A stretch of DNA of 64,000 bases from Asterias rubens (Eukaryota). Shown here piece by piece: positions 1 through 64,000 of this stretch. Position numbers and translations under genes: made by a program. The DNA lies in NCBI RefSeq assembly GCF_902459465.1, contig NC_047066.1, positions 2,232,001 through 2,296,000 on the forward strand, written 5' to 3'. Each line of letters starts with the position of its first letter. Within the stretch, counting starts at the first letter, position 1. A model generated the notes under the pieces. The model did not search any database, had not been told where the DNA came from, and saw nothing but the letters and a program-made list of their open reading frames with translations.

Positions 1-3000
1 AGGAACCTTCTGGGCAATCACTGTCTTCAATGAAATCAAGTGGATCTCTCTGAACAAAATCCCTTGGCATCACGTGATTTGGTGGTCTGGCAAAACGATT
101 ATATGCGAATTTCATTCGGTTTACATGAATTGGCACATGAAGTAATTTGTTATTTTCCAGGTTTCGGACTCTGAAATTAACAAGACCGGTTTGTTGCACA
201 AGCAAAAATGGACCACACCAAAATTTCTGGAGTTTTTTAGACAGTCCCTTTTGGGTTGCTGGGATATAAATATAAACCACATCTCCAACTTGATAGGGTA
301 CTTCTTGAGTACGACTGTCATAACGTTCCTTCATTGAAGCTTGGTTAGATTCGAGGTGTTTCTTCGATATTTCTCTGGCAACTTCAAGTTGATCAATTAA
401 GTCGTGAATATAATCTCTTACATTTCGGTCTGAATATTCAGGTTTTTCATGAAGAGATACATCAATAGGCAGTACTGCCTCTCTACCATACAACAAAAAG
501 AAAGGGCTGAATCCAATTGAATTGTCCGCAGGTGTACTGCGATACGCAAACTGAATGGCAGGAATATAGTTATCCCAGTTGGTATGGAACTTGTTTACAT
601 AATGAGATACTGTAGTTAAAATCACAGAATTAAATCTTTCTTGTACAGCATTACATTGCGGATGGTACGGACTAGTGTTTACTTTGTCAGTACGCATGAT
701 TTTGCACACTTCTTGAACTAATTTACTTAAAAAGTTCGTTCCTCGGTCACTTAGGAGTACAAGGGGGCAACCATGATTACAAATAATTTCTTTGAAAAAT
801 ACAGTTGCTACAGTGGCAGAGTCCGTTTTAGCAATAGGCACAAGGATAGGCCATCTAGTACAATGATCCATGAAACATAATACATATCTATTTCCTGATT
901 CAGTAACTGGGAGGGGGCCTAGAATGTCTACGCTAACCCTTTGAAATGGTCCAGGAACTTTCATGGTAAGCAGTGGGGCTACAACTTTGTGCTTTGGTGT
1001 TTTAACACGGTGACAAGAATCACAAGATCTGACCCAATTATCAATATCACGATGCATGAACTTCCAAAAATATCGTTGCCGAATTTTACTGTATGTTCTA
1101 TGGAAACCAAAGTGAGCTGACAGAACTAGATCGTGACAATGATGAAGAACAGTATCTATGTACGGACTTGGGATGTACAATTGAACAATATTACGTTCTG
1201 GTATCCTTCTGTTTCGTGGCGTGTGCCAGACATGATACAAAATGCCATTATGTACAAAATACTGATTTACTTCAAGTAATAACCTACGGGCTAGTTTGTT
1301 ATCCTCTGAAAGGACATCTGATTCCAAATAATCAATGATCGGTTTCGAAAATGAGTCATTTTGTTGACCCCGTTTGATTTTATCTAGGTCAATGTTCTCA
1401 TGAACATCAGGTAAGTGATCTTTGAAATTCACCATGTTTTGATTATGCAAACGTTTACCATGTTGGTATCTGAGATTTCGCACTTCGTCTACTTTAGACA
1501 AGTTTTCTTCATGTTTGGAATTATCTAAACCAGTTAAAACTTTCTCAGCTTCTGATTGACTTAATTGTGCGGTCTCAATATGTGAACTTTCTACTGGTGG
1601 GTGAGAAACACATGTGGGTTGGTAATTATCTTTACAGATTCTACTCAGAGTGTCTACATTAGCAAGTTTCTTGCCTGGTCGGTGTTCAATATCATAACTG
1701 TACGATTGCAAATACAAGGACCAACGAGCTAATCTGCCAGATGAACGTTTTTGGTCAAACAACCATTTGAGAGCTTGATGATCAGTTACAATTTTGAATT
1801 TTGGGCTATGTTCCAAGTAAGTGGAAAACTTTTTCACTCCTTCAACAACGGCAAGTGCTTCTAATTCCGTCACAGTATAATTGCGTTCCGCTGGCTTAAG
1901 TGCTCTACTGGCATATGCAATAGCTCTTTCGTTACCGTCCTGTATTTGGGATAATACAAATCCTAATCCTTGAAAAGACGCATCAGTTTGCAAAACAAAT
2001 TGTGAGTGTTCATCAAACCTTGGATGGGACAATACAGGTGGCTCTAAAAGTTTTTGTTTCAGTTGCTCAAAAGCTTCTGAACATTCTTTTGTCCATTGGA
2101 AAGGAATGTCTTTACGAGTCAGTGCAGCTAATGGTTGAGCAATTTTGCTGAAATCCTTTATGTAACGCCTGTAATAACCAACAAAACCTAGGAATGCACG
2201 AACATCTTTGACATTCTTTGGTGATGGGTATTCTTGTACAACTTTGAGCTTTTCTGGGTCAGTTGCAACACCGTCTTCACTAATTATGTGCCCGAGGTAG
2301 TGTATTCTATCACATGCAAATGAACATTTCTTTGGCTTAAGTTTAAGATTAACATCTCTGAATTTCTGAAATACTTGGCACAAATGATCGAGATGGTCTT
2401 TGAAAGTGTCACTATAAATGATGATGTCATCCAAGTACACTAAACAAAACTTCCAATGCAACCCTCTTAGCACTTCATGCATTGTTCTTTGGAATGCACT
2501 GGGTGCATTGTGTAGTCCAAAAGGTAACACATTGAATTCATACAATCCGTCTTGAGTAATGAATGCCGTTTTCTTTTTAGAATCTCTATCTAAACCTATT
2601 TGCCAATATCCTGACGCCATATCTAGAGTTGAGAAATATGCTGGTTTAGTCATACCAAGGTTGTTAAAAGTATCGGAAATACTGGGCAGTGGAAAATTGT
2701 CTCTGACCGTGATCTGGTTTAATCTTCTAAAGTCAATACAAAATCTGTATTCGCCAGTTTTCTTTGTAACCATAACAACTGGACTAGAAAATGGTGAAGT
2801 TGACTCTGAAATAATACCATCATTTAACATTTTGTTAACATGTTCTCTTATTGTCTGCTGTAACCTAGGTGAATGTCTGTATGGGCGGGATCTAACTGGA
2901 GGATTGTTACCAATATCGATTCTATGTTCAACCTTATCGTAAAATCCACGTGGGCTTTTTGCGGTTTCAAACACATCAGCATAACTATTGATTAGAGCTT

Positions 3001-3329
3001 TAAGCTGTTGTTGTTGAGTAAGGTTTATGGAAGAGGATGAAATGTTAATTTTATCGAGAACCTCTTGACCACTAAATGAACATTGTGGGTTTGTAACCTC
3101 ATGACTAATGTTGGTGTTAGGTTCGATCTTGTCAAAATTGGTTAATACAGAAATGTTCTTCCACAATATTGAACGTACCAATCTTAGTACGGGGAAAAAT
3201 TGTAACTGGAACCTCGGATGGATTCATTACCATAACTGTTACTTTCGTACCAAAGTCTGTCATGCGGGAGCTAGATATAGTGTTAGCAACTACTAGACCA
3301 ATGTTCTGGATATTACGTCCACCATGACC
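1..3329 (-). mobile_element. Ty3/gypsy pol fragment (RT-RNaseH-integrase), duplicate copy, truncated by window edge
   Basis: Identical to 12045-15373, which lies inside the 1125-aa pol ORF and its upstream region. Confidence 0.95.
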
Positions 3330-5841
3330 CAGGGCGTCGATCGCTACTGAAAAGTAGGGGGGACGGGCGAGCAAGTCTTGAAAATAAATGTCGATTTTCT
3401 TTTATTTTGATATATATTTTGTTTTTAAAATAAAAAATAATAACACTGAACTTACCTTAGAATTTACCAACAATTCTACCGCGTGTATCAGCTGACTTGA
3501 GTAGAAATTCCTGTGCAATGGCTTGAGGATTTACTGCTGCCAGTCGGTCTCGATGTACGTGGCAGACCATGAGATGGTTAAGACGTTTCTGAGTCATAGT
3601 ACTTCGCAACCATGTTTTCTTGCGTCGTAGAGCACTGAATGAACGTTAAGCTACACATGAACTTGCTGGGGAGATGAGAAGAAGCCTGAGCAACTGTTCA
3701 ACTTGAGGGAACATTCTACGGACTTCCGGCACCATTGCCAAAAAGATCTTTCGGTAGTCCTCAACGGATGATCCACTAAACTGATTCCGAAAGAAGGCCA
3801 ATTGTTGCTGTAGAGAATCCGTGAGTTCAGGATACTTACGAATTGTATGTGGCTGAACGGACCCAGTAAGTAGCACGTCGCTTAAGTCCTTATACAAGAT
3901 GAGGTCAGTGGATGTGAAGTAGTCTTTTAAGTTAGAAATTGCACTGTCAATGACCTTGAAGAAATCCACTCTGTACAATTCCTCTGCAGAGTTGGCAGTG
4001 TACTCTTGGGTAGCTCCATCATCGTGTCTTTTTGGAAGTTTGCGCTTACGTGGAAGAGTTACTGGTTCTAGGTTGCACTGTATGAGTAGTTGTTCTGTTG
4101 CTTCAAAGACCTCCCTAAATTGTTGAACACAACGAAGGGTGAGTAGATTACGCCTTGTTACTTCTGCTGCATCAAGCATCCCAGAAACTGTCTTATCTGT
4201 TCCTTGGAGAGCCCTATTAAAGTGTTCAAGGCACTGGATAACAGGTAAAGCTGTAAACAATCCAAGAATGCATTTTCCAGACGAAAGACAACTATGAAGG
4301 CCGCTAGCTCTTGATGAAGTGTTTGTCCCAAAGTCTTCAGCTGCTTCATGAAGGGCATCCAATACGGCTTCAAAATTCTGCAAAACCGATTTAACTGCAG
4401 CTGAATGCGTTAACCAGCGAGTTGGGCATATTGGCTTTAGTCTTGTAGGGGAAGGATTATCAGTGTCAGCAGAATGTAGATTCAAGTACAGGTGTTTGAA
4501 CTTTCCAGAGCTGTTATATAGGTTGCCGAGTTCCTGTACATATCCAAGGGCATTCCTTATATATGGTGCAGTTTGCAGTGCTTTGGAAGTGATGAGGTGT
4601 GTCACATGGGCTCCGCAGTGAAAGTAACTTGCCATCGGTTGTATTTTTTTAATCTCTGCTTGACATCCTTTGTATTTTCCAGACATGTTGCTTGCCCCGT
4701 CATACGTTTGTGCTCTAAGGTGTTCTATAGGCAGTTGCAGTCGTATCAGGGCATCCTGCAGCATCTTAGAAAGTGATTCCCCACTTGTTGAGGAAACCTG
4801 GTAGAGGCCTAGCATTTCCTCCTGAACAACAAACGAATCATCAACATAACGCACGCACACACTCTCCTGTTCATTGCCCTGAATGTCTTGCGTTCCATCA
4901 ATTATGATTCCAAACTGTGTAGACATTTTGTTCACATCACTGCAGATATCCCTCAAAACAGCATGGCCCATTAACTGCAAAATTTCGTTCTGAATGTCAC
5001 CACCTGTAAAAGTAGTCTTCCTTGTTAGCCATCTTTTCAGATTGTCATCATCATCAGCCCGCAACTGCAATAGTTTCTGGAAGTTACCATCCAACGCATC
5101 TTTTCCTCTAATGGCAAGACCCTGTTGGGCTAAAAACTGCAATGAGGTAATGATCTTTAGAAGAGCTGACCGTGCGGTATGTTGTTCTTCTCGAAGTCTA
5201 GAGTCGAGTTGCACATTGGTATCAGTTTGGATTCTTCGAAATTTTAGATTTTCAGAAGCAAGCTTGTGAGTGGTCGACTTTTCATGTTGTCTAAATTTCT
5301 CTGTGCTCTTCTTCCAGTTGCGAAATCCCTTTGACACAAAAGCCTCATCTGAACAGCGGGCAAGCTGAGTAAGATTTTGCCGAGAAGCACTAGTACAACA
5401 GTGGCAAAGTACCCCACCTATGCTCTGATCGAAATGAAGCCATGGGAAGTCTTTGAACCACTTGTGCTGAAACTTAAGCTTACGGTTCTGGAGTGTTTGA
5501 ACTGGGATGCAACTCACATCATCAGGTTGATAAGGTTGATTGGGGAACTGTTCAGCAGTAGTCTCTATCTCAACGTTCGAACATTCACCTTGTTCTTTCT
5601 CAATCTCACCAATTTCACTTTGTCTTTGGGCATCATGTTCATCCTGTTCCTGTTGAGACGTAGCCACTGAGAAGAATTTTCTAAGATCCATTTTAGAAAA
5701 GCTTTGGGAGGCCAGCGTGAGCGTTTATCGTTTGGCAGCTTGAAGGTCTTCGACAAAATAATCTTGTCATGGCCCAAACTGCTCCTGTTTATTAGCTGTT
5801 CCGACCTACCGTCGGAACAGGTATTGTTTTCGTCGAGATTT
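3330..5841 (-). mobile_element. hAT DNA transposon, 3' portion with terminal inverted repeat (copy 1)
   Basis: TIR CAGGGCGTCGAT at 3330 directly abuts gypsy pol and is followed by a transposase ORF. Confidence 0.88.
3457..5691 (-). pseudogene. hAT (ZMYM1/Tip100-like) transposase with one nonsense codon at the catalytic Glu
   Basis: The 681-aa ORF has a TTF-type Zn finger (WFKDFPWL..CHCC..FRNWK..H) and IDGTQD, TYDGASNM, HCGAH and CPTRW motifs. It stops at SCVA*, but the same frame continues RSFSALRRKKTWLRSTM to a TAA at 3457. Confidence 0.9.
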
Positions 5842-7991
5842 TTATTAGGTGTTCGTGCTGATGCACGAACACCTATTGTTATTGCTCTGTTTTTTTTTCT
5901 TCTCCATCTTCCTTCTTCTTCACCGTCAACTCTTATCTACAGCATAACTCAAGATTCAAGCCAAACTGAACCTTGAAACTCACCAGACAATTGAACCTCA
6001 ATACGAAGACGGCACAGATTTCATTACGTCATGATGACGTCATTAGGTGTCAAATTACAGGGTTTTTAAAGTTGAAAGGGACCATTTTCGTTTTGCTGTA
6101 TCTCAACGAATATGAAAGCTATGATGTTCAAAGTTTTCGCATCTGATAGACCAAGACTGGGGCAACATTTGAAAAGTTAACGCCAAAATCGTACGACCTT
6201 AGCATCCGGGTCGTTACCCTGGGTCGAAGTTCACCTTCGGGTTTTTTTCGTCAAAAAACAACTTTCGAGCTTTTCTACGGAATAACTCAAGATTGAGATT
6301 GAATGGAATGTTGAAACTCAATAGTTAGTTGAACCTCAGTATCAAGACAACACATACTTAATTACGTCAGTATGACGTCATCGGGAATTGAATTACGTTA
6401 GATCAAAGTTTAATATTTGTAAAAATCATAACTCAAAAACTATGATTCGGATTTTGACAATCTACACATCATCGGATAGATCATTAAATTACTCACCCTG
6501 GCAGACTAATTCTTCTCTAACATTATTTAATTAATAAAATATTTTTAATACTTCTAGTGCAAAACAAAATTTGAAAATTTCATAAAATCTTATCGTATTC
6601 ATGTTTTTAAAACTACTGATCATTTCAACGTAATTTTTGTTTCAGATTGTAAAACAGCAATCCCGCTCAATCTTTTGCACAGATATAACCAAATTTGGAC
6701 CTTTACATCAGTCGAAAACGGACGTCAAAGCACCTGTTGACCCACGCGTTTACCCCATTTTGATCAACAACGCACGCTATGTACGCTATGCAGTGCAAGC
6801 GCGGGAATTCCCAAAAATGCTCTCTTTAGTCCAGCGAAAGAGGGCGCTGTAACGTTTTTAGTAACATCGAGCGCTGAGTGAATCGCGGTGAATCGCAATA
6901 GTTGAGTAATAATGAACAACGTCTCGCACCAAAACTACAAGTAGGAATACATATGCATTGATGTTATAAGATACATTATACACCTTCAGATAGTCCATCA
7001 CATAATTATAAAATGTTTACAAGTCATACATCAGCTGAAAGGTTTTAATGAACTAGTCAGGATCTACACAAATGAAATCAGTTTAAACTTGGCTTCTTGT
7101 TCAAACCAGAGGTTGAAAATAATTGGTCAAAGAAAAATAATTTCACAACCACACATTTGATTTTTTATATATTTATACGTCATTGGGTAGGTATGTAACA
7201 ACTTAAGAAACGATACACAACATTGACTATTAAACCTTGACCTTCAGTTAAACAGGAAGATGCAGTTAATTATTTGAAAAAATATTACCCCAGAACCAGA
7301 AATTAGTTGTTTATTATCTGAACGTCGTCAGATAAGGCTTTGAAAAACATTACTAACGCTATAATTTGTGACCTGACAAAATTGTCTTCCGGTTCAAACC
7401 GGATATTTAATATTTGAAAAAAATCATAACACCTGAACCATACATTGGATTTTTTCAATCTATGCATCATCTGAAAGGTCTTAATAGACTTATCACGTGC
7501 TATACAATATGCGACCCTGTTTGACCTTGACTTCCAGTTAAAGTTGGAAACTGATATATAATGTTTGAAAAATAAAAAAATCCTAAACCACATGATTTGA
7601 TTTTTATCATCTATACGTCAAAAGAAAGAACTCAAAAGACATCACCAACGCTACCAAGTGTGACCTCATTTGACAGTACCTTCCGGTTCAAAACGGAAGT
7701 TGAAACTTTATATTTGAAAAAATCATAACTTCTAAACCAAATATTGGATTTTTACGACCCATCCATCATTTAAAAGGTCTTAATAAACTTATCACGCGCA
7801 ACATAAAAAGTAACCCCTATTTGACCTTTTATCCGATGCAAACCGGATGTTGGTGTTTAATTTGTAAACAAATCATAACTCCTTAACCAGTCATTGGATT
7901 GATGAGGTAAATGTTGTCACCAATTCATTCACTCACTCACCACGAACACCTTGTTTTTGTAGTAAACAAAATTGTACATGTACCTCTAGTT
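5842..7991 (+). mobile_element. Helentron/HINE-like non-autonomous element (copy 1)
   Basis: Starts in a T run with TTATTAGGTGTTCGTGC-tgat-GCACGAACACCT (palindrome). Ends with CACGAACACCT, a short stem-loop and CTAGTT. Has degenerate internal repeats. Confidence 0.6.
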
Positions 7992-9032
7992 ATTTTTATT
8001 ATTATTATTATTCTTTGTTTCCGCACAAAACCCCATTGCGTTTGTACAGCATTTTTGTTCATGCTCCGTCTCCTAAAGTATAAGGATAAAAGAGTTAAAT
8101 CATTTATCAAATTGAAGCTTAGAACATAAGCTTTACTCTAATAAAAAAGTGTTAACATTCTTAATTAATTAACCACGTGGTCTTCATTTGAATTTTTAAT
8201 TTGTAAACTTGATGCAGTCACTTTCATGTTATTGTGAAACATTCTCTTCGGTAATACAACACAGTATGTACTTCGATGAGTTGTTGACTTCTTGAAAGGA
8301 GTCTATACTATTTTGTTTCCTACCTGCGTTCTGGACACATTACTCTGTACACGCACAACGTACGGAGGTTTAGGATTTTCGTTAAATCAACTTGTACTAG
8401 ATCAAACATCAAACCACCGACCCCCAAAAAATTTTAAAATCGTAATTAACTAACCCCGTGACCCATATTTGCATATTTAATTGTACAAGGGGACAAAGTT
8501 GTTGGAGCTTCCTGTTGATGCTGACATCATGAGAACATCAGCACAAGTATTGGAATTGCACTATTGAACCACTTGGAGTGTTCATGGAGTCCAACACGTC
8601 AGTCTAGAGTCCAACTCTGATTGAAAAAAACAATTCAGGCATCATCTTCAATTTAATTTTATGCAACAAGCAAACTTATAAATTTTCTGATTTTATTTCA
8701 AAGGGTAACATAAATGGCTGTTAGCAAACGGTTTCCAACAAAAACTACATGGTGTACGTGCATAATACTCTTACTGGCCTCAAGCATTGACCTCTAGATA
8801 ATAAATCAAGCATTCAGTTTCGAACAATACCAATCGTCAGCCGTTGAAGTTCATTGAACATGGGGCTGATGGCGATCAAAAGGCTAAAAGTTTGTTATCG
8901 CCACATTATTCAGCGAACCATGAATCATACACAGCTACTATTCACAAGAAAATCTATGCGTTGAGGGTAAACAGACAGCACACAATGGAACCACTGGGCT
9001 CACACTGTGTGGTCTAGTATAGGAAGATATTA

Positions 9033-10437
9033 TGGAACGCCAAAGAGGCATTTAATCATCGGTGATGGTCGTTTGCAACCGGTGATCAAATTTGTCATCG
9101 GTGGTGGTCCTATGCGATCGGTGATCAACTTTAGCAATCGGTGATAAAACACGATCGGTGGTCCATTTTAGCGATCGGTCATGCATATTCATGATCGGTG
9201 ATGGTATTAGCGATCGGTCATGCATATTCACGACCGGTGATAGCTTTTTGCAATCGGTCAACTTTAGGGATCGGTGATGGCTTTTTGCAATCGGTCTACT
9301 TTAGGGATCGGTGATGGCTTTTTGCAATCGGTCAACTTTAGTGATCGGTGATGGCTTTTTGCATTCGGTCAACTTTAGTGATCGGTGATGGCTTTTTGCA
9401 ATCGGTCAACTTTAGTGATCGGAGGTGGCTTTTTGCAATCAGTCAAGTTTAGGGATCGGTGGTGGCTTTTTGCAATCGGTCAACTTTTGCAACCGGTGAT
9501 GGGATTTTGGGATATCCGAATTTTGCGTCCGGTCGGTGCAGGCCTACTTCAAAAACTATGATTGTGTAGATTGTGGATAATAATTGTTGTTATTTTCTAG
9601 TTCACACCACCGTGGAGGAATAAATTACACTCACCAGCGGGTTGAATGACGTGCCAAACATTTTTAGAAGAGTACCTTTTTCTAACTATGTAAGGGGGAA
9701 CGCAACAAACATCAAATTAATTAGCTCTTTCTAAAAAATAATAATAATAATAACAAAGGGGTATGAGAGGGTGTGCAAGCGGATATATGTCCCACAATTG
9801 GTTGTCGTCTTCCGGAAATGGTGTATGCCGGGGAAATACAAATAGTTATATTCAGTGAAGGGAAATGTTTTTGAACAAGAGTCTTTTAACCGATAGTTTT
9901 GTGTGTTAGGTGAAATTTGAAATCATACAAGTAGCCCTGTGTAAACAGAGCCGGAGGTGAGAACATTATGACCACACAAAAACCGTTTTTGATCGAAAAA
10001 ACATAATTTTTATGTGCATCATATGAATGGGTTTTTTTTAGGACAAGCACAGATATAGTAAAACCGGGACGCACTCAACACGTTTTATAAAAGGCTAGGT
10101 AAAGTATTATACAAATATTTCCTTTTAAACGGAGAGGCATGTATTAATTGAATCCAAAGCGAAAAACGTACGGTATAAAGTTCTTAATTTAGGGGGGGGG
10201 GGGCGCAAGGCGAAACAGGTGTTATAAAGTACTAAAGCGGAAATAATACAGGAGCGAGAAATTCTCAACCAAATCCAGTGTCAGGGAGGGTGGAGGTGTT
10301 TGGAAAAGGAAAACATGTTATTGGTGAGGTCTCTCACTGTTGGAGTCATTGATGACATAATCATATAAAAAAAAAATTTAAAAAAACATTCACTTGACCA
10401 GTTTATCTCATAGTTTATCTCCCAATCATGGAGGAAT
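9033..10437. mobile_element. Left arm of fold-back element with 37-bp tandem array, truncated at duplication junction
   Basis: Same as 21077-22482. Array unit is CGGTGATGGCTTTTTGCAATCGGTCAACTTTAGTGAT. Confidence 0.75.
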
Positions 10438-10762
10438 TGGCTCGACTAACAGCTTCAAGCTATTAAACCACTGAAAACAGCCAAGTCAGTTAGGTGTTTA
10501 AACACTCGCCGTCTGCAAACAGCAACAGTTTTCAGGGATTATTTAAAACCTGAAATAATTTTGATGAATAACGAAGTGTTTCACAAATGTTAAGACTATT
10601 ACGAGATAAGCATTGCGGTTGTTGGTCTTGTTCAGCAGTTTGATTGAGGTTGTCCGGCATCTTAGTGCACCATCGTCAGGCGGTGGTTACGTCTTGAAAC
10701 AGTTATTCAACTCAATTCGCCTTTACTATCAATTTACCACGTTTTGAGAAACTTGCAAGATG
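10438..10762 (+). promoter_or_regulatory. Orphaned upstream region and ATG (10760-10762) of the C-type lectin gene
   Basis: GCAAGATG abuts the 3' LTR. Joining across the GATG/GAGG target duplication to the minus strand at 27724 gives MRVFQVLSLLLWIYCGRIFA, a signal-peptide-like start. Confidence 0.6.
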
Positions 10763-11132
10763 TGTTATGGACGGTTTGGCCTCCTCAGCCATCCCGCCCA
10801 AGGGATGGAACTTATCAATTAAACACAACTTAAACGTTCTTCTTCTTGAAAACGTAGACCCACAACAGGGTGTTTTATTTAAACACAACTCAAATGAAAT
10901 ACTAGAAAATATACTTGATAAATAATATACGAATAGTGCACCGTCGTCTCGGTGGCGCACCTGAAGGATACAGACCACGAGTCGACGTTGGGTGTGCCTT
11001 AAATACTTAACTATTACATAACATCCACCATGGGGGCATGTTAACCTTCATGGAAAAGCCAGGTGTACATAATCACCATGACCAGTGGGCGTGAACTAAA
11101 CATAAATGTGGGCCGGGGTGAACGTCATCACA
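10763..11132 (-). mobile_element. Gypsy 3' LTR (370 bp, TGT...ACA) preceded by a polypurine tract
   Basis: Reverse complement of 27729-28098, with 4 substitutions seen. PPT AAAAACAAGGGGCGTA lies immediately 5' on the minus strand (11133-11148). Confidence 0.93.
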
Positions 11133-11778
11133 TACGCCCCTTGTTTTTGAAATTGGCCCCTGACAATTCATACTATTTTAAACATTAGCTTAAATACGTC
11201 TTGAACCTACTAGATTTGGAAAGTAAAACATCTTTCCAATGAATAGCTCAAACACTAATAATATACAGTTTATTTTACAAACACATTCTGTTCATTAAAT
11301 TATTGTTCACTTCAGTACAGTCAATAACTTTTAGTCAACAGCATTTCGCAATATCATTAGATGGTATTTAGATTCAAAATTATGGCGATAAATGTTGATC
11401 AGTCAAATATCGACAAGGTCTTAAAGCAAATGAATTGGAATTTTATAAGGCTTAGACGAGTTGACCGACGTCAAGTGAATTTCATCAGTGTCGAGTGGAT
11501 TCAGCGGCTGTTCCAAGAGATCTTCGTAGCTACTTCGTTGGCAGGGCCGATTGTCGTCTCCTCTGATGTCCAAGGGTAATCCGGATTACCTAAACAAACT
11601 AGAATATTTTATACATTACTACAAGATATTGTTTTTAATCAATTACAGTACTTTCTTAACGTAGTTCTGAGGACCACTCAGAATTTATGAAGCTATCATT
11701 CTGATACGATAAAGGTATTCACACGTTTGCCAACAAAGCTATAATTTCAATAACTAAAATATATGCCATACAATATTA

Positions 11779-14700
11779 TTAATTTGGTTTGCAAGTGATA
11801 CGGACAGGATTGCGCTGAAGATAGTTTCTAAGGGTTTCGTTGAGATTTTAAACAGGTTCCCATGAATTTTTGCAGTTGGGGAAATCTTTCCACTTTATCA
11901 AAAAGTGTAGTTTGCCATTGACAAACTTGCCACGAAGAACCTTTTCTACGTGAAACTCTTTACCGGCAGGTTGTCCAATGTCCGGTAAACCAGGTATATT
12001 TAACCTAGTTTGCTGGGGTTGTTGCGTAGCTAACAAAGGCTGAAAGGAACCTTCTGGGCAATCACTGTCTTCAATGAAATCAAGTGGATCTCTCTGAACA
12101 AAATCCCTTGGCATCACGTGATTTGGTGGTCTGGCAAAACGATTATATGCGAATTTCATTCGGTTTACATGAATTGGCACATGAAGTAATTTGTTATTTT
12201 CCAGGTTTCGGACTCTGAAATTAACAAGACCGGTTTGTTGCACAAGCAAAAATGGACCACACCAAAATTTCTGGAGTTTTTTAGACAGTCCCTTTTGGGT
12301 TGCTGGGATATAAATATAAACCACATCTCCAACTTGATAGGGTACTTCTTGAGTACGACTGTCATAACGTTCCTTCATTGAAGCTTGGTTAGATTCGAGG
12401 TGTTTCTTCGATATTTCTCTGGCAACTTCAAGTTGATCAATTAAGTCGTGAATATAATCTCTTACATTTCGGTCTGAATATTCAGGTTTTTCATGAAGAG
12501 ATACATCAATAGGCAGTACTGCCTCTCTACCATACAACAAAAAGAAAGGGCTGAATCCAATTGAATTGTCCGCAGGTGTACTGCGATACGCAAACTGAAT
12601 GGCAGGAATATAGTTATCCCAGTTGGTATGGAACTTGTTTACATAATGAGATACTGTAGTTAAAATCACAGAATTAAATCTTTCTTGTACAGCATTACAT
12701 TGCGGATGGTACGGACTAGTGTTTACTTTGTCAGTACGCATGATTTTGCACACTTCTTGAACTAATTTACTTAAAAAGTTCGTTCCTCGGTCACTTAGGA
12801 GTACAAGGGGGCAACCATGATTACAAATAATTTCTTTGAAAAATACAGTTGCTACAGTGGCAGAGTCCGTTTTAGCAATAGGCACAAGGATAGGCCATCT
12901 AGTACAATGATCCATGAAACATAATACATATCTATTTCCTGATTCAGTAACTGGGAGGGGGCCTAGAATGTCTACGCTAACCCTTTGAAATGGTCCAGGA
13001 ACTTTCATGGTAAGCAGTGGGGCTACAACTTTGTGCTTTGGTGTTTTAACACGGTGACAAGAATCACAAGATCTGACCCAATTATCAATATCACGATGCA
13101 TGAACTTCCAAAAATATCGTTGCCGAATTTTACTGTATGTTCTATGGAAACCAAAGTGAGCTGACAGAACTAGATCGTGACAATGATGAAGAACAGTATC
13201 TATGTACGGACTTGGGATGTACAATTGAACAATATTACGTTCTGGTATCCTTCTGTTTCGTGGCGTGTGCCAGACATGATACAAAATGCCATTATGTACA
13301 AAATACTGATTTACTTCAAGTAATAACCTACGGGCTAGTTTGTTATCCTCTGAAAGGACATCTGATTCCAAATAATCAATGATCGGTTTCGAAAATGAGT
13401 CATTTTGTTGACCCCGTTTGATTTTATCTAGGTCAATGTTCTCATGAACATCAGGTAAGTGATCTTTGAAATTCACCATGTTTTGATTATGCAAACGTTT
13501 ACCATGTTGGTATCTGAGATTTCGCACTTCGTCTACTTTAGACAAGTTTTCTTCATGTTTGGAATTATCTAAACCAGTTAAAACTTTCTCAGCTTCTGAT
13601 TGACTTAATTGTGCGGTCTCAATATGTGAACTTTCTACTGGTGGGTGAGAAACACATGTGGGTTGGTAATTATCTTTACAGATTCTACTCAGAGTGTCTA
13701 CATTAGCAAGTTTCTTGCCTGGTCGGTGTTCAATATCATAACTGTACGATTGCAAATACAAGGACCAACGAGCTAATCTGCCAGATGAACGTTTTTGGTC
13801 AAACAACCATTTGAGAGCTTGATGATCAGTTACAATTTTGAATTTTGGGCTATGTTCCAAGTAAGTGGAAAACTTTTTCACTCCTTCAACAACGGCAAGT
13901 GCTTCTAATTCCGTCACAGTATAATTGCGTTCCGCTGGCTTAAGTGCTCTACTGGCATATGCAATAGCTCTTTCGTTACCGTCCTGTATTTGGGATAATA
14001 CAAATCCTAATCCTTGAAAAGACGCATCAGTTTGCAAAACAAATTGTGAGTGTTCATCAAACCTTGGATGGGACAATACAGGTGGCTCTAAAAGTTTTTG
14101 TTTCAGTTGCTCAAAAGCTTCTGAACATTCTTTTGTCCATTGGAAAGGAATGTCTTTACGAGTCAGTGCAGCTAATGGTTGAGCAATTTTGCTGAAATCC
14201 TTTATGTAACGCCTGTAATAACCAACAAAACCTAGGAATGCACGAACATCTTTGACATTCTTTGGTGATGGGTATTCTTGTACAACTTTGAGCTTTTCTG
14301 GGTCAGTTGCAACACCGTCTTCACTAATTATGTGCCCGAGGTAGTGTATTCTATCACATGCAAATGAACATTTCTTTGGCTTAAGTTTAAGATTAACATC
14401 TCTGAATTTCTGAAATACTTGGCACAAATGATCGAGATGGTCTTTGAAAGTGTCACTATAAATGATGATGTCATCCAAGTACACTAAACAAAACTTCCAA
14501 TGCAACCCTCTTAGCACTTCATGCATTGTTCTTTGGAATGCACTGGGTGCATTGTGTAGTCCAAAAGGTAACACATTGAATTCATACAATCCGTCTTGAG
14601 TAATGAATGCCGTTTTCTTTTTAGAATCTCTATCTAAACCTATTTGCCAATATCCTGACGCCATATCTAGAGTTGAGAAATATGCTGGTTTAGTCATACC

Positions 14701-15373
14701 AAGGTTGTTAAAAGTATCGGAAATACTGGGCAGTGGAAAATTGTCTCTGACCGTGATCTGGTTTAATCTTCTAAAGTCAATACAAAATCTGTATTCGCCA
14801 GTTTTCTTTGTAACCATAACAACTGGACTAGAAAATGGTGAAGTTGACTCTGAAATAATACCATCATTTAACATTTTGTTAACATGTTCTCTTATTGTCT
14901 GCTGTAACCTAGGTGAATGTCTGTATGGGCGGGATCTAACTGGAGGATTGTTACCAATATCGATTCTATGTTCAACCTTATCGTAAAATCCACGTGGGCT
15001 TTTTGCGGTTTCAAACACATCAGCATAACTATTGATTAGAGCTTTAAGCTGTTGTTGTTGAGTAAGGTTTATGGAAGAGGATGAAATGTTAATTTTATCG
15101 AGAACCTCTTGACCACTAAATGAACATTGTGGGTTTGTAACCTCATGACTAATGTTGGTGTTAGGTTCGATCTTGTCAAAATTGGTTAATACAGAAATGT
15201 TCTTCCACAATATTGAACGTACCAATCTTAGTACGGGGAAAAATTGTAACTGGAACCTCGGATGGATTCATTACCATAACTGTTACTTTCGTACCAAAGT
15301 CTGTCATGCGGGAGCTAGATATAGTGTTAGCAACTACTAGACCAATGTTCTGGATATTACGTCCACCATGACC
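11779..15373 (-). pseudogene. Ty3/gypsy pol: dUTPase-like spacer, RT, RNase H, integrase (GPY/F), chromodomain
   Basis: ORF 11848-15225 has FCIDFRRLN, LDMASGYWQI, YLDDII, LQTDAS, an HHCC Zn finger, VDILGPLP/SDRG/QERFN, WCGPF and FHVEKVL..LIKWKDF..NSWEPV. One frameshift lies near 15200, and a premature TAA lies in the chromodomain (frame continues to 11779). Confidence 0.95.
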
Positions 15374-17884
15374 CAGGGCGTCGATCGCTACTGAAAAGTA
15401 GGGGGGACGGGCGAGCAAGTCTTGAAAATAAATGTCGATTTTCTTTTATTTTGATATATATTTTGTTTTTAAAATAAAAATAATAACACTGAACTTACCT
15501 TAGAATTTACCAACAATTCTACCGCGTGTATCAGCTGACTTGAGTAGAAATTCCTGTGCAATGGCTTGAGGATTTACTGCTGCCAGTCGGTCTCGATGTA
15601 CGTGGCAGACCATGAGATGGTTAAGACGTTTCTGAGTCATAGTACTTCGCAACCATGTTTTCTTGCGTCGTAGAGCACTGAATGAACGTTAAGCTACACA
15701 TGAACTTGCTGGGGAGATGAGAAGAAGCCTGAGCAACTGTTCAACTTGAGGGAACATTCTACGGACTTCCGGCACCATTGCCAAAAAGATCTTTCGGTAG
15801 TCCTCAACGGATGATCCACTAAACTGATTCCGAAAGAAGGCCAATTGTTGCTGTAGAGAATCCGTGAGTTCAGGATACTTACGAATTGTATGTGGCTGAA
15901 CGGACCCAGTAAGTAGCACGTCGCTTAAGTCCTTATACAAGATGAGGTCAGTGGATGTGAAGTAGTCTTTTAAGTTAGAAATTGCACTGTCAATGACCTT
16001 GAAGAAATCCACTCTGTACAATTCCTCTGCAGAGTTGGCAGTGTACTCTTGGGTAGCTCCATCATCGTGTCTTTTTGGAAGTTTGCGCTTACGTGGAAGA
16101 GTTACTGGTTCTAGGTTGCACTGTATGAGTAGTTGTTCTGTTGCTTCAAAGACCTCCCTAAATTGTTGAACACAACGAAGGGTGAGTAGATTACGCCTTG
16201 TTACTTCTGCTGCATCAAGCATCCCAGAAACTGTCTTATCTGTTCCTTGGAGAGCCCTATTAAAGTGTTCAAGGCACTGGATAACAGGTAAAGCTGTAAA
16301 CAATCCAAGAATGCATTTTCCAGACGAAAGACAACTATGAAGGCCGCTAGCTCTTGATGAAGTGTTTGTCCCAAAGTCTTCAGCTGCTTCATGAAGGGCG
16401 TCCAATACGGCTTCAAAATTCTGCAAAACCGATTTAACTGCAGCTGAATGCGTTAACCAGCGAGTTGGGCATATTGGCTTTAGTCTTGTAGGGGAAGGAT
16501 TATCAGTGTCAGCAGAATGTAGATTCAAGTACAGGTGTTTGAACTTTCCAGAGCTGTTATATAGGTTGCCGAGTTCCTGTACATATCCAAGGGCATTCCT
16601 TATATATGGTGCAGTTTGCAGTGCTTTGGAAGTGATGAGGTGTGTCACATGGGCTCCGCAGTGAAAGTAACTTGCCATCGGTTGTATTTTTTTAATCTCT
16701 GCTTGACATCCTTTGTATTTTCCAGACATGTTGCTTGCCCCGTCATACGTTTGTGCTCTAAGGTGTTCTATAGGCAGTTGCAGTCGTATCAGGGCATCCT
16801 GCAGCATCTTAGAAAGTGATTCCCCACTTGTTGAGGAAACCTGGTAGAGGCCTAGCATTTCCTCCTGAACAACAAACGAATCATCAACATAACGCACGCA
16901 CACACTCTCCTGTTCATTGCCCTGAATGTCTTGCGTTCCATCAATTATGATTCCAAACTGTGTAGACATTTTGTTCACATCACTGCAGATATCCCTCAAA
17001 ACAGCATGGCCCATTAACTGCAAAATTTCGTTCTGAATGTCACCACCTGTAAAAGTAGTCTTCCTTGTTAGCCATCTTTTCAGATTGTCATCATCATCAG
17101 CCCGCAACTGCAATAGTTTCTGGAAGTTACCATCCAACGCATCTTTTCCTCTAATGGCAAGACCCTGTTGGGCTAAAAACTGCAATGAGGTAATGATCTT
17201 TAGAAGAGCTGACCGTGCGGTATGTTGTTCTTCTCGAAGTCTAGAGTCGAGTTGCACATTGGTATCAGTTTGGATTCTTCGAAATTTTAGATTTTCAGAA
17301 GCAAGCTTGTGAGTGGTCGACTTTTCATGTTGTCTAAATTTCTCTGTGCTCTTCTTCCAGTTGCGAAATCCCTTTGACACAAAAGCCTCATCTGAACAGC
17401 GGGCAAGCTGAGTAAGATTTTGCCGAGAAGCACTAGTACAACAGTGGCAAAGTACCCCACCTATGCTCTGATCGAAATGAAGCCATGGGAAGTCTTTGAA
17501 CCACTTGTGCTGAAACTTAAGCTTACGGTTCTGGAGTGTTTGAACTGGGATGCAACTCACATCATCAGGTTGATAAGGTTGATTGGGGAACTGTTCAGCA
17601 GTAGTCTCTATCTCAACGTTCGAACATTCACCTTGTTCTTTCTCAATCTCACCAATTTCACTTTGTCTTTGGGCATCATGTTCATCCTGTTCCTGTTGAG
17701 ACGTAGCCACTGAGAAGAATTTTCTAAGATCCATTTTAGAAAAGCTTTGGGAGGCCAGCGTGAGCGTTTATCGTTTGGCAGCTTGAAGGTCTTCGACAAA
17801 ATAATCTTGTCATGGCCCAAACTGCTCCTGTTTATTAGCTGTTCCGACCTACCGTCGGAACAGGTATTGTTTTCGTCGAGATTT
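15374..17884 (-). mobile_element. hAT DNA transposon, 3' portion with TIR (copy 2)
   Basis: TIR CAGGGCGTCGAT at 15374 matches the TIR at 29618. Confidence 0.88.
15500..17734 (-). pseudogene. hAT transposase with nonsense codon at the catalytic Glu (copy 2)
   Basis: As copy 1. Reading through the TAA at 15689-15691 gives a 744-aa protein ending at 15500. Confidence 0.9.
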
Positions 17885-20035
17885 TTATTAGGTGTTCGTG
17901 CTGATGCACGAACACCTATTGTTATTGCTCTGTTTTTTTTTCTTCTCCATCTTCCTTCTTCTTCACCGTCAACTCTTATCTACAGCATAACTCAAGATTC
18001 AAGCCAAACTGAACCTTGAAACTCACCAGACAATTGAACCTCAATACGAAGACGGCACAGATTTCATTACGTCATGATGACGTCATTAGGTGTCAAATTA
18101 CAGGGTTTTTAAAGTTGAAAGGGACCATTTTCGTTTTGCTGTATCTCAACGAATATGAAAGCTATGATGTTCAAAGTTTTCGCATCTGATAGACCAAGAC
18201 TGGGGCAACATTTGAAAAGTTAACGCCAAAATCGTACGACCTTAGCATCCGGGTCGTTACCCTGGGTCGAAGTTCACCTTCGGGTTTTTTTTCGTCAAAA
18301 AACAACTTTCGAGCTTTTCTACGGAATAACTCAAGATTGAGATTGAATGGAATGTTGAAACTCAATAGTTAGTTGAACCTCAGTATCAAGACAACACATA
18401 CTTAATTACGTCAGTATGACGTCATCGGGAATTGAATTACGTTAGATCAAAGTTTAATATTTGTAAAAATCATAACTCAAAAACTATGATTCGGATTTTG
18501 ACAATCTACACATCATCGGATAGATCATTAAATTACTCACCCTGGCAGACTAATTCTTCTCTAACATTATTTAATTAATAAAATATTTTTAATACTTCTA
18601 GTGCAAAACAAAATTTGAAAATTTCATAAAATCTTATCGTATTCATGTTTTTAAAACTACTGATCATTTCAACGTAATTTTTGTTTCAGATTGTAAAACA
18701 GCAATCCCGCTCAATCTTTTGCACAGATATAACCAAATTTGGACCTTTACATCAGTCGAAAACGGACGTCAAAGCACCTGTTGACCCACGCGTTTACCCC
18801 ATTTTGATCAACAACGCACGCTATGTACGCTATGCAGTGCAAGCGCGGGAATTCCCAAAAATGCTCTCTTTAGTCCAGCGAAAGAGGGCGCTGTAACGTT
18901 TTTAGTAACATCGAGCGCTGAGTGAATCGCGGTGAATCGCAATAGTTGAGTAATAATGAACAACGTCTCGCACCAAAACTACAAGTAGGAATACATATGC
19001 ATTGATGTTATAAGATACATTATACACCTTCAGATAGTCCATCACATAATTATAAAATGTTTACAAGTCATACATCAGCTGAAAGGTTTTAATGAACTAG
19101 TCAGGATCTACACAAATGAAATCAGTTTAAACTTGGCTTCTTGTTCAAACCAGAGGTTGAAAATAATTGGTCAAAGAAAAATAATTTCACAACCACACAT
19201 TTGATTTTTTATATATTTATACGTCATTGGGTAGGTATGTAACAACTTAAGAAACGATACACAACATTGACTATTAAACCTTGACCTTCAGTTAAACAGG
19301 AAGATGCAGTTAATTATTTGAAAAAATATTACCCCAGAACCAGAAATTAGTTGTTTATTATCTGAACGTCGTCAGATAAGGCTTTGAAAAACATTACTAA
19401 CGCTATAATTTGTGACCTGACAAAATTGTCTTCCGGTTCAAACCGGATATTTAATATTTGAAAAAAATCATAACACCTGAACCATACATTGGATTTTTTC
19501 AATCTATGCATCATCTGAAAGGTCTTAATAGACTTATCACGTGCTATACAATATGCGACCCTGTTTGACCTTGACTTCCAGTTAAAGTTGGAAACTGATA
19601 TATAATGTTTGAAAAATAAAAAAATCCTAAACCACATGATTTGATTTTTATCATCTATACGTCAAAAGAAAGAACTCAAAAGACATCACCAACGCTACCA
19701 AGTGTGACCTCATTTGACAGTACCTTCCGGTTCAAAACGGAAGTTGAAACTTTATATTTGAAAAAATCATAACTTCTAAACCAAATATTGGATTTTTACG
19801 ACCCATCCATCATTTAAAAGGTCTTAATAAACTTATCACGCGCAACATAAAAAGTAACCCCTATTTGACCTTTTATCCGATGCAAACCGGATGTTGGTGT
19901 TTAATTTGTAAACAAATCATAACTCCTTAACCAGTCATTGGATTGATGAGGTAAATGTTGTCACCAATTCATTCACTCACTCACCACGAACACCTTGTTT
20001 TTGTAGTAAACAAAATTGTACATGTACCTCTAGTT
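17885..20035 (+). mobile_element. Helentron/HINE-like non-autonomous element (copy 2)
   Basis: 5' palindrome at 17889-17917 and 3' subterminal repeat plus CTAGTT at 19985-20035. Inserted in a T run of the hAT leader. Confidence 0.6.
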
Positions 20036-21076
20036 ATTTTTATTATTATTATTATTCTTTGTTTCCGCACAAAACCCCATTGCGTTTGTACAGCATTTTT
20101 GTTCATGCTCCGTCTCCTAAAGTATAAGGATAAAAGAGTTAAATCATTTATCAAATTGAAGCTTAGAACATAAGCTTTACTCTAATAAAAAAGTGTTAAC
20201 ATTCTTAATTAATTAACCACGTGGTCTTCATTTGAATTTTTAATTTGTAAACTTGATGCAGTCACTTTCATGTTATTGTGAAACATTCTCTTCGGTAATA
20301 CAACACAGTATGTACTTCGATGAGTTGTTGACTTCTTGAAAGGAGTCTATACTATTTTGTTTCCTACCTGCGTTCTGGACACATTACTCTGTACACGCAC
20401 AACGTACGGAGGTTTAGGATTTTCGTTAAATCAACTTGTACTAGATCAAACATCAAACCACCGACCCCCAAAAAATTTTAAAATCGTAATTAACTAACCC
20501 CGTGACCCATATTTGCATATTTAATTGTACAAGGGGACAAAGTTGTTGGAGCTTCCTGTTGATGCTGACATCATGAGAACATCAGCACAAGTATTGGAAT
20601 TGCACTATTGAACCACTTGGAGTGTTCATGGAGTCCAACACGTCAGTCTAGAGTCCAACTCTGATTGAAAAAAACAATTCAGGCATCATCTTCAATTTAA
20701 TTTTATGCAACAAGCAAACTTATAAATTTTCTGATTTTATTTCAAAGGGTAACATAAATGGCTGTTAGCAAACGGTTTCCAACAAAAACTACATGGTGTA
20801 CGTGCATAATACTCTTACTGGCCTCAAGCATTGACCTCTAGATAATAAATCAAGCATTCAGTTTCGAACAATACCAATCGTCAGCCGTTGAAGTTCATTG
20901 AACATGGGGCTGATGGCGATCAAAAGGCTAAAAGTTTGTTATCGCCACATTATTCAGCGAACCATGAATCATACACAGCTACTATTCACAAGAAAATCTA
21001 TGCGTTGAGGGTAAACAGACAGCACACAATGGAACCACTGGGCTCACACTGTGTGGTCTAGTATAGGAAGATATTA

Positions 21077-24000
21077 TGGAACGCCAAAGAGGCATTTAAT
21101 CATCGGTGATGGTCGTTTGCAACCGGTGATCAAATTTGTCATCGGTGGTGGTCCTATGCGATCGGTGATCAACTTTAGCAATCGGTGATAAAACACGATC
21201 GGTGGTCCATTTTAGCGATCGGTCATGCATATTCATGATCGGTGATGGTATTAGCGATCGGTCATGCATATTCACGACCGGTGATAGCTTTTTGCAATCG
21301 GTCAACTTTAGGGATCGGTGATGGCTTTTTGCAATCGGTCTACTTTAGGGATCGGTGATGGCTTTTTGCAATCGGTCAACTTTAGTGATCGGTGATGGCT
21401 TTTTGCATTCGGTCAACTTTAGTGATCGGTGATGGCTTTTTGCAATCGGTCAACTTTAGTGATCGGAGGTGGCTTTTTGCAATCAGTCAAGTTTAGGGAT
21501 CGGTGGTGGCTTTTTGCAATCGGTCAACTTTTGCAACCGGTGATGGGATTTTGGGATATCCGAATTTTGCGTCCGGTCGGTGCAGGCCTACTTCAAAAAC
21601 TATGATTGTGTAGATTGTGGATAATAATTGTTGTTATTTTCTAGTTCACACCACCGTGGAGGAATAAATTACACTCACCAGCGGGTTGAATGACGTGCCA
21701 AACATTTTTAGAAGAGTACCTTTTTCTAACTATGTAAGGGGGAACGCAACAAACATCAAATTAATTAGCTCTTTCTAAAAAATAATAATAATAATAACAA
21801 AGGGGTATGAGAGGGTGTGCAAGCGGATATATGTCCCACAATTGGTTGTCGTCTTCCGGAAATGGTGTATGCCGGGGAAATACAAATAGTTATATTCAGT
21901 GAAGGGAAATGTTTTTGAACAAGAGTCTTTTAACCGATAGTTTTGTGTGTTAGGTGAAATTTGAAATCATACAAGTAGCCCTGTGTAAACAGAGCCGGAG
22001 GTGAGAACATTATGACCACACAAAAACCGTTTTTGATCGAAAAAACATAATTTTTATGTGCATCATATGAATGGGTTTTTTTTAGGACAAGCACAGATAT
22101 AGTAAAACCGGGACGCACTCAACACGTTTTATAAAAGGCTAGGTAAAGTATTATACAAATATTTCCTTTTAAACGGAGAGGCATGTATTAATTGAATCCA
22201 AAGCGAAAAACGTACGGTATAAAGTTCTTAATTTAGGGGGGGGGGGGGCGCAAGGCGAAACAGGTGTTATAAAGTACTAAAGCGGAAATAATACAGGAGC
22301 GAGAAATTCTCAACCAAATCCAGTGTCAGGGAGGGTGGAGGTGTTTGGAAAAGGAAAACATGTTATTGGTGAGGTCTCTCACTGTTGGAGTCATTGATGA
22401 CATAATCATATAAAAAAAAAATTTAAAAAAACATTCACTTGACCAGTTTATCTCATAGTTTATCTCCCAATCATGGAGGAATGTCCCGATCAACACCCAT
22501 CTCTGGACGTCCCCAGCAGGAGTCTTCCTGTGTCCATGAACTGTACTGTAGTATAGGTATCTTTAACCACCTGGCTGCATATCATTATAAAATTGTTAAA
22601 CCGTACCACGTTTTAATAAGAACCAAGCTTTAGTGCAGTGGCTATGGGAGACAATAAATTCACAATACCCAAAGGCGTGGGGACAACTTGAGTGACTGGT
22701 CTCACTTCATTGATCATCTGTATGTCTATATCTTCTAGAATTTGGAAATCTCCAGTTCAAATACTCATACAAAAACTAGTGATTTCCTTTTCCAAACTTA
22801 ATCTGTAAATCTACCGTATCTAAAGTTTAAACTTCTCCTCTGAACAAAGGGGCAAAATTTCATTCCCTGAACTATATGCACACAAAAACACACCAACCAT
22901 GGCCAAACAAAAGCGAATATTGTGAGAAATCTGAGTAGGGTCACTTGTCAAACAAAATGAGAGTATTTTGTCATAATTTCATAGAGCAATCATGAAATTC
23001 AGAAATATTATCGGTACAGACTCGTATTAGTTGTTCAAAAAACATTTAAAAATATTTGTATTCCCACACCATTTCTGGAGGACGACAACCAGTTGGGACA
23101 TGGATCCCCTTCCGCACCCTCTCCTACCCCGTTGTTATTTTACATTTTAGAAAGAGCTAGCTAATTTGATGTTTGTTGCGTCCCCCTGACATAGTTATAC
23201 AATGAGACTCTTCTATGAATGTATGGCAAGTCAGTCAAACAGACTGGTGAGTGGCGTAATCTGCAAACATAGGTTTTGAAATAGGCTTGCACCGGACGCA
23301 AAATACCATCACCGATGATTATTTGCCTCTTTGGCGTGGCGCCAACGCCAAAGAGGCAAATAATCATCGGTGATACTTGGCATAAAATGTGTCACTGACC
23401 TCATTACTATAATAAGCGAAGAGTTCCCACGGTCAACTCATTACCATATTGCCCGCGAAAGACGAGACATGTTTACATCACACCACCACCACGGACGCTC
23501 AGTGAGCGTGATAGGGTCCAAAGGTTGTGATAAGAGAAGTGCGTGATTGGACGTCAAAATGATTAATTAATTTACTTCACATCCTGTAGCTGTGTTGTCT
23601 GATGTCTGACGAAAGCTATACATATTCATGAGCTGCATACTAGCATATCAAAGAGCCCCCCCCCTTTAATTTCCTCGTTTGAAAAGGCCTAAAGATATCC
23701 TAACCCACACCCTCTCCTACCGATTTGTTATTATTATTTTTTTTTAGAAAGAGCTAATTAATTTGATGTTTGTTGCGCTCCCCCTTACATAGTTATAAAA
23801 TGGTACTCTTCTAAAAATGTTTGGCAAGTCAGTCAACCCGCTGGTGAGTGTAATATTCCTCCATGGTGGTGTGAACTAGAAAATAACAACAATTAATATC
23901 CACAATCTACACAATCATAGGTTTTGAAGTAGGCCTGCACCGACCGGACGCACAATTCGGAAATCCCAAAAATCCACCACCGGTTGCAAAAGTTGACCGA

Positions 24001-24446
24001 TTGCAAAAAGCCAACACCGATCCCTAAAGTTGACCGATTGCAAAAAGCCATCACCGATCCCTAAAGTTGACCGATTGCAAAAAGCCATCACCGGTCACTA
24101 AAGTTGACCGATTGCAAAAAGCCATCACCGATCACTAAAGTTGACCGATTGCAAAAAGCCATCACCGATCCCTAAAGTTGACCGATTGCAAAAAGCCATC
24201 ACCGATCACTAAAGTTGACCACCGATTGCAAAAAGCCATCACCGGTCGTGAATATGCATGACCGATCGCTAATACCATCACCGATCATGAATATGCATGG
24301 CCGATCGCTAAAATGGACCACCGATCGTGTTTTATCACCGATTGCTAAAGTTGATCACCGATCGCATAGGATAACCACCGATGACAAATTTGATCACCGG
24401 TTGCAAACGACCATCACCGATGATTAAATGCCTCTTTGGCGTTCCA
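21077..24446. mobile_element. Fold-back-type element: ~730-bp inverted arms each with a 37-bp tandem array, TA flanks
   Basis: TA|TGGAACGCCAAAGAGGCATTTAATCATCGG ... CCGATGATTAAATGCCTCTTTGGCGTTCCA|TA. Arms are 21077-~21810 and ~23706-24446. No transposase ORF. Confidence 0.75.
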
Positions 24447-24592
24447 TACATTTCTAACATTCAACGCACAACTTCTGCTTGTTCACATTAAATTTACCTT
24501 CATCACAATTAATTGTAATGGGGGTGTGGGTGTGTGTGTGTGTGTTGTAGAATTATATAAAACCAACATTGAGGAGGAAACCCAATGAAACA

Positions 24593-25648
24593 ATGAATAT
24601 CAAGACCACCTTCTGTTTTACGTTGATTTACGGACTTTTGGTGTTTGGAGTGGTGTATTTTGTTATGCGTAGAGATGACAATTTACTCCTGGCACAACGA
24701 CACAAAACATTGTCTGGTGTAATAACCGTGAGTGGAAGTAGGCCTACTGCACGCAAGAACATCACAATGCAGAGACCAACCAAAAAACAAAATAAAACCA
24801 TCGATTTAACCACAGTGGAACCAGTCGTCAATCCTCATCGTTTCGAGTTTACAATACACAACCAAGCTGCCTGCTTCAACAGGAACAACTCACACGGAGA
24901 ACTCTTCTTGGTTTTGCTCGTCAAATGTGCAACTTTCGAGAAGTTGGACCGAGAGCAAATCCGGAAAACTTGGGGAGGTGTCAAGGAGGTTCTCGGTAGA
25001 CGAGTCCTGACGATGTTTCTTCTAGGGGAGTCAACGGACCCCATCATTCGGAGACAAATTCAAGAGGAAAACCGTGAATTCCATGATCTTATCCAAGAAG
25101 ACTTCATCGATGCGTACACAAATCTGACTTACAAAAACATGATGGGACTGAAGTGGGTCTCGATGTACTGCCATCAAACCAGCTTTGTATTCAGTGTAGA
25201 TGCTGACATGATGATTAACATTGTAACACTGGTGAAACGTCTGTCCAAAATGCCCAAGACTAACTTTGCAGAAGGACATCTTAGGACAAATGTCATCGTA
25301 GAAAGAGGAAACAAATCCAAGTGGTACATCCCAAAGGAGGTTTACGCTCCTAAAAGGTATCCACCTTTTCTTAATGGCGCTTGCTACGCAATGTCTCGAG
25401 ATGTAGCTGTGCGTGTCTTTGACAAGAGTAAGTATGTTCCGTTCCTTCGTCTCGATGATGCATTTGTAGGAATAACTATGAACAAAACCGGCATCATTCT
25501 GCGATTTTCTCCGATGTACGAGCAATATTCGAAGAAGTACTCTGAGGCGATGAAAAAGGGTATTGGAGTTGGAATACTTCACAACAGACATCGTCTCAAT
25601 GATAAAATGTTGAGCCTTTGGCATAAACTAGTTGGATCGCAAATTTAG
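24593..25648 (+). CDS. Beta-1,3-galactosyltransferase / GT31 family type II membrane glycosyltransferase (351 aa), copy 1
   Basis: Intact ORF with an N-terminal TM segment, REQIRKTW, DLIQEDFIDAYTNLTYK, a DxD motif (VDADM), YPPFLNGACYAMS and LDDAFVG. Splice acceptor TTGTAG at 24550 lies upstream of the ATG. Confidence 0.92.
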   Translation: MNIKTTFCFTLIYGLLVFGVVYFVMRRDDNLLLAQRHKTLSGVITVSGSRPTARKNITMQRPTKKQNKTIDLTTVEPVVNPHRFEFTIHNQAACFNRNNSHGELFLVLLVKCATFEKLDREQIRKTWGGVKEVLGRRVLTMFLLGESTDPIIRRQIQEENREFHDLIQEDFIDAYTNLTYKNMMGLKWVSMYCHQTSFVFSVDADMMINIVTLVKRLSKMPKTNFAEGHLRTNVIVERGNKSKWYIPKEVYAPKRYPPFLNGACYAMSRDVAVRVFDKSKYVPFLRLDDAFVGITMNKTGIILRFSPMYEQYSKKYSEAMKKGIGVGILHNRHRLNDKMLSLWHKLVGSQI

Positions 25649-26030
25649 GACATGTCATACTATATGACGGCCTTGTGACCAATATTTACGACATGGAGTC
25701 CTGTGATTAAGTCGTGAACTTTGTCAGTGTCGTCAGTTTGTATGACTTGGGGTCAAAGTGAGTGTCGTCAATATTCAGGACTTGAGGCACAAGTCATGAA
25801 ATTGGTCGTAATAATGGCGTCAATATTCACGAGTTGAGGCTCAAGTCCTGACTTTTGTCGTAAATACTGGAGTCAATGTTTATGACTAAAGACACGGAAC
25901 CCTGAAACAGAGTGTGGCTTTTATTTATAAAATACGTTTAATACTTTTAATTAGTCCTGTCACTATAGACTTAAATGATGTATCGTACGTACGGCGAAAC
26001 GCTAGTCCAGCAGTCCGCAGAGAAGCGTTA

Positions 26031-26130
26031 AGCCCGGTTCATACTTCCTTCCTGCGAATTCATAGAGCGAAGCGAATGTTGACATCAAATTCACGTCAAA
26101 TTCGCATTCGCAGGAAGTATGAACCGGTCT
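26031..26130. mobile_element. PIF/Harbinger-type MITE
   Basis: TIR AGCCCGGTTCATACTTC with TTA target duplication on both sides. Same family as 54131-54310. Confidence 0.75.
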
Positions 26131-27341
26131 TTACCGCGGTATTTCTTATATATAGGTTTTCTCGGTCAATTTCGGAAAATGTGCAGCCAATTTAATTTTC
26201 ATGCATTCGAATTAAAGCTATTTTGTCCCTCTCCGGTTTTTACTGCGTTTCAAATTCAGAACTCGGTCATTCAATTTCGTTTTGAGGCATTCAAGTTCCT
26301 AGCACACCGATTCTTTTTCATGACACACAATCATCATTCAATTTAGCAGAGCTGGTTCGACTAGAGATTTTGCTGATTTAATCCTTTTCAATTTCGTAAA
26401 GAGGCAATCAATTTCGCTAAACGAGGATTAAAATAAGCCAGGAGTTAAAATGAATGGATTTTTGTTGAAATTGACCGGGAAAACCTATAATAGTAATAAT
26501 AGTAATAAAACATAATAATAATAAAAGGTATTTGTAATGCGCCAAATCAATCGAAGCAGATGTTCAAGGCGCGGCAGAAACAGCAATATGTAACAAATGA
26601 ACCCACATTCACATCCACGTGAATGCAATATCATTCAATAATAATAACACATGTATTATGTATACTGGATTAATGAGACATGTCATTTGAAAGGGAGAGG
26701 TGGGCCTTGAAAAGCGTTTGTTATAAAATGCATATGGTTAGAAAGATGATTTAGAAGTAGAATATATCCACACAAATATGCCTCTAAATTGTTGCACCAT
26801 TTTGTGGAGTCAAATGTTTGGTTCTATAATGGCGGGCCGCGTGTTGGAAACCGCGTGTTGGTTCACGATGTAAAAGGAAGCCCACGTGATTTCGAGGCAT
26901 ATTTGTATGGATCATTGGTTTTTTTTTTACTCATTTCATAACAAACGCTTTTCATAGCCCAACTTGCCCGATCCAATGCAATTGTTCCTTTAATGAAGTG
27001 AACGTTTGAACAAATTTAGCTAAAAACATAATAAAACAATTCAGGAATTAATTTATAAATTCAAACTTTATGAGTTCTAACTTTGAAAAGAAAACAACAC
27101 TTATGGAACAGTATCATAAAGGTAATCACCCTGTTTCCAATTACAGTAATGAATGCTAAATTCGTTGCGCAAACATGGCACCAGACTATTATTTCGTCCA
27201 GCCTCAGTTTGGTTACAATGAGTTGGAATGGAGTAAAATCAAGATGGCCACGCCGTGCTAAAGGTCTATTCTTAGTGTCGGACTCTGTTATAAATTGCAT
27301 ATTATAACATATTTTTAATAGTCCGACGAAGAATTCTTACT

Positions 27342-27728
27342 TTAGTTTATTGGTCCAAGGAAGATTATATTGTGTGGTTCTCCAATCGCCCAATTTTCAT
27401 ATCCATTGTTCTCACCCTTCAACGGACAGTGCTGCCAGTTTCCTTCCTCCTCGATGTCATTGCAACCAAACCAGAGACTGGTGTCAGGTTTCTGATCAAA
27501 CTCATTCAGGAATAGTTCCCATATGTAATCCTGTTCGGATTGTGAGTTTGGGACAGCCAGGTTTCCTCGTGACTCGACACAAGTTCGATTTGCTTGGTAC
27601 CAATCCATCATGTCAGTTAGAAGTAACACGACTCGCCGTATCGGTGCCAATCAAGGGGGCATATTTCAGCGAAGATGCGGCCACAGTAAATCCAAAGAAG
27701 AAGACTTAACACTTGAAATACACGCCTC
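27342..27728 (-). pseudogene. Secreted C-type lectin pseudogene (body, copy 1)
   Basis: RVFQVLSLLLW..CPLDWHRYGESCYF, then a frameshift, then WYQANRTC..LAVPNSQSEQDYIW..LWFGCND..NW..EPH. The 3' part of the CTLD is missing, and the 5' end is cut by the LTR. Confidence 0.82.
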
Positions 27729-28098
27729 TGTGATGACGTTCACCCCGGCCCACATTTATGTTTAGTTCACGCCCACTGGTCATGGTGATTATGTACACCT
27801 GGCTTTTCCATGAAGGTTAACATGCCCCCATGGTGGATGTTATGTAATAGTTAAGTATTTAAGGCACACCCAACGTCGACTCGTGGTCTGTATCCTTCAG
27901 GTGCGCCACCGAGACGACGGTGCATTATTCGTATATTATTTATCAAGTATATTTTCTAGTATTTCATTTGAGTTGTGTTTAAATAAAACATCCTGTTGTG
28001 GGTCTACGTTTTCAAGAAGAAGAACGTTTAAGTTGTGTTTAATTGATAAGTTCGATCCCTTGGGCGGGATGGCTGTGGAGGCCAAACCGTCCATAACA
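27729..28098 (+). mobile_element. Gypsy 5' LTR (copy 1)
   Basis: 370 bp TGT...ACA, followed by PBS and gag. Confidence 0.93.
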
Positions 28099-28100
28099 TA

Positions 28101-28111
28101 TGGTGGAGAAT
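28101..28111 (+). promoter_or_regulatory. Primer-binding site, probably tRNA-Ala
   Basis: TGGTGGAGAAT lies 2 nt after the LTR. It is complementary to a tRNA 3' end ...AUUCUCCACCA, as I recall for eukaryotic tRNA-Ala. Confidence 0.65.
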
Positions 28112-28309
28112 CCGGCGCTGAACTCCCGGTGGCGCACCCTGCCGGTTGGCTGAAGGACGCAGATCCGCTTGGGGATGCAAAAGGTATTTAACTTTATACT
28201 TTATTAATTTGTTTTCTTGTATTCCCCTGGCGTATACTTTATTTTATTGTGCAAATTGTGTATTTTGATTATTATGCCACATTGCAATTTTTATCATATT
28301 TCTATCATA

Positions 28310-29617
28310 ATGGCGAGCAAATATGAATTGAAGTTTAGGGATACTTACTCTGGCACTGAAGATCTTTACTTATTTTTGTGTAGACTAGATAGTTATAGTA
28401 AACTGCGAGACTTTGCAGCCGAGAAAAAGGTTCTGTCACTAGGTTTACGTTTGACTGGCCCTGCTGCTCTATGGTTTGCTGATTTGCCCGATAGCGAGAA
28501 AACTGACTACAAAACAGTCACTGATGCACTCAGACTTGCTTTTGAAGGTGATAGTGTACGATGGGTTAGAGAAGCCAAACTGGCCGAGCGTCAGCAAGGC
28601 GAAAACGAGTCCATTGACTTATATTTCACAGACATAGTGCATCTCAGTAGACAATTACACCGATCAGACAACGAACAGATGGCACGGTTTGTTCGCGGTC
28701 TAAGACCGACGCTAAAAGCGTTCGTAATTTCCAAAGAACCTGAAAATATGGCTCAAGCGATCAATTTTGCACGTCTTGGTGAAAGCGTAGACAAAATTTG
28801 CAAACCACCAGCAATTCAGAGCATTGAACAAAGTACATGTATTAAAGATGAGGTCACCACTAAACTTGACAATTTGCAAACCCAGGTAGATAATATCGTA
28901 AGCCTGATAAATTCCAGCAAACCAGTACCAGTTCAACCACAGCAATTCTTTCGCCATCGCTCAAATCGAAGCCACACTCAAACAGTGCAGATTTAATGGT
29001 GGTTGTAATCGCTGTGGAAAGTACGGTCATAAACAGGCAAACTGCTACTCTAAAGTTCACATCCAAGGTTATCCTTTAAACTGACTCAGCCGCCTACCGT
29101 GACAGGGGTTGGGGTTGGCGGCTGTGACGTTCAAAACGATGACCCCTTGAAAATTAATCTTGAACACAACAGTATGATCTCTATTACCATTGGCGATGAT
29201 ACATTGAAATGTTTGATAGATACGGGTGCCACCAGTAACTTGATTTCTGAAAAATACTATAAAACCAATGTTATTTTCAGACAGTTGCGTTTGTTGAAAC
29301 CTAAATTTGACCATGCAACCACAGCCAATGGTGACAGTGTAAAGATTGTTGGATTTCTCAATGTACCTGTACAAATTTTAGGAGCACAATTTATGGTACC
29401 TTTTTATGTGACAAGTAAATTATATCAAAGTGTTATACTAGGGTCCGAGTTCCTAATGTCACAAAAAGTGTCAATTGATTTTGGGAAATCTAAACTTCGC
29501 ATTCATAGGAAAAATCAGTTGCGTACCTGTACTGAAATTACGGTACCCCCACGTTCACAATCTCTCTGTGAGGTCAGAATAAAAAATTACCTTCCCTCAG
29601 GTGTAATAGGTCATTGT
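28310..29617 (+). pseudogene. Gypsy gag (capsid + CCHC knuckle) and aspartic protease, copy 1
   Basis: MASKYELK..LTGPAALWF..FVRGLRP. The knuckle CNRCGKYGHKQANC sits in a shifted frame. The protease motif LIDTGAT lies after the TTTAAAC -1 site. The region is cut by the hAT TIR at 29618. Confidence 0.9.
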
Positions 29618-30055
29618 CAGGGCGTCGATGGGTGGGGGACGGGGGGGACATGTCCCCCCACTTTTTAGAGAGGGGGGGGACAGCATATCAGATGTCCCCC
29701 ACTTTTTGATAGACTGTTCGTTAGAATTTCCTTACAATTTTTGTTAAAATAAAAGAATAGGCCTAGCGAACAAACGGTGAAATGTTTTCTGCACTTTCAT
29801 CTTTTTCTGATGGACCACGCGCAGAATGGTATTTTGGGTCTATTTCCGTTTCTATAGTACAGACAATAGACGACAAGTTTCGTCCAAGACATGAACGCCA
29901 AATTAGCTTTCAAGTTATGCGTCGTTTGTTGTGTACGTATGCTTTAATGTGCGGTACACGATCCCTCCTCAAAGAAAGTGTGTGCGCACACGTGCAAATG
30001 TATTACATTTTGTTACAATCGCACAACGCACAAATGTTAGTAAAATCAATTAAAA
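29618..30055 (+). mobile_element. hAT transposon 5' end (copy 1)
   Basis: TIR CAGGGCGTCGAT plus G/C-run subterminal palindromes. Flank GGTCATTGT matches GGTCATGGT beside the other TIR. Confidence 0.8.
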
Positions 30056-31194
30056 CTAGACATTAGGTGTTTGTGAACAAACACAAAGCTGTTCCGTCTT
30101 CTTTTGCTTTGAATATGTGTTAACATTACCAAGGAGTCTATAACTGAAAAAAAGTTTGAAAAATGCTGTACAGTGTCTTGAGTTACGGTGCCACTTCATG
30201 GGGTCACGGTAACCTAAGGCTAATCTGTAACGCCCAATGAGTCTGTAACTGAAACAAAGTTAGAAAATCGGTTGTCTAGTTCTTGAGATATGGTGCCACT
30301 TCTGGTTGACCCGGAAGTAGAGGTCAACTTGGGGTCATGGATTTTCAAAGTTTATTTTTAATGCCTTAGGAGGATAAAACTGAACAAACATGATTGAAAA
30401 TCGATTGTATAGTACTTGGTGTATGGTCCCACTTCCGGTTCACCCGGACGTAGAGGCAACATGGGGTCACGAGTTTTCACAGTCAATATTAATGTCAAGG
30501 AGTCTGTAAGTGAAAACAAATTGAAAATCGGTTGAGTAGTTCTTGACCGGGTTGACCCGGAAGTAGAGGTCAAGTTGAGGTCACGGTTTTTTCAAAATTG
30601 TTCTCCTATCCCCAAGGAGTCTTATAACTACAAACAGTCGACATTCTTAAAGAAGAATGTCGTCTTCCTGTGATAATTTATCTCGGAATGTCGACATCCT
30701 AAAAGTAGGATGTCGTCTTGCTGTGATAATTTATCTCGGTATGTCGACATCCTAAACGTCAGTTGTCATCTTCCTGTGATAATTTATCTCGGGAAGTCGA
30801 CATTCTAAAAGAAGAATGTCGTCTTCCTGTGATAATTTATCTCGGAATGTCGATATCCCAAAAGTAGGATGTCGTCTTGCTGTGATAATTTATCTCGGGA
30901 AGTCGACATCCTAAAATTAGGATGTCGTCTTCCTGTGATAACTTATCTCGGGAATTAAGTTGACATCCCGAAAGTAGGATTTCTTTTGTTGAAAGGATTT
31001 TACTTGTATACGTTTTGTTAACTAGTATTACATTTCCAACAATATTTATAATATTCATGGTCATAAACTACGTTAAACTAAAATAATGGACGAAAAAAAA
31101 AGGTCCCACGTAAAACTCCATAAGGTTTGGAACATAATGGTCCCGCAAGTTCAAATACACGCGAGACTTGCTTAGTCTGCACAGAAGGTAATAA
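30056..31194 (-). mobile_element. Helentron/HINE-like element with central 53-bp tandem array (copy 1)
   Basis: On the minus strand it starts TTATTACC with a hairpin and ends GTGTTTGT-tc-ACAAACAC-CTAATGT-CTAGTT in a T run. Confidence 0.55.
30637..30985. repeat. 53-bp tandem array (~6.5 units) of hairpin-forming repeats
   Basis: GTCGACATCCTAAAAGTAGGATGTCGTCTTCCTGTGATAATTTATCTCGGAAT recurs at 30637, 30690, 30743, 30796, 30849 and 30902. Confidence 0.9.
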
Positions 31195-31803
31195 ATAATT
31201 TATTACAAGCAAATGCAATCGTACAATAATAGAAAACAAAAACTAAAAATCAATGCAAAACACATGTAGGGGATGGAGGAGCCCATAAAAAGCAAACCTT
31301 AACGAGTACGGACCCCCTCCCCCCTTTTTTTGTAACGAAGAAAGCAATGTAAGCAATTCTATTTAGTGGGTGTAATCTTATGTAGCGGCAAAACAATTCA
31401 AACTTACAGGAAGAACAAACACAAAAACAGTTAGCGTAAAATAAAACTTAACCATATATTTAAATGAAACAGATAAACAAAATACCCAAAATAAATACTA
31501 GAGAAATTGGGCCCCACAACTCTTGCTGGGAAAAAAACCATGTCTAGACGTTTTGTAGTCACCTTGGTTGGGGAGCGAGGACGATTGCACTTTTGGTATT
31601 GTCATTGTTAAACTCCGGCTCTGAAGTTGTTTATTGGGTGGTGTTGCAGTAGTGCAGGAAGTTTGTTATCGCCACATTATTCAGCGAACCATGAATCATA
31701 CACAGCTACTATTCACAAGAAAATCTATGCGTTGAGGGTAAACAGACAGCACACAATGGAACCACTGGGCTCACACTGTGTGGTCTAGTATAGGAAGATA
31801 TTA

Positions 31804-34800
31804 TGGAACGCCAAAGAGGCATTTAATCATCGGTGATGGTCGTTTGCAACCGGTGATCAAATTTGTCATCGGTGGTGGTCCTATGCGATCGGTGATCAAC
31901 TTTAGCAATCGGTGATAAAACACGATCGGTGGTCCATTTTAGCGATCGGTCATGCATATTCATGATCGGTGATGGTATTAGCGATCGGTCATGCATATTC
32001 ACGACCGGTGATAGCTTTTTGCAATCGGTCAACTTTAGGGATCGGTGATGGCTTTTTGCAATCGGTCTACTTTAGGGATCGGTGATGGCTTTTTGCAATC
32101 GGTCAACTTTAGTGATCGGTGATGGCTTTTTGCATTCGGTCAACTTTAGTGATCGGTGATGGCTTTTTGCAATCGGTCAACTTTAGTGATCGGAGGTGGC
32201 TTTTTGCAATCAGTCAAGTTTAGGGATCGGTGGTGGCTTTTTGCAATCGGTCAACTTTTGCAACCGGTGATGGGATTTTGGGATATCCGAATTTTGCGTC
32301 CGGTCGGTGCAGGCCTACTTCAAAAACTATGATTGTGTAGATTGTGGATATTAATTGTTGTTATTTTCTAGTTCACACCACCGTGGAGGAATAAATTACA
32401 CTCACCAGCGGGTTGAATGACGTGCCAAACATTTTTAGAAGAGTACCTTTTTCTAACTATGTAAGGGGGAACGCAACAAACATCAAATTAATTAGCTCTT
32501 TCTAAAAAATAATAATAATAATAACAAAGGGGTATGAGAGGGTGTGCAAGCGGATATATGTCCCACAATTGGTTGTCGTCTTCCGGAAATGGTGTATGCC
32601 GGGGAAATACAAATAGTTATATTCAGTGAAGGGAAATGTTTTTGAACAAGAGTCTTTTAACCGATAGTTTTGTGTGTTAGGTGAAATCTGAAATCATACA
32701 AGTAGCCCTGTGTAAACAGAGCCGGAGGTGAGAACATTATGACCACACAAAAACCGTTTTTGATCGAAAAAACATAATTTTTATGTGCATCATATGAATG
32801 GGTTTTTTTTAGGACAAGCACAGATATAGTAAAACCGGGACGCACTCAACACGTTTTATAAAAGGCTAGGTAAAGTATCATACAAATATTTCCTTTTAAA
32901 CGGAGAGGCATGTATTAATTGAATCCAAAGCGAAAAACGTACGGTATAAAGTTCTTAATTTAGGGGGGGGGGGGGGCGCAAGGCGAAACAGGTGTTATAA
33001 AGTACTAAAGCGGAAATAATACAGGAGCGAGAAATTCTCAACCAAATCCAGTGTCAGGGAGGGTGGAGGTGTTTGGAAAAGGAAAACATGTTATTGGTGA
33101 GGTCTCTCACTGTTGGAGTCATTGATGACATAATCATATAAAAAAAAAATTTAAAAAAACATTCACTTGACCAGTTTATCTCATAGTTTATCTCCCAATC
33201 ATGGAGGAATGTCCCGATCAACACCCATCTCTGGACGTCCCCAGCAGGAGTCTTCCTGTGTCCATGAACTGTACTGTAGTATAGGTATCTTTAACCACCT
33301 GGCTGCATATCATTATAAAATTGTTAAACCGTACCACGTTTTAATAAGAACCAAGCTTTAGTGCAGTGGCTATGGGAGACAATAAATTCACAATACCCAA
33401 AGGCGTGGGGACAACTTGAGTGACTGGTCTCACTTCATTGATCATCTGTATGTCTATATCTTCTAGAATTTGGAAATCTCCAGTTCAAATACTCATACAA
33501 AAACTAGTGATTTCCTTTTCCAAACTTAATCTGTAAATCTACCGTATCTAAAGTTTAAACTTCTCCTCTGAACAAAGGGGCAAAATTTCATTCCCTGAAC
33601 TATATGCACACAAAAACACACCAACCATGGCCAAACAAAAGCGAATATTGTGAGAAATCTGAGTAGGGTCACTTGTCAAACAAAATGAGAGTATTTTGTC
33701 ATAATTTCATAGAGCAATCATGAAATTCAGAAATATTATCGGTACAGACTCGTATTAGTTGTTCAAAAAACATTTAAAAATATTTGTATTCCCACACCAT
33801 TTCTGGAGGACGACAACCAGTTGGGACATGGATCCCCTTCCGCACCCTCTCCTACCCCGTTGTTATTTTACATTTTAGAAAGAGCTAGCTAATTTGATGT
33901 TTGTTGCGTCCCCCTGACATAGTTATACAATGAGACTCTTCTATGAATGTATGGCAAGTCAGTCAAACAGACTGGTGAGTGGCGTAATCTGCAAACATAG
34001 GTTTTGAAATAGGCTTGCACCGGACGCAAAATACCATCACCGATGATTATTTGCCTCTTTGGCGTGGCGCCAACGCCAAAGAGGCAAATAATCATCGGTG
34101 ATACTTGGCATAAAATGTGTCACTGACCTCATTACTATAATAAGCGAAGAGTTCCCACGGTCAACTCATTACCATATTGCCCGCGAAAGACGAGACATGT
34201 TTACATCACACCACCACCACGGACGCTCAGTGAGCGTGATAGGGTCCAAAGGTTGTGATAAGAGAAGTGCGTGATTGGACGTCAAAATGATTAATTAATT
34301 TACTTCACATCCTGTAGCTGTGTTGTCTGATGTCTGACGAAAGCTATACATATTCATGAGCTGCATACTAGCATATCAAAGAGCCCCCCCCCTTTAATTT
34401 CCTCGTTTGAAAAGGCCTAAAGATATCCTAACCCACACCCTCTCCTACCGATTTGTTATTATTATTTTTTTTAGAAAGAGCTAATTAATTTGATGTTTGT
34501 TGCGCTCCCCCTTACATAGTTATAAAATGGTACTCTTCTAAAAATGTTTGGCAAGTCAGTCAACCCGCTGGTGAGTGTAATATTCCTCCATGGTGGTGTG
34601 AACTAGAAAATAACAACAATTAATATCCACAATCTACACAATCATAGGTTTTGAAGTAGGCCTGCACCGACCGGACGCACAATTCGGAAATCCCAAAAAT
34701 CCACCACCGGTTGCAAAAGTTGACCGATTGCAAAAAGCCAACACCGATCCCTAAAGTTGACCGATTGCAAAAAGCCATCACCGATCCCTAAAGTTGACCG

Positions 34801-35173
34801 ATTGCAAAAAGCCATCACCGGTCACTAAAGTTGACCGATTGCAAAAAGCCATCACCGATCACTAAAGTTGACCGATTGCAAAAAGCCATCACCGATCCCT
34901 AAAGTTGACCGATTGCAAAAAGCCATCACCGATCACTAAAGTTGACCACCGATTGCAAAAAGCCATCACCGGTCGTGAATATGCATGACCGATCGCTAAT
35001 ACCATCACCGATCATGAATATGCATGGCCGATCGCTAAAATGGACCACCGATCGTGTTTTATCACCGATTGCTAAAGTTGATCACCGATCGCATAGGATA
35101 ACCACCGATGACAAATTTGATCACCGGTTGCAAACGACCATCACCGATGATTAAATGCCTCTTTGGCGTTCCA
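31804..35173. mobile_element. Fold-back-type element, duplicate copy
   Basis: Copy of 21077-24446. Confidence 0.75.
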
Positions 35174-35319
35174 TACATTTCTAACATTCAACGCACAACT
35201 TCTGCTTGTTCACATTAAATTTACCTTCATCACAATTAATTGTAATGGGGGTGTGGGTGTGTGTGTGTGTGTTGTAGAATTATATAAAACCAACATTGAG
35301 GAGGAAACCCAATGAAACA

Positions 35320-36375
35320 ATGAATATCAAGACCACCTTCTGTTTTACGTTGATTTACGGACTTTTGGTGTTTGGAGTGGTGTATTTTGTTATGCGTAGA
35401 GATGACAATTTACTCCTGGCACAACGACACAAAACATTGTCTGGTGTAATAACCGTGAGTGGAAGTAGGCCTACTGCACGCAAGAACATCACAATGCAGA
35501 GACCAACCAAAAAACAAAATAAAACCATCGATTTAACCACAGTGGAACCAGTCGTCAATCCTCATCGTTTCGAGTTTACAATACACAACCAAGCTGCCTG
35601 CTTCAACAGGAACAACTCACACGGAGAACTCTTCTTGGTTTTGCTCGTCAAATGTGCAACTTTCGAGAAGTTGGACCGAGAGCAAATCCGGAAAACTTGG
35701 GGAGGTGTCAAGGAGGTTCTCGGTAGACGAGTCCTGACGATGTTTCTTCTAGGGGAGTCAACGGACCCCATCATTCGGAGACAAATTCAAGAGGAAAACC
35801 GTGAATTCCATGATCTTATCCAAGAAGACTTCATCGATGCGTACACAAATCTGACTTACAAAAACATGATGGGACTGAAGTGGGTCTCGATGTACTGCCA
35901 TCAAACCAGCTTTGTATTCAGTGTAGATGCTGACATGATGATTAACATTGTAACACTGGTGAAACGTCTGTCCAAAATGCCCAAGACTAACTTTGCAGAA
36001 GGACATCTTAGGACAAATGTCATCGTAGAAAGAGGAAACAAATCCAAGTGGTACATCCCAAAGGAGGTTTACGCTCCTAAAAGGTATCCACCTTTTCTTA
36101 ATGGCGCTTGCTACGCAATGTCTCGAGATGTAGCTGTGCGTGTCTTTGACAAGAGTAAGTATGTTCCGTTCCTTCGTCTCGATGATGCATTTGTAGGAAT
36201 AACTATGAACAAAACCGGCATCATTCTGCGATTTTCTCCGATGTACGAGCAATATTCGAAGAAGTACTCTGAGGCGATGAAAAAGGGTATTGGAGTTGGA
36301 ATACTTCACAACAGACATCGTCTCAATGATAAAATGTTGAGCCTTTGGCATAAACTAGTTGGATCGCAAATTTAG
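35320..36375 (+). CDS. GT31 beta-1,3-galactosyltransferase-like, copy 2 (identical protein)
   Basis: Translation is identical to 24593-25648. Confidence 0.9.
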   Translation: MNIKTTFCFTLIYGLLVFGVVYFVMRRDDNLLLAQRHKTLSGVITVSGSRPTARKNITMQRPTKKQNKTIDLTTVEPVVNPHRFEFTIHNQAACFNRNNSHGELFLVLLVKCATFEKLDREQIRKTWGGVKEVLGRRVLTMFLLGESTDPIIRRQIQEENREFHDLIQEDFIDAYTNLTYKNMMGLKWVSMYCHQTSFVFSVDADMMINIVTLVKRLSKMPKTNFAEGHLRTNVIVERGNKSKWYIPKEVYAPKRYPPFLNGACYAMSRDVAVRVFDKSKYVPFLRLDDAFVGITMNKTGIILRFSPMYEQYSKKYSEAMKKGIGVGILHNRHRLNDKMLSLWHKLVGSQI

Positions 36376-36757
36376 GACATGTCATACTATATGACGGCCT
36401 TGTGACCAATATTTACGACATGGAGTCCTGTGATTAAGTCGTGAACTTTGTCAGTGTCGTCAGTTTGTATGACTTGGGGTCAAAGTGAGTGTCGTCAATA
36501 TTCAGGACTTGAGGCACAAGTCATGAAATTGGTCGTAATAATGGCGTCAATATTCACGAGTTGAGGCTCAAGTCCTGACTTTTGTCGTAAATACTGGAGT
36601 CAATGTTTATGACTAAAGACACGGAACCCTGAAACAGAGTGTGGCTTTTATTTATAAAATACGTTTAATACTTTTAATTAGTCCTGTCACTATAGACTTA
36701 AATGATGTATCGTACGTACGGCGAAACGCTAGTCCAGCAGTCCGCAGAGAAGCGTTA

Positions 36758-36857
36758 AGCCCGGTTCATACTTCCTTCCTGCGAATTCATAGAGCGAAGC
36801 GAATGTTGACATCAAATTCACGTCAAATTCGCATTCGCAGGAAGTATGAACCGGTCT
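36758..36857. mobile_element. PIF/Harbinger-type MITE, duplicate
   Basis: Copy of 26031-26130. Confidence 0.75.
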
Positions 36858-38068
36858 TTACCGCGGTATTTCTTATATATAGGTTTTCTCGGTCAATTTC
36901 GGAAAATGTGCAGCCAATTTAATTTCATGCATTCGAATTAAAGCTATTTTGTCCCTCTCCGGTTTTTACTGCGTTTCAAATTCAGAACTCGGTCATTCAA
37001 TTTCGTTTTGAGGCATTCAAGTTCCTAGCACACCGATTCTTTTTCATGACACACAATCATCATTCAATTTAGCAGAGCTGGTTCGACTAGAGATTTTGCT
37101 GATTTAATCCTTTTCAATTTCGTAAAGAGGCAATCAATTTCGCTAAACGAGGATTAAAATAAGCCAGGAGTTAAAATGAATGGATTTTTGTTGAAATTGA
37201 CCGGGAAAACCTATAATAGTAATAATAGTAATAAAACATAATAATAATAAAAGGTATTTGTAATGCGCCAAATCAATCGAAGCAGATGTTCAAGGCGCGG
37301 CAGAAACAGCAATATGTAACAAATGAACCCACATTCACATCCACGTGAATGCAATATCATTCAATAATAATAACACATGTATTATGTATACTGGATTAAT
37401 GAGACATGTCATTTGAAAGGGAGAGGTGGGCCTTGAAAAGCGTTTGTTATAAAATGCATATGGTTAGAAAGATGATTTAGAAGTAGAATATATCCACACA
37501 AATATGCCTCTAAATTGTTGCACCATTTTGTGGAGTCAAATGTTTGGTTCTATAATGGCGGGCCGCGTGTTGGAAACCGCGTGTTGGTTCACGATGTAAA
37601 AGGAAGCCCACGTGATTTCGAGGCATATTTGTATGGATCATTGGTTTTTTTTTTTACTCATTTCATAACAAACGCTTTTCATAGCCCAACTTGCCCGATC
37701 CAATGCAATTGTTCCTTTAATGAAGTGAACGTTTGAACAAATTTAGCTAAAAACATAATAAAACAATTCAGGAATTAATTTATAAATTCAAACTTTATGA
37801 GTTCTAACTTTGAAAAGAAAACAACACTTATGGAACAGTATCATAAAGGTAATCACCCTGTTTCCAATTACAGTAATGAATGCTAAATTCGTTGCGCAAA
37901 CATGGCACCAGACTATTATTTCGTCCAGCCTCAGTTTGGTTACAATGAGTTGGAATGGAGTAAAATCAAGATGGCCACGCCGTGCTAAAGGTCTATTCTT
38001 AGTGTCGGACTCTGTTATAAATTGCATATTATAACATATTTTTAATAGTCCGACGAAGAATTCTTACT

Positions 38069-38455
38069 TTAGTTTATTGGTCCAAGGAAGATTATATTGT
38101 GTGGTTCTCCAATCGCCCAATTTTCATATCCATTGTTCTCACCCTTCAACGGACAGTGCTGCCAGTTTCCTTCCTCCTCGATGTCATTGCAACCAAACCA
38201 GAGACTGGTGTCAGGTTTCTGATCAAACTCATTCAGGAATAGTTCCCATATGTAATCCTGTTCGGATTGTGAGTTTGGGACAGCCAGGTTTCCTCGTGAC
38301 TCGACACAAGTTCGATTTGCTTGGTACCAATCCATCATGTCAGTTAGAAGTAACACGACTCGCCGTATCGGTGCCAATCAAGGGGGCATATTTCAGCGAA
38401 GATGCGGCCACAGTAAATCCAAAGAAGAAGACTTAACACTTGAAATACACGCCTC
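38069..38455 (-). pseudogene. C-type lectin pseudogene body, copy 2
   Basis: Copy of 27342-27728. Confidence 0.82.
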
Positions 38456-40344
38456 TGTGATGACGTTCACCCCGGCCCACATTTATGTTTAGTTCACGCC
38501 CACTGGTCATGGTGATTATGTACACCTGGCTTTTCCATGAAGGTTAACATGCCCCCATGGTGGATGTTATGTAATAGTTAAGTATTTAAGGCACACCCAA
38601 CGTCGACTCGTGGTCTGTATCCTTCAGGTGCGCCACCGAGACGACGGTGCATTATTCGTATATTATTTATCAAGTATATTTTCTAGTATTTCATTTGAGT
38701 TGTGTTTAAATAAAACATCCTGTTGTGGGTCTACGTTTTCAAGAAGAAGAACGTTTAAGTTGTGTTTAATTGATAAGTTCGATCCCTTGGGCGGGATGGC
38801 TGTGGAGGCCAAACCGTCCATAACATATGGTGGAGAATCCGGCGCTGAACTCCCGGTGGCGCACCCTGCCGGTTGGCTGAAGGACGCAGATCCGCTTGGG
38901 GATGCAAAAGGTATTTAACTTTATACTTTATTAATTTGTTTTCTTGTATTCCCCTGGCGTATACTTTATTTTATTGTGCAAATTGTGTATTTTGATTATT
39001 ATGCCACATTGCAATTTTTATCATATTTCTATCATAATGGCGAGCAAATATGAATTGAAGTTTAGGGATACTTACTCTGGCACTGAAGATCTTTACTTAT
39101 TTTTGTGTAGACTAGATAGTTATAGTAAACTGCGAGACTTTGCAGCCGAGAAAAAGGTTCTGTCACTAGGTTTACGTTTGACTGGCCCTGCTGCTCTATG
39201 GTTTGCTGATTTGCCCGATAGCGAGAAAACTGACTACAAAACAGTCACTGATGCACTCAGACTTGCTTTTGAAGGTGATAGTGTACGATGGGTTAGAGAA
39301 GCCAAACTGGCCGAGCGTCAGCAAGGCGAAAACGAGTCCATTGACTTATATTTCACAGACATAGTGCATCTCAGTAGACAATTACACCGATCAGACAACG
39401 AACAGATGGCACGGTTTGTTCGCGGTCTAAGACCGACGCTAAAAGCGTTCGTAATTTCCAAAGAACCTGAAAATATGGCTCAAGCGATCAATTTTGCACG
39501 TCTTGGTGAAAGCGTAGACAAAATTTGCAAACCACCAGCAATTCAGAGCATTGAACAAAGTACATGTATTAAAGATGAGGTCACCACTAAACTTGACAAT
39601 TTGCAAACCCAGGTAGATAATATCGTAAGCCTGATAAATTCCAGCAAACCAGTACCAGTTCAACCACAGCAATTCTTTCGCCATCGCTCAAATCGAAGCC
39701 ACACTCAAACAGTGCAGATTTAATGGTGGTTGTAATCGCTGTGGAAAGTACGGTCATAAACAGGCAAACTGCTACTCTAAAGTTCACATCCAAGGTTATC
39801 CTTTAAACTGACTCAGCCGCCTACCGTGACAGGGGTTGGGGTTGGCGGCTGTGACGTTCAAAACGATGACCCCTTGAAAATTAATCTTGAACACAACAGT
39901 ATGATCTCTATTACCATTGGCGATGATACATTGAAATGTTTGATAGATACGGGTGCCACCAGTAACTTGATTTCTGAAAAATACTATAAAACCAATGTTA
40001 TTTTCAGACAGTTGCGTTTGTTGAAACCTAAATTTGACCATGCAACCACAGCCAATGGTGACAGTGTAAAGATTGTTGGATTTCTCAATGTACCTGTACA
40101 AATTTTAGGAGCACAATTTATGGTACCTTTTTATGTGACAAGTAAATTATATCAAAGTGTTATACTAGGGTCCGAGTTCCTAATGTCACAAAAAGTGTCA
40201 ATTGATTTTGGGAAATCTAAACTTCGCATTCATAGGAAAAATCAGTTGCGTACCTGTACTGAAATTACGGTACCCCCACGTTCACAATCTCTCTGTGAGG
40301 TCAGAATAAAAAATTACCTTCCCTCAGGTGTAATAGGTCATTGT
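38456..40344 (+). mobile_element. Gypsy 5' LTR (38456-38825), PBS, gag-protease, copy 2
   Basis: Copy of 27729-29617. Confidence 0.92.
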
Positions 40345-40783
40345 CAGGGCGTCGATGGGTGGGGGACGGGGGGGACATGTCCCCCCACTTTTTAGAGAGG
40401 GGGGGGACAGCATATCAGATGTCCCCCACTTTTTGATAGACTGTTCGTTAGAATTTCCTTACAATTTTTGTTAAAATAAAAGAATAGGCCTAGCGAACAA
40501 ACGGTGAAATGTTTTCTGCACTTTCATCTTTTTCTGATGGACCACGCGCAGAATGGTATTTTGGGTCTATTTCCGTTTCTATAGTACAGACAATAGACGA
40601 CAAGTTTCGTCCAAGACATGAACGCCAAATTAGCTTTCAAGTTATGCGTCGTTTGTTGTGTACGTATGCTTTAATGTGCGGTACACGATCCCTCCTCAAA
40701 GAAAGTGTGTGCGCACACGTGCAAATGTATTACATTTTGTTACAATCGCACAACGCACAAAATGTTAGTAAAATCAATTAAAA
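40345..40783 (+). mobile_element. hAT 5' end, copy 2
   Basis: Copy of 29618-30055. Confidence 0.8.
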
Positions 40784-41921
40784 CTAGACATTAGGTGTTT
40801 GTGAACAAACACAAAGCTGTTCCGTCTTCTTTTGCTTTGAATATGTGTTAACATTACCAAGGAGTCTATAACTGAAAAAAAGTTTGAAAAATGCTGTACA
40901 GTGTCTTGAGTTACGGTGCCACTTCATGGGGTCACGGTAACCTAAGGCTAATCTGTAACGCCCAATGAGTCTGTAACTGAAACAAAGTTAGAAAATCGGT
41001 TGTCTAGTTCTTGAGATATGGTGCCACTTCTGGTTGACCCGGAAGTAGAGGTCAACTTGGGGTCATGGATTTTCAAAGTTTATTTTTAATGCCTTAGGAG
41101 GATAAAACTGAACAAACATGATTGAAAATCGATTGTATAGTACTTGGTGTATGGTCCCACTTCCGGTTCACCCGGACGTAGAGGCAACATGGGGTCACGA
41201 GTTTTCACAGTCAATATTAATGTCAAGGAGTCTGTAAGTGAAAACAAATTGAAAATCGGTTGAGTAGTTCTTGACCGGGTTGACCCGGAAGTAGAGGTCA
41301 AGTTGAGGTCACGGTTTTTCAAAATTGTTCTCCTATCCCCAAGGAGTCTTATAACTACAAACAGTCGACATTCTTAAAGAAGAATGTCGTCTTCCTGTGA
41401 TAATTTATCTCGGAATGTCGACATCCTAAAAGTAGGATGTCGTCTTGCTGTGATAATTTATCTCGGTATGTCGACATCCTAAACGTCAGTTGTCATCTTC
41501 CTGTGATAATTTATCTCGGGAAGTCGACATTCTAAAAGAAGAATGTCGTCTTCCTGTGATAATTTATCTCGGAATGTCGATATCCCAAAAGTAGGATGTC
41601 GTCTTGCTGTGATAATTTATCTCGGGAAGTCGACATCCTAAAATTAGGATGTCGTCTTCCTGTGATAACTTATCTCGGGAATTAAGTTGACATCCCGAAA
41701 GTAGGATTTCTTTTGTTGAAAGGATTTTACTTGTATACGTTTTGTTAACTAGTATTACATTTCCAACAATATTTATAATATTCATGGTCATAAACTACGT
41801 TAAACTAAAATAATGGACGAAAAAAAAAGGTCCCACGTAAAACTCCATAAGGTTTGGAACATAATGGTCCCGCAAGTTCAAATACACGCGAGACTTGCTT
41901 AGTCTGCACAGAAGGTAATAA
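40784..41921 (-). mobile_element. HINE-like element with 53-bp array (41364-~41712), copy 2
   Basis: Copy of 30056-31194. Confidence 0.55.
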
Positions 41922-43478
41922 ATAATTTATTACAAGCAAATGCAATCGTACAATAATAGAAAACAAAAACTAAAAATCAATGCAAAACACATGTAGGGGA
42001 TGGAGGAGCCCATAAAAAGCAAACCTTAACGAGTACGGACCCCCTCCCCCCTTTTTTTGTAACGAAGAAAGCAATGTAAGCAATTCTATTTAGTGGGTGT
42101 AATCTTATGTAGCGGCAAAACAATTCAAACTTACAGGAAGAACAAACACAAAAACAGTTAGCGTAAAATAAAACTTAACCATATATTTAAATGAAACAGA
42201 TAAACAAAATACCCAAAATAAATACTAGAGAAATTGGGCCCCACAACTCTTGCTGGGAAAAAAACCATGTCTAGACGTTTTGTAGTCACCTTGGTTGGGG
42301 AGCGAGGACGATTGCACTTTTGGTATTGTCATTGTTAAACTCCGGCTCTGAAGTTGTTTATTGGGTGGTGTTGCAGTAGTGCAGGAAGTGAGATCAGAAG
42401 GCAAGAACACCTATTTTCTTGTGAATACTTAAGTATCTGTAGGCAAGAACACCTATTTTTCTTGTGAATATTTAATTAGCTATGCCTTGATCATTTACTG
42501 CAGGGACAAGATTGTAATGCTTATAGGTTGAACCCCTGTTGAAATGAGTTATTGTGTATGCATTTAAAGGTGTTTGTTTTATGAAGTTTATTCTTTGAAC
42601 CATTTTTGAACCGGATTTAGAGATCAGTACATTTAATTTGGTTATTTGTTAGAAGTAAGTTTGAGTTTTATGCATTACATCTTCAGTAAAGTAAGTACAT
42701 GTATATAGTTTTAAGATTGACAAGTACTTAATGTTTTGATAATGGTTGATGTAACGTGATTCTTATACCAGTGATGACCAGTAACAGACATTAAATGAGT
42801 TTCTTCTAGATATATATCGTGACAGTGGTTTTTCATTATTCTTTACAGTGGTCATCAACCCGATTTTAATGTGCTCCGTTTAGATTGCCAGTTTGGTAAT
42901 TTGGCGGGTGCAACAGTACGTCTGTTGGAAGAGGGCGGGGGAACGCCAAAAAATGTAGGGAGTATTAGTAAAAAGGGCTGGACAAATAATACGGAAAGGG
43001 GAAGAAAAAAAGGGACTAATGACATTAGAAAGGGAAAAAATAAACTGGACAGAGAAAAATACACGAAACGGAGAACCACCTGACTGGCGAGACCCGCGGG
43101 GAACAGGACAAGTTATGGGACGGCAAAAAGTGCAAAGAACAATTCACGGACGGGATGATGGGAAGGAGGCACGGGTTAGATTTTGGACGGGGATAGGAGG
43201 TAGGGGCACAAAGTGGTACGTCTGTGGAACGGGGGACGGGGGAACGGCAAAAATAGAAATGACGGGGAAAATGAACAGGGCTGGGGTATAGGTAGGGATT
43301 GAACAAAATCAAAAGGGACTACCGTGATATGGGACATGGGACAGGAAAATATTCAACCCTTACTCTATGATTCAACTGAATGGGGGGGGGATTAAGCCCA
43401 TAAAACGGGAAAAACCCCACAAACGGGACCCGCGCGAAACTGGAAAATATGAGTTATGGGCAAACATTGGCAAGCAAA

Positions 43479-43856
43479 NNNNNNNNNNNNNNNNNNNNNN
43501 NNNNNNNNNNNNNNNNNNNNNNNNNNNNNNNNNNNNNNNNNNNNNNNNNNNNNNNNNNNNNNNNNNNNNNNNNNNNNNNNNNNNNNNNNNNNNNNNNNNN
43601 NNNNNNNNNNNNNNNNNNNNNNNNNNNNNNNNNNNNNNNNNNNNNNNNNNNNNNNNNNNNNNNNNNNNNNNNNNNNNNNNNNNNNNNNNNNNNNNNNNNN
43701 NNNNNNNNNNNNNNNNNNNNNNNNNNNNNNNNNNNNNNNNNNNNNNNNNNNNNNNNNNNNNNNNNNNNNNNNNNNNNNNNNNNNNNNNNNNNNNNNNNNN
43801 NNNNNNNNNNNNNNNNNNNNNNNNNNNNNNNNNNNNNNNNNNNNNNNNNNNNNNNN
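43479..43856. other. Assembly gap (378 N)
   Basis: Run of N. Confidence 1.
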
Positions 43857-44362
43857 ACAAACAGTACAAGATACAATATTACCGTACTAAAGAAATATAC
43901 AGATAGAAGAAACAACGAATGTAAACTTATGACATCTTGAACAATTGTAAACCAATGATTGAATGAGACAGAGCACTGGCAATCAAGCAAGACAATTATA
44001 AAAACAGACAGGACAAGCCCATTCTAAGATGGCCACTCCATGATTAATAAAAGTGAACCTAACCACTGTGACTCGAAAGCCTATCAATCCAATCTTAAAA
44101 TAGGAATAGAATCTTTAACAAACATTTAAAAACAGTAAAGATAAACTTTGGAAAATATAATAAATATTAAGAGCAAAATAAATATGTATACATGTATGTT
44201 AAGAAAAACCTATTTATATGTAGCAAGATTATTTGGAAGTGCACATTTGAGTTTAAAAAAGCTGACCTAAAAACAATGAACAAATGAGGAAATAAAAATA
44301 TAGAAATTAAGAAAAGGGTTAATCTTTATCAACAGATAAATTAAAAACAATTTGGAAAAACT

Positions 44363-47300
44363 CTACAGGTTCTGGAAGTGCTGACACAGGTATCTTTTAA
44401 AACAATTGTATGAATCGAGGGTGAGGGAGTTGCAGATATTTGTTGGCAGACCGCTCCAAACACGAGGGAAAGAATGAACTGAAGTGTTTTTTAGGCTGAG
44501 GGTTCTAGCATACAAATGGTTGAATACGAGTGTATCGGTGTGCCGGGTATTGACAGAGGTATTCAAGTTGATGATGTGACAATTAATTAAACCAAATAAA
44601 CAACTAGTGGTGAATTGCACAATGAGTCTTTGTCGTCTGGATTCAAGCGTTTGCCAGTTTAGAGTTTTGAGTCTGTCCTCGTACGACATTAATTGCACCT
44701 CGTTGTTGCCTAAGGAACATCCTCGTAGCTCTCCTTTGGACACGTTCAAGTTTTGCTGAAAGTGTTGTAGTATATGGGCACCATGCAGGCAGCCCACACT
44801 CAAGAATAGGTAATACAAGGGATCTGTAAAGGGACATTAATGCAGTTTGGGATGTTCCACCTGCCGTATGCCAGATGAAACCTAGAGTCCTATTTGCCTT
44901 GGAGACAACACTGTTGACATGGTCAGACCAAGTGAGGTTATGATTGATCACGACTCCAAGGTATTTGTAGGTGGCAGTTATTTTGAGGGAGGATCCATGA
45001 ATAGAGTACTCTGGAAGGGCTAGTGTTTTGTAGATCTGGTCATATGCATAATCATAGACTTATTGGTGTTTATTTTCATCCCATTGGCCACACTCCACAA
45101 GTCGATGGCATCAAGGTCAGCTTGCAAGGAAAGTTCATCTGCAGGGGATTTGATAGGTCTATAGATGAGGGTGTCATCAGCAAAGAGCAAACACTTGGAA
45201 TTGAGGGAATGGGAGATGTCACTGATGAATAAGTTAAACAGGAGGGGACCGAGTACACTTCCCTGAGGGACTCCAGACGATAAAGCTCCCTGGTACATAA
45301 CCCGCTTGAACCGGCCAGTCAAAAATGCTTTCAGCCAATACCAAGTTTGACCACGGATGTTAAAGTTCTCTGCCAGTTTGTTAAGGATTGTGTGATGATG
45401 CATAACATCAAATGCCTTGCTAAAGTCCAGGAAAGCAATGTCTATGCGAGGTGGACGGGGTTTGTCCATGATTGTAGCCCAGTCATAAATAGCATTTGTG
45501 AGCTGGGTGACGCAGGATTTATGTGCTGTAAATCCATGTGGTTCATCATTACCAAGACAGTTTGAAGAAATATGTTCATTGATATTGTTAGCGACTGCTC
45601 TTTCAAGGATTTTGCAGACAATGGAGGTTAAAGCAATTGGACGATAGTTTTTGATGTCGGTTAGGTTGGCAGATTTAAACACAGGGGTGATATTAGATAA
45701 TTTCTAGTCCAAGGGTAGGGAGCCGTGTAAGAGCGACAAATTCATCACACGTAATAGCGGTGGGGCGATGGAGGAGGCAGTTGAACGCAAAACTGTTGGT
45801 GAAATCCCATCAGGCCCAGGTGCCTTGAGAGGGTTGAGATTTTGCAGCGACTTTGTCAGCCATCCGAGTTCAATTTGAATTGGCGGTAGTTCAGGAATCG
45901 GTAAGGTACAGGATGGAGGCATTGATGGGCAAGATCCTAACTAAAACACTGCAATACCAGATTATGTACTTTCGGGGATAGAGCTTTTTCCGCCATTGCC
46001 CCAAACTTGTGGAACCAGCTGAATTTGTGTCTCAAGGAAACAGCAAGTATTGATGTTTTTAAATCCGGGCTAAACACCCATTTCTTTCGAAAGGCATTTT
46101 TATAACTGTATATTGTTCAAGTAGTTGTTGTGGTTTTTATTATCATTTAAGGTCTCTTGTAGCACTTATTTTCCATTCTGTAATTAATTATCGTTTCCCT
46201 GGAGTTTTAGTGAATGTCTCTTTTTACAATTTTATTTGGTCACAGCTGGTCTGTTTGTACAATCTCTTTGCAGTTTTAAATTGTGCCTACTCCTATTGTG
46301 TATTTTATATTTTTCCATTGCATATTGTTAATTTCTTTAATTGCTTGTCATTGTTCGCTTGATTTTGAACTTATTTTTATATCTTGTTGTTTTTGCTGAT
46401 TATCTAAATTTTTAATGTTTCTCTGTATTAGCGCCATGGAGCATTGTTTTCGATGGATATGGCGCTATATAAATTTTTACTATTATTATTATTATTATCC
46501 TGGAGGAGAATGAACTGAAGTAAAAAATTCGTTGAATGCCTGAGCGATGGCACTAGGCTTGTGAAGAAGTTGGTCAGCATGCTGAAAGGTTGGTGGACAT
46601 TTAGATTTTCGCTGGTCTCTGACAAAACACCAAAAGCTGTGCTTGTTGTCTTTTTTTGCAAAAAGACCGTTGACATACTTCCAGTAGGCTGATTTTGTTG
46701 AATATTTCACTTTATTGCGTATTTGTTTGTAATGGAGCCGGAGTGTTTGGCTTTTGAGAACAGTTTGTGCTTGAGGTGAATCAGCTTTTTCAGTTCATGG
46801 GTTATCCATGGAGAGGCTTTATTACGACAGCGCTGTTTAGTTGGTATGCTGTCACGAATGGCAGCATGCAGGATATCCAGAAAGCCTTCCCATGATGCAT
46901 TGGGATCAGCATCATCCATGAAGGCCGACCATGGTGCAAGGTGTAGAAGAGTTTCCAAATGAGTCATGTCAGCTTTCCTGTATTGAAGATATGATCGGAT
47001 GACTGCTGGTGGTGGAGGGGCTTTGTGTGCACTGAATGTAAAGTGTACAGCATGGTGGTCACTGCTGACTGGATTTGCAAAGGACTCCACTTGGGCAAAC
47101 TTTTCTGGCCGATTTGTAAATAATGAGGTCAATTGTGGACCCTGATGAGGACGAGTTGTTTGAAGGTCGCGTTACATCGTTAACTATCTGTGTGAGTTCT
47201 AGAGAGTTAGCGATTTCTTGAAGATGCGCAGTAGATGCAGAATCATTCTGCCAATTTATATTGAAATCTCCAAGTAGAATAACACCTTCGTAGTTATGAA

Positions 47301-48552
47301 GATGAGGTTGAACTGAATCACATGCATTCTGCAGCTTGTCAAAAAATGCGATGTCTGAGTTAGGAGGTCTGTAGAGAAGACCAACCAGCCATTTGGAAAT
47401 CTTAAAAGGACACCCAAGTAAGTTCAATGTCCATAGAGTCAAACTGATCAAGGTGGACTGGTTGTAATTGATCATTGACTGTTAAATAATGCCACCGCCT
47501 CGACTGTCTCGATCACGCCGAATACTTGTGTAACCGGATATGCAAGAAGAAATTGTGTCAGTGTGACTGGGTGACATCCATGTCTCAGTGACAAACACAA
47601 TGTCCATGGGGTTGAGTGCCAAGAACGATCGAAAATCTTGTTGTTTACTGCTTAAACTGCGGGCGTTAAACAGCAATCCAGAAATTGTCTTAGGAGAAAC
47701 ATCTTTGTGTTCATGTTGGTTGGAATATGCAGTGTCAGAAGATTCAAGTTGGTCAGTGGTGTGATTTTCAAAGACACTAAGGAATGAAGCATCACTACAA
47801 GAAGCAAATGGTAAAGATGCAGCTAAAGTACATCCAGGGCAAATCCAGTCAATGGTGCTTGTAATGAGTAATGTGTACTGAGTAACAGTCATGTCAGGAA
47901 TACATTTCTGATGCCAGTATAAATTGCAGTCCTCAAAAAGAAGAGATCTTTGATTACACTTAACGGGACGACTGCATTTACCACAGGGATCTTTAACAGG
48001 TCCAGGATTTACTTCTATATCTCCACAGACATTAAGATTGATGTTAAATGTAGCTGTGGAGTTAGGATAGTAGTTGACTTGAGCTTTGCCAAACTTACTG
48101 CGTCTGTGGGATCCATATATTGGTTTAATGTTCAGCCATATTTGATGCACACCAACATAGAGCTTGGTGCAGTGCACAGGGAGTTGAGATGAACAATGGC
48201 TGGCAGGATTTTGACAATGGCTGGCAGAATGCTGACAATGGCTGGCAGGATACTGGTAGTGGCTCAGGCTGGCAGGATGTTGGCAATGGCTGGCAGGACA
48301 ATGGGGTCGGTCAGGGGTGCACTTAATGATGCTACTGGCTTGCAAGACTACTTGAAGATGAAGGATTTTTGTTGGAAAAACACTCCAGATGTTACTTTTC
48401 TCAGCAGTCAATCTTTGAGAAAAGTATCCAGTATGATCAGCAACCACTAATCTAACATAAGTTGAGGAATTTACACTACTTTGAGGATCATAGACAGCAA
48501 TATTTGTGAAAAAGTTGAGAGCCAAGCAAAAAGCTTGTAGCCTAACAGCCAT
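44363..48552 (-). pseudogene. Decayed APE-type non-LTR retrotransposon (CR1/L2 group): 2A-like motif, PHD finger, endonuclease, RT
   Basis: Across several frameshifts: GDIEVNPGP, CGKC..HQKC..WICPGC, LLFNARSL, VTETW, LYRPP, LGDFN, IDLI, SDH, KAPGPDGI, NYRPIALTS, DFSKAFD, GVPQGSVLGPLLF and FADDT. C-rich leader extends to ~48850 and the probable 3' UTR runs toward the gap. Confidence 0.93.
45939..46496 (+). mobile_element. 5'-truncated L2-type LINE 3' end nested in the larger LINE
   Basis: Encodes FGDRAFSAIAPNLWNQL..FKSGLNTHFFRKAF*, then an L2-like 3' UTR ending (ATT)n. Flanked by ATCCT repeats. Removing it restores the host frame HSPPGSCPSMPP. Confidence 0.82.
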
Positions 48553-49476
48553 CTTGTAATGATGGGGATGGACGGGAGAGGCACGGAGGCGTGGGTTAGA
48601 TATGGGACGGGATAGGGAAGGGGGACACGGTGGGACAGAGGGTTGGGGAAAAAATGAACGAGGCTGGTGAGGGGGGAAAAAGCTAAGGGGTTTGAAAGCT
48701 ATACAGGACAGAAAATAATCGACTGAACTGGAACAAAATAAACGAAACGGGATATAAACGCTGGGACAGAACCACTATCGGGATCCGCTGGAAACTGGAA
48801 AATATGGATGGGATCGACAATGCCGAAACGGAAAAAAGATGGACAAGTGTACGATTTCACAAAGCACTAAGATTCGTCTTAACTTAGGATGGGCTGTTTG
48901 CCACAGTGATTTGTATTGTGACCCTGCCCAGCCACTTTAGCCCTCCCCTGTACACAACGCTACACTTTTTTACGTCGAGCTTTCTAGCGGGGTTGCCGCG
49001 CCAAGCGCGGCATCCCGCTAGCCTCTATAAGTTCCAACAGTCCCATCGCCTAACATCAAAAAAATCCCCCAACCCGAGCCGCGCCGTGCTCACTCTGGTG
49101 AGCCCCTGACAGGAGCTAATCGAACGACCACACTCGCCCTCTCGTGGTGACGGCATGCACCTCAGGTCACCCCCAACCAAGTGACCCACTCCACAAGCAG
49201 GCACTGGGGGCTGACCCGGATGAGCCCCGTCAAAGCTATTCTCACGTACCGGGGCAGACCGTACCGGAGTCGGCCCAGGGAAGCTAAACGAACGCACCCA
49301 TTATATCACAAAACATCGCATACAAATGATCGCATATTATTTTAAAAAATTATCAAAATTATATATATTAAAATCTATCGCATATTAAATTAAAAATTAT
49401 CGCATATAAAAAATATATTAACAAATTATCACATAGATAAAAAAAAAAATTGCAAATTATCGCACATATTATTATA

Positions 49477-49891
49477 CACATATTGACTGGCAATACGTGA
49501 CTAGTGTACGTCTATCCCCCCCCCCCCCGAGGGACTTTGAGTGAGCAGAAGAGCGACCTATTTATAGGCCCCTCTTCTGGCCGGTCACTCACAGGCCCGA
49601 GGGGAAATAGACTCACACTAGTTATCGCGCGCGCGTGTTTTGCGGGAACTCCGAGCGGGCACTAGTCTTTAAAAATAGTGCCCGGTTACAGCGCCCTCTT
49701 TTGACTTGAACCGTGAACAGCAACTACAAAACTTCCTTTCTCTTCCAGAAACACATATTGACTGGCATAATTCGGTAACTAGTGACCAAAAAAGGGGCCT
49801 ATTTCGGCCTCGGGAAATAGGTCGCTCTTCTGCTCACTCAAAGTCCCTCGGGGAAGACGTACACTTGTTACGTATTGCCAGCCAATATGTG
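49477..49891. mobile_element. MITE with ~85-bp TIRs and TA flanks (Tc1/mariner-like)
   Basis: CACATATTGACTGGCAATACG..GAGGGACTTTGAGTGAGCAGAAGAGCGACCTATTT is mirrored at 49816-49891. Confidence 0.8.
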
Positions 49892-50669
49892 TATATTATT
49901 GCATATATATTACATTTATTGCATACATAAAACGAATATCGCACTTGTGTGACAATAATCGCATTATATGAGAAACATCGCACATACATTGTACATTATC
50001 GAATTATTGCAACGTTTGACACGCCGTAGCCTCCGACCAACTTCTCCCTATTCCTAGGAGTGCAGTTCGGGAGAGAGCGAACCAGTGGCAGTGCCAGTAT
50101 TGTACTATTAGTTGCGTAAATTGTTGATTACGATTGTGTTGCTTTGATTTGAATAGCCTTTTTTATAATAGTTGTGACGAAGTGGCAGCTGGTAGAGCTT
50201 GGATGGCACAGCGTTCATGATCACGGAGATCAACGCTCTGAGTTGACCATTGTGGGGTTGACGAGTGTCATATCAGTTGAGCAGTCCAGCTAATTTGGAA
50301 ACTCGAATAGTGACACAGCAAAACAATCGGCGTGCTAGCGCGTGCATTTTGGTTACTAAAATTGGCTGGTACACGCCTGGATCGGTCCTCCGAGGAGTGC
50401 ACTCGGAAAGACAGGTTTGTTACAGGAATTGTGAAAGGGTTGTGAAAGGATTAGAGAAAGTGAGATGCCCAGAGGCAATTAAAGAGTTCTTAACTGTGTA
50501 GAGTCCCCTAATTTATGTTCTCCCGACCCCCAGTAGAGATATATCCAACTCTGCCCCGGAGAATCAGACAATCAGTAAACGATCCTGCATCCTTAGCCCG
50601 ACTGCTTGGACTTCTCCCCTAGACTCCCGGACTCGAATTAGTCTGGCGGGAAACCCGCCAAGCCACAAT

Positions 50670-51751
50670 ATCTCGCAACTTCGACGACCAATTGAGCTAA
50701 AATTGTCACAGGTTTGTTATTTTATGCATATGTTGAGATACACCAAGTGAGAAGACTGGTCTTTGACAATTACCAATAGTGTCCAATGTCTTTAATACTT
50801 AAAGAAAAACAATAACCCAAACTATGGAGGACCAAAAGTGGACAACACATTTCCCTAAAATCTGGTAGAGTAAATAAAACAGAATTAATTTTCAAATACA
50901 GTCCCTTTTCAAAATTTACAATTTCTGCCATTGGAAATTCTGTGTTCACATTCATCATAACACGGGTTGTTCACTTTCAGACCGCCGCGGCGGTAAGTGA
51001 ACGACGCAAAATATTTCAAAATGTCTAATAGCAGAACATTGGAAAGAATTTTTAATATGACCAATCCAAATTTCTACTAGCAGACAATTGGAACGAACTA
51101 TCCTGGAACCTAACACAGACCTCATGCAGATGACGTCATTTGAGTAGAAGGCTTGGCTAGAGGTACGTAAGGTTGCTCATTGGCCATTCCTGTGCGCTTT
51201 CCATTGTTTCAAGAGACACAACCCCCCCCCCCCCCCCCCCATTTCATTTCTTTGTAAAAGGTCGAAAACATTGGAAACTGAAAAAATTGTATCAAATTAT
51301 TCATTTTAATATTTCACTTGTTATTACAGGGAATACCTAATAAAGAAAAGTTTTTATTCTAAATACTAAAGAAGTTGAGTTTTCAAGGTTTCCTGTGCGC
51401 TTTCCATTGTGTACAGAGGAAGAGTCCTATATAGGGCTACCCCCACATATGCATAATATAACAAATCTGTGCAAATTTGGACTCTCAATTGGTTATTGAA
51501 GTTGAAAGAGAACAATGAATAAAAAAAAACACCCTTGTTGCACAAATTTGTGTGCTTTCAAATGCCTAAAAAAGGCTTCAGGCATGAAGTCTGAAAATTA
51601 TCCCTTTCTCAAACACTATGTCACATGTACTTCAGAGTGAGCTGTTTCTCACAATGTTTTATACATGTGTGTACTAGCAAGAGCTCTCCGAAAGCGAATA
51701 TGCTAACAGTTATTTTTTGAGTTAATTACCAATAGTGTCCAATGCCTTTAA
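50670..51751. repeat. Two fragments (50670-50795 and ~51445-51751, opposite orientations) of the TTAA-flanked repeat seen at 63352
   Basis: Shared CACAGGTTTGTTATTTTATGCATATGTTGAGATACACC and terminal GTGTCCAATG(T/C)CTTTAA. Confidence 0.7.
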
Positions 51752-53039
51752 TGGTAATATATGATTGGTAGAGCTGACGGTCTTGTGACGTATACAGTTT
51801 TCAGGTTTTGTGTCATCAACCAATGAACATGAAATAAAAACCTGTGAAAAAAGGCAGGATCCAATTCCATTGTTTGAACCAAGAGAAAATAGTACAAAAA
51901 TCAAGCTCAATTTTCAACATATAGGCCTGATAATACACAATGTCCTTAGTTATGGTTGTCACCACCAAAATCAGCTGTTTTGGTTTTCAGATGCAGTTTT
52001 CTCGAATATGACTCCATTTCAGGCTGAAATATTTCACAGAAAAAAACTAGTACAAACTTAACAATCACAAAGCTCCAGACTAAAATCAAACAATATTTGT
52101 ATTTATCCTTACCATTACCAATTTCTGTATAATACCTGTAAAATATGTGTGCTAAATGAAAATAAGTTAGGACAGTAATTAATGTGCGTCTTGTAAACAC
52201 AAAGGCTACTTTTGATTCCTATTGTTTATAAAATTTATTAGCAATAAATTCATACATTAATTAATTTGTTATTGGTATTTTTTCCAATAGACCCCACTTT
52301 CACCAAGGTGAAACATGGTTATACAATGGTCAACCCCGAGTTACAACTTGTTTCATTTCAATCTAATAATATATAATAATAATAATATTAATAATATTAA
52401 TAATAACTAGTTCTTATATAGCGCATTTTACTTCACACTAACTGTCTTACTTCACACTAGCTGCCGTTATAACAAACGGTTACAAACGCTTTTCAAAAAC
52501 CAACTCGACCAATCCAGGGCAACGTGTTCCTTTAACCACTCGGCCATGACATCCTATATTTTACATTCCTCCATACACCAACCACGATATCATTGCAGGC
52601 TGTCATATCATAGCTCATCTATGCCTCAAAAACACAGTGGGTATTAAATCAAATCAAATGTCAGATGTCGCACTAACAGCTACAAGACAAGCATTATTCC
52701 ATACCTGGTTAACCTCATCAACAAACAATAGCTTGTTTTATTCCTCTTGTCAGGAAATCAACTTATCAACATATTCAATAGCTTGTTTTTTTGGTTGTCC
52801 TTGTTTTTGTTTTTAAAATGTTTTTGATATGCAATGCTTTCCCAATATGGTTAGGGACTGTTCTGTGGTTGTTATGTTTTTTGTGTGCAATTCTGGGTCT
52901 TTTGCCCTGTTATTTGTGGGGTCTTGTGTCCTTTGTGCATTTAAACGTTCCTGCTTTTATTGTTTTAACTACCTTTTTATTGTATAAACTGCCAAATCGT
53001 ACATTTAAGGCCACAATTCAGTTTTTTTTTAAATAATAA

Positions 53040-53335
53040 AATGGTCAACAGTAGGAGGGTCAACTGTGAGTACTATTTATGAAATCACCACATTGCAGGC
53101 TGGCATAGCACACCCATCATTCAAAACCATGTGGATGTTATTGAATGGTCAACCAGTAGGAGGGTTGACTGTGTGTACTTTGTAGATGAATTCACCATGA
53201 ATTGCAAGCTGGCTTGGCACATCCATCATTCAAATCCAAGTTATTGAATGGTCAAACAGTAAGATGGTTGACCATGTACTGTGTAGACTCATTCACCACA
53301 TGATAACATATGAACATGTAAATGCAGCTTGACAT
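53040..53335. repeat. Degenerate ~105-bp tandem repeat (about 3 units) downstream of the Orai stop
   Basis: ATGGTCAA(C)CAGTAGGAGGG..CACC..CATCATTCAAA..TTATTGA recurs. Confidence 0.7.
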
Positions 53336-53500
53336 AGTTTGTTCATCATCATAACCTCAGAAGGTGATAATGAATGGTCAGACAGTAGGACATACATGTA
53401 CGTAAGAGTTTATTTGAAAAAGCCCAACATCCTTACATTTACTACAACCAAAAATAAAAGATGACTATTCGTTATAAATAAACAATTTGGGTGTTTCCTC

Positions 53501-55017
53501 TCAAACATGTTGAATCACATGCGACTCTCTGCCCTCTTGGTCAGGTGTGGACTTGCTCCCGCCATTATCAAGTTCAACCGCCATACTCTCGAGTTCCTCA
53601 AGTCCTCTGGTGGAGCGTTCATACTTATGTGCCACCAAGTTGCGATAGAAATTGACGGCGAAGACGCATAAAATAATGAGAACTGGAATGGCAATCGCAG
53701 TGGATGCAATGGCTGCATACCTATACATGTGGAACTTGACCCAGCTCAATAAGATGATGTCAAGAAGGAAAAACACAATGCCAAAGATGGTGGAGAAGGC
53801 CCATGCCATCTCGATGTAGCAGTGGAGGCTGTCGTGTGGCGATTCATGCACAGCATTCACATTGTGAACGTTGCTGACGGCTTCAATGTTTGGCAAGATG
53901 CACGTGCTGATTAATAATGCGAACATGTGAACCACAACTAGTAGAGTGGTACATACGCTGAAAGCAACCATCAGGCCGGTTGGAATTTCATCTTGGTCCA
54001 GCTGAATTTCCACCAAGGCAACCTGGAAAAAAAAAATGAATGTATTGTAATTGACAATTTTGCAGTAACCTCAACCATGTAAATCCTGGATTTTGTCAAA
54101 AGTTTCTCATCAATCATAACTTGAGTCTTAAGCCCGGTTCATACTTCATGCGAACGCGAATGCGAAGCGAATTTGAGGTCACACCCTCTTTTCGCAGCGA
54201 TTATTCGCAAGGGAGTAGAGCAGTGCTCAACTGCTGCGAATTGTTCGTTGCGAATTTGTGACGTCAAGATTCGCTTCGCATTCGCATTCGCAGGAAGTAT
54301 GAACCGGGCTTTAAAGGGGTGATGAACTACACTGGTTTGATTGGCTGCATATTGCGCCACATTACCTAGAAATAAACCATTACACTGTGCTATAAAAAGG
54401 ATTAGGTCTTGTAATTCAAACGACAAACGTAGTCCCACATCTTGCAGCAAATAGTGCATGTTTATACAGTGCCTTGAGCGTCACCGAGTGACAGATTATG
54501 CGCAATATAGGCTATAAGAAGCCACTATTATTAAGCGCACGTCTGGTCCGCTGGCCAAATGCCGCTGATTGCTAGTTTAAAACACTTCTGAGGACTAGGA
54601 CAAACTTTTTTAGCCCATTTTTAGTGAATAGATAACACCAAATACAAAGTATAAAAATAACGAATGTAAAAGTGGTGGCAGGATATGAATATTTTTCCTC
54701 CATGGAAAAGTTTCTGCATGGCGCCACCACTTTTTCATTCGATATAAAATAATATAGTATCTAATCTTCTCAATGATGAAAATGAGATATTCCTTTTTGT
54801 AAAAATAAGTGATAAAGTGGTGGCGCCATCATACGGAAAGTTATCCAATTTTCCAACTTAAGAGAAGACAGCAATCAAGACAGCAATACAAAAACAGTTC
54901 ATTTACCATTGCAAAACCAGCAAGCAGAGCTGACGTTCTGTTGGAAGCTTTCAGTTTGGCTCTACTGAGGTACAGGCGCCTCCACGACAGCGCCTGTACC
55001 GAATGTTGATTTGCCAT
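53501..55017 (-). CDS. ORAI: Orai (CRAC channel pore subunit). Coding exons 55017-54907 and 54022-53501; N-terminus may extend further upstream
   Basis: [33 protein letters not shown]|VALVEIQL (pore Glu), [14 protein letters not shown] and [10 protein letters not shown]. The intron is a phase-0 GT-AG intron with a poly-T acceptor. Confidence 0.96.
54131..54310. mobile_element. PIF/Harbinger-type MITE in the Orai intron
   Basis: TTA|AGCCCGGTTCATACTTC ... GAAGTATGAACCGGGCT|TTA. Confidence 0.85.
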
Positions 55018-55146
55018 TTCTGTCACATACGACCGGTACACCCAATCGGAATAGCTGCTGTTTGACTGAATTTTGGCAACTGTCCCGCTGGGGCCCACAG
55101 TACAGGCAGTATTTTCGGTTGGTAGGTATTGTTGACTTGACCTTCA

Positions 55147-56076
55147 ACTTTGATTTGTACCGCGTTTCACTCAAAAGCGCAAACAACAGTTCGTTCCTAT
55201 TTTTATTGTATTGCTCGATATGTACCGTGTACTCATGTAGCCGTCAGTTTAAACCATGGAGGAGTAAGGACAAGACTCAGAGCAAGGACCACACACACAC
55301 GCAGACAAACGGCAATAAAAATGTGTCAACAAAACAGTTAACACTCATGATAATAGAACAATTATGTTGTATACAATGCCGGTTTTCGGTTCTAAATTTG
55401 TTGCAAGCAAATTCTGGTAATGACCATTCTGAAAAACTGTGTCTTATTTTAGCGATAGGTGGTGAGAACTGACGAGGAATTCGAGAAAAAATGTAGCAGG
55501 TGACAGCAGAAGAATTTATTAGTGCGGAACTAAAATAAATTTCCAGGTCCTCTTTCCCATAACTGTTTGCTCGATCCTGGTTTCGCTCGGCCCCAGCATG
55601 CAGCGGCCGCGGCCACCGATCTATCTTGGCATCATGGAGGTAGGAATTCCATGATCCAGGACAACAATTGAAGGCGCTTGGTCCGAGCGAAGATCCTGGT
55701 CTGACCATTCAGCTATAATGCGCGAACGAAATCGACTGTTTTAACTGATCTACTTCACGACAGCTTAAAAGACGAAGTTTTCTTTCCTGAGAGAAAGATG
55801 TGTGCATAAATTCGTTCTTATTTTGGTAGCGTTGCTTTATCGAAATATTATTAGTTTGAGAACGATGCTGCAAAGGTCAAGGGTTATTGGTCTGATCTCC
55901 GTCTCGATTCTTGTCGCAAGTTCCAGGTTAAAACACACTAACCTAGGTGATCAGACTATTGCCAATTGTAAGCGGACGGTGTGTGTACGTGACTGACTCT
56001 TCGTGCGTAAAAGCTTAGTTGTTTTGTTCGCAAACTCGCAATTTTCCCCTCATTTTGTTTGAGATGAACTAAAAAA
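55147..56076. promoter_or_regulatory. Probable shared divergent promoter and 5' UTR region of Orai and KDM2
   Basis: Only ~1.06 kb separates the two divergent ATGs. A CpG-rich patch lies at ~55570-55740. Confidence 0.6.
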
Positions 56077-59000
56077 ATGGCTTCTTCAAAAGATACAGGG
56101 AGGAGCTTGGTATGTTTGATACTTTTTAAATATTTCTTGTTATTGATTTTATGCGTGCAGCGCAACTTTACCTAGTTTATGTTTTGAATGGTACACAAAA
56201 ACAGTTGAAGGTGACTAACGATGAGATTGTGCAGCGCAATGTTAAGATTTTCAGCCGGCAGCAATGCTGCTAAATGCGTTACGCAATCTCATAATTCAGG
56301 GAATGTGGTCGTTCTTACTGCAATACAAATTGATAATGTTGCGCATGATGTGAACAAGCGAAATTCGGTCCTACTACTTGCCGTCAACTCGCCGACTTGC
56401 CGTCAACTCGCCGTCAACTCATTTTCGTGCCGTCAACTCATTAAATGTCCCATTAAATTTACATGAAAAATCTATAAAAAGGGGGCACGGAAGTGTTAAG
56501 TCTGGGCTAAACTACATATTTCTCATGGTTTTCGGTACAAATTCATTCACAAAAACGACTTTGTGTTGATAAAAAAAAAGTACCAATCATTGACATCTTG
56601 GGCCAAGACTAATCATTGTGAAAAAGCAAGATGGCGACCGACAGTTTTTTGGCTTCGAGAATTTTTTTTCACGAGAAAAAAAATCAATTTTTATCTCGAA
56701 ATATGACCTAAAACTTACGCGAGTTCTCTTTGACCTGATACTTTACAGTTCTATGCTTCTTTTGTGGATTTTAAATGTATATTGGAGGAGTTGACGGCGA
56801 GTTGACGGCGCAAGTGAGTTGACGGCGAGTTGACGGCAAGTAGTAGGACCCGCGAAATTAGGGGAGATTCATTATTGTGTTGTTATTGAGCCGTTTGATT
56901 TGTAGTATTACGACAGTGGAACATGACAGTGTCAGTGTCACTGTCACTTAAAGTTATTTGTGTCAGTTTCAGACTAATCAGTGTAGTGTGTTTTCTTTTT
57001 GTGTAGTGTGCAGATGACTGTTCTTTTAAATATAAATGATTGTGTTTTTTTGATACGGTCTTCCCAAGTAAGAAGAACAGTAGAAAAAATAGAACACAAG
57101 AACTGGCACGCTCACAGCCTGCACACAGCAAAGCCAAAGGCAAAGCTCCCACAACAAAAAGCGAGGTTAAAAAGGGATATAAATAAACGTGCCTACAACA
57201 AGGGAATAATAGTCTTAAGTATATTCAGCCAATTTCTCTTTGGTCTCGGCTAAGTCTGCTCACTAGTAGCAGGGTTGTCCACAGTTTTTGAAGTAGCAGG
57301 TGAAAAAGTACAAGTACAAGTAGCCGGTTTTTTTGTCTAAGTACTTAGCAAGCACCAAGCAATGCTCTCATAACATTAGGGAGGTCGACGGGTTTTCCAA
57401 TTTTTTTACGAAAAAAAAAGAAGTTTGGTACCATTGGAAAGCTTATCTCAAACGTAATCTAATGGTAGTAAAATCAATCATTTATCTAAAGTTGCGGAGA
57501 TATTATATTTTAATGTATTTTGTACTTTTCTATCAGATTTTTGTTTGTTTAGTTTAAAGGTCTTTGTCAAAACAATTGTCCAAAATGTTTTTAAAAATAA
57601 TCGCATGTACCTTTATACCAAAATCTCCAGGTCTCCCACTTATATATAATATGTAAACAACTTTTCTCTTGATGATCAATCAACTTGCTAAATACAGCCT
57701 ATATAATACAGCCTGTAATAGGGGGAAATGTAGCCCAGGTATGCACATGACCATGAAGGTATAAGCTTTCAATGAAAATATGAGTTTTGTATAGGTTTTG
57801 TATTATAGCATTTCATGGAATAATATTTCAAGAGAAGTACTTCACCATTACCTTCTGTAAACCCTGCAAGTTATTTGTAAATCTGTGAACTTTTTTTCTT
57901 TTTTTTCCGTTCCGAAAGTGTCCAATGGCTTTAAAAGGAAACTAAACTAATGGAAGACTGAAATAAAACTCATGTTGGGAAACTGAATTATAGTTTCAAC
58001 TCATTTTAATCGAAAGGTTTCTTACCTCAATTAATCAATGAACATAGGAAATAAATACATAAGTGGTATGACGAACGCCCTGGAGTCATCTGCGCCAGTT
58101 CAATGGGCACAGGGTGTTTTATATGGGGACATAACAATGAGGTCGTAGTGGGTTTCCTGAGCTACAGAAAAGAGCTCCACAACAGTTGTTTGCAACAGCC
58201 AATTCTATTTTCTCATTTGTAACAATCTGTCTACAGCGTGCCAAAGCAAGACGCCACTATAATGAAGGGGAGCACCAAGACGATGAAATTGAAGGAAAAC
58301 GAACTTGGAACCTTGAGGAAAAACTCACCAGCGAAAGATTCACCAACAAATGGGTGAAAATAATGCAAGGACAAGGTGAAGTATGTGAGGACTAAAAAAC
58401 AAGCTGGACACATGCACCAAGTACATGCAATTGTAAGACCAAGAATTATCCCAAACCATTGCTCGAATTTGACACTGGACCACTGGCCAGTGATTTCAGT
58501 GTTGGGCCAGTAAACTCAATACGAAAAAAATCCGGTGGTCTTGTTTTCTTTCTTTTAATTCAACATCTTTGTCTAAAAAGAATGATGTTCAACTGTTGAG
58601 CTTTAGTCCAAATGTTGAGCTTGAGTCTTACAAATATCTTTAAGTCTTGCCGAGTATCACCAATAAAACAGAAGAAGAGATAAATCTACTCTCATTGTTT
58701 GTTTGAACCTGTGCTCTCGGTTTCATTCTAGTCTCTTCTCATTTTGATTCTAGTCTCTTCTCATTTTGATTCAAGTATCTTCTCATTTTGATTCTAGTCT
58801 CTTCTCATTTTGATTCTAGTCTCTTCTCATTTTGATTCTAGTCTCTTCTCATTTTGATTCTAGTCTCTTCTCATTTTGATTCGAGTCTCTTCTCATTTTG
58901 ATTCTAGTCTCTTCTCATTTTGATTCTAGTCTCTTCTCATTTTGATTCGAGTCTCTTCTCATTTTGATTTGAGTCTCTTCTCATTTTGATTCTAGTCTCT

Positions 59001-62000
59001 TCTCATTTTGATTCTAGTCTCTTCTCATTTTGATTCTAGTCTCTTCTCATTTTGATTCTAGTCTCTTCTCATTTTGATTCTAGTTTCTTCTCATTTTGAT
59101 TCTAGTCTCTTCTCATTTTGATTCTAGTCTCTTCTCATTTTGATTCTAGTCTCTTCTCATTTTGATTCTAGTCTCTTCTCATTTTGATTCTAGTCTCTTC
59201 TCATTTTGATTCTAGTCTCTTCTCATTTTGATTCGAGTCTCTTCTCATTTTGATTTCGAGTCTCTTCTCATTTTGATTTGAGTCTCTTCTCATTTTGATT
59301 TGAGTCTCTTCTCATTTTGATTTGAGTCTCTTCTCATTTTGATTCTAGTCTCTTCTCATTTTGATTCTAGTCTCTTCTCATTTTGATTCTAGTCTCTTCT
59401 CATTTTGATTCTAGTCTCTTCTCATTTTGATTCTAGTCTCTTCTCATTTTGATTCTAGTCTCTTCTCATTTTGATTCTAGTCTCTTCTCATTTTGATTCT
59501 AGTCTCTTCTCATTTTGATTCTAGTCTCTTCTCATTTTGATTCTAGTCTCTTCTCATTTTGATTCTAGTCTCTTCTCATTTTGATTCTATTCTCTTCTCA
59601 TTTTGATTCTAGTCTCTTCTCATTTTGATTCTAGTCTCTTCTCATTTTGATTCTAGTCTCTTCTCATTTTGATTCTAGTCTCTTCTCATTTTGATTCTAG
59701 TCTTTACTCATTTTGATTCTAGTCTCTTCTCATTTTGATTCTAGTCTCTTCTCATTTTGATTCTAGTCTCTCTCATTTTGATTCTAGTCTCTTCTCATTT
59801 TGATTCTAGTCTCTTCTCATTTTGATTCTAGTCTCTTCTCATTTGATTCTAGTCCTCTTCTCATTTTGATTCTAGTCTCTTCTCATTTTGATTCTAGTCT
59901 CTTCTCATTTTGATTCTAGTCTCTTCTCATTTTGATTCTAGTCTCTTCTCATTTTGATTCTAGTCTCTTCTCATTTTGATTCTAGTCTCTTCTCATTTTG
60001 ATTCTAGTCTCTTCTCATTTTGATTCTAGTCTCTTCTCATTTTGATTCTAGTCTCTTCTCATTTTGATTCTAGTCTCTTCTCATTTTGATTCTAGTCTCT
60101 TCTCATTTTGATTCTAGTCTCTTCTCATTTTGATTCTAGTCTCTTCTCATTTTGATTCTAGTCTCTTCTCATTTTGATTCTAGTCTCTTCTCATTTTGAT
60201 TCTAGTCTCTTCTCATTTTGATTCTAGTCTCTTCTCATTTTGATTCTAGTCTCTTCTCATTTTGATTCTAGTCTCTTCTCATTTGATTCTAGTCTCTTCT
60301 CATTTTGATTCTAGTCTCTTACTCATTTTGATTCTAGTCTCTTCTCATTTTGATTCTAGTCTCCTTCTCATTTTGATTCTAGTCTCTCTCATTTTGATTC
60401 TAGTCTCTCCTCATTTTGATTCTAGTCTCTTCTCATTTTGATTCTAGTCTCTTCTCATTTTGATTCTAGTCTCTTCTCATTTTGATTCTAGTCTCTTCTC
60501 ATTTTGATTCTAGTCTCTTCTCATTTTGATTCTAGTCTCTTCTCATTTTGATTCTAGTCTCTTCTCATTTGATTCTAGTCTCTTCTCATTTTGATTCTAG
60601 TCTCTTCTCATTTTGATTCTAGTCTCTTCTCATTTTGATTCTAGTCTCTTCTCATTTTGATTCTAGTCTCTTCTCATTTTGATTCTAGTCTCTTCTCATT
60701 TTGATTCTAGTCTCTTCTCATTTTGATTCTAGTCTCTTCTCATTTTGATTCTAGTCTCTTCTCATTTTGATTCTAGTCTCTTCTCATTTTGATTCTAGTC
60801 TCTTCTCATTTTGATTCTAGTCTCTTCTCATTTTGATTCTAGTCTCTTCTCATTTTGATTCTAGTCTCTTCTCATTTTGATTCTAGTCTCTTCTCATTTT
60901 GATTCTAGTCTCTTCTCATTTTGATTCTAGTCTCTTCTCATTTTGATTCGAGTCTCTTCTCATTTTGATTCGAGTCTCTTCTCATTTTGATTCGAGTCTC
61001 TTCTCATTTTGATTCGAGTCTCTTCTCATTTTGATTCTAGTCTCTTCTCATTTTGATTCTAGTCTCTTCTCATTTTGATTCTAGTCTCTTCTCATTTTGA
61101 TTCTAGTCTCTTCTCATTTTGATTCTAGTCTCTTCTCATTTTGATTCTAGTCTCTTCTCATTTTGATTCTAGTCTCTTCTCATTTTGATTCTAGTCTCTT
61201 CTCATTTTGATTCTAGTCTCTTCTCATTTTGATTCTAGTCTCTTCTCATTTTGATTCTAGTCTCTTCTCATTTTGATTCTATTCTCTTCTCATTTTGATT
61301 CTAGTCTCTTTTCATTTTGATTCTAGTCTCTTCTCATTTTGATTCTAGTCTCTTCTCATTTTGATTCTAGTCTCTTCTCATTTTGATTCTAGTCTCTTCT
61401 CATTTTGATTCGAGTCTCTTCTCATTTTGATTCTAGTCTCTTCTCATTTTGATTCTAGTCTCCTCTCATTTTGATTCTAGTCTCTCCTCATTTTGATTCT
61501 AGTCTCTTCTCATTTTGATTCTAGTCTCTTCTCATTTTGATTCTAGCCTCTTCTCATTTTGATTCTAGTCTCTTCTCATTTTGATTCTAGTCTCTTCTCA
61601 TTTTGATTCTAGTCTCTTCTCATTTTGATTCTAGTCTCTTCTCATTTTGATTCTAGTCTCTTCTCATTTTGATTCTAGTCTCTTCTCATTTTGATTCTAG
61701 TCTCTTCTCATTTTGATTCTAGTCTCTTCTCATTTTGATTCTAGTCTCTTCTCATTTTGATTCTAGTCTCTTCTCATTTTGATTCTGGTCTTGTAATTAA
61801 AATCCCGGTCCAGTAAAGATTCTGAGCTAAAAGTTCTACAGTTTTGTGGGGTTTTCCCCAAAGTTCAAGCCCTGCAAACTATCAAAGCAAAAATCAAAGC
61901 ACTGGTTTCAATCCGGGTGATTTGCCGTACGACGCGCCCTCTACAGTTTGCCCAGGAGAGGCTATTTTTTGCAGTGCATACTTGGGGAAAAGGTTGAACC

Positions 62001-63081
62001 AAATGTATTGCCTCCATCCCCCAGTCATTGCATGCCTTGGTGCCCCTTAAAATGGTCCTGTAAAACTTTATTTTTGACTCATCAAGTTGCCCTCTCTGAA
62101 GGAGAAACCGCCCTGCCCTTTATCTCTGTCACAAAAGTCAGCCATGTACATAATGTATTTTGAACGTTAAGGGGAATGGTCCAATGTTATCGTCCTTGAG
62201 CACAAGCTGGAATACTTAATCCAATCAAATTAGAATGTTCCTACCGTCTGGCTTTTTGAGTTGTTTTCTTACAAGAATGAAGTATCAGGCTTGATACTAA
62301 TGCACTAATGCTTTAATTTGATGACTTTTTGTTATACAGAGTTTACTATGAAGTTCTTACAAGAAGGCGGCTTTGATACGCCCATGCTCTTTAAGAGCAC
62401 TGAAGATTTAGGAATCAAGTGAGTAAAGAAAGAGTTTGTAAACACAATCTTACTGCCGAAGTCTGTTGAAGGTGTTTTACATGATTGTTGAGTTGACAAA
62501 ACTGTGGCGGACAATGCTCATGTAATGTGAAAATTACAAACTTGTGAAAACTTTTCAAAACACATTGTGTGAATTGGAATAAAAATTGTAAAAACCATGC
62601 ACAATGTTCAGCATCCAAACACGTTAACGTTTCTTTCTTTGCTTGTAACAACCAAAATCAGCTGTTGCGTGTGATTGGGTTTTTAAATGGTAAGCGACAA
62701 GGGAAACTAACTGGGTAAATTTTAAATGATTTGGGGTCGAACAAATTCAAATTTTCTAAAGCTGGATTTGAACCAACAAACTGGAAGAGCGGCAGCCAAA
62801 GGATCACCTTAAGGGGATGCAACTTATTATTTCTCTAGAAAATTTGTCTTTGTTCAACCCCAAACAATTTTGGCCTAATACAGGCATGATGCACACAGGG
62901 CACCAGACTAGGCTGCATTATTGGTTGGGCTACATTTGTACCTAGAATCTTGTGAATGAAAAAGAAAAATAGAAAAATCGGTCTGTCGTTGGATTGTTTG
63001 TTTATGAATACCATGTGTCCATTTCTCCTAACAGGATACCAGGCAAGGACTTCACTGTGAATGATGTTAAACAACATGTGG
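56077..63081 (+). CDS. KDM2: KDM2 (JmjC H3K36 demethylase, KDM2A/B-like), first four coding exons: 56077-56109, 58237-58375, 62340-62418, 63035-63081; continues past window
   Basis: Spliced product is [89 protein letters not shown]. This matches the KDM2A N-terminus as I recall it ([41 protein letters not shown]). All introns are GT-AG with consistent phases. Confidence 0.93.
56366..56851. mobile_element. MITE with 8-bp target duplication GCGAAATT in KDM2 intron 1
   Basis: TIR GGTCCTACTACTTGCCGTCAACTCGCCG with iterated GCCGTCAACTC subrepeats. TSD at 56358-56365 and 56852-56859. Confidence 0.88.
58725..61786. repeat. 22-bp minisatellite (~140 units, ~3.06 kb) in KDM2 intron 2
   Basis: Unit CTAGTCTCTTCTCATTTTGATT, highly homogeneous. 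Confidence 0.99.
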
Positions 63082-63351
63082 GTAAGTCCAACCACTCCCT
63101 TCCGACTTGAAAACAATTATTTCTGTCTTGGTCCCATGTTGACCAGTGATTTACTTTCTTAAGATCCAAACAGCATGTTGAAAGAGTTTTTTCAGAGTTT
63201 TGGACCAAAATTGCCATTTTGAATTGACGTTTACTTTTTCTTTTTCTTCCCATCAACCAAAACCTCCAGTGTTTGTTACGCAACAGATACTCCACTATTT
63301 ATTATGCAATAAACACATGTCTAGTTATTCTTACTATAAAGTAGGATTTAA

Positions 63352-63732
63352 AGGCACTGGACACTTTGTTAAATTACTCAAAATAAGTGTTAGCATAAAA
63401 ACTTACTTGGTAATGAGCAATGGAGAGAGGTTGATAGTATAAAACATTGTGAGAAACGGCTCCCTCTGAAGTAAGTAGTTTTTGAGAAAGAAATCTCGAG
63501 AAAGAAGTCTTTTCTCACTAAAATGTTTTAATTGAATTTGAAACCTTGGCTGAGTTCACAAATTCAAGCCTTCTGAACACACATAACTTGTGTGAAAAGG
63601 GTGTTTTTTTCTTCCATTATTCGCTCGCAATTGAGTTCAAATTTTCACAGGTTTGTTATTTTATGCATATTGTTGAGATACACCAATTGTGTGAAGGCGG
63701 TCTTTGACAATGACCAAAGGTGTTCAGTGACC
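63352..63732. mobile_element. Non-autonomous TIR element with TTAA flanks (Kolobok-like)
   Basis: TTAA|AGGCACTGGACAC ... GTGTTCAGTGACC|TTAA. Confidence 0.68.
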
Positions 63733-64000
63733 TTAAAGCATGTTGTCAGTATAACTAAGAGAGGTTTGTGACCTTAAAGCATGTTCTCAGTATAACTAAG
63801 AGAGGTTTGTGACCTTAAAGCATGTTCTCAGTATAACTAAGAGAGGTTTGTGACCTTAAAGCATGTAATCAGTATAACTAAGAGGGGTTTGTAACCTTAA
63901 AGCATGTTGTCAGTATAACTAAGAGAGGTTTGTGACCTTAAAGCATGTTCTCAGTATAACTAAGAGAGGTTTGTTACCTTAAAGCATGTTGTCAGTATAA
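63727..64000. repeat. 41-bp tandem repeat (at least 6.5 units, runs off window)
   Basis: Unit TGTGACCTTAAAGCATGTTCTCAGTATAACTAAGAGAGGTT. Confidence 0.97.

What the first reader, a model, noticed from the sequence alone, without database searches (positions are those of the whole stretch)
10438..30055. Four-level nested insertion (lectin > gypsy > hAT > Helentron-like) split by a ~12-kb inversion
Seen: the two halves of each element lie on opposite strands, but their ends fit. (1) The LTRs at 10763-11132 (-) and 27729-28098 (+) are ~99% identical. (2) The hAT TIRs at 15374 and 29618 are flanked by GGTCATGGT/GGTCATTGT, and removing the hAT restores the gypsy frame LPSGVIG-HG-GRNIQNIGLVVANT. (3) The hAT halves both end in an A/T run next to Helentron-like ends, whose subterminal repeats match 13/14 (ATTAGGTGTTCGTG vs ATTAGGTGTTTGTG). 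(4) Removing the gypsy restores the lectin ATG. Inference: flipping roughly 18-20 kb to 30-31 kb makes everything contiguous, so the order of events is readable and the breakpoints lie in the Helentron-like sequences. Exact breakpoints are not resolved.
Basis: partly seen in the sequence, partly recalled or inferred. Interest (0 to 1): 0.8.

Follow-up and report, generated by a model that had tools for sequence, protein, structure and literature searches.

The report
Nested transposons split by inversion, then duplicated
A stack of five transposable elements inserted one inside another at the start of a lectin gene was cut in two by a clean 10.6-kb inversion, and the assembly then shows two near-identical head-to-tail duplications; the history can be read base by base, but every piece is of an ordinary kind.

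Summary
Several details needed correction.

- **The nest has five levels.** C-type lectin start codon > Ty3/gypsy chromovirus > hAT > a Helentron-type non-autonomous element (HEL) > a second such element (R, 2.1 kb, 53 bp inside HEL).
- **The halves fit.** Uninterrupted family copies elsewhere in the genome show that each pair of halves abuts at one site.
- **The breakpoints are now exact.** They lie at 21035-21037 and 31616-31619. One is inside HEL. The other is inside an unrelated LTR fragment (Z), not in Helentron-like sequence.
- **The exchange is reciprocal.** Canonical HEL and Z copies show that no base was lost or gained. The only homology is 2 bp (GG).
- **An uninverted copy exists.** A 99.3% paralogous fragment at C5:1.63 Mb keeps the original order.
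They are head-to-tail: 12,044 bp and 10,727 bp, over 99.9% identical, copy number 2-3-2. All copies carry the inversion junction. The second encloses the inverted segment almost exactly.
- **Read support is missing.** Public short-read contigs neither confirm nor exclude the new junctions, so the duplications could still be assembly errors.

All the components are known kinds, and interest is modest. The scan had not reported this structure elsewhere.

The parts
10438..10762 (+). Lectin 5' flank, ending in the start codon ATG (10760-10762). 10438 is also the first base of duplication unit 1.
   Evidence: unique in the genome apart from its duplicate just upstream of the window
10763..11132 (-). 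gypsy 3' LTR (370 bp, TG...CA)
11133..15373 (-). gypsy internal 3' part. The open frame 11851-15267 carries RT, RNase H, integrase and chromodomain.
   Evidence: Pfam; collinear with an uninterrupted family copy (L022)
15374..17836 (-). hAT part A: terminal repeat at 15374 and a transposase frame 15692-17767 (692 aa, DUF4371)
17837..17889 (+). HEL 5' end (53 bp): TT, then a palindromic subterminal repeat starting AGCTGTTCCGAC
17890..20035 (+). R, a complete 2.1-kb Helentron-type non-autonomous element inserted 53 bp into HEL. It begins AGGTGTTCGTGC and ends GTACATGTACCTCTAGTT.
20036..21036 (+). HEL middle part, up to breakpoint 1. 21035-21036 (CC) is the 2-bp ambiguity.
21037..21068 (-). Left piece of the Z LTR (family LTR positions about 1460-1500), now next to HEL
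21069..24455 (.). T2, a 3.4-kb dispersed element with 750-bp terminal inverted repeats built of 37-bp units. The right end of duplication 1 (22482) falls inside it.
24551..25645 (+). Open galactosyltransferase frame (365 aa) inside the inverted segment. A second copy is at 35278-36372.
27345..27727 (-). Lectin coding region: signal peptide and C-type lectin domain, with a frame change near 27620-27626
27729..28098 (+). gypsy 5' LTR
28099..29617 (+). gypsy gag and protease
   Evidence: Pfam
29618..30055 (+). hAT part B (terminal repeat at 29618)
30056..31618 (-). HEL 3' part. The element's 3' end ...GTCTAG is at 30056-30059 on the reverse strand. There is a 53-bp tandem array at 30583-31006. 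It ends at breakpoint 2 (GG at 31617-31618).
31619..31662 (+). Right piece of the Z LTR (first 44 bp). In the second copy it continues 42346-42915 to the LTR end.
31659..31662 (.). Joint of duplication 2, with AAGT shared by both sides
10437..10438 (.). Joint of duplication 1 (middle of T2 joined to the lectin 5' flank), with 1 bp (T) shared
1..10437 (+). First copy of duplication 1. The full unit runs from 1,606 bp before the window to 10437, and the second copy is 10438-22482.
31659..42389 (+). Second copy of duplication 2 (first copy 20932-31662)

Best explanation
**The nest.** A Ty3/gypsy chromovirus inserted at the start codon of a C-type lectin gene. A hAT transposon inserted into its protease region. 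A Helentron-type non-autonomous element (HEL) inserted into the hAT at a T-rich site. A second such element (R) inserted 53 bp inside HEL.

**The inversion.** Later, two double-strand breaks occurred, one inside HEL and one inside a fragment of an unrelated LTR (Z) 10.6 kb away. They were rejoined with the intervening 10,580-10,584 bp flipped. The rejoining was exact and used at most 2 bp of homology, which points to end joining. The flipped piece carries the gypsy 5' half, the lectin coding region, a galactosyltransferase gene, the element T2, hAT part B and the HEL 3' part.

**The duplications.** The inverted allele then gained two overlapping head-to-tail duplications of 12,044 and 10,727 bp. 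The copy number along the locus is 2-3-2. The joints share 1 bp and 4 bp. The likeliest cause is two backward template switches during replication.

**Shown versus inferred.** Shown: the nest, the exact reciprocal breakpoints, the duplicated structure in the assembly. Inferred: the repair mechanisms, and that the duplications exist in the animal rather than only in the assembly.
For: **Each level abuts at one site in reference copies.**
- gypsy.
- hAT: an uninterrupted copy at C16 with a perfect 8-bp target duplication.
- HEL: five complete copies with the same two ends, and more than ten further loci with the canonical arrangement across the breakpoint.
- R: eight copies with the same ends.

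**The breakpoints are reciprocal.**
- Canonical HEL reads ...AAACTCCGG|TTCCATTG...
- Canonical Z reads ...GCCCAGTGG|CTCTGAAG...
- The window reads ...AAACTCCGG|CTCTGAAG... and, on the other strand...GCCCAGTGG|TTCCATTG....

**An uninverted copy exists.** The fragment at C5:1,629,866-1,635,984 is 99.3% identical. It keeps HEL uninverted and joined to hAT part B and 112 bp of gypsy.

**The duplications.**
- Both copies of each duplication carry the inversion junction, so they came after it.
- The copies differ by 1 and 3 substitutions plus one-base run-length differences.
- No N run lies at either joint.
Against: - **No read support yet.** In the Logan contigs of four public runs, no contig bridges breakpoint 2 or the joint of duplication 2. 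Only canonical HEL and Z continuations appear.
- **Junction words are rare.** A junction-word search found at most 2 of 5 sampled words in any run. Two metagenome scans were blank. Such contigs drop rare paths between high-copy repeats, so this is no proof of absence.
- **The duplications look suspicious.** The units are about one long read in length. Their differences are mostly homopolymer lengths, as consensus errors would be.
- **An unexplained coincidence.** Duplication 2 encloses the inversion with only 105 bp and about 40 bp to spare.
Confidence: 0.62

Rival explanations
1. The nest and the inversion are real, but one or both head-to-tail duplications are assembly errors. That is, the same haplotype was laid down twice, so the true locus has one copy of each segment.
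For: - The units (12.0 and 10.7 kb) are about one long read in length.
- The copies differ almost only in homopolymer lengths.
- No public contig crosses the joint of duplication 2.
- An N run lies 1.1 kb beyond the end of duplication 2.
- False duplications are documented in long-read assemblies (PMC9516828).
Against: - Both joints are sharp, lie in non-homologous sequence and share 1 bp and 4 bp, as real joints do.
- No gap separates the copies, whereas false duplications are most often separated by a gap.
- A heterozygous inversion cannot by itself create a Z-to-HEL joint in direct orientation.
Confidence: 0.27
2. The inversion itself is a mis-join: a contig was placed in the wrong orientation, or chimeric reads were used.
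For: No independent read support was obtained.
Against: - Both junctions are exact and reciprocal to the base inside two unrelated repeat families.
- There are no N runs and no inverted repeats at the ends.
- An orientation error would leave gaps or overlaps. Chimeric reads would not give a matched pair of junctions.
Confidence: 0.05
3. The halves belong to different insertions of the same families and only look like one split element.
For: - The gypsy 4-bp flanks match at only 3 of 4 positions.
- The hAT has no intact 8-bp duplication.
Against: - The halves abut within 2-4 bp at four nested levels.
- The 99.3% fragment at C5:1.63 Mb carries HEL, hAT part B and gypsy still joined.
- Two unrelated families are split reciprocally.
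Confidence: 0.01

Closest known systems
Helentron-associated interspersed elements (HINE / DINE-1), Thomas et al. 2014, PMC4067079
   Same: HEL and R share the described features:
- TT at both boundaries.
- A palindromic 12-bp subterminal repeat 2 nt from the 5' end, with its complement 33-40 nt from the 3' end.
- A short palindrome 8-14 nt from the 3' end.
- Central tandem repeats.
- No coding capacity, and insertion into T-rich sites.
   Different: No autonomous partner with matching ends was found. The three Rep-helicase-endonuclease loci examined share no sequence with HEL or R.
Nested transposon stacks used to order insertions (as described for maize intergenic regions; from my own knowledge)
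   Same: Successive insertions, each interrupting the previous one. The order can be read from the nesting and from LTR divergence (1.1% here).
   Different: Here the stack mixes an LTR element, a hAT and two rolling-circle-type elements, and it is then broken by an inversion.
Simple two-break inversion repaired by end joining
   Same: Two junctions, a reciprocal exchange, and 2 bp of shared sequence.
   Different: No inverted duplications at the breakpoints, unlike staggered-break inversions (from my own knowledge). No flanking inverted repeats, unlike homology-driven inversions.
DUP-TRP-DUP complex copy-number gains by iterative template switching (PMC6902434)
   Same: Copy number 2-3-2, and joints with 1 bp and 4 bp of microhomology.
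   Different: All copies here are in direct orientation. The event is at 10-kb scale in a starfish assembly and is not confirmed by depth or spanning reads.
False duplications in long-read assemblies (PMC9516828)
   Same: Near-identical adjacent copies whose differences look like consensus errors.
   Different: There is no gap between the copies. Read depth and k-mer multiplicity could not be tested.

Membership tests
Ty3/gypsy LTR retrotransposon (chromovirus) | Two LTRs ending TG...CA, with a primer-binding site and a purine tract | tested here: met
Ty3/gypsy LTR retrotransposon (chromovirus) | Domain order gag-protease-RT-RNase H-integrase, with a chromodomain at the end | tested here: met
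   Pfam on the two halves; order confirmed on an uninterrupted copy
Ty3/gypsy LTR retrotransposon (chromovirus) | Target-site duplication (4 bp in this family) | tested here: inconclusive
   GATG versus GAGG here (3 of 4); ATAT/ATAT in sister copy L022
hAT transposon | Short terminal inverted repeats | tested here: met
   CAGGGCGTCGAT at both ends; CAAGGGCGTCGAT in sister copies
hAT transposon | 8-bp target-site duplication | tested here: inconclusive
   Not intact at this copy, where the flanks overlap by 2-4 bp. Perfect CGGACTAT in the C16 sister copy.
hAT transposon | Transposase with a hAT dimerisation domain | tested here: inconclusive
   Only DUF4371 was detected; no Dimer_Tnp_hAT match
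Helentron-associated non-autonomous element (HINE) | Subterminal inverted repeats: near the 5' end, and 38-60 nt from the 3' end | tested here: met
   R: 2 nt and 40 nt. HEL: 2 nt and 33 nt
Helentron-associated non-autonomous element (HINE) | 3' palindrome, and TT or a T-string at the boundaries | tested here: met
   8 R copies and 6 HEL copies
Helentron-associated non-autonomous element (HINE) | Ends shared with an autonomous Helentron (Rep-helicase-endonuclease) | tested here: not met
   Helentrons exist in the genome: Rep, PIF1 and Exo_endo_phos in one frame, plus an upstream OTU frame. The three loci examined share no ends with HEL or R. Only 3 of 13 loci were examined.
Two-break inversion | Both junctions reciprocal, with the ancestral state rebuilt from independent references | tested here: met
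Two-break inversion | Reads spanning both junctions | tested here: inconclusive
   No bridging contig in four runs. Only assembled contigs were available, and these drop rare paths.
Template-switch DUP-TRP-DUP | Copy number 2-3-2, with microhomology at the joints | tested here: met
   In the assembly only
Template-switch DUP-TRP-DUP | Read depth and spanning reads agree with the copy numbers | not testable with these tools
False assembly duplication | A gap or unsupported sequence between the copies | tested here: not met
   No N at 10437|10438 or 31658|31659; the nearest N run is 43479-43856
False assembly duplication | Half or low read depth on the copies | not testable with these tools
   Raw reads of the sequenced animal were not available here

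The most novel reading that the evidence does not exclude
The inversion and both head-to-tail duplications are products of one replication-based catastrophe in the germ line, or of a process that couples inversion with re-copying of the flipped segment. That would explain why duplication 2 encloses the inverted segment with only 105 bp and about 40 bp to spare.
Probability: 0.12. Interest if true: 0.5.

Novelty: new member of a known kind. Interest (0 to 1): 0.3.

Why it matters
The locus is a tidy worked example. Nested insertions act as internal rulers that fix an inversion to the base and order at least seven events. It also documents two Helentron-type non-autonomous families in an echinoderm genome, probably Asterias rubens by an earlier scan note.

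If the duplications are real, an intact galactosyltransferase gene is newly duplicated. The near-coincidence of inversion and duplication boundaries would then deserve a mechanistic look. If they are false, this is a useful flag on the reference assembly.

Nothing here changes what is known about how such elements or rearrangements work.

Tried and rejected
1. **10437 as a transposon end with rolling-circle tandem copies.** Rejected. Other genome copies run straight through 22482|22483, so 10437|10438 is simply a new joint inside element T2.
2. **The C5:1.63 Mb fragment lying in a lectin paralogue.** Rejected. There are no lectin matches there, and the flanking hits are dispersed repeats. No clean empty site was found.
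3. **Inverted repeats flanking the flipped segment, as a cause of the inversion or of clustered breaks.** None were found.
4. **An autonomous partner for HEL and R.** There is no similarity to three Helentron loci.
5. **Read support.**
   - The four runs laid as contigs show no bridging of breakpoint 2 or the joint of duplication 2.
   - The junction-word search gave at most 2 of 5 words.
   - Two metagenome scans for the junctions were blank.
   - All of this counts as no support, not as evidence against.
6. **The hAT dimerisation domain.** Not detected.
7. **The three substitutions peculiar to the third copy as polishing towards the family consensus.** Not consistent. Two sites move towards the consensus and one moves away.
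8. **A re-inverted or joined version of the retroelement.** I did not build one. The halves were compared separately with natural copies.

Full report
**Where the window lies.** The window is C5:2,232,001-2,296,000 of a 417.6-Mb, 150-contig animal genome. An earlier scan note names the starfish Asterias rubens. I did not verify this independently.

**Large-scale structure.**
- 1-10437 equals 12045-22482 at 99.97%. The unit actually starts 1,606 bp before the window, so it is a 12,044-bp head-to-tail duplication.
- 20932-31662 equals 31659-42389 at 99.92%, with a 10,727-bp period.
- The piece 20932-22482 is therefore present three times.
- The copies differ by 1 and 3 substitutions. All other differences are one-base changes in homopolymer or short runs.

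**The nest, level by level.**
- **gypsy.**
  - Pfam finds RT, RNase H, integrase and a chromodomain on the minus strand at 11851-15267, and gag and protease on the plus strand at 28208-29665.
  - The LTRs (10763-11132 and 27729-28098) are 98.9% identical.
  - An uninterrupted family copy (L022) is collinear with the plus-strand half up to 29619 and with the minus-strand half from 15372. The two halves therefore meet at one site.
- Three family copies read GGTCATTGTCATGGTGG there.
- **Lectin.**
  - The left flank ends in ATG, with a stop four codons upstream.
  - The reverse strand from 27728 continues with a signal peptide and a C-type lectin domain.
  - The 4-bp flanks match at 3 of 4 positions. 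The family makes 4-bp duplications.
  - The lectin frame changes near 27620-27626, so the gene looks dead.
- **hAT.**
  - Both terminal repeats read rightwards on the + strand, which is possible only after an inversion.
  - An uninterrupted sister copy on C16 has a perfect 8-bp duplication. It joins window 17836 directly to 30062.
- **HEL and R.**
  - Between the hAT halves the window has 53 bp of the HEL 5' end (17837-17889), then the complete 2.1-kb element R (17890-20035), then HEL again (20036-21036). On the other side it has the HEL 3' part (30056-31618, reverse strand).
  - Five complete HEL copies and eight R copies elsewhere have the same ends.
  - Both elements show TT boundaries and a palindromic subterminal repeat 2 nt from the 5' end, with its complement 33-40 nt from the 3' end. 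They also have a short 3' palindrome and a ...CTAGTT end, and HEL has central tandem arrays.
  - This matches the published description of Helentron-associated non-autonomous elements (PMC4067079).
  - The genome does hold Helentrons with Rep, PIF1 helicase and an endonuclease in one frame, plus an OTU frame. The three examined share no ends with HEL or R.

**The inversion.**
- Canonical HEL copies run from window 30056-31618 straight into the reverse complement of 21036-20036. More than ten loci show this arrangement.
- At the base level, canonical HEL reads AAACTCCGG|TTCCATTG.
- The sequence to the right of 31618 is the last 600 bp of a 1,415-bp LTR of an unrelated family, Z. Canonical Z copies read GCCCAGTGG|CTCTGAAG.
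- The window has AAACTCCGG|CTCTGAAG at 31610-31626. On the reverse strand it has GCCCAGTGG|TTCCATTG at 21025-21043, repeated in each duplicate.
- The exchange is therefore reciprocal, with no base lost or gained and only GG shared. The flipped segment is 10,580-10,584 bp.
- No inverted repeats flank it.
- One breakpoint is in HEL. The other is outside the nest.
- A fragment at C5:1,629,866-1,635,984 carries the last 64 bp of R, HEL uninverted, hAT part B and 112 bp of gypsy, 99.3% identical to the window over the HEL 3'-hAT-gypsy stretch (96.9-98.9% over the rest). It also shares a private 53-bp deletion in the hAT. It preserves the pre-inversion order.

**The duplications.**
- All copies carry the inversion junction (three copies of breakpoint 1, two of breakpoint 2), so they came after the inversion.
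- The joint of duplication 1 links the middle of T2 to the lectin 5' flank with 1 bp shared.
- The joint of duplication 2 links Z to HEL with AAGT shared.
- The 2-3-2 pattern with short microhomologies is what two backward template switches in one replication pass would give (PMC6902434).
- Duplication 2 covers the inverted segment plus 105 bp on the left and about 40 bp on the right. I cannot explain this coincidence.

**Is it real?**
- The exact reciprocity of the inversion junctions argues strongly against a mis-join.
- For the duplications, the sharp joints and the absence of a gap argue for reality (compare PMC9516828). Read-length-sized units and error-like differences argue for caution.
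- Public data did not settle it.
  - Contigs of four runs show only canonical Z and HEL continuations across 31617-31764.
  - A junction-word search gave at most 2 of 5 words.
  - Two metagenome scans were blank.
  - Such contigs drop low-copy paths between high-copy repeats, so this is no evidence of absence.

**Order of events (inferred).**
1. gypsy inserts into the lectin gene (LTR divergence 1.1%).
2. hAT inserts into gypsy.
3. HEL inserts into the hAT.
4. R inserts into HEL.
5. A fragment is copied to C5:1.63 Mb (0.7% divergence).
6. The inversion occurs.
7. The duplications occur (at most 0.03% divergence).

**Verdict.** All components are of known kinds. Interest is modest.

Noticed in passing
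G000:C5:1,629,866-1,635,984 (L014/L015): A chimeric 6.1-kb fragment, 99.3% identical to the window over its HEL 3'-hAT-gypsy stretch. It holds the last 64 bp of R, HEL uninverted (with its own 2.4-kb insertion), hAT part B and 112 bp of gypsy. It begins TC after ...TTATT and ends ...CCTAG. It may be a read-through copy made by the rolling-circle machinery before the inversion.
   Followed up: partly
C15:14,395,500-14,400,000 (L016/L017) versus window 17836/30056: In another hAT copy, R sits at exactly the hAT site (TTATT^TTAATTG) where HEL sits in the window's hAT. That means two independent insertions at one site, suggesting a strong target preference.
   Followed up: partly
window 21069-24455 (also 9025-10437 and 31796-35182): T2 is a 3.4-kb dispersed element with 750-bp terminal inverted repeats made of 37-bp tandem units. 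At least six other copies exist at 91-97% identity. Its class was not determined.
   Followed up: partly
window 32351, 32688, 32879: The third copy of the triplicated piece differs from the other two by three substitutions within 530 bp, while the other 9.2 kb of duplication 2 has none. Two sites match the T2 family consensus and one does not.
   Followed up: partly
G000:C15:12,913,945-12,923,068 (L045/L046): An apparently full Helentron. One 1,921-aa frame carries DUF6570, Rep, PIF1 helicase and an Exo_endo_phos endonuclease. An upstream 1,141-aa frame carries an OTU protease and a herpes-tegument-like domain.
   Followed up: partly
window 24551-25645 and 35278-36372: An open 365-aa galactosyltransferase frame lies inside the inverted segment and is present twice because of duplication 2.
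   Followed up: no
window 58715-61791 and 63727-64000 (runs on to about 64795): A 3.1-kb array of 22-bp units (about 97% alike, strongly skewed composition) and a separate array of 41-bp units.
   Followed up: no
window 43479-43856: A run of 378 N lies 1.1 kb beyond the end of duplication 2. It was left as it is.
   Followed up: no
window 20422-20428: The window's HEL lacks about 580 bp that canonical copies (C3, C14, C5:1.63 Mb) carry at this point.
   Followed up: no
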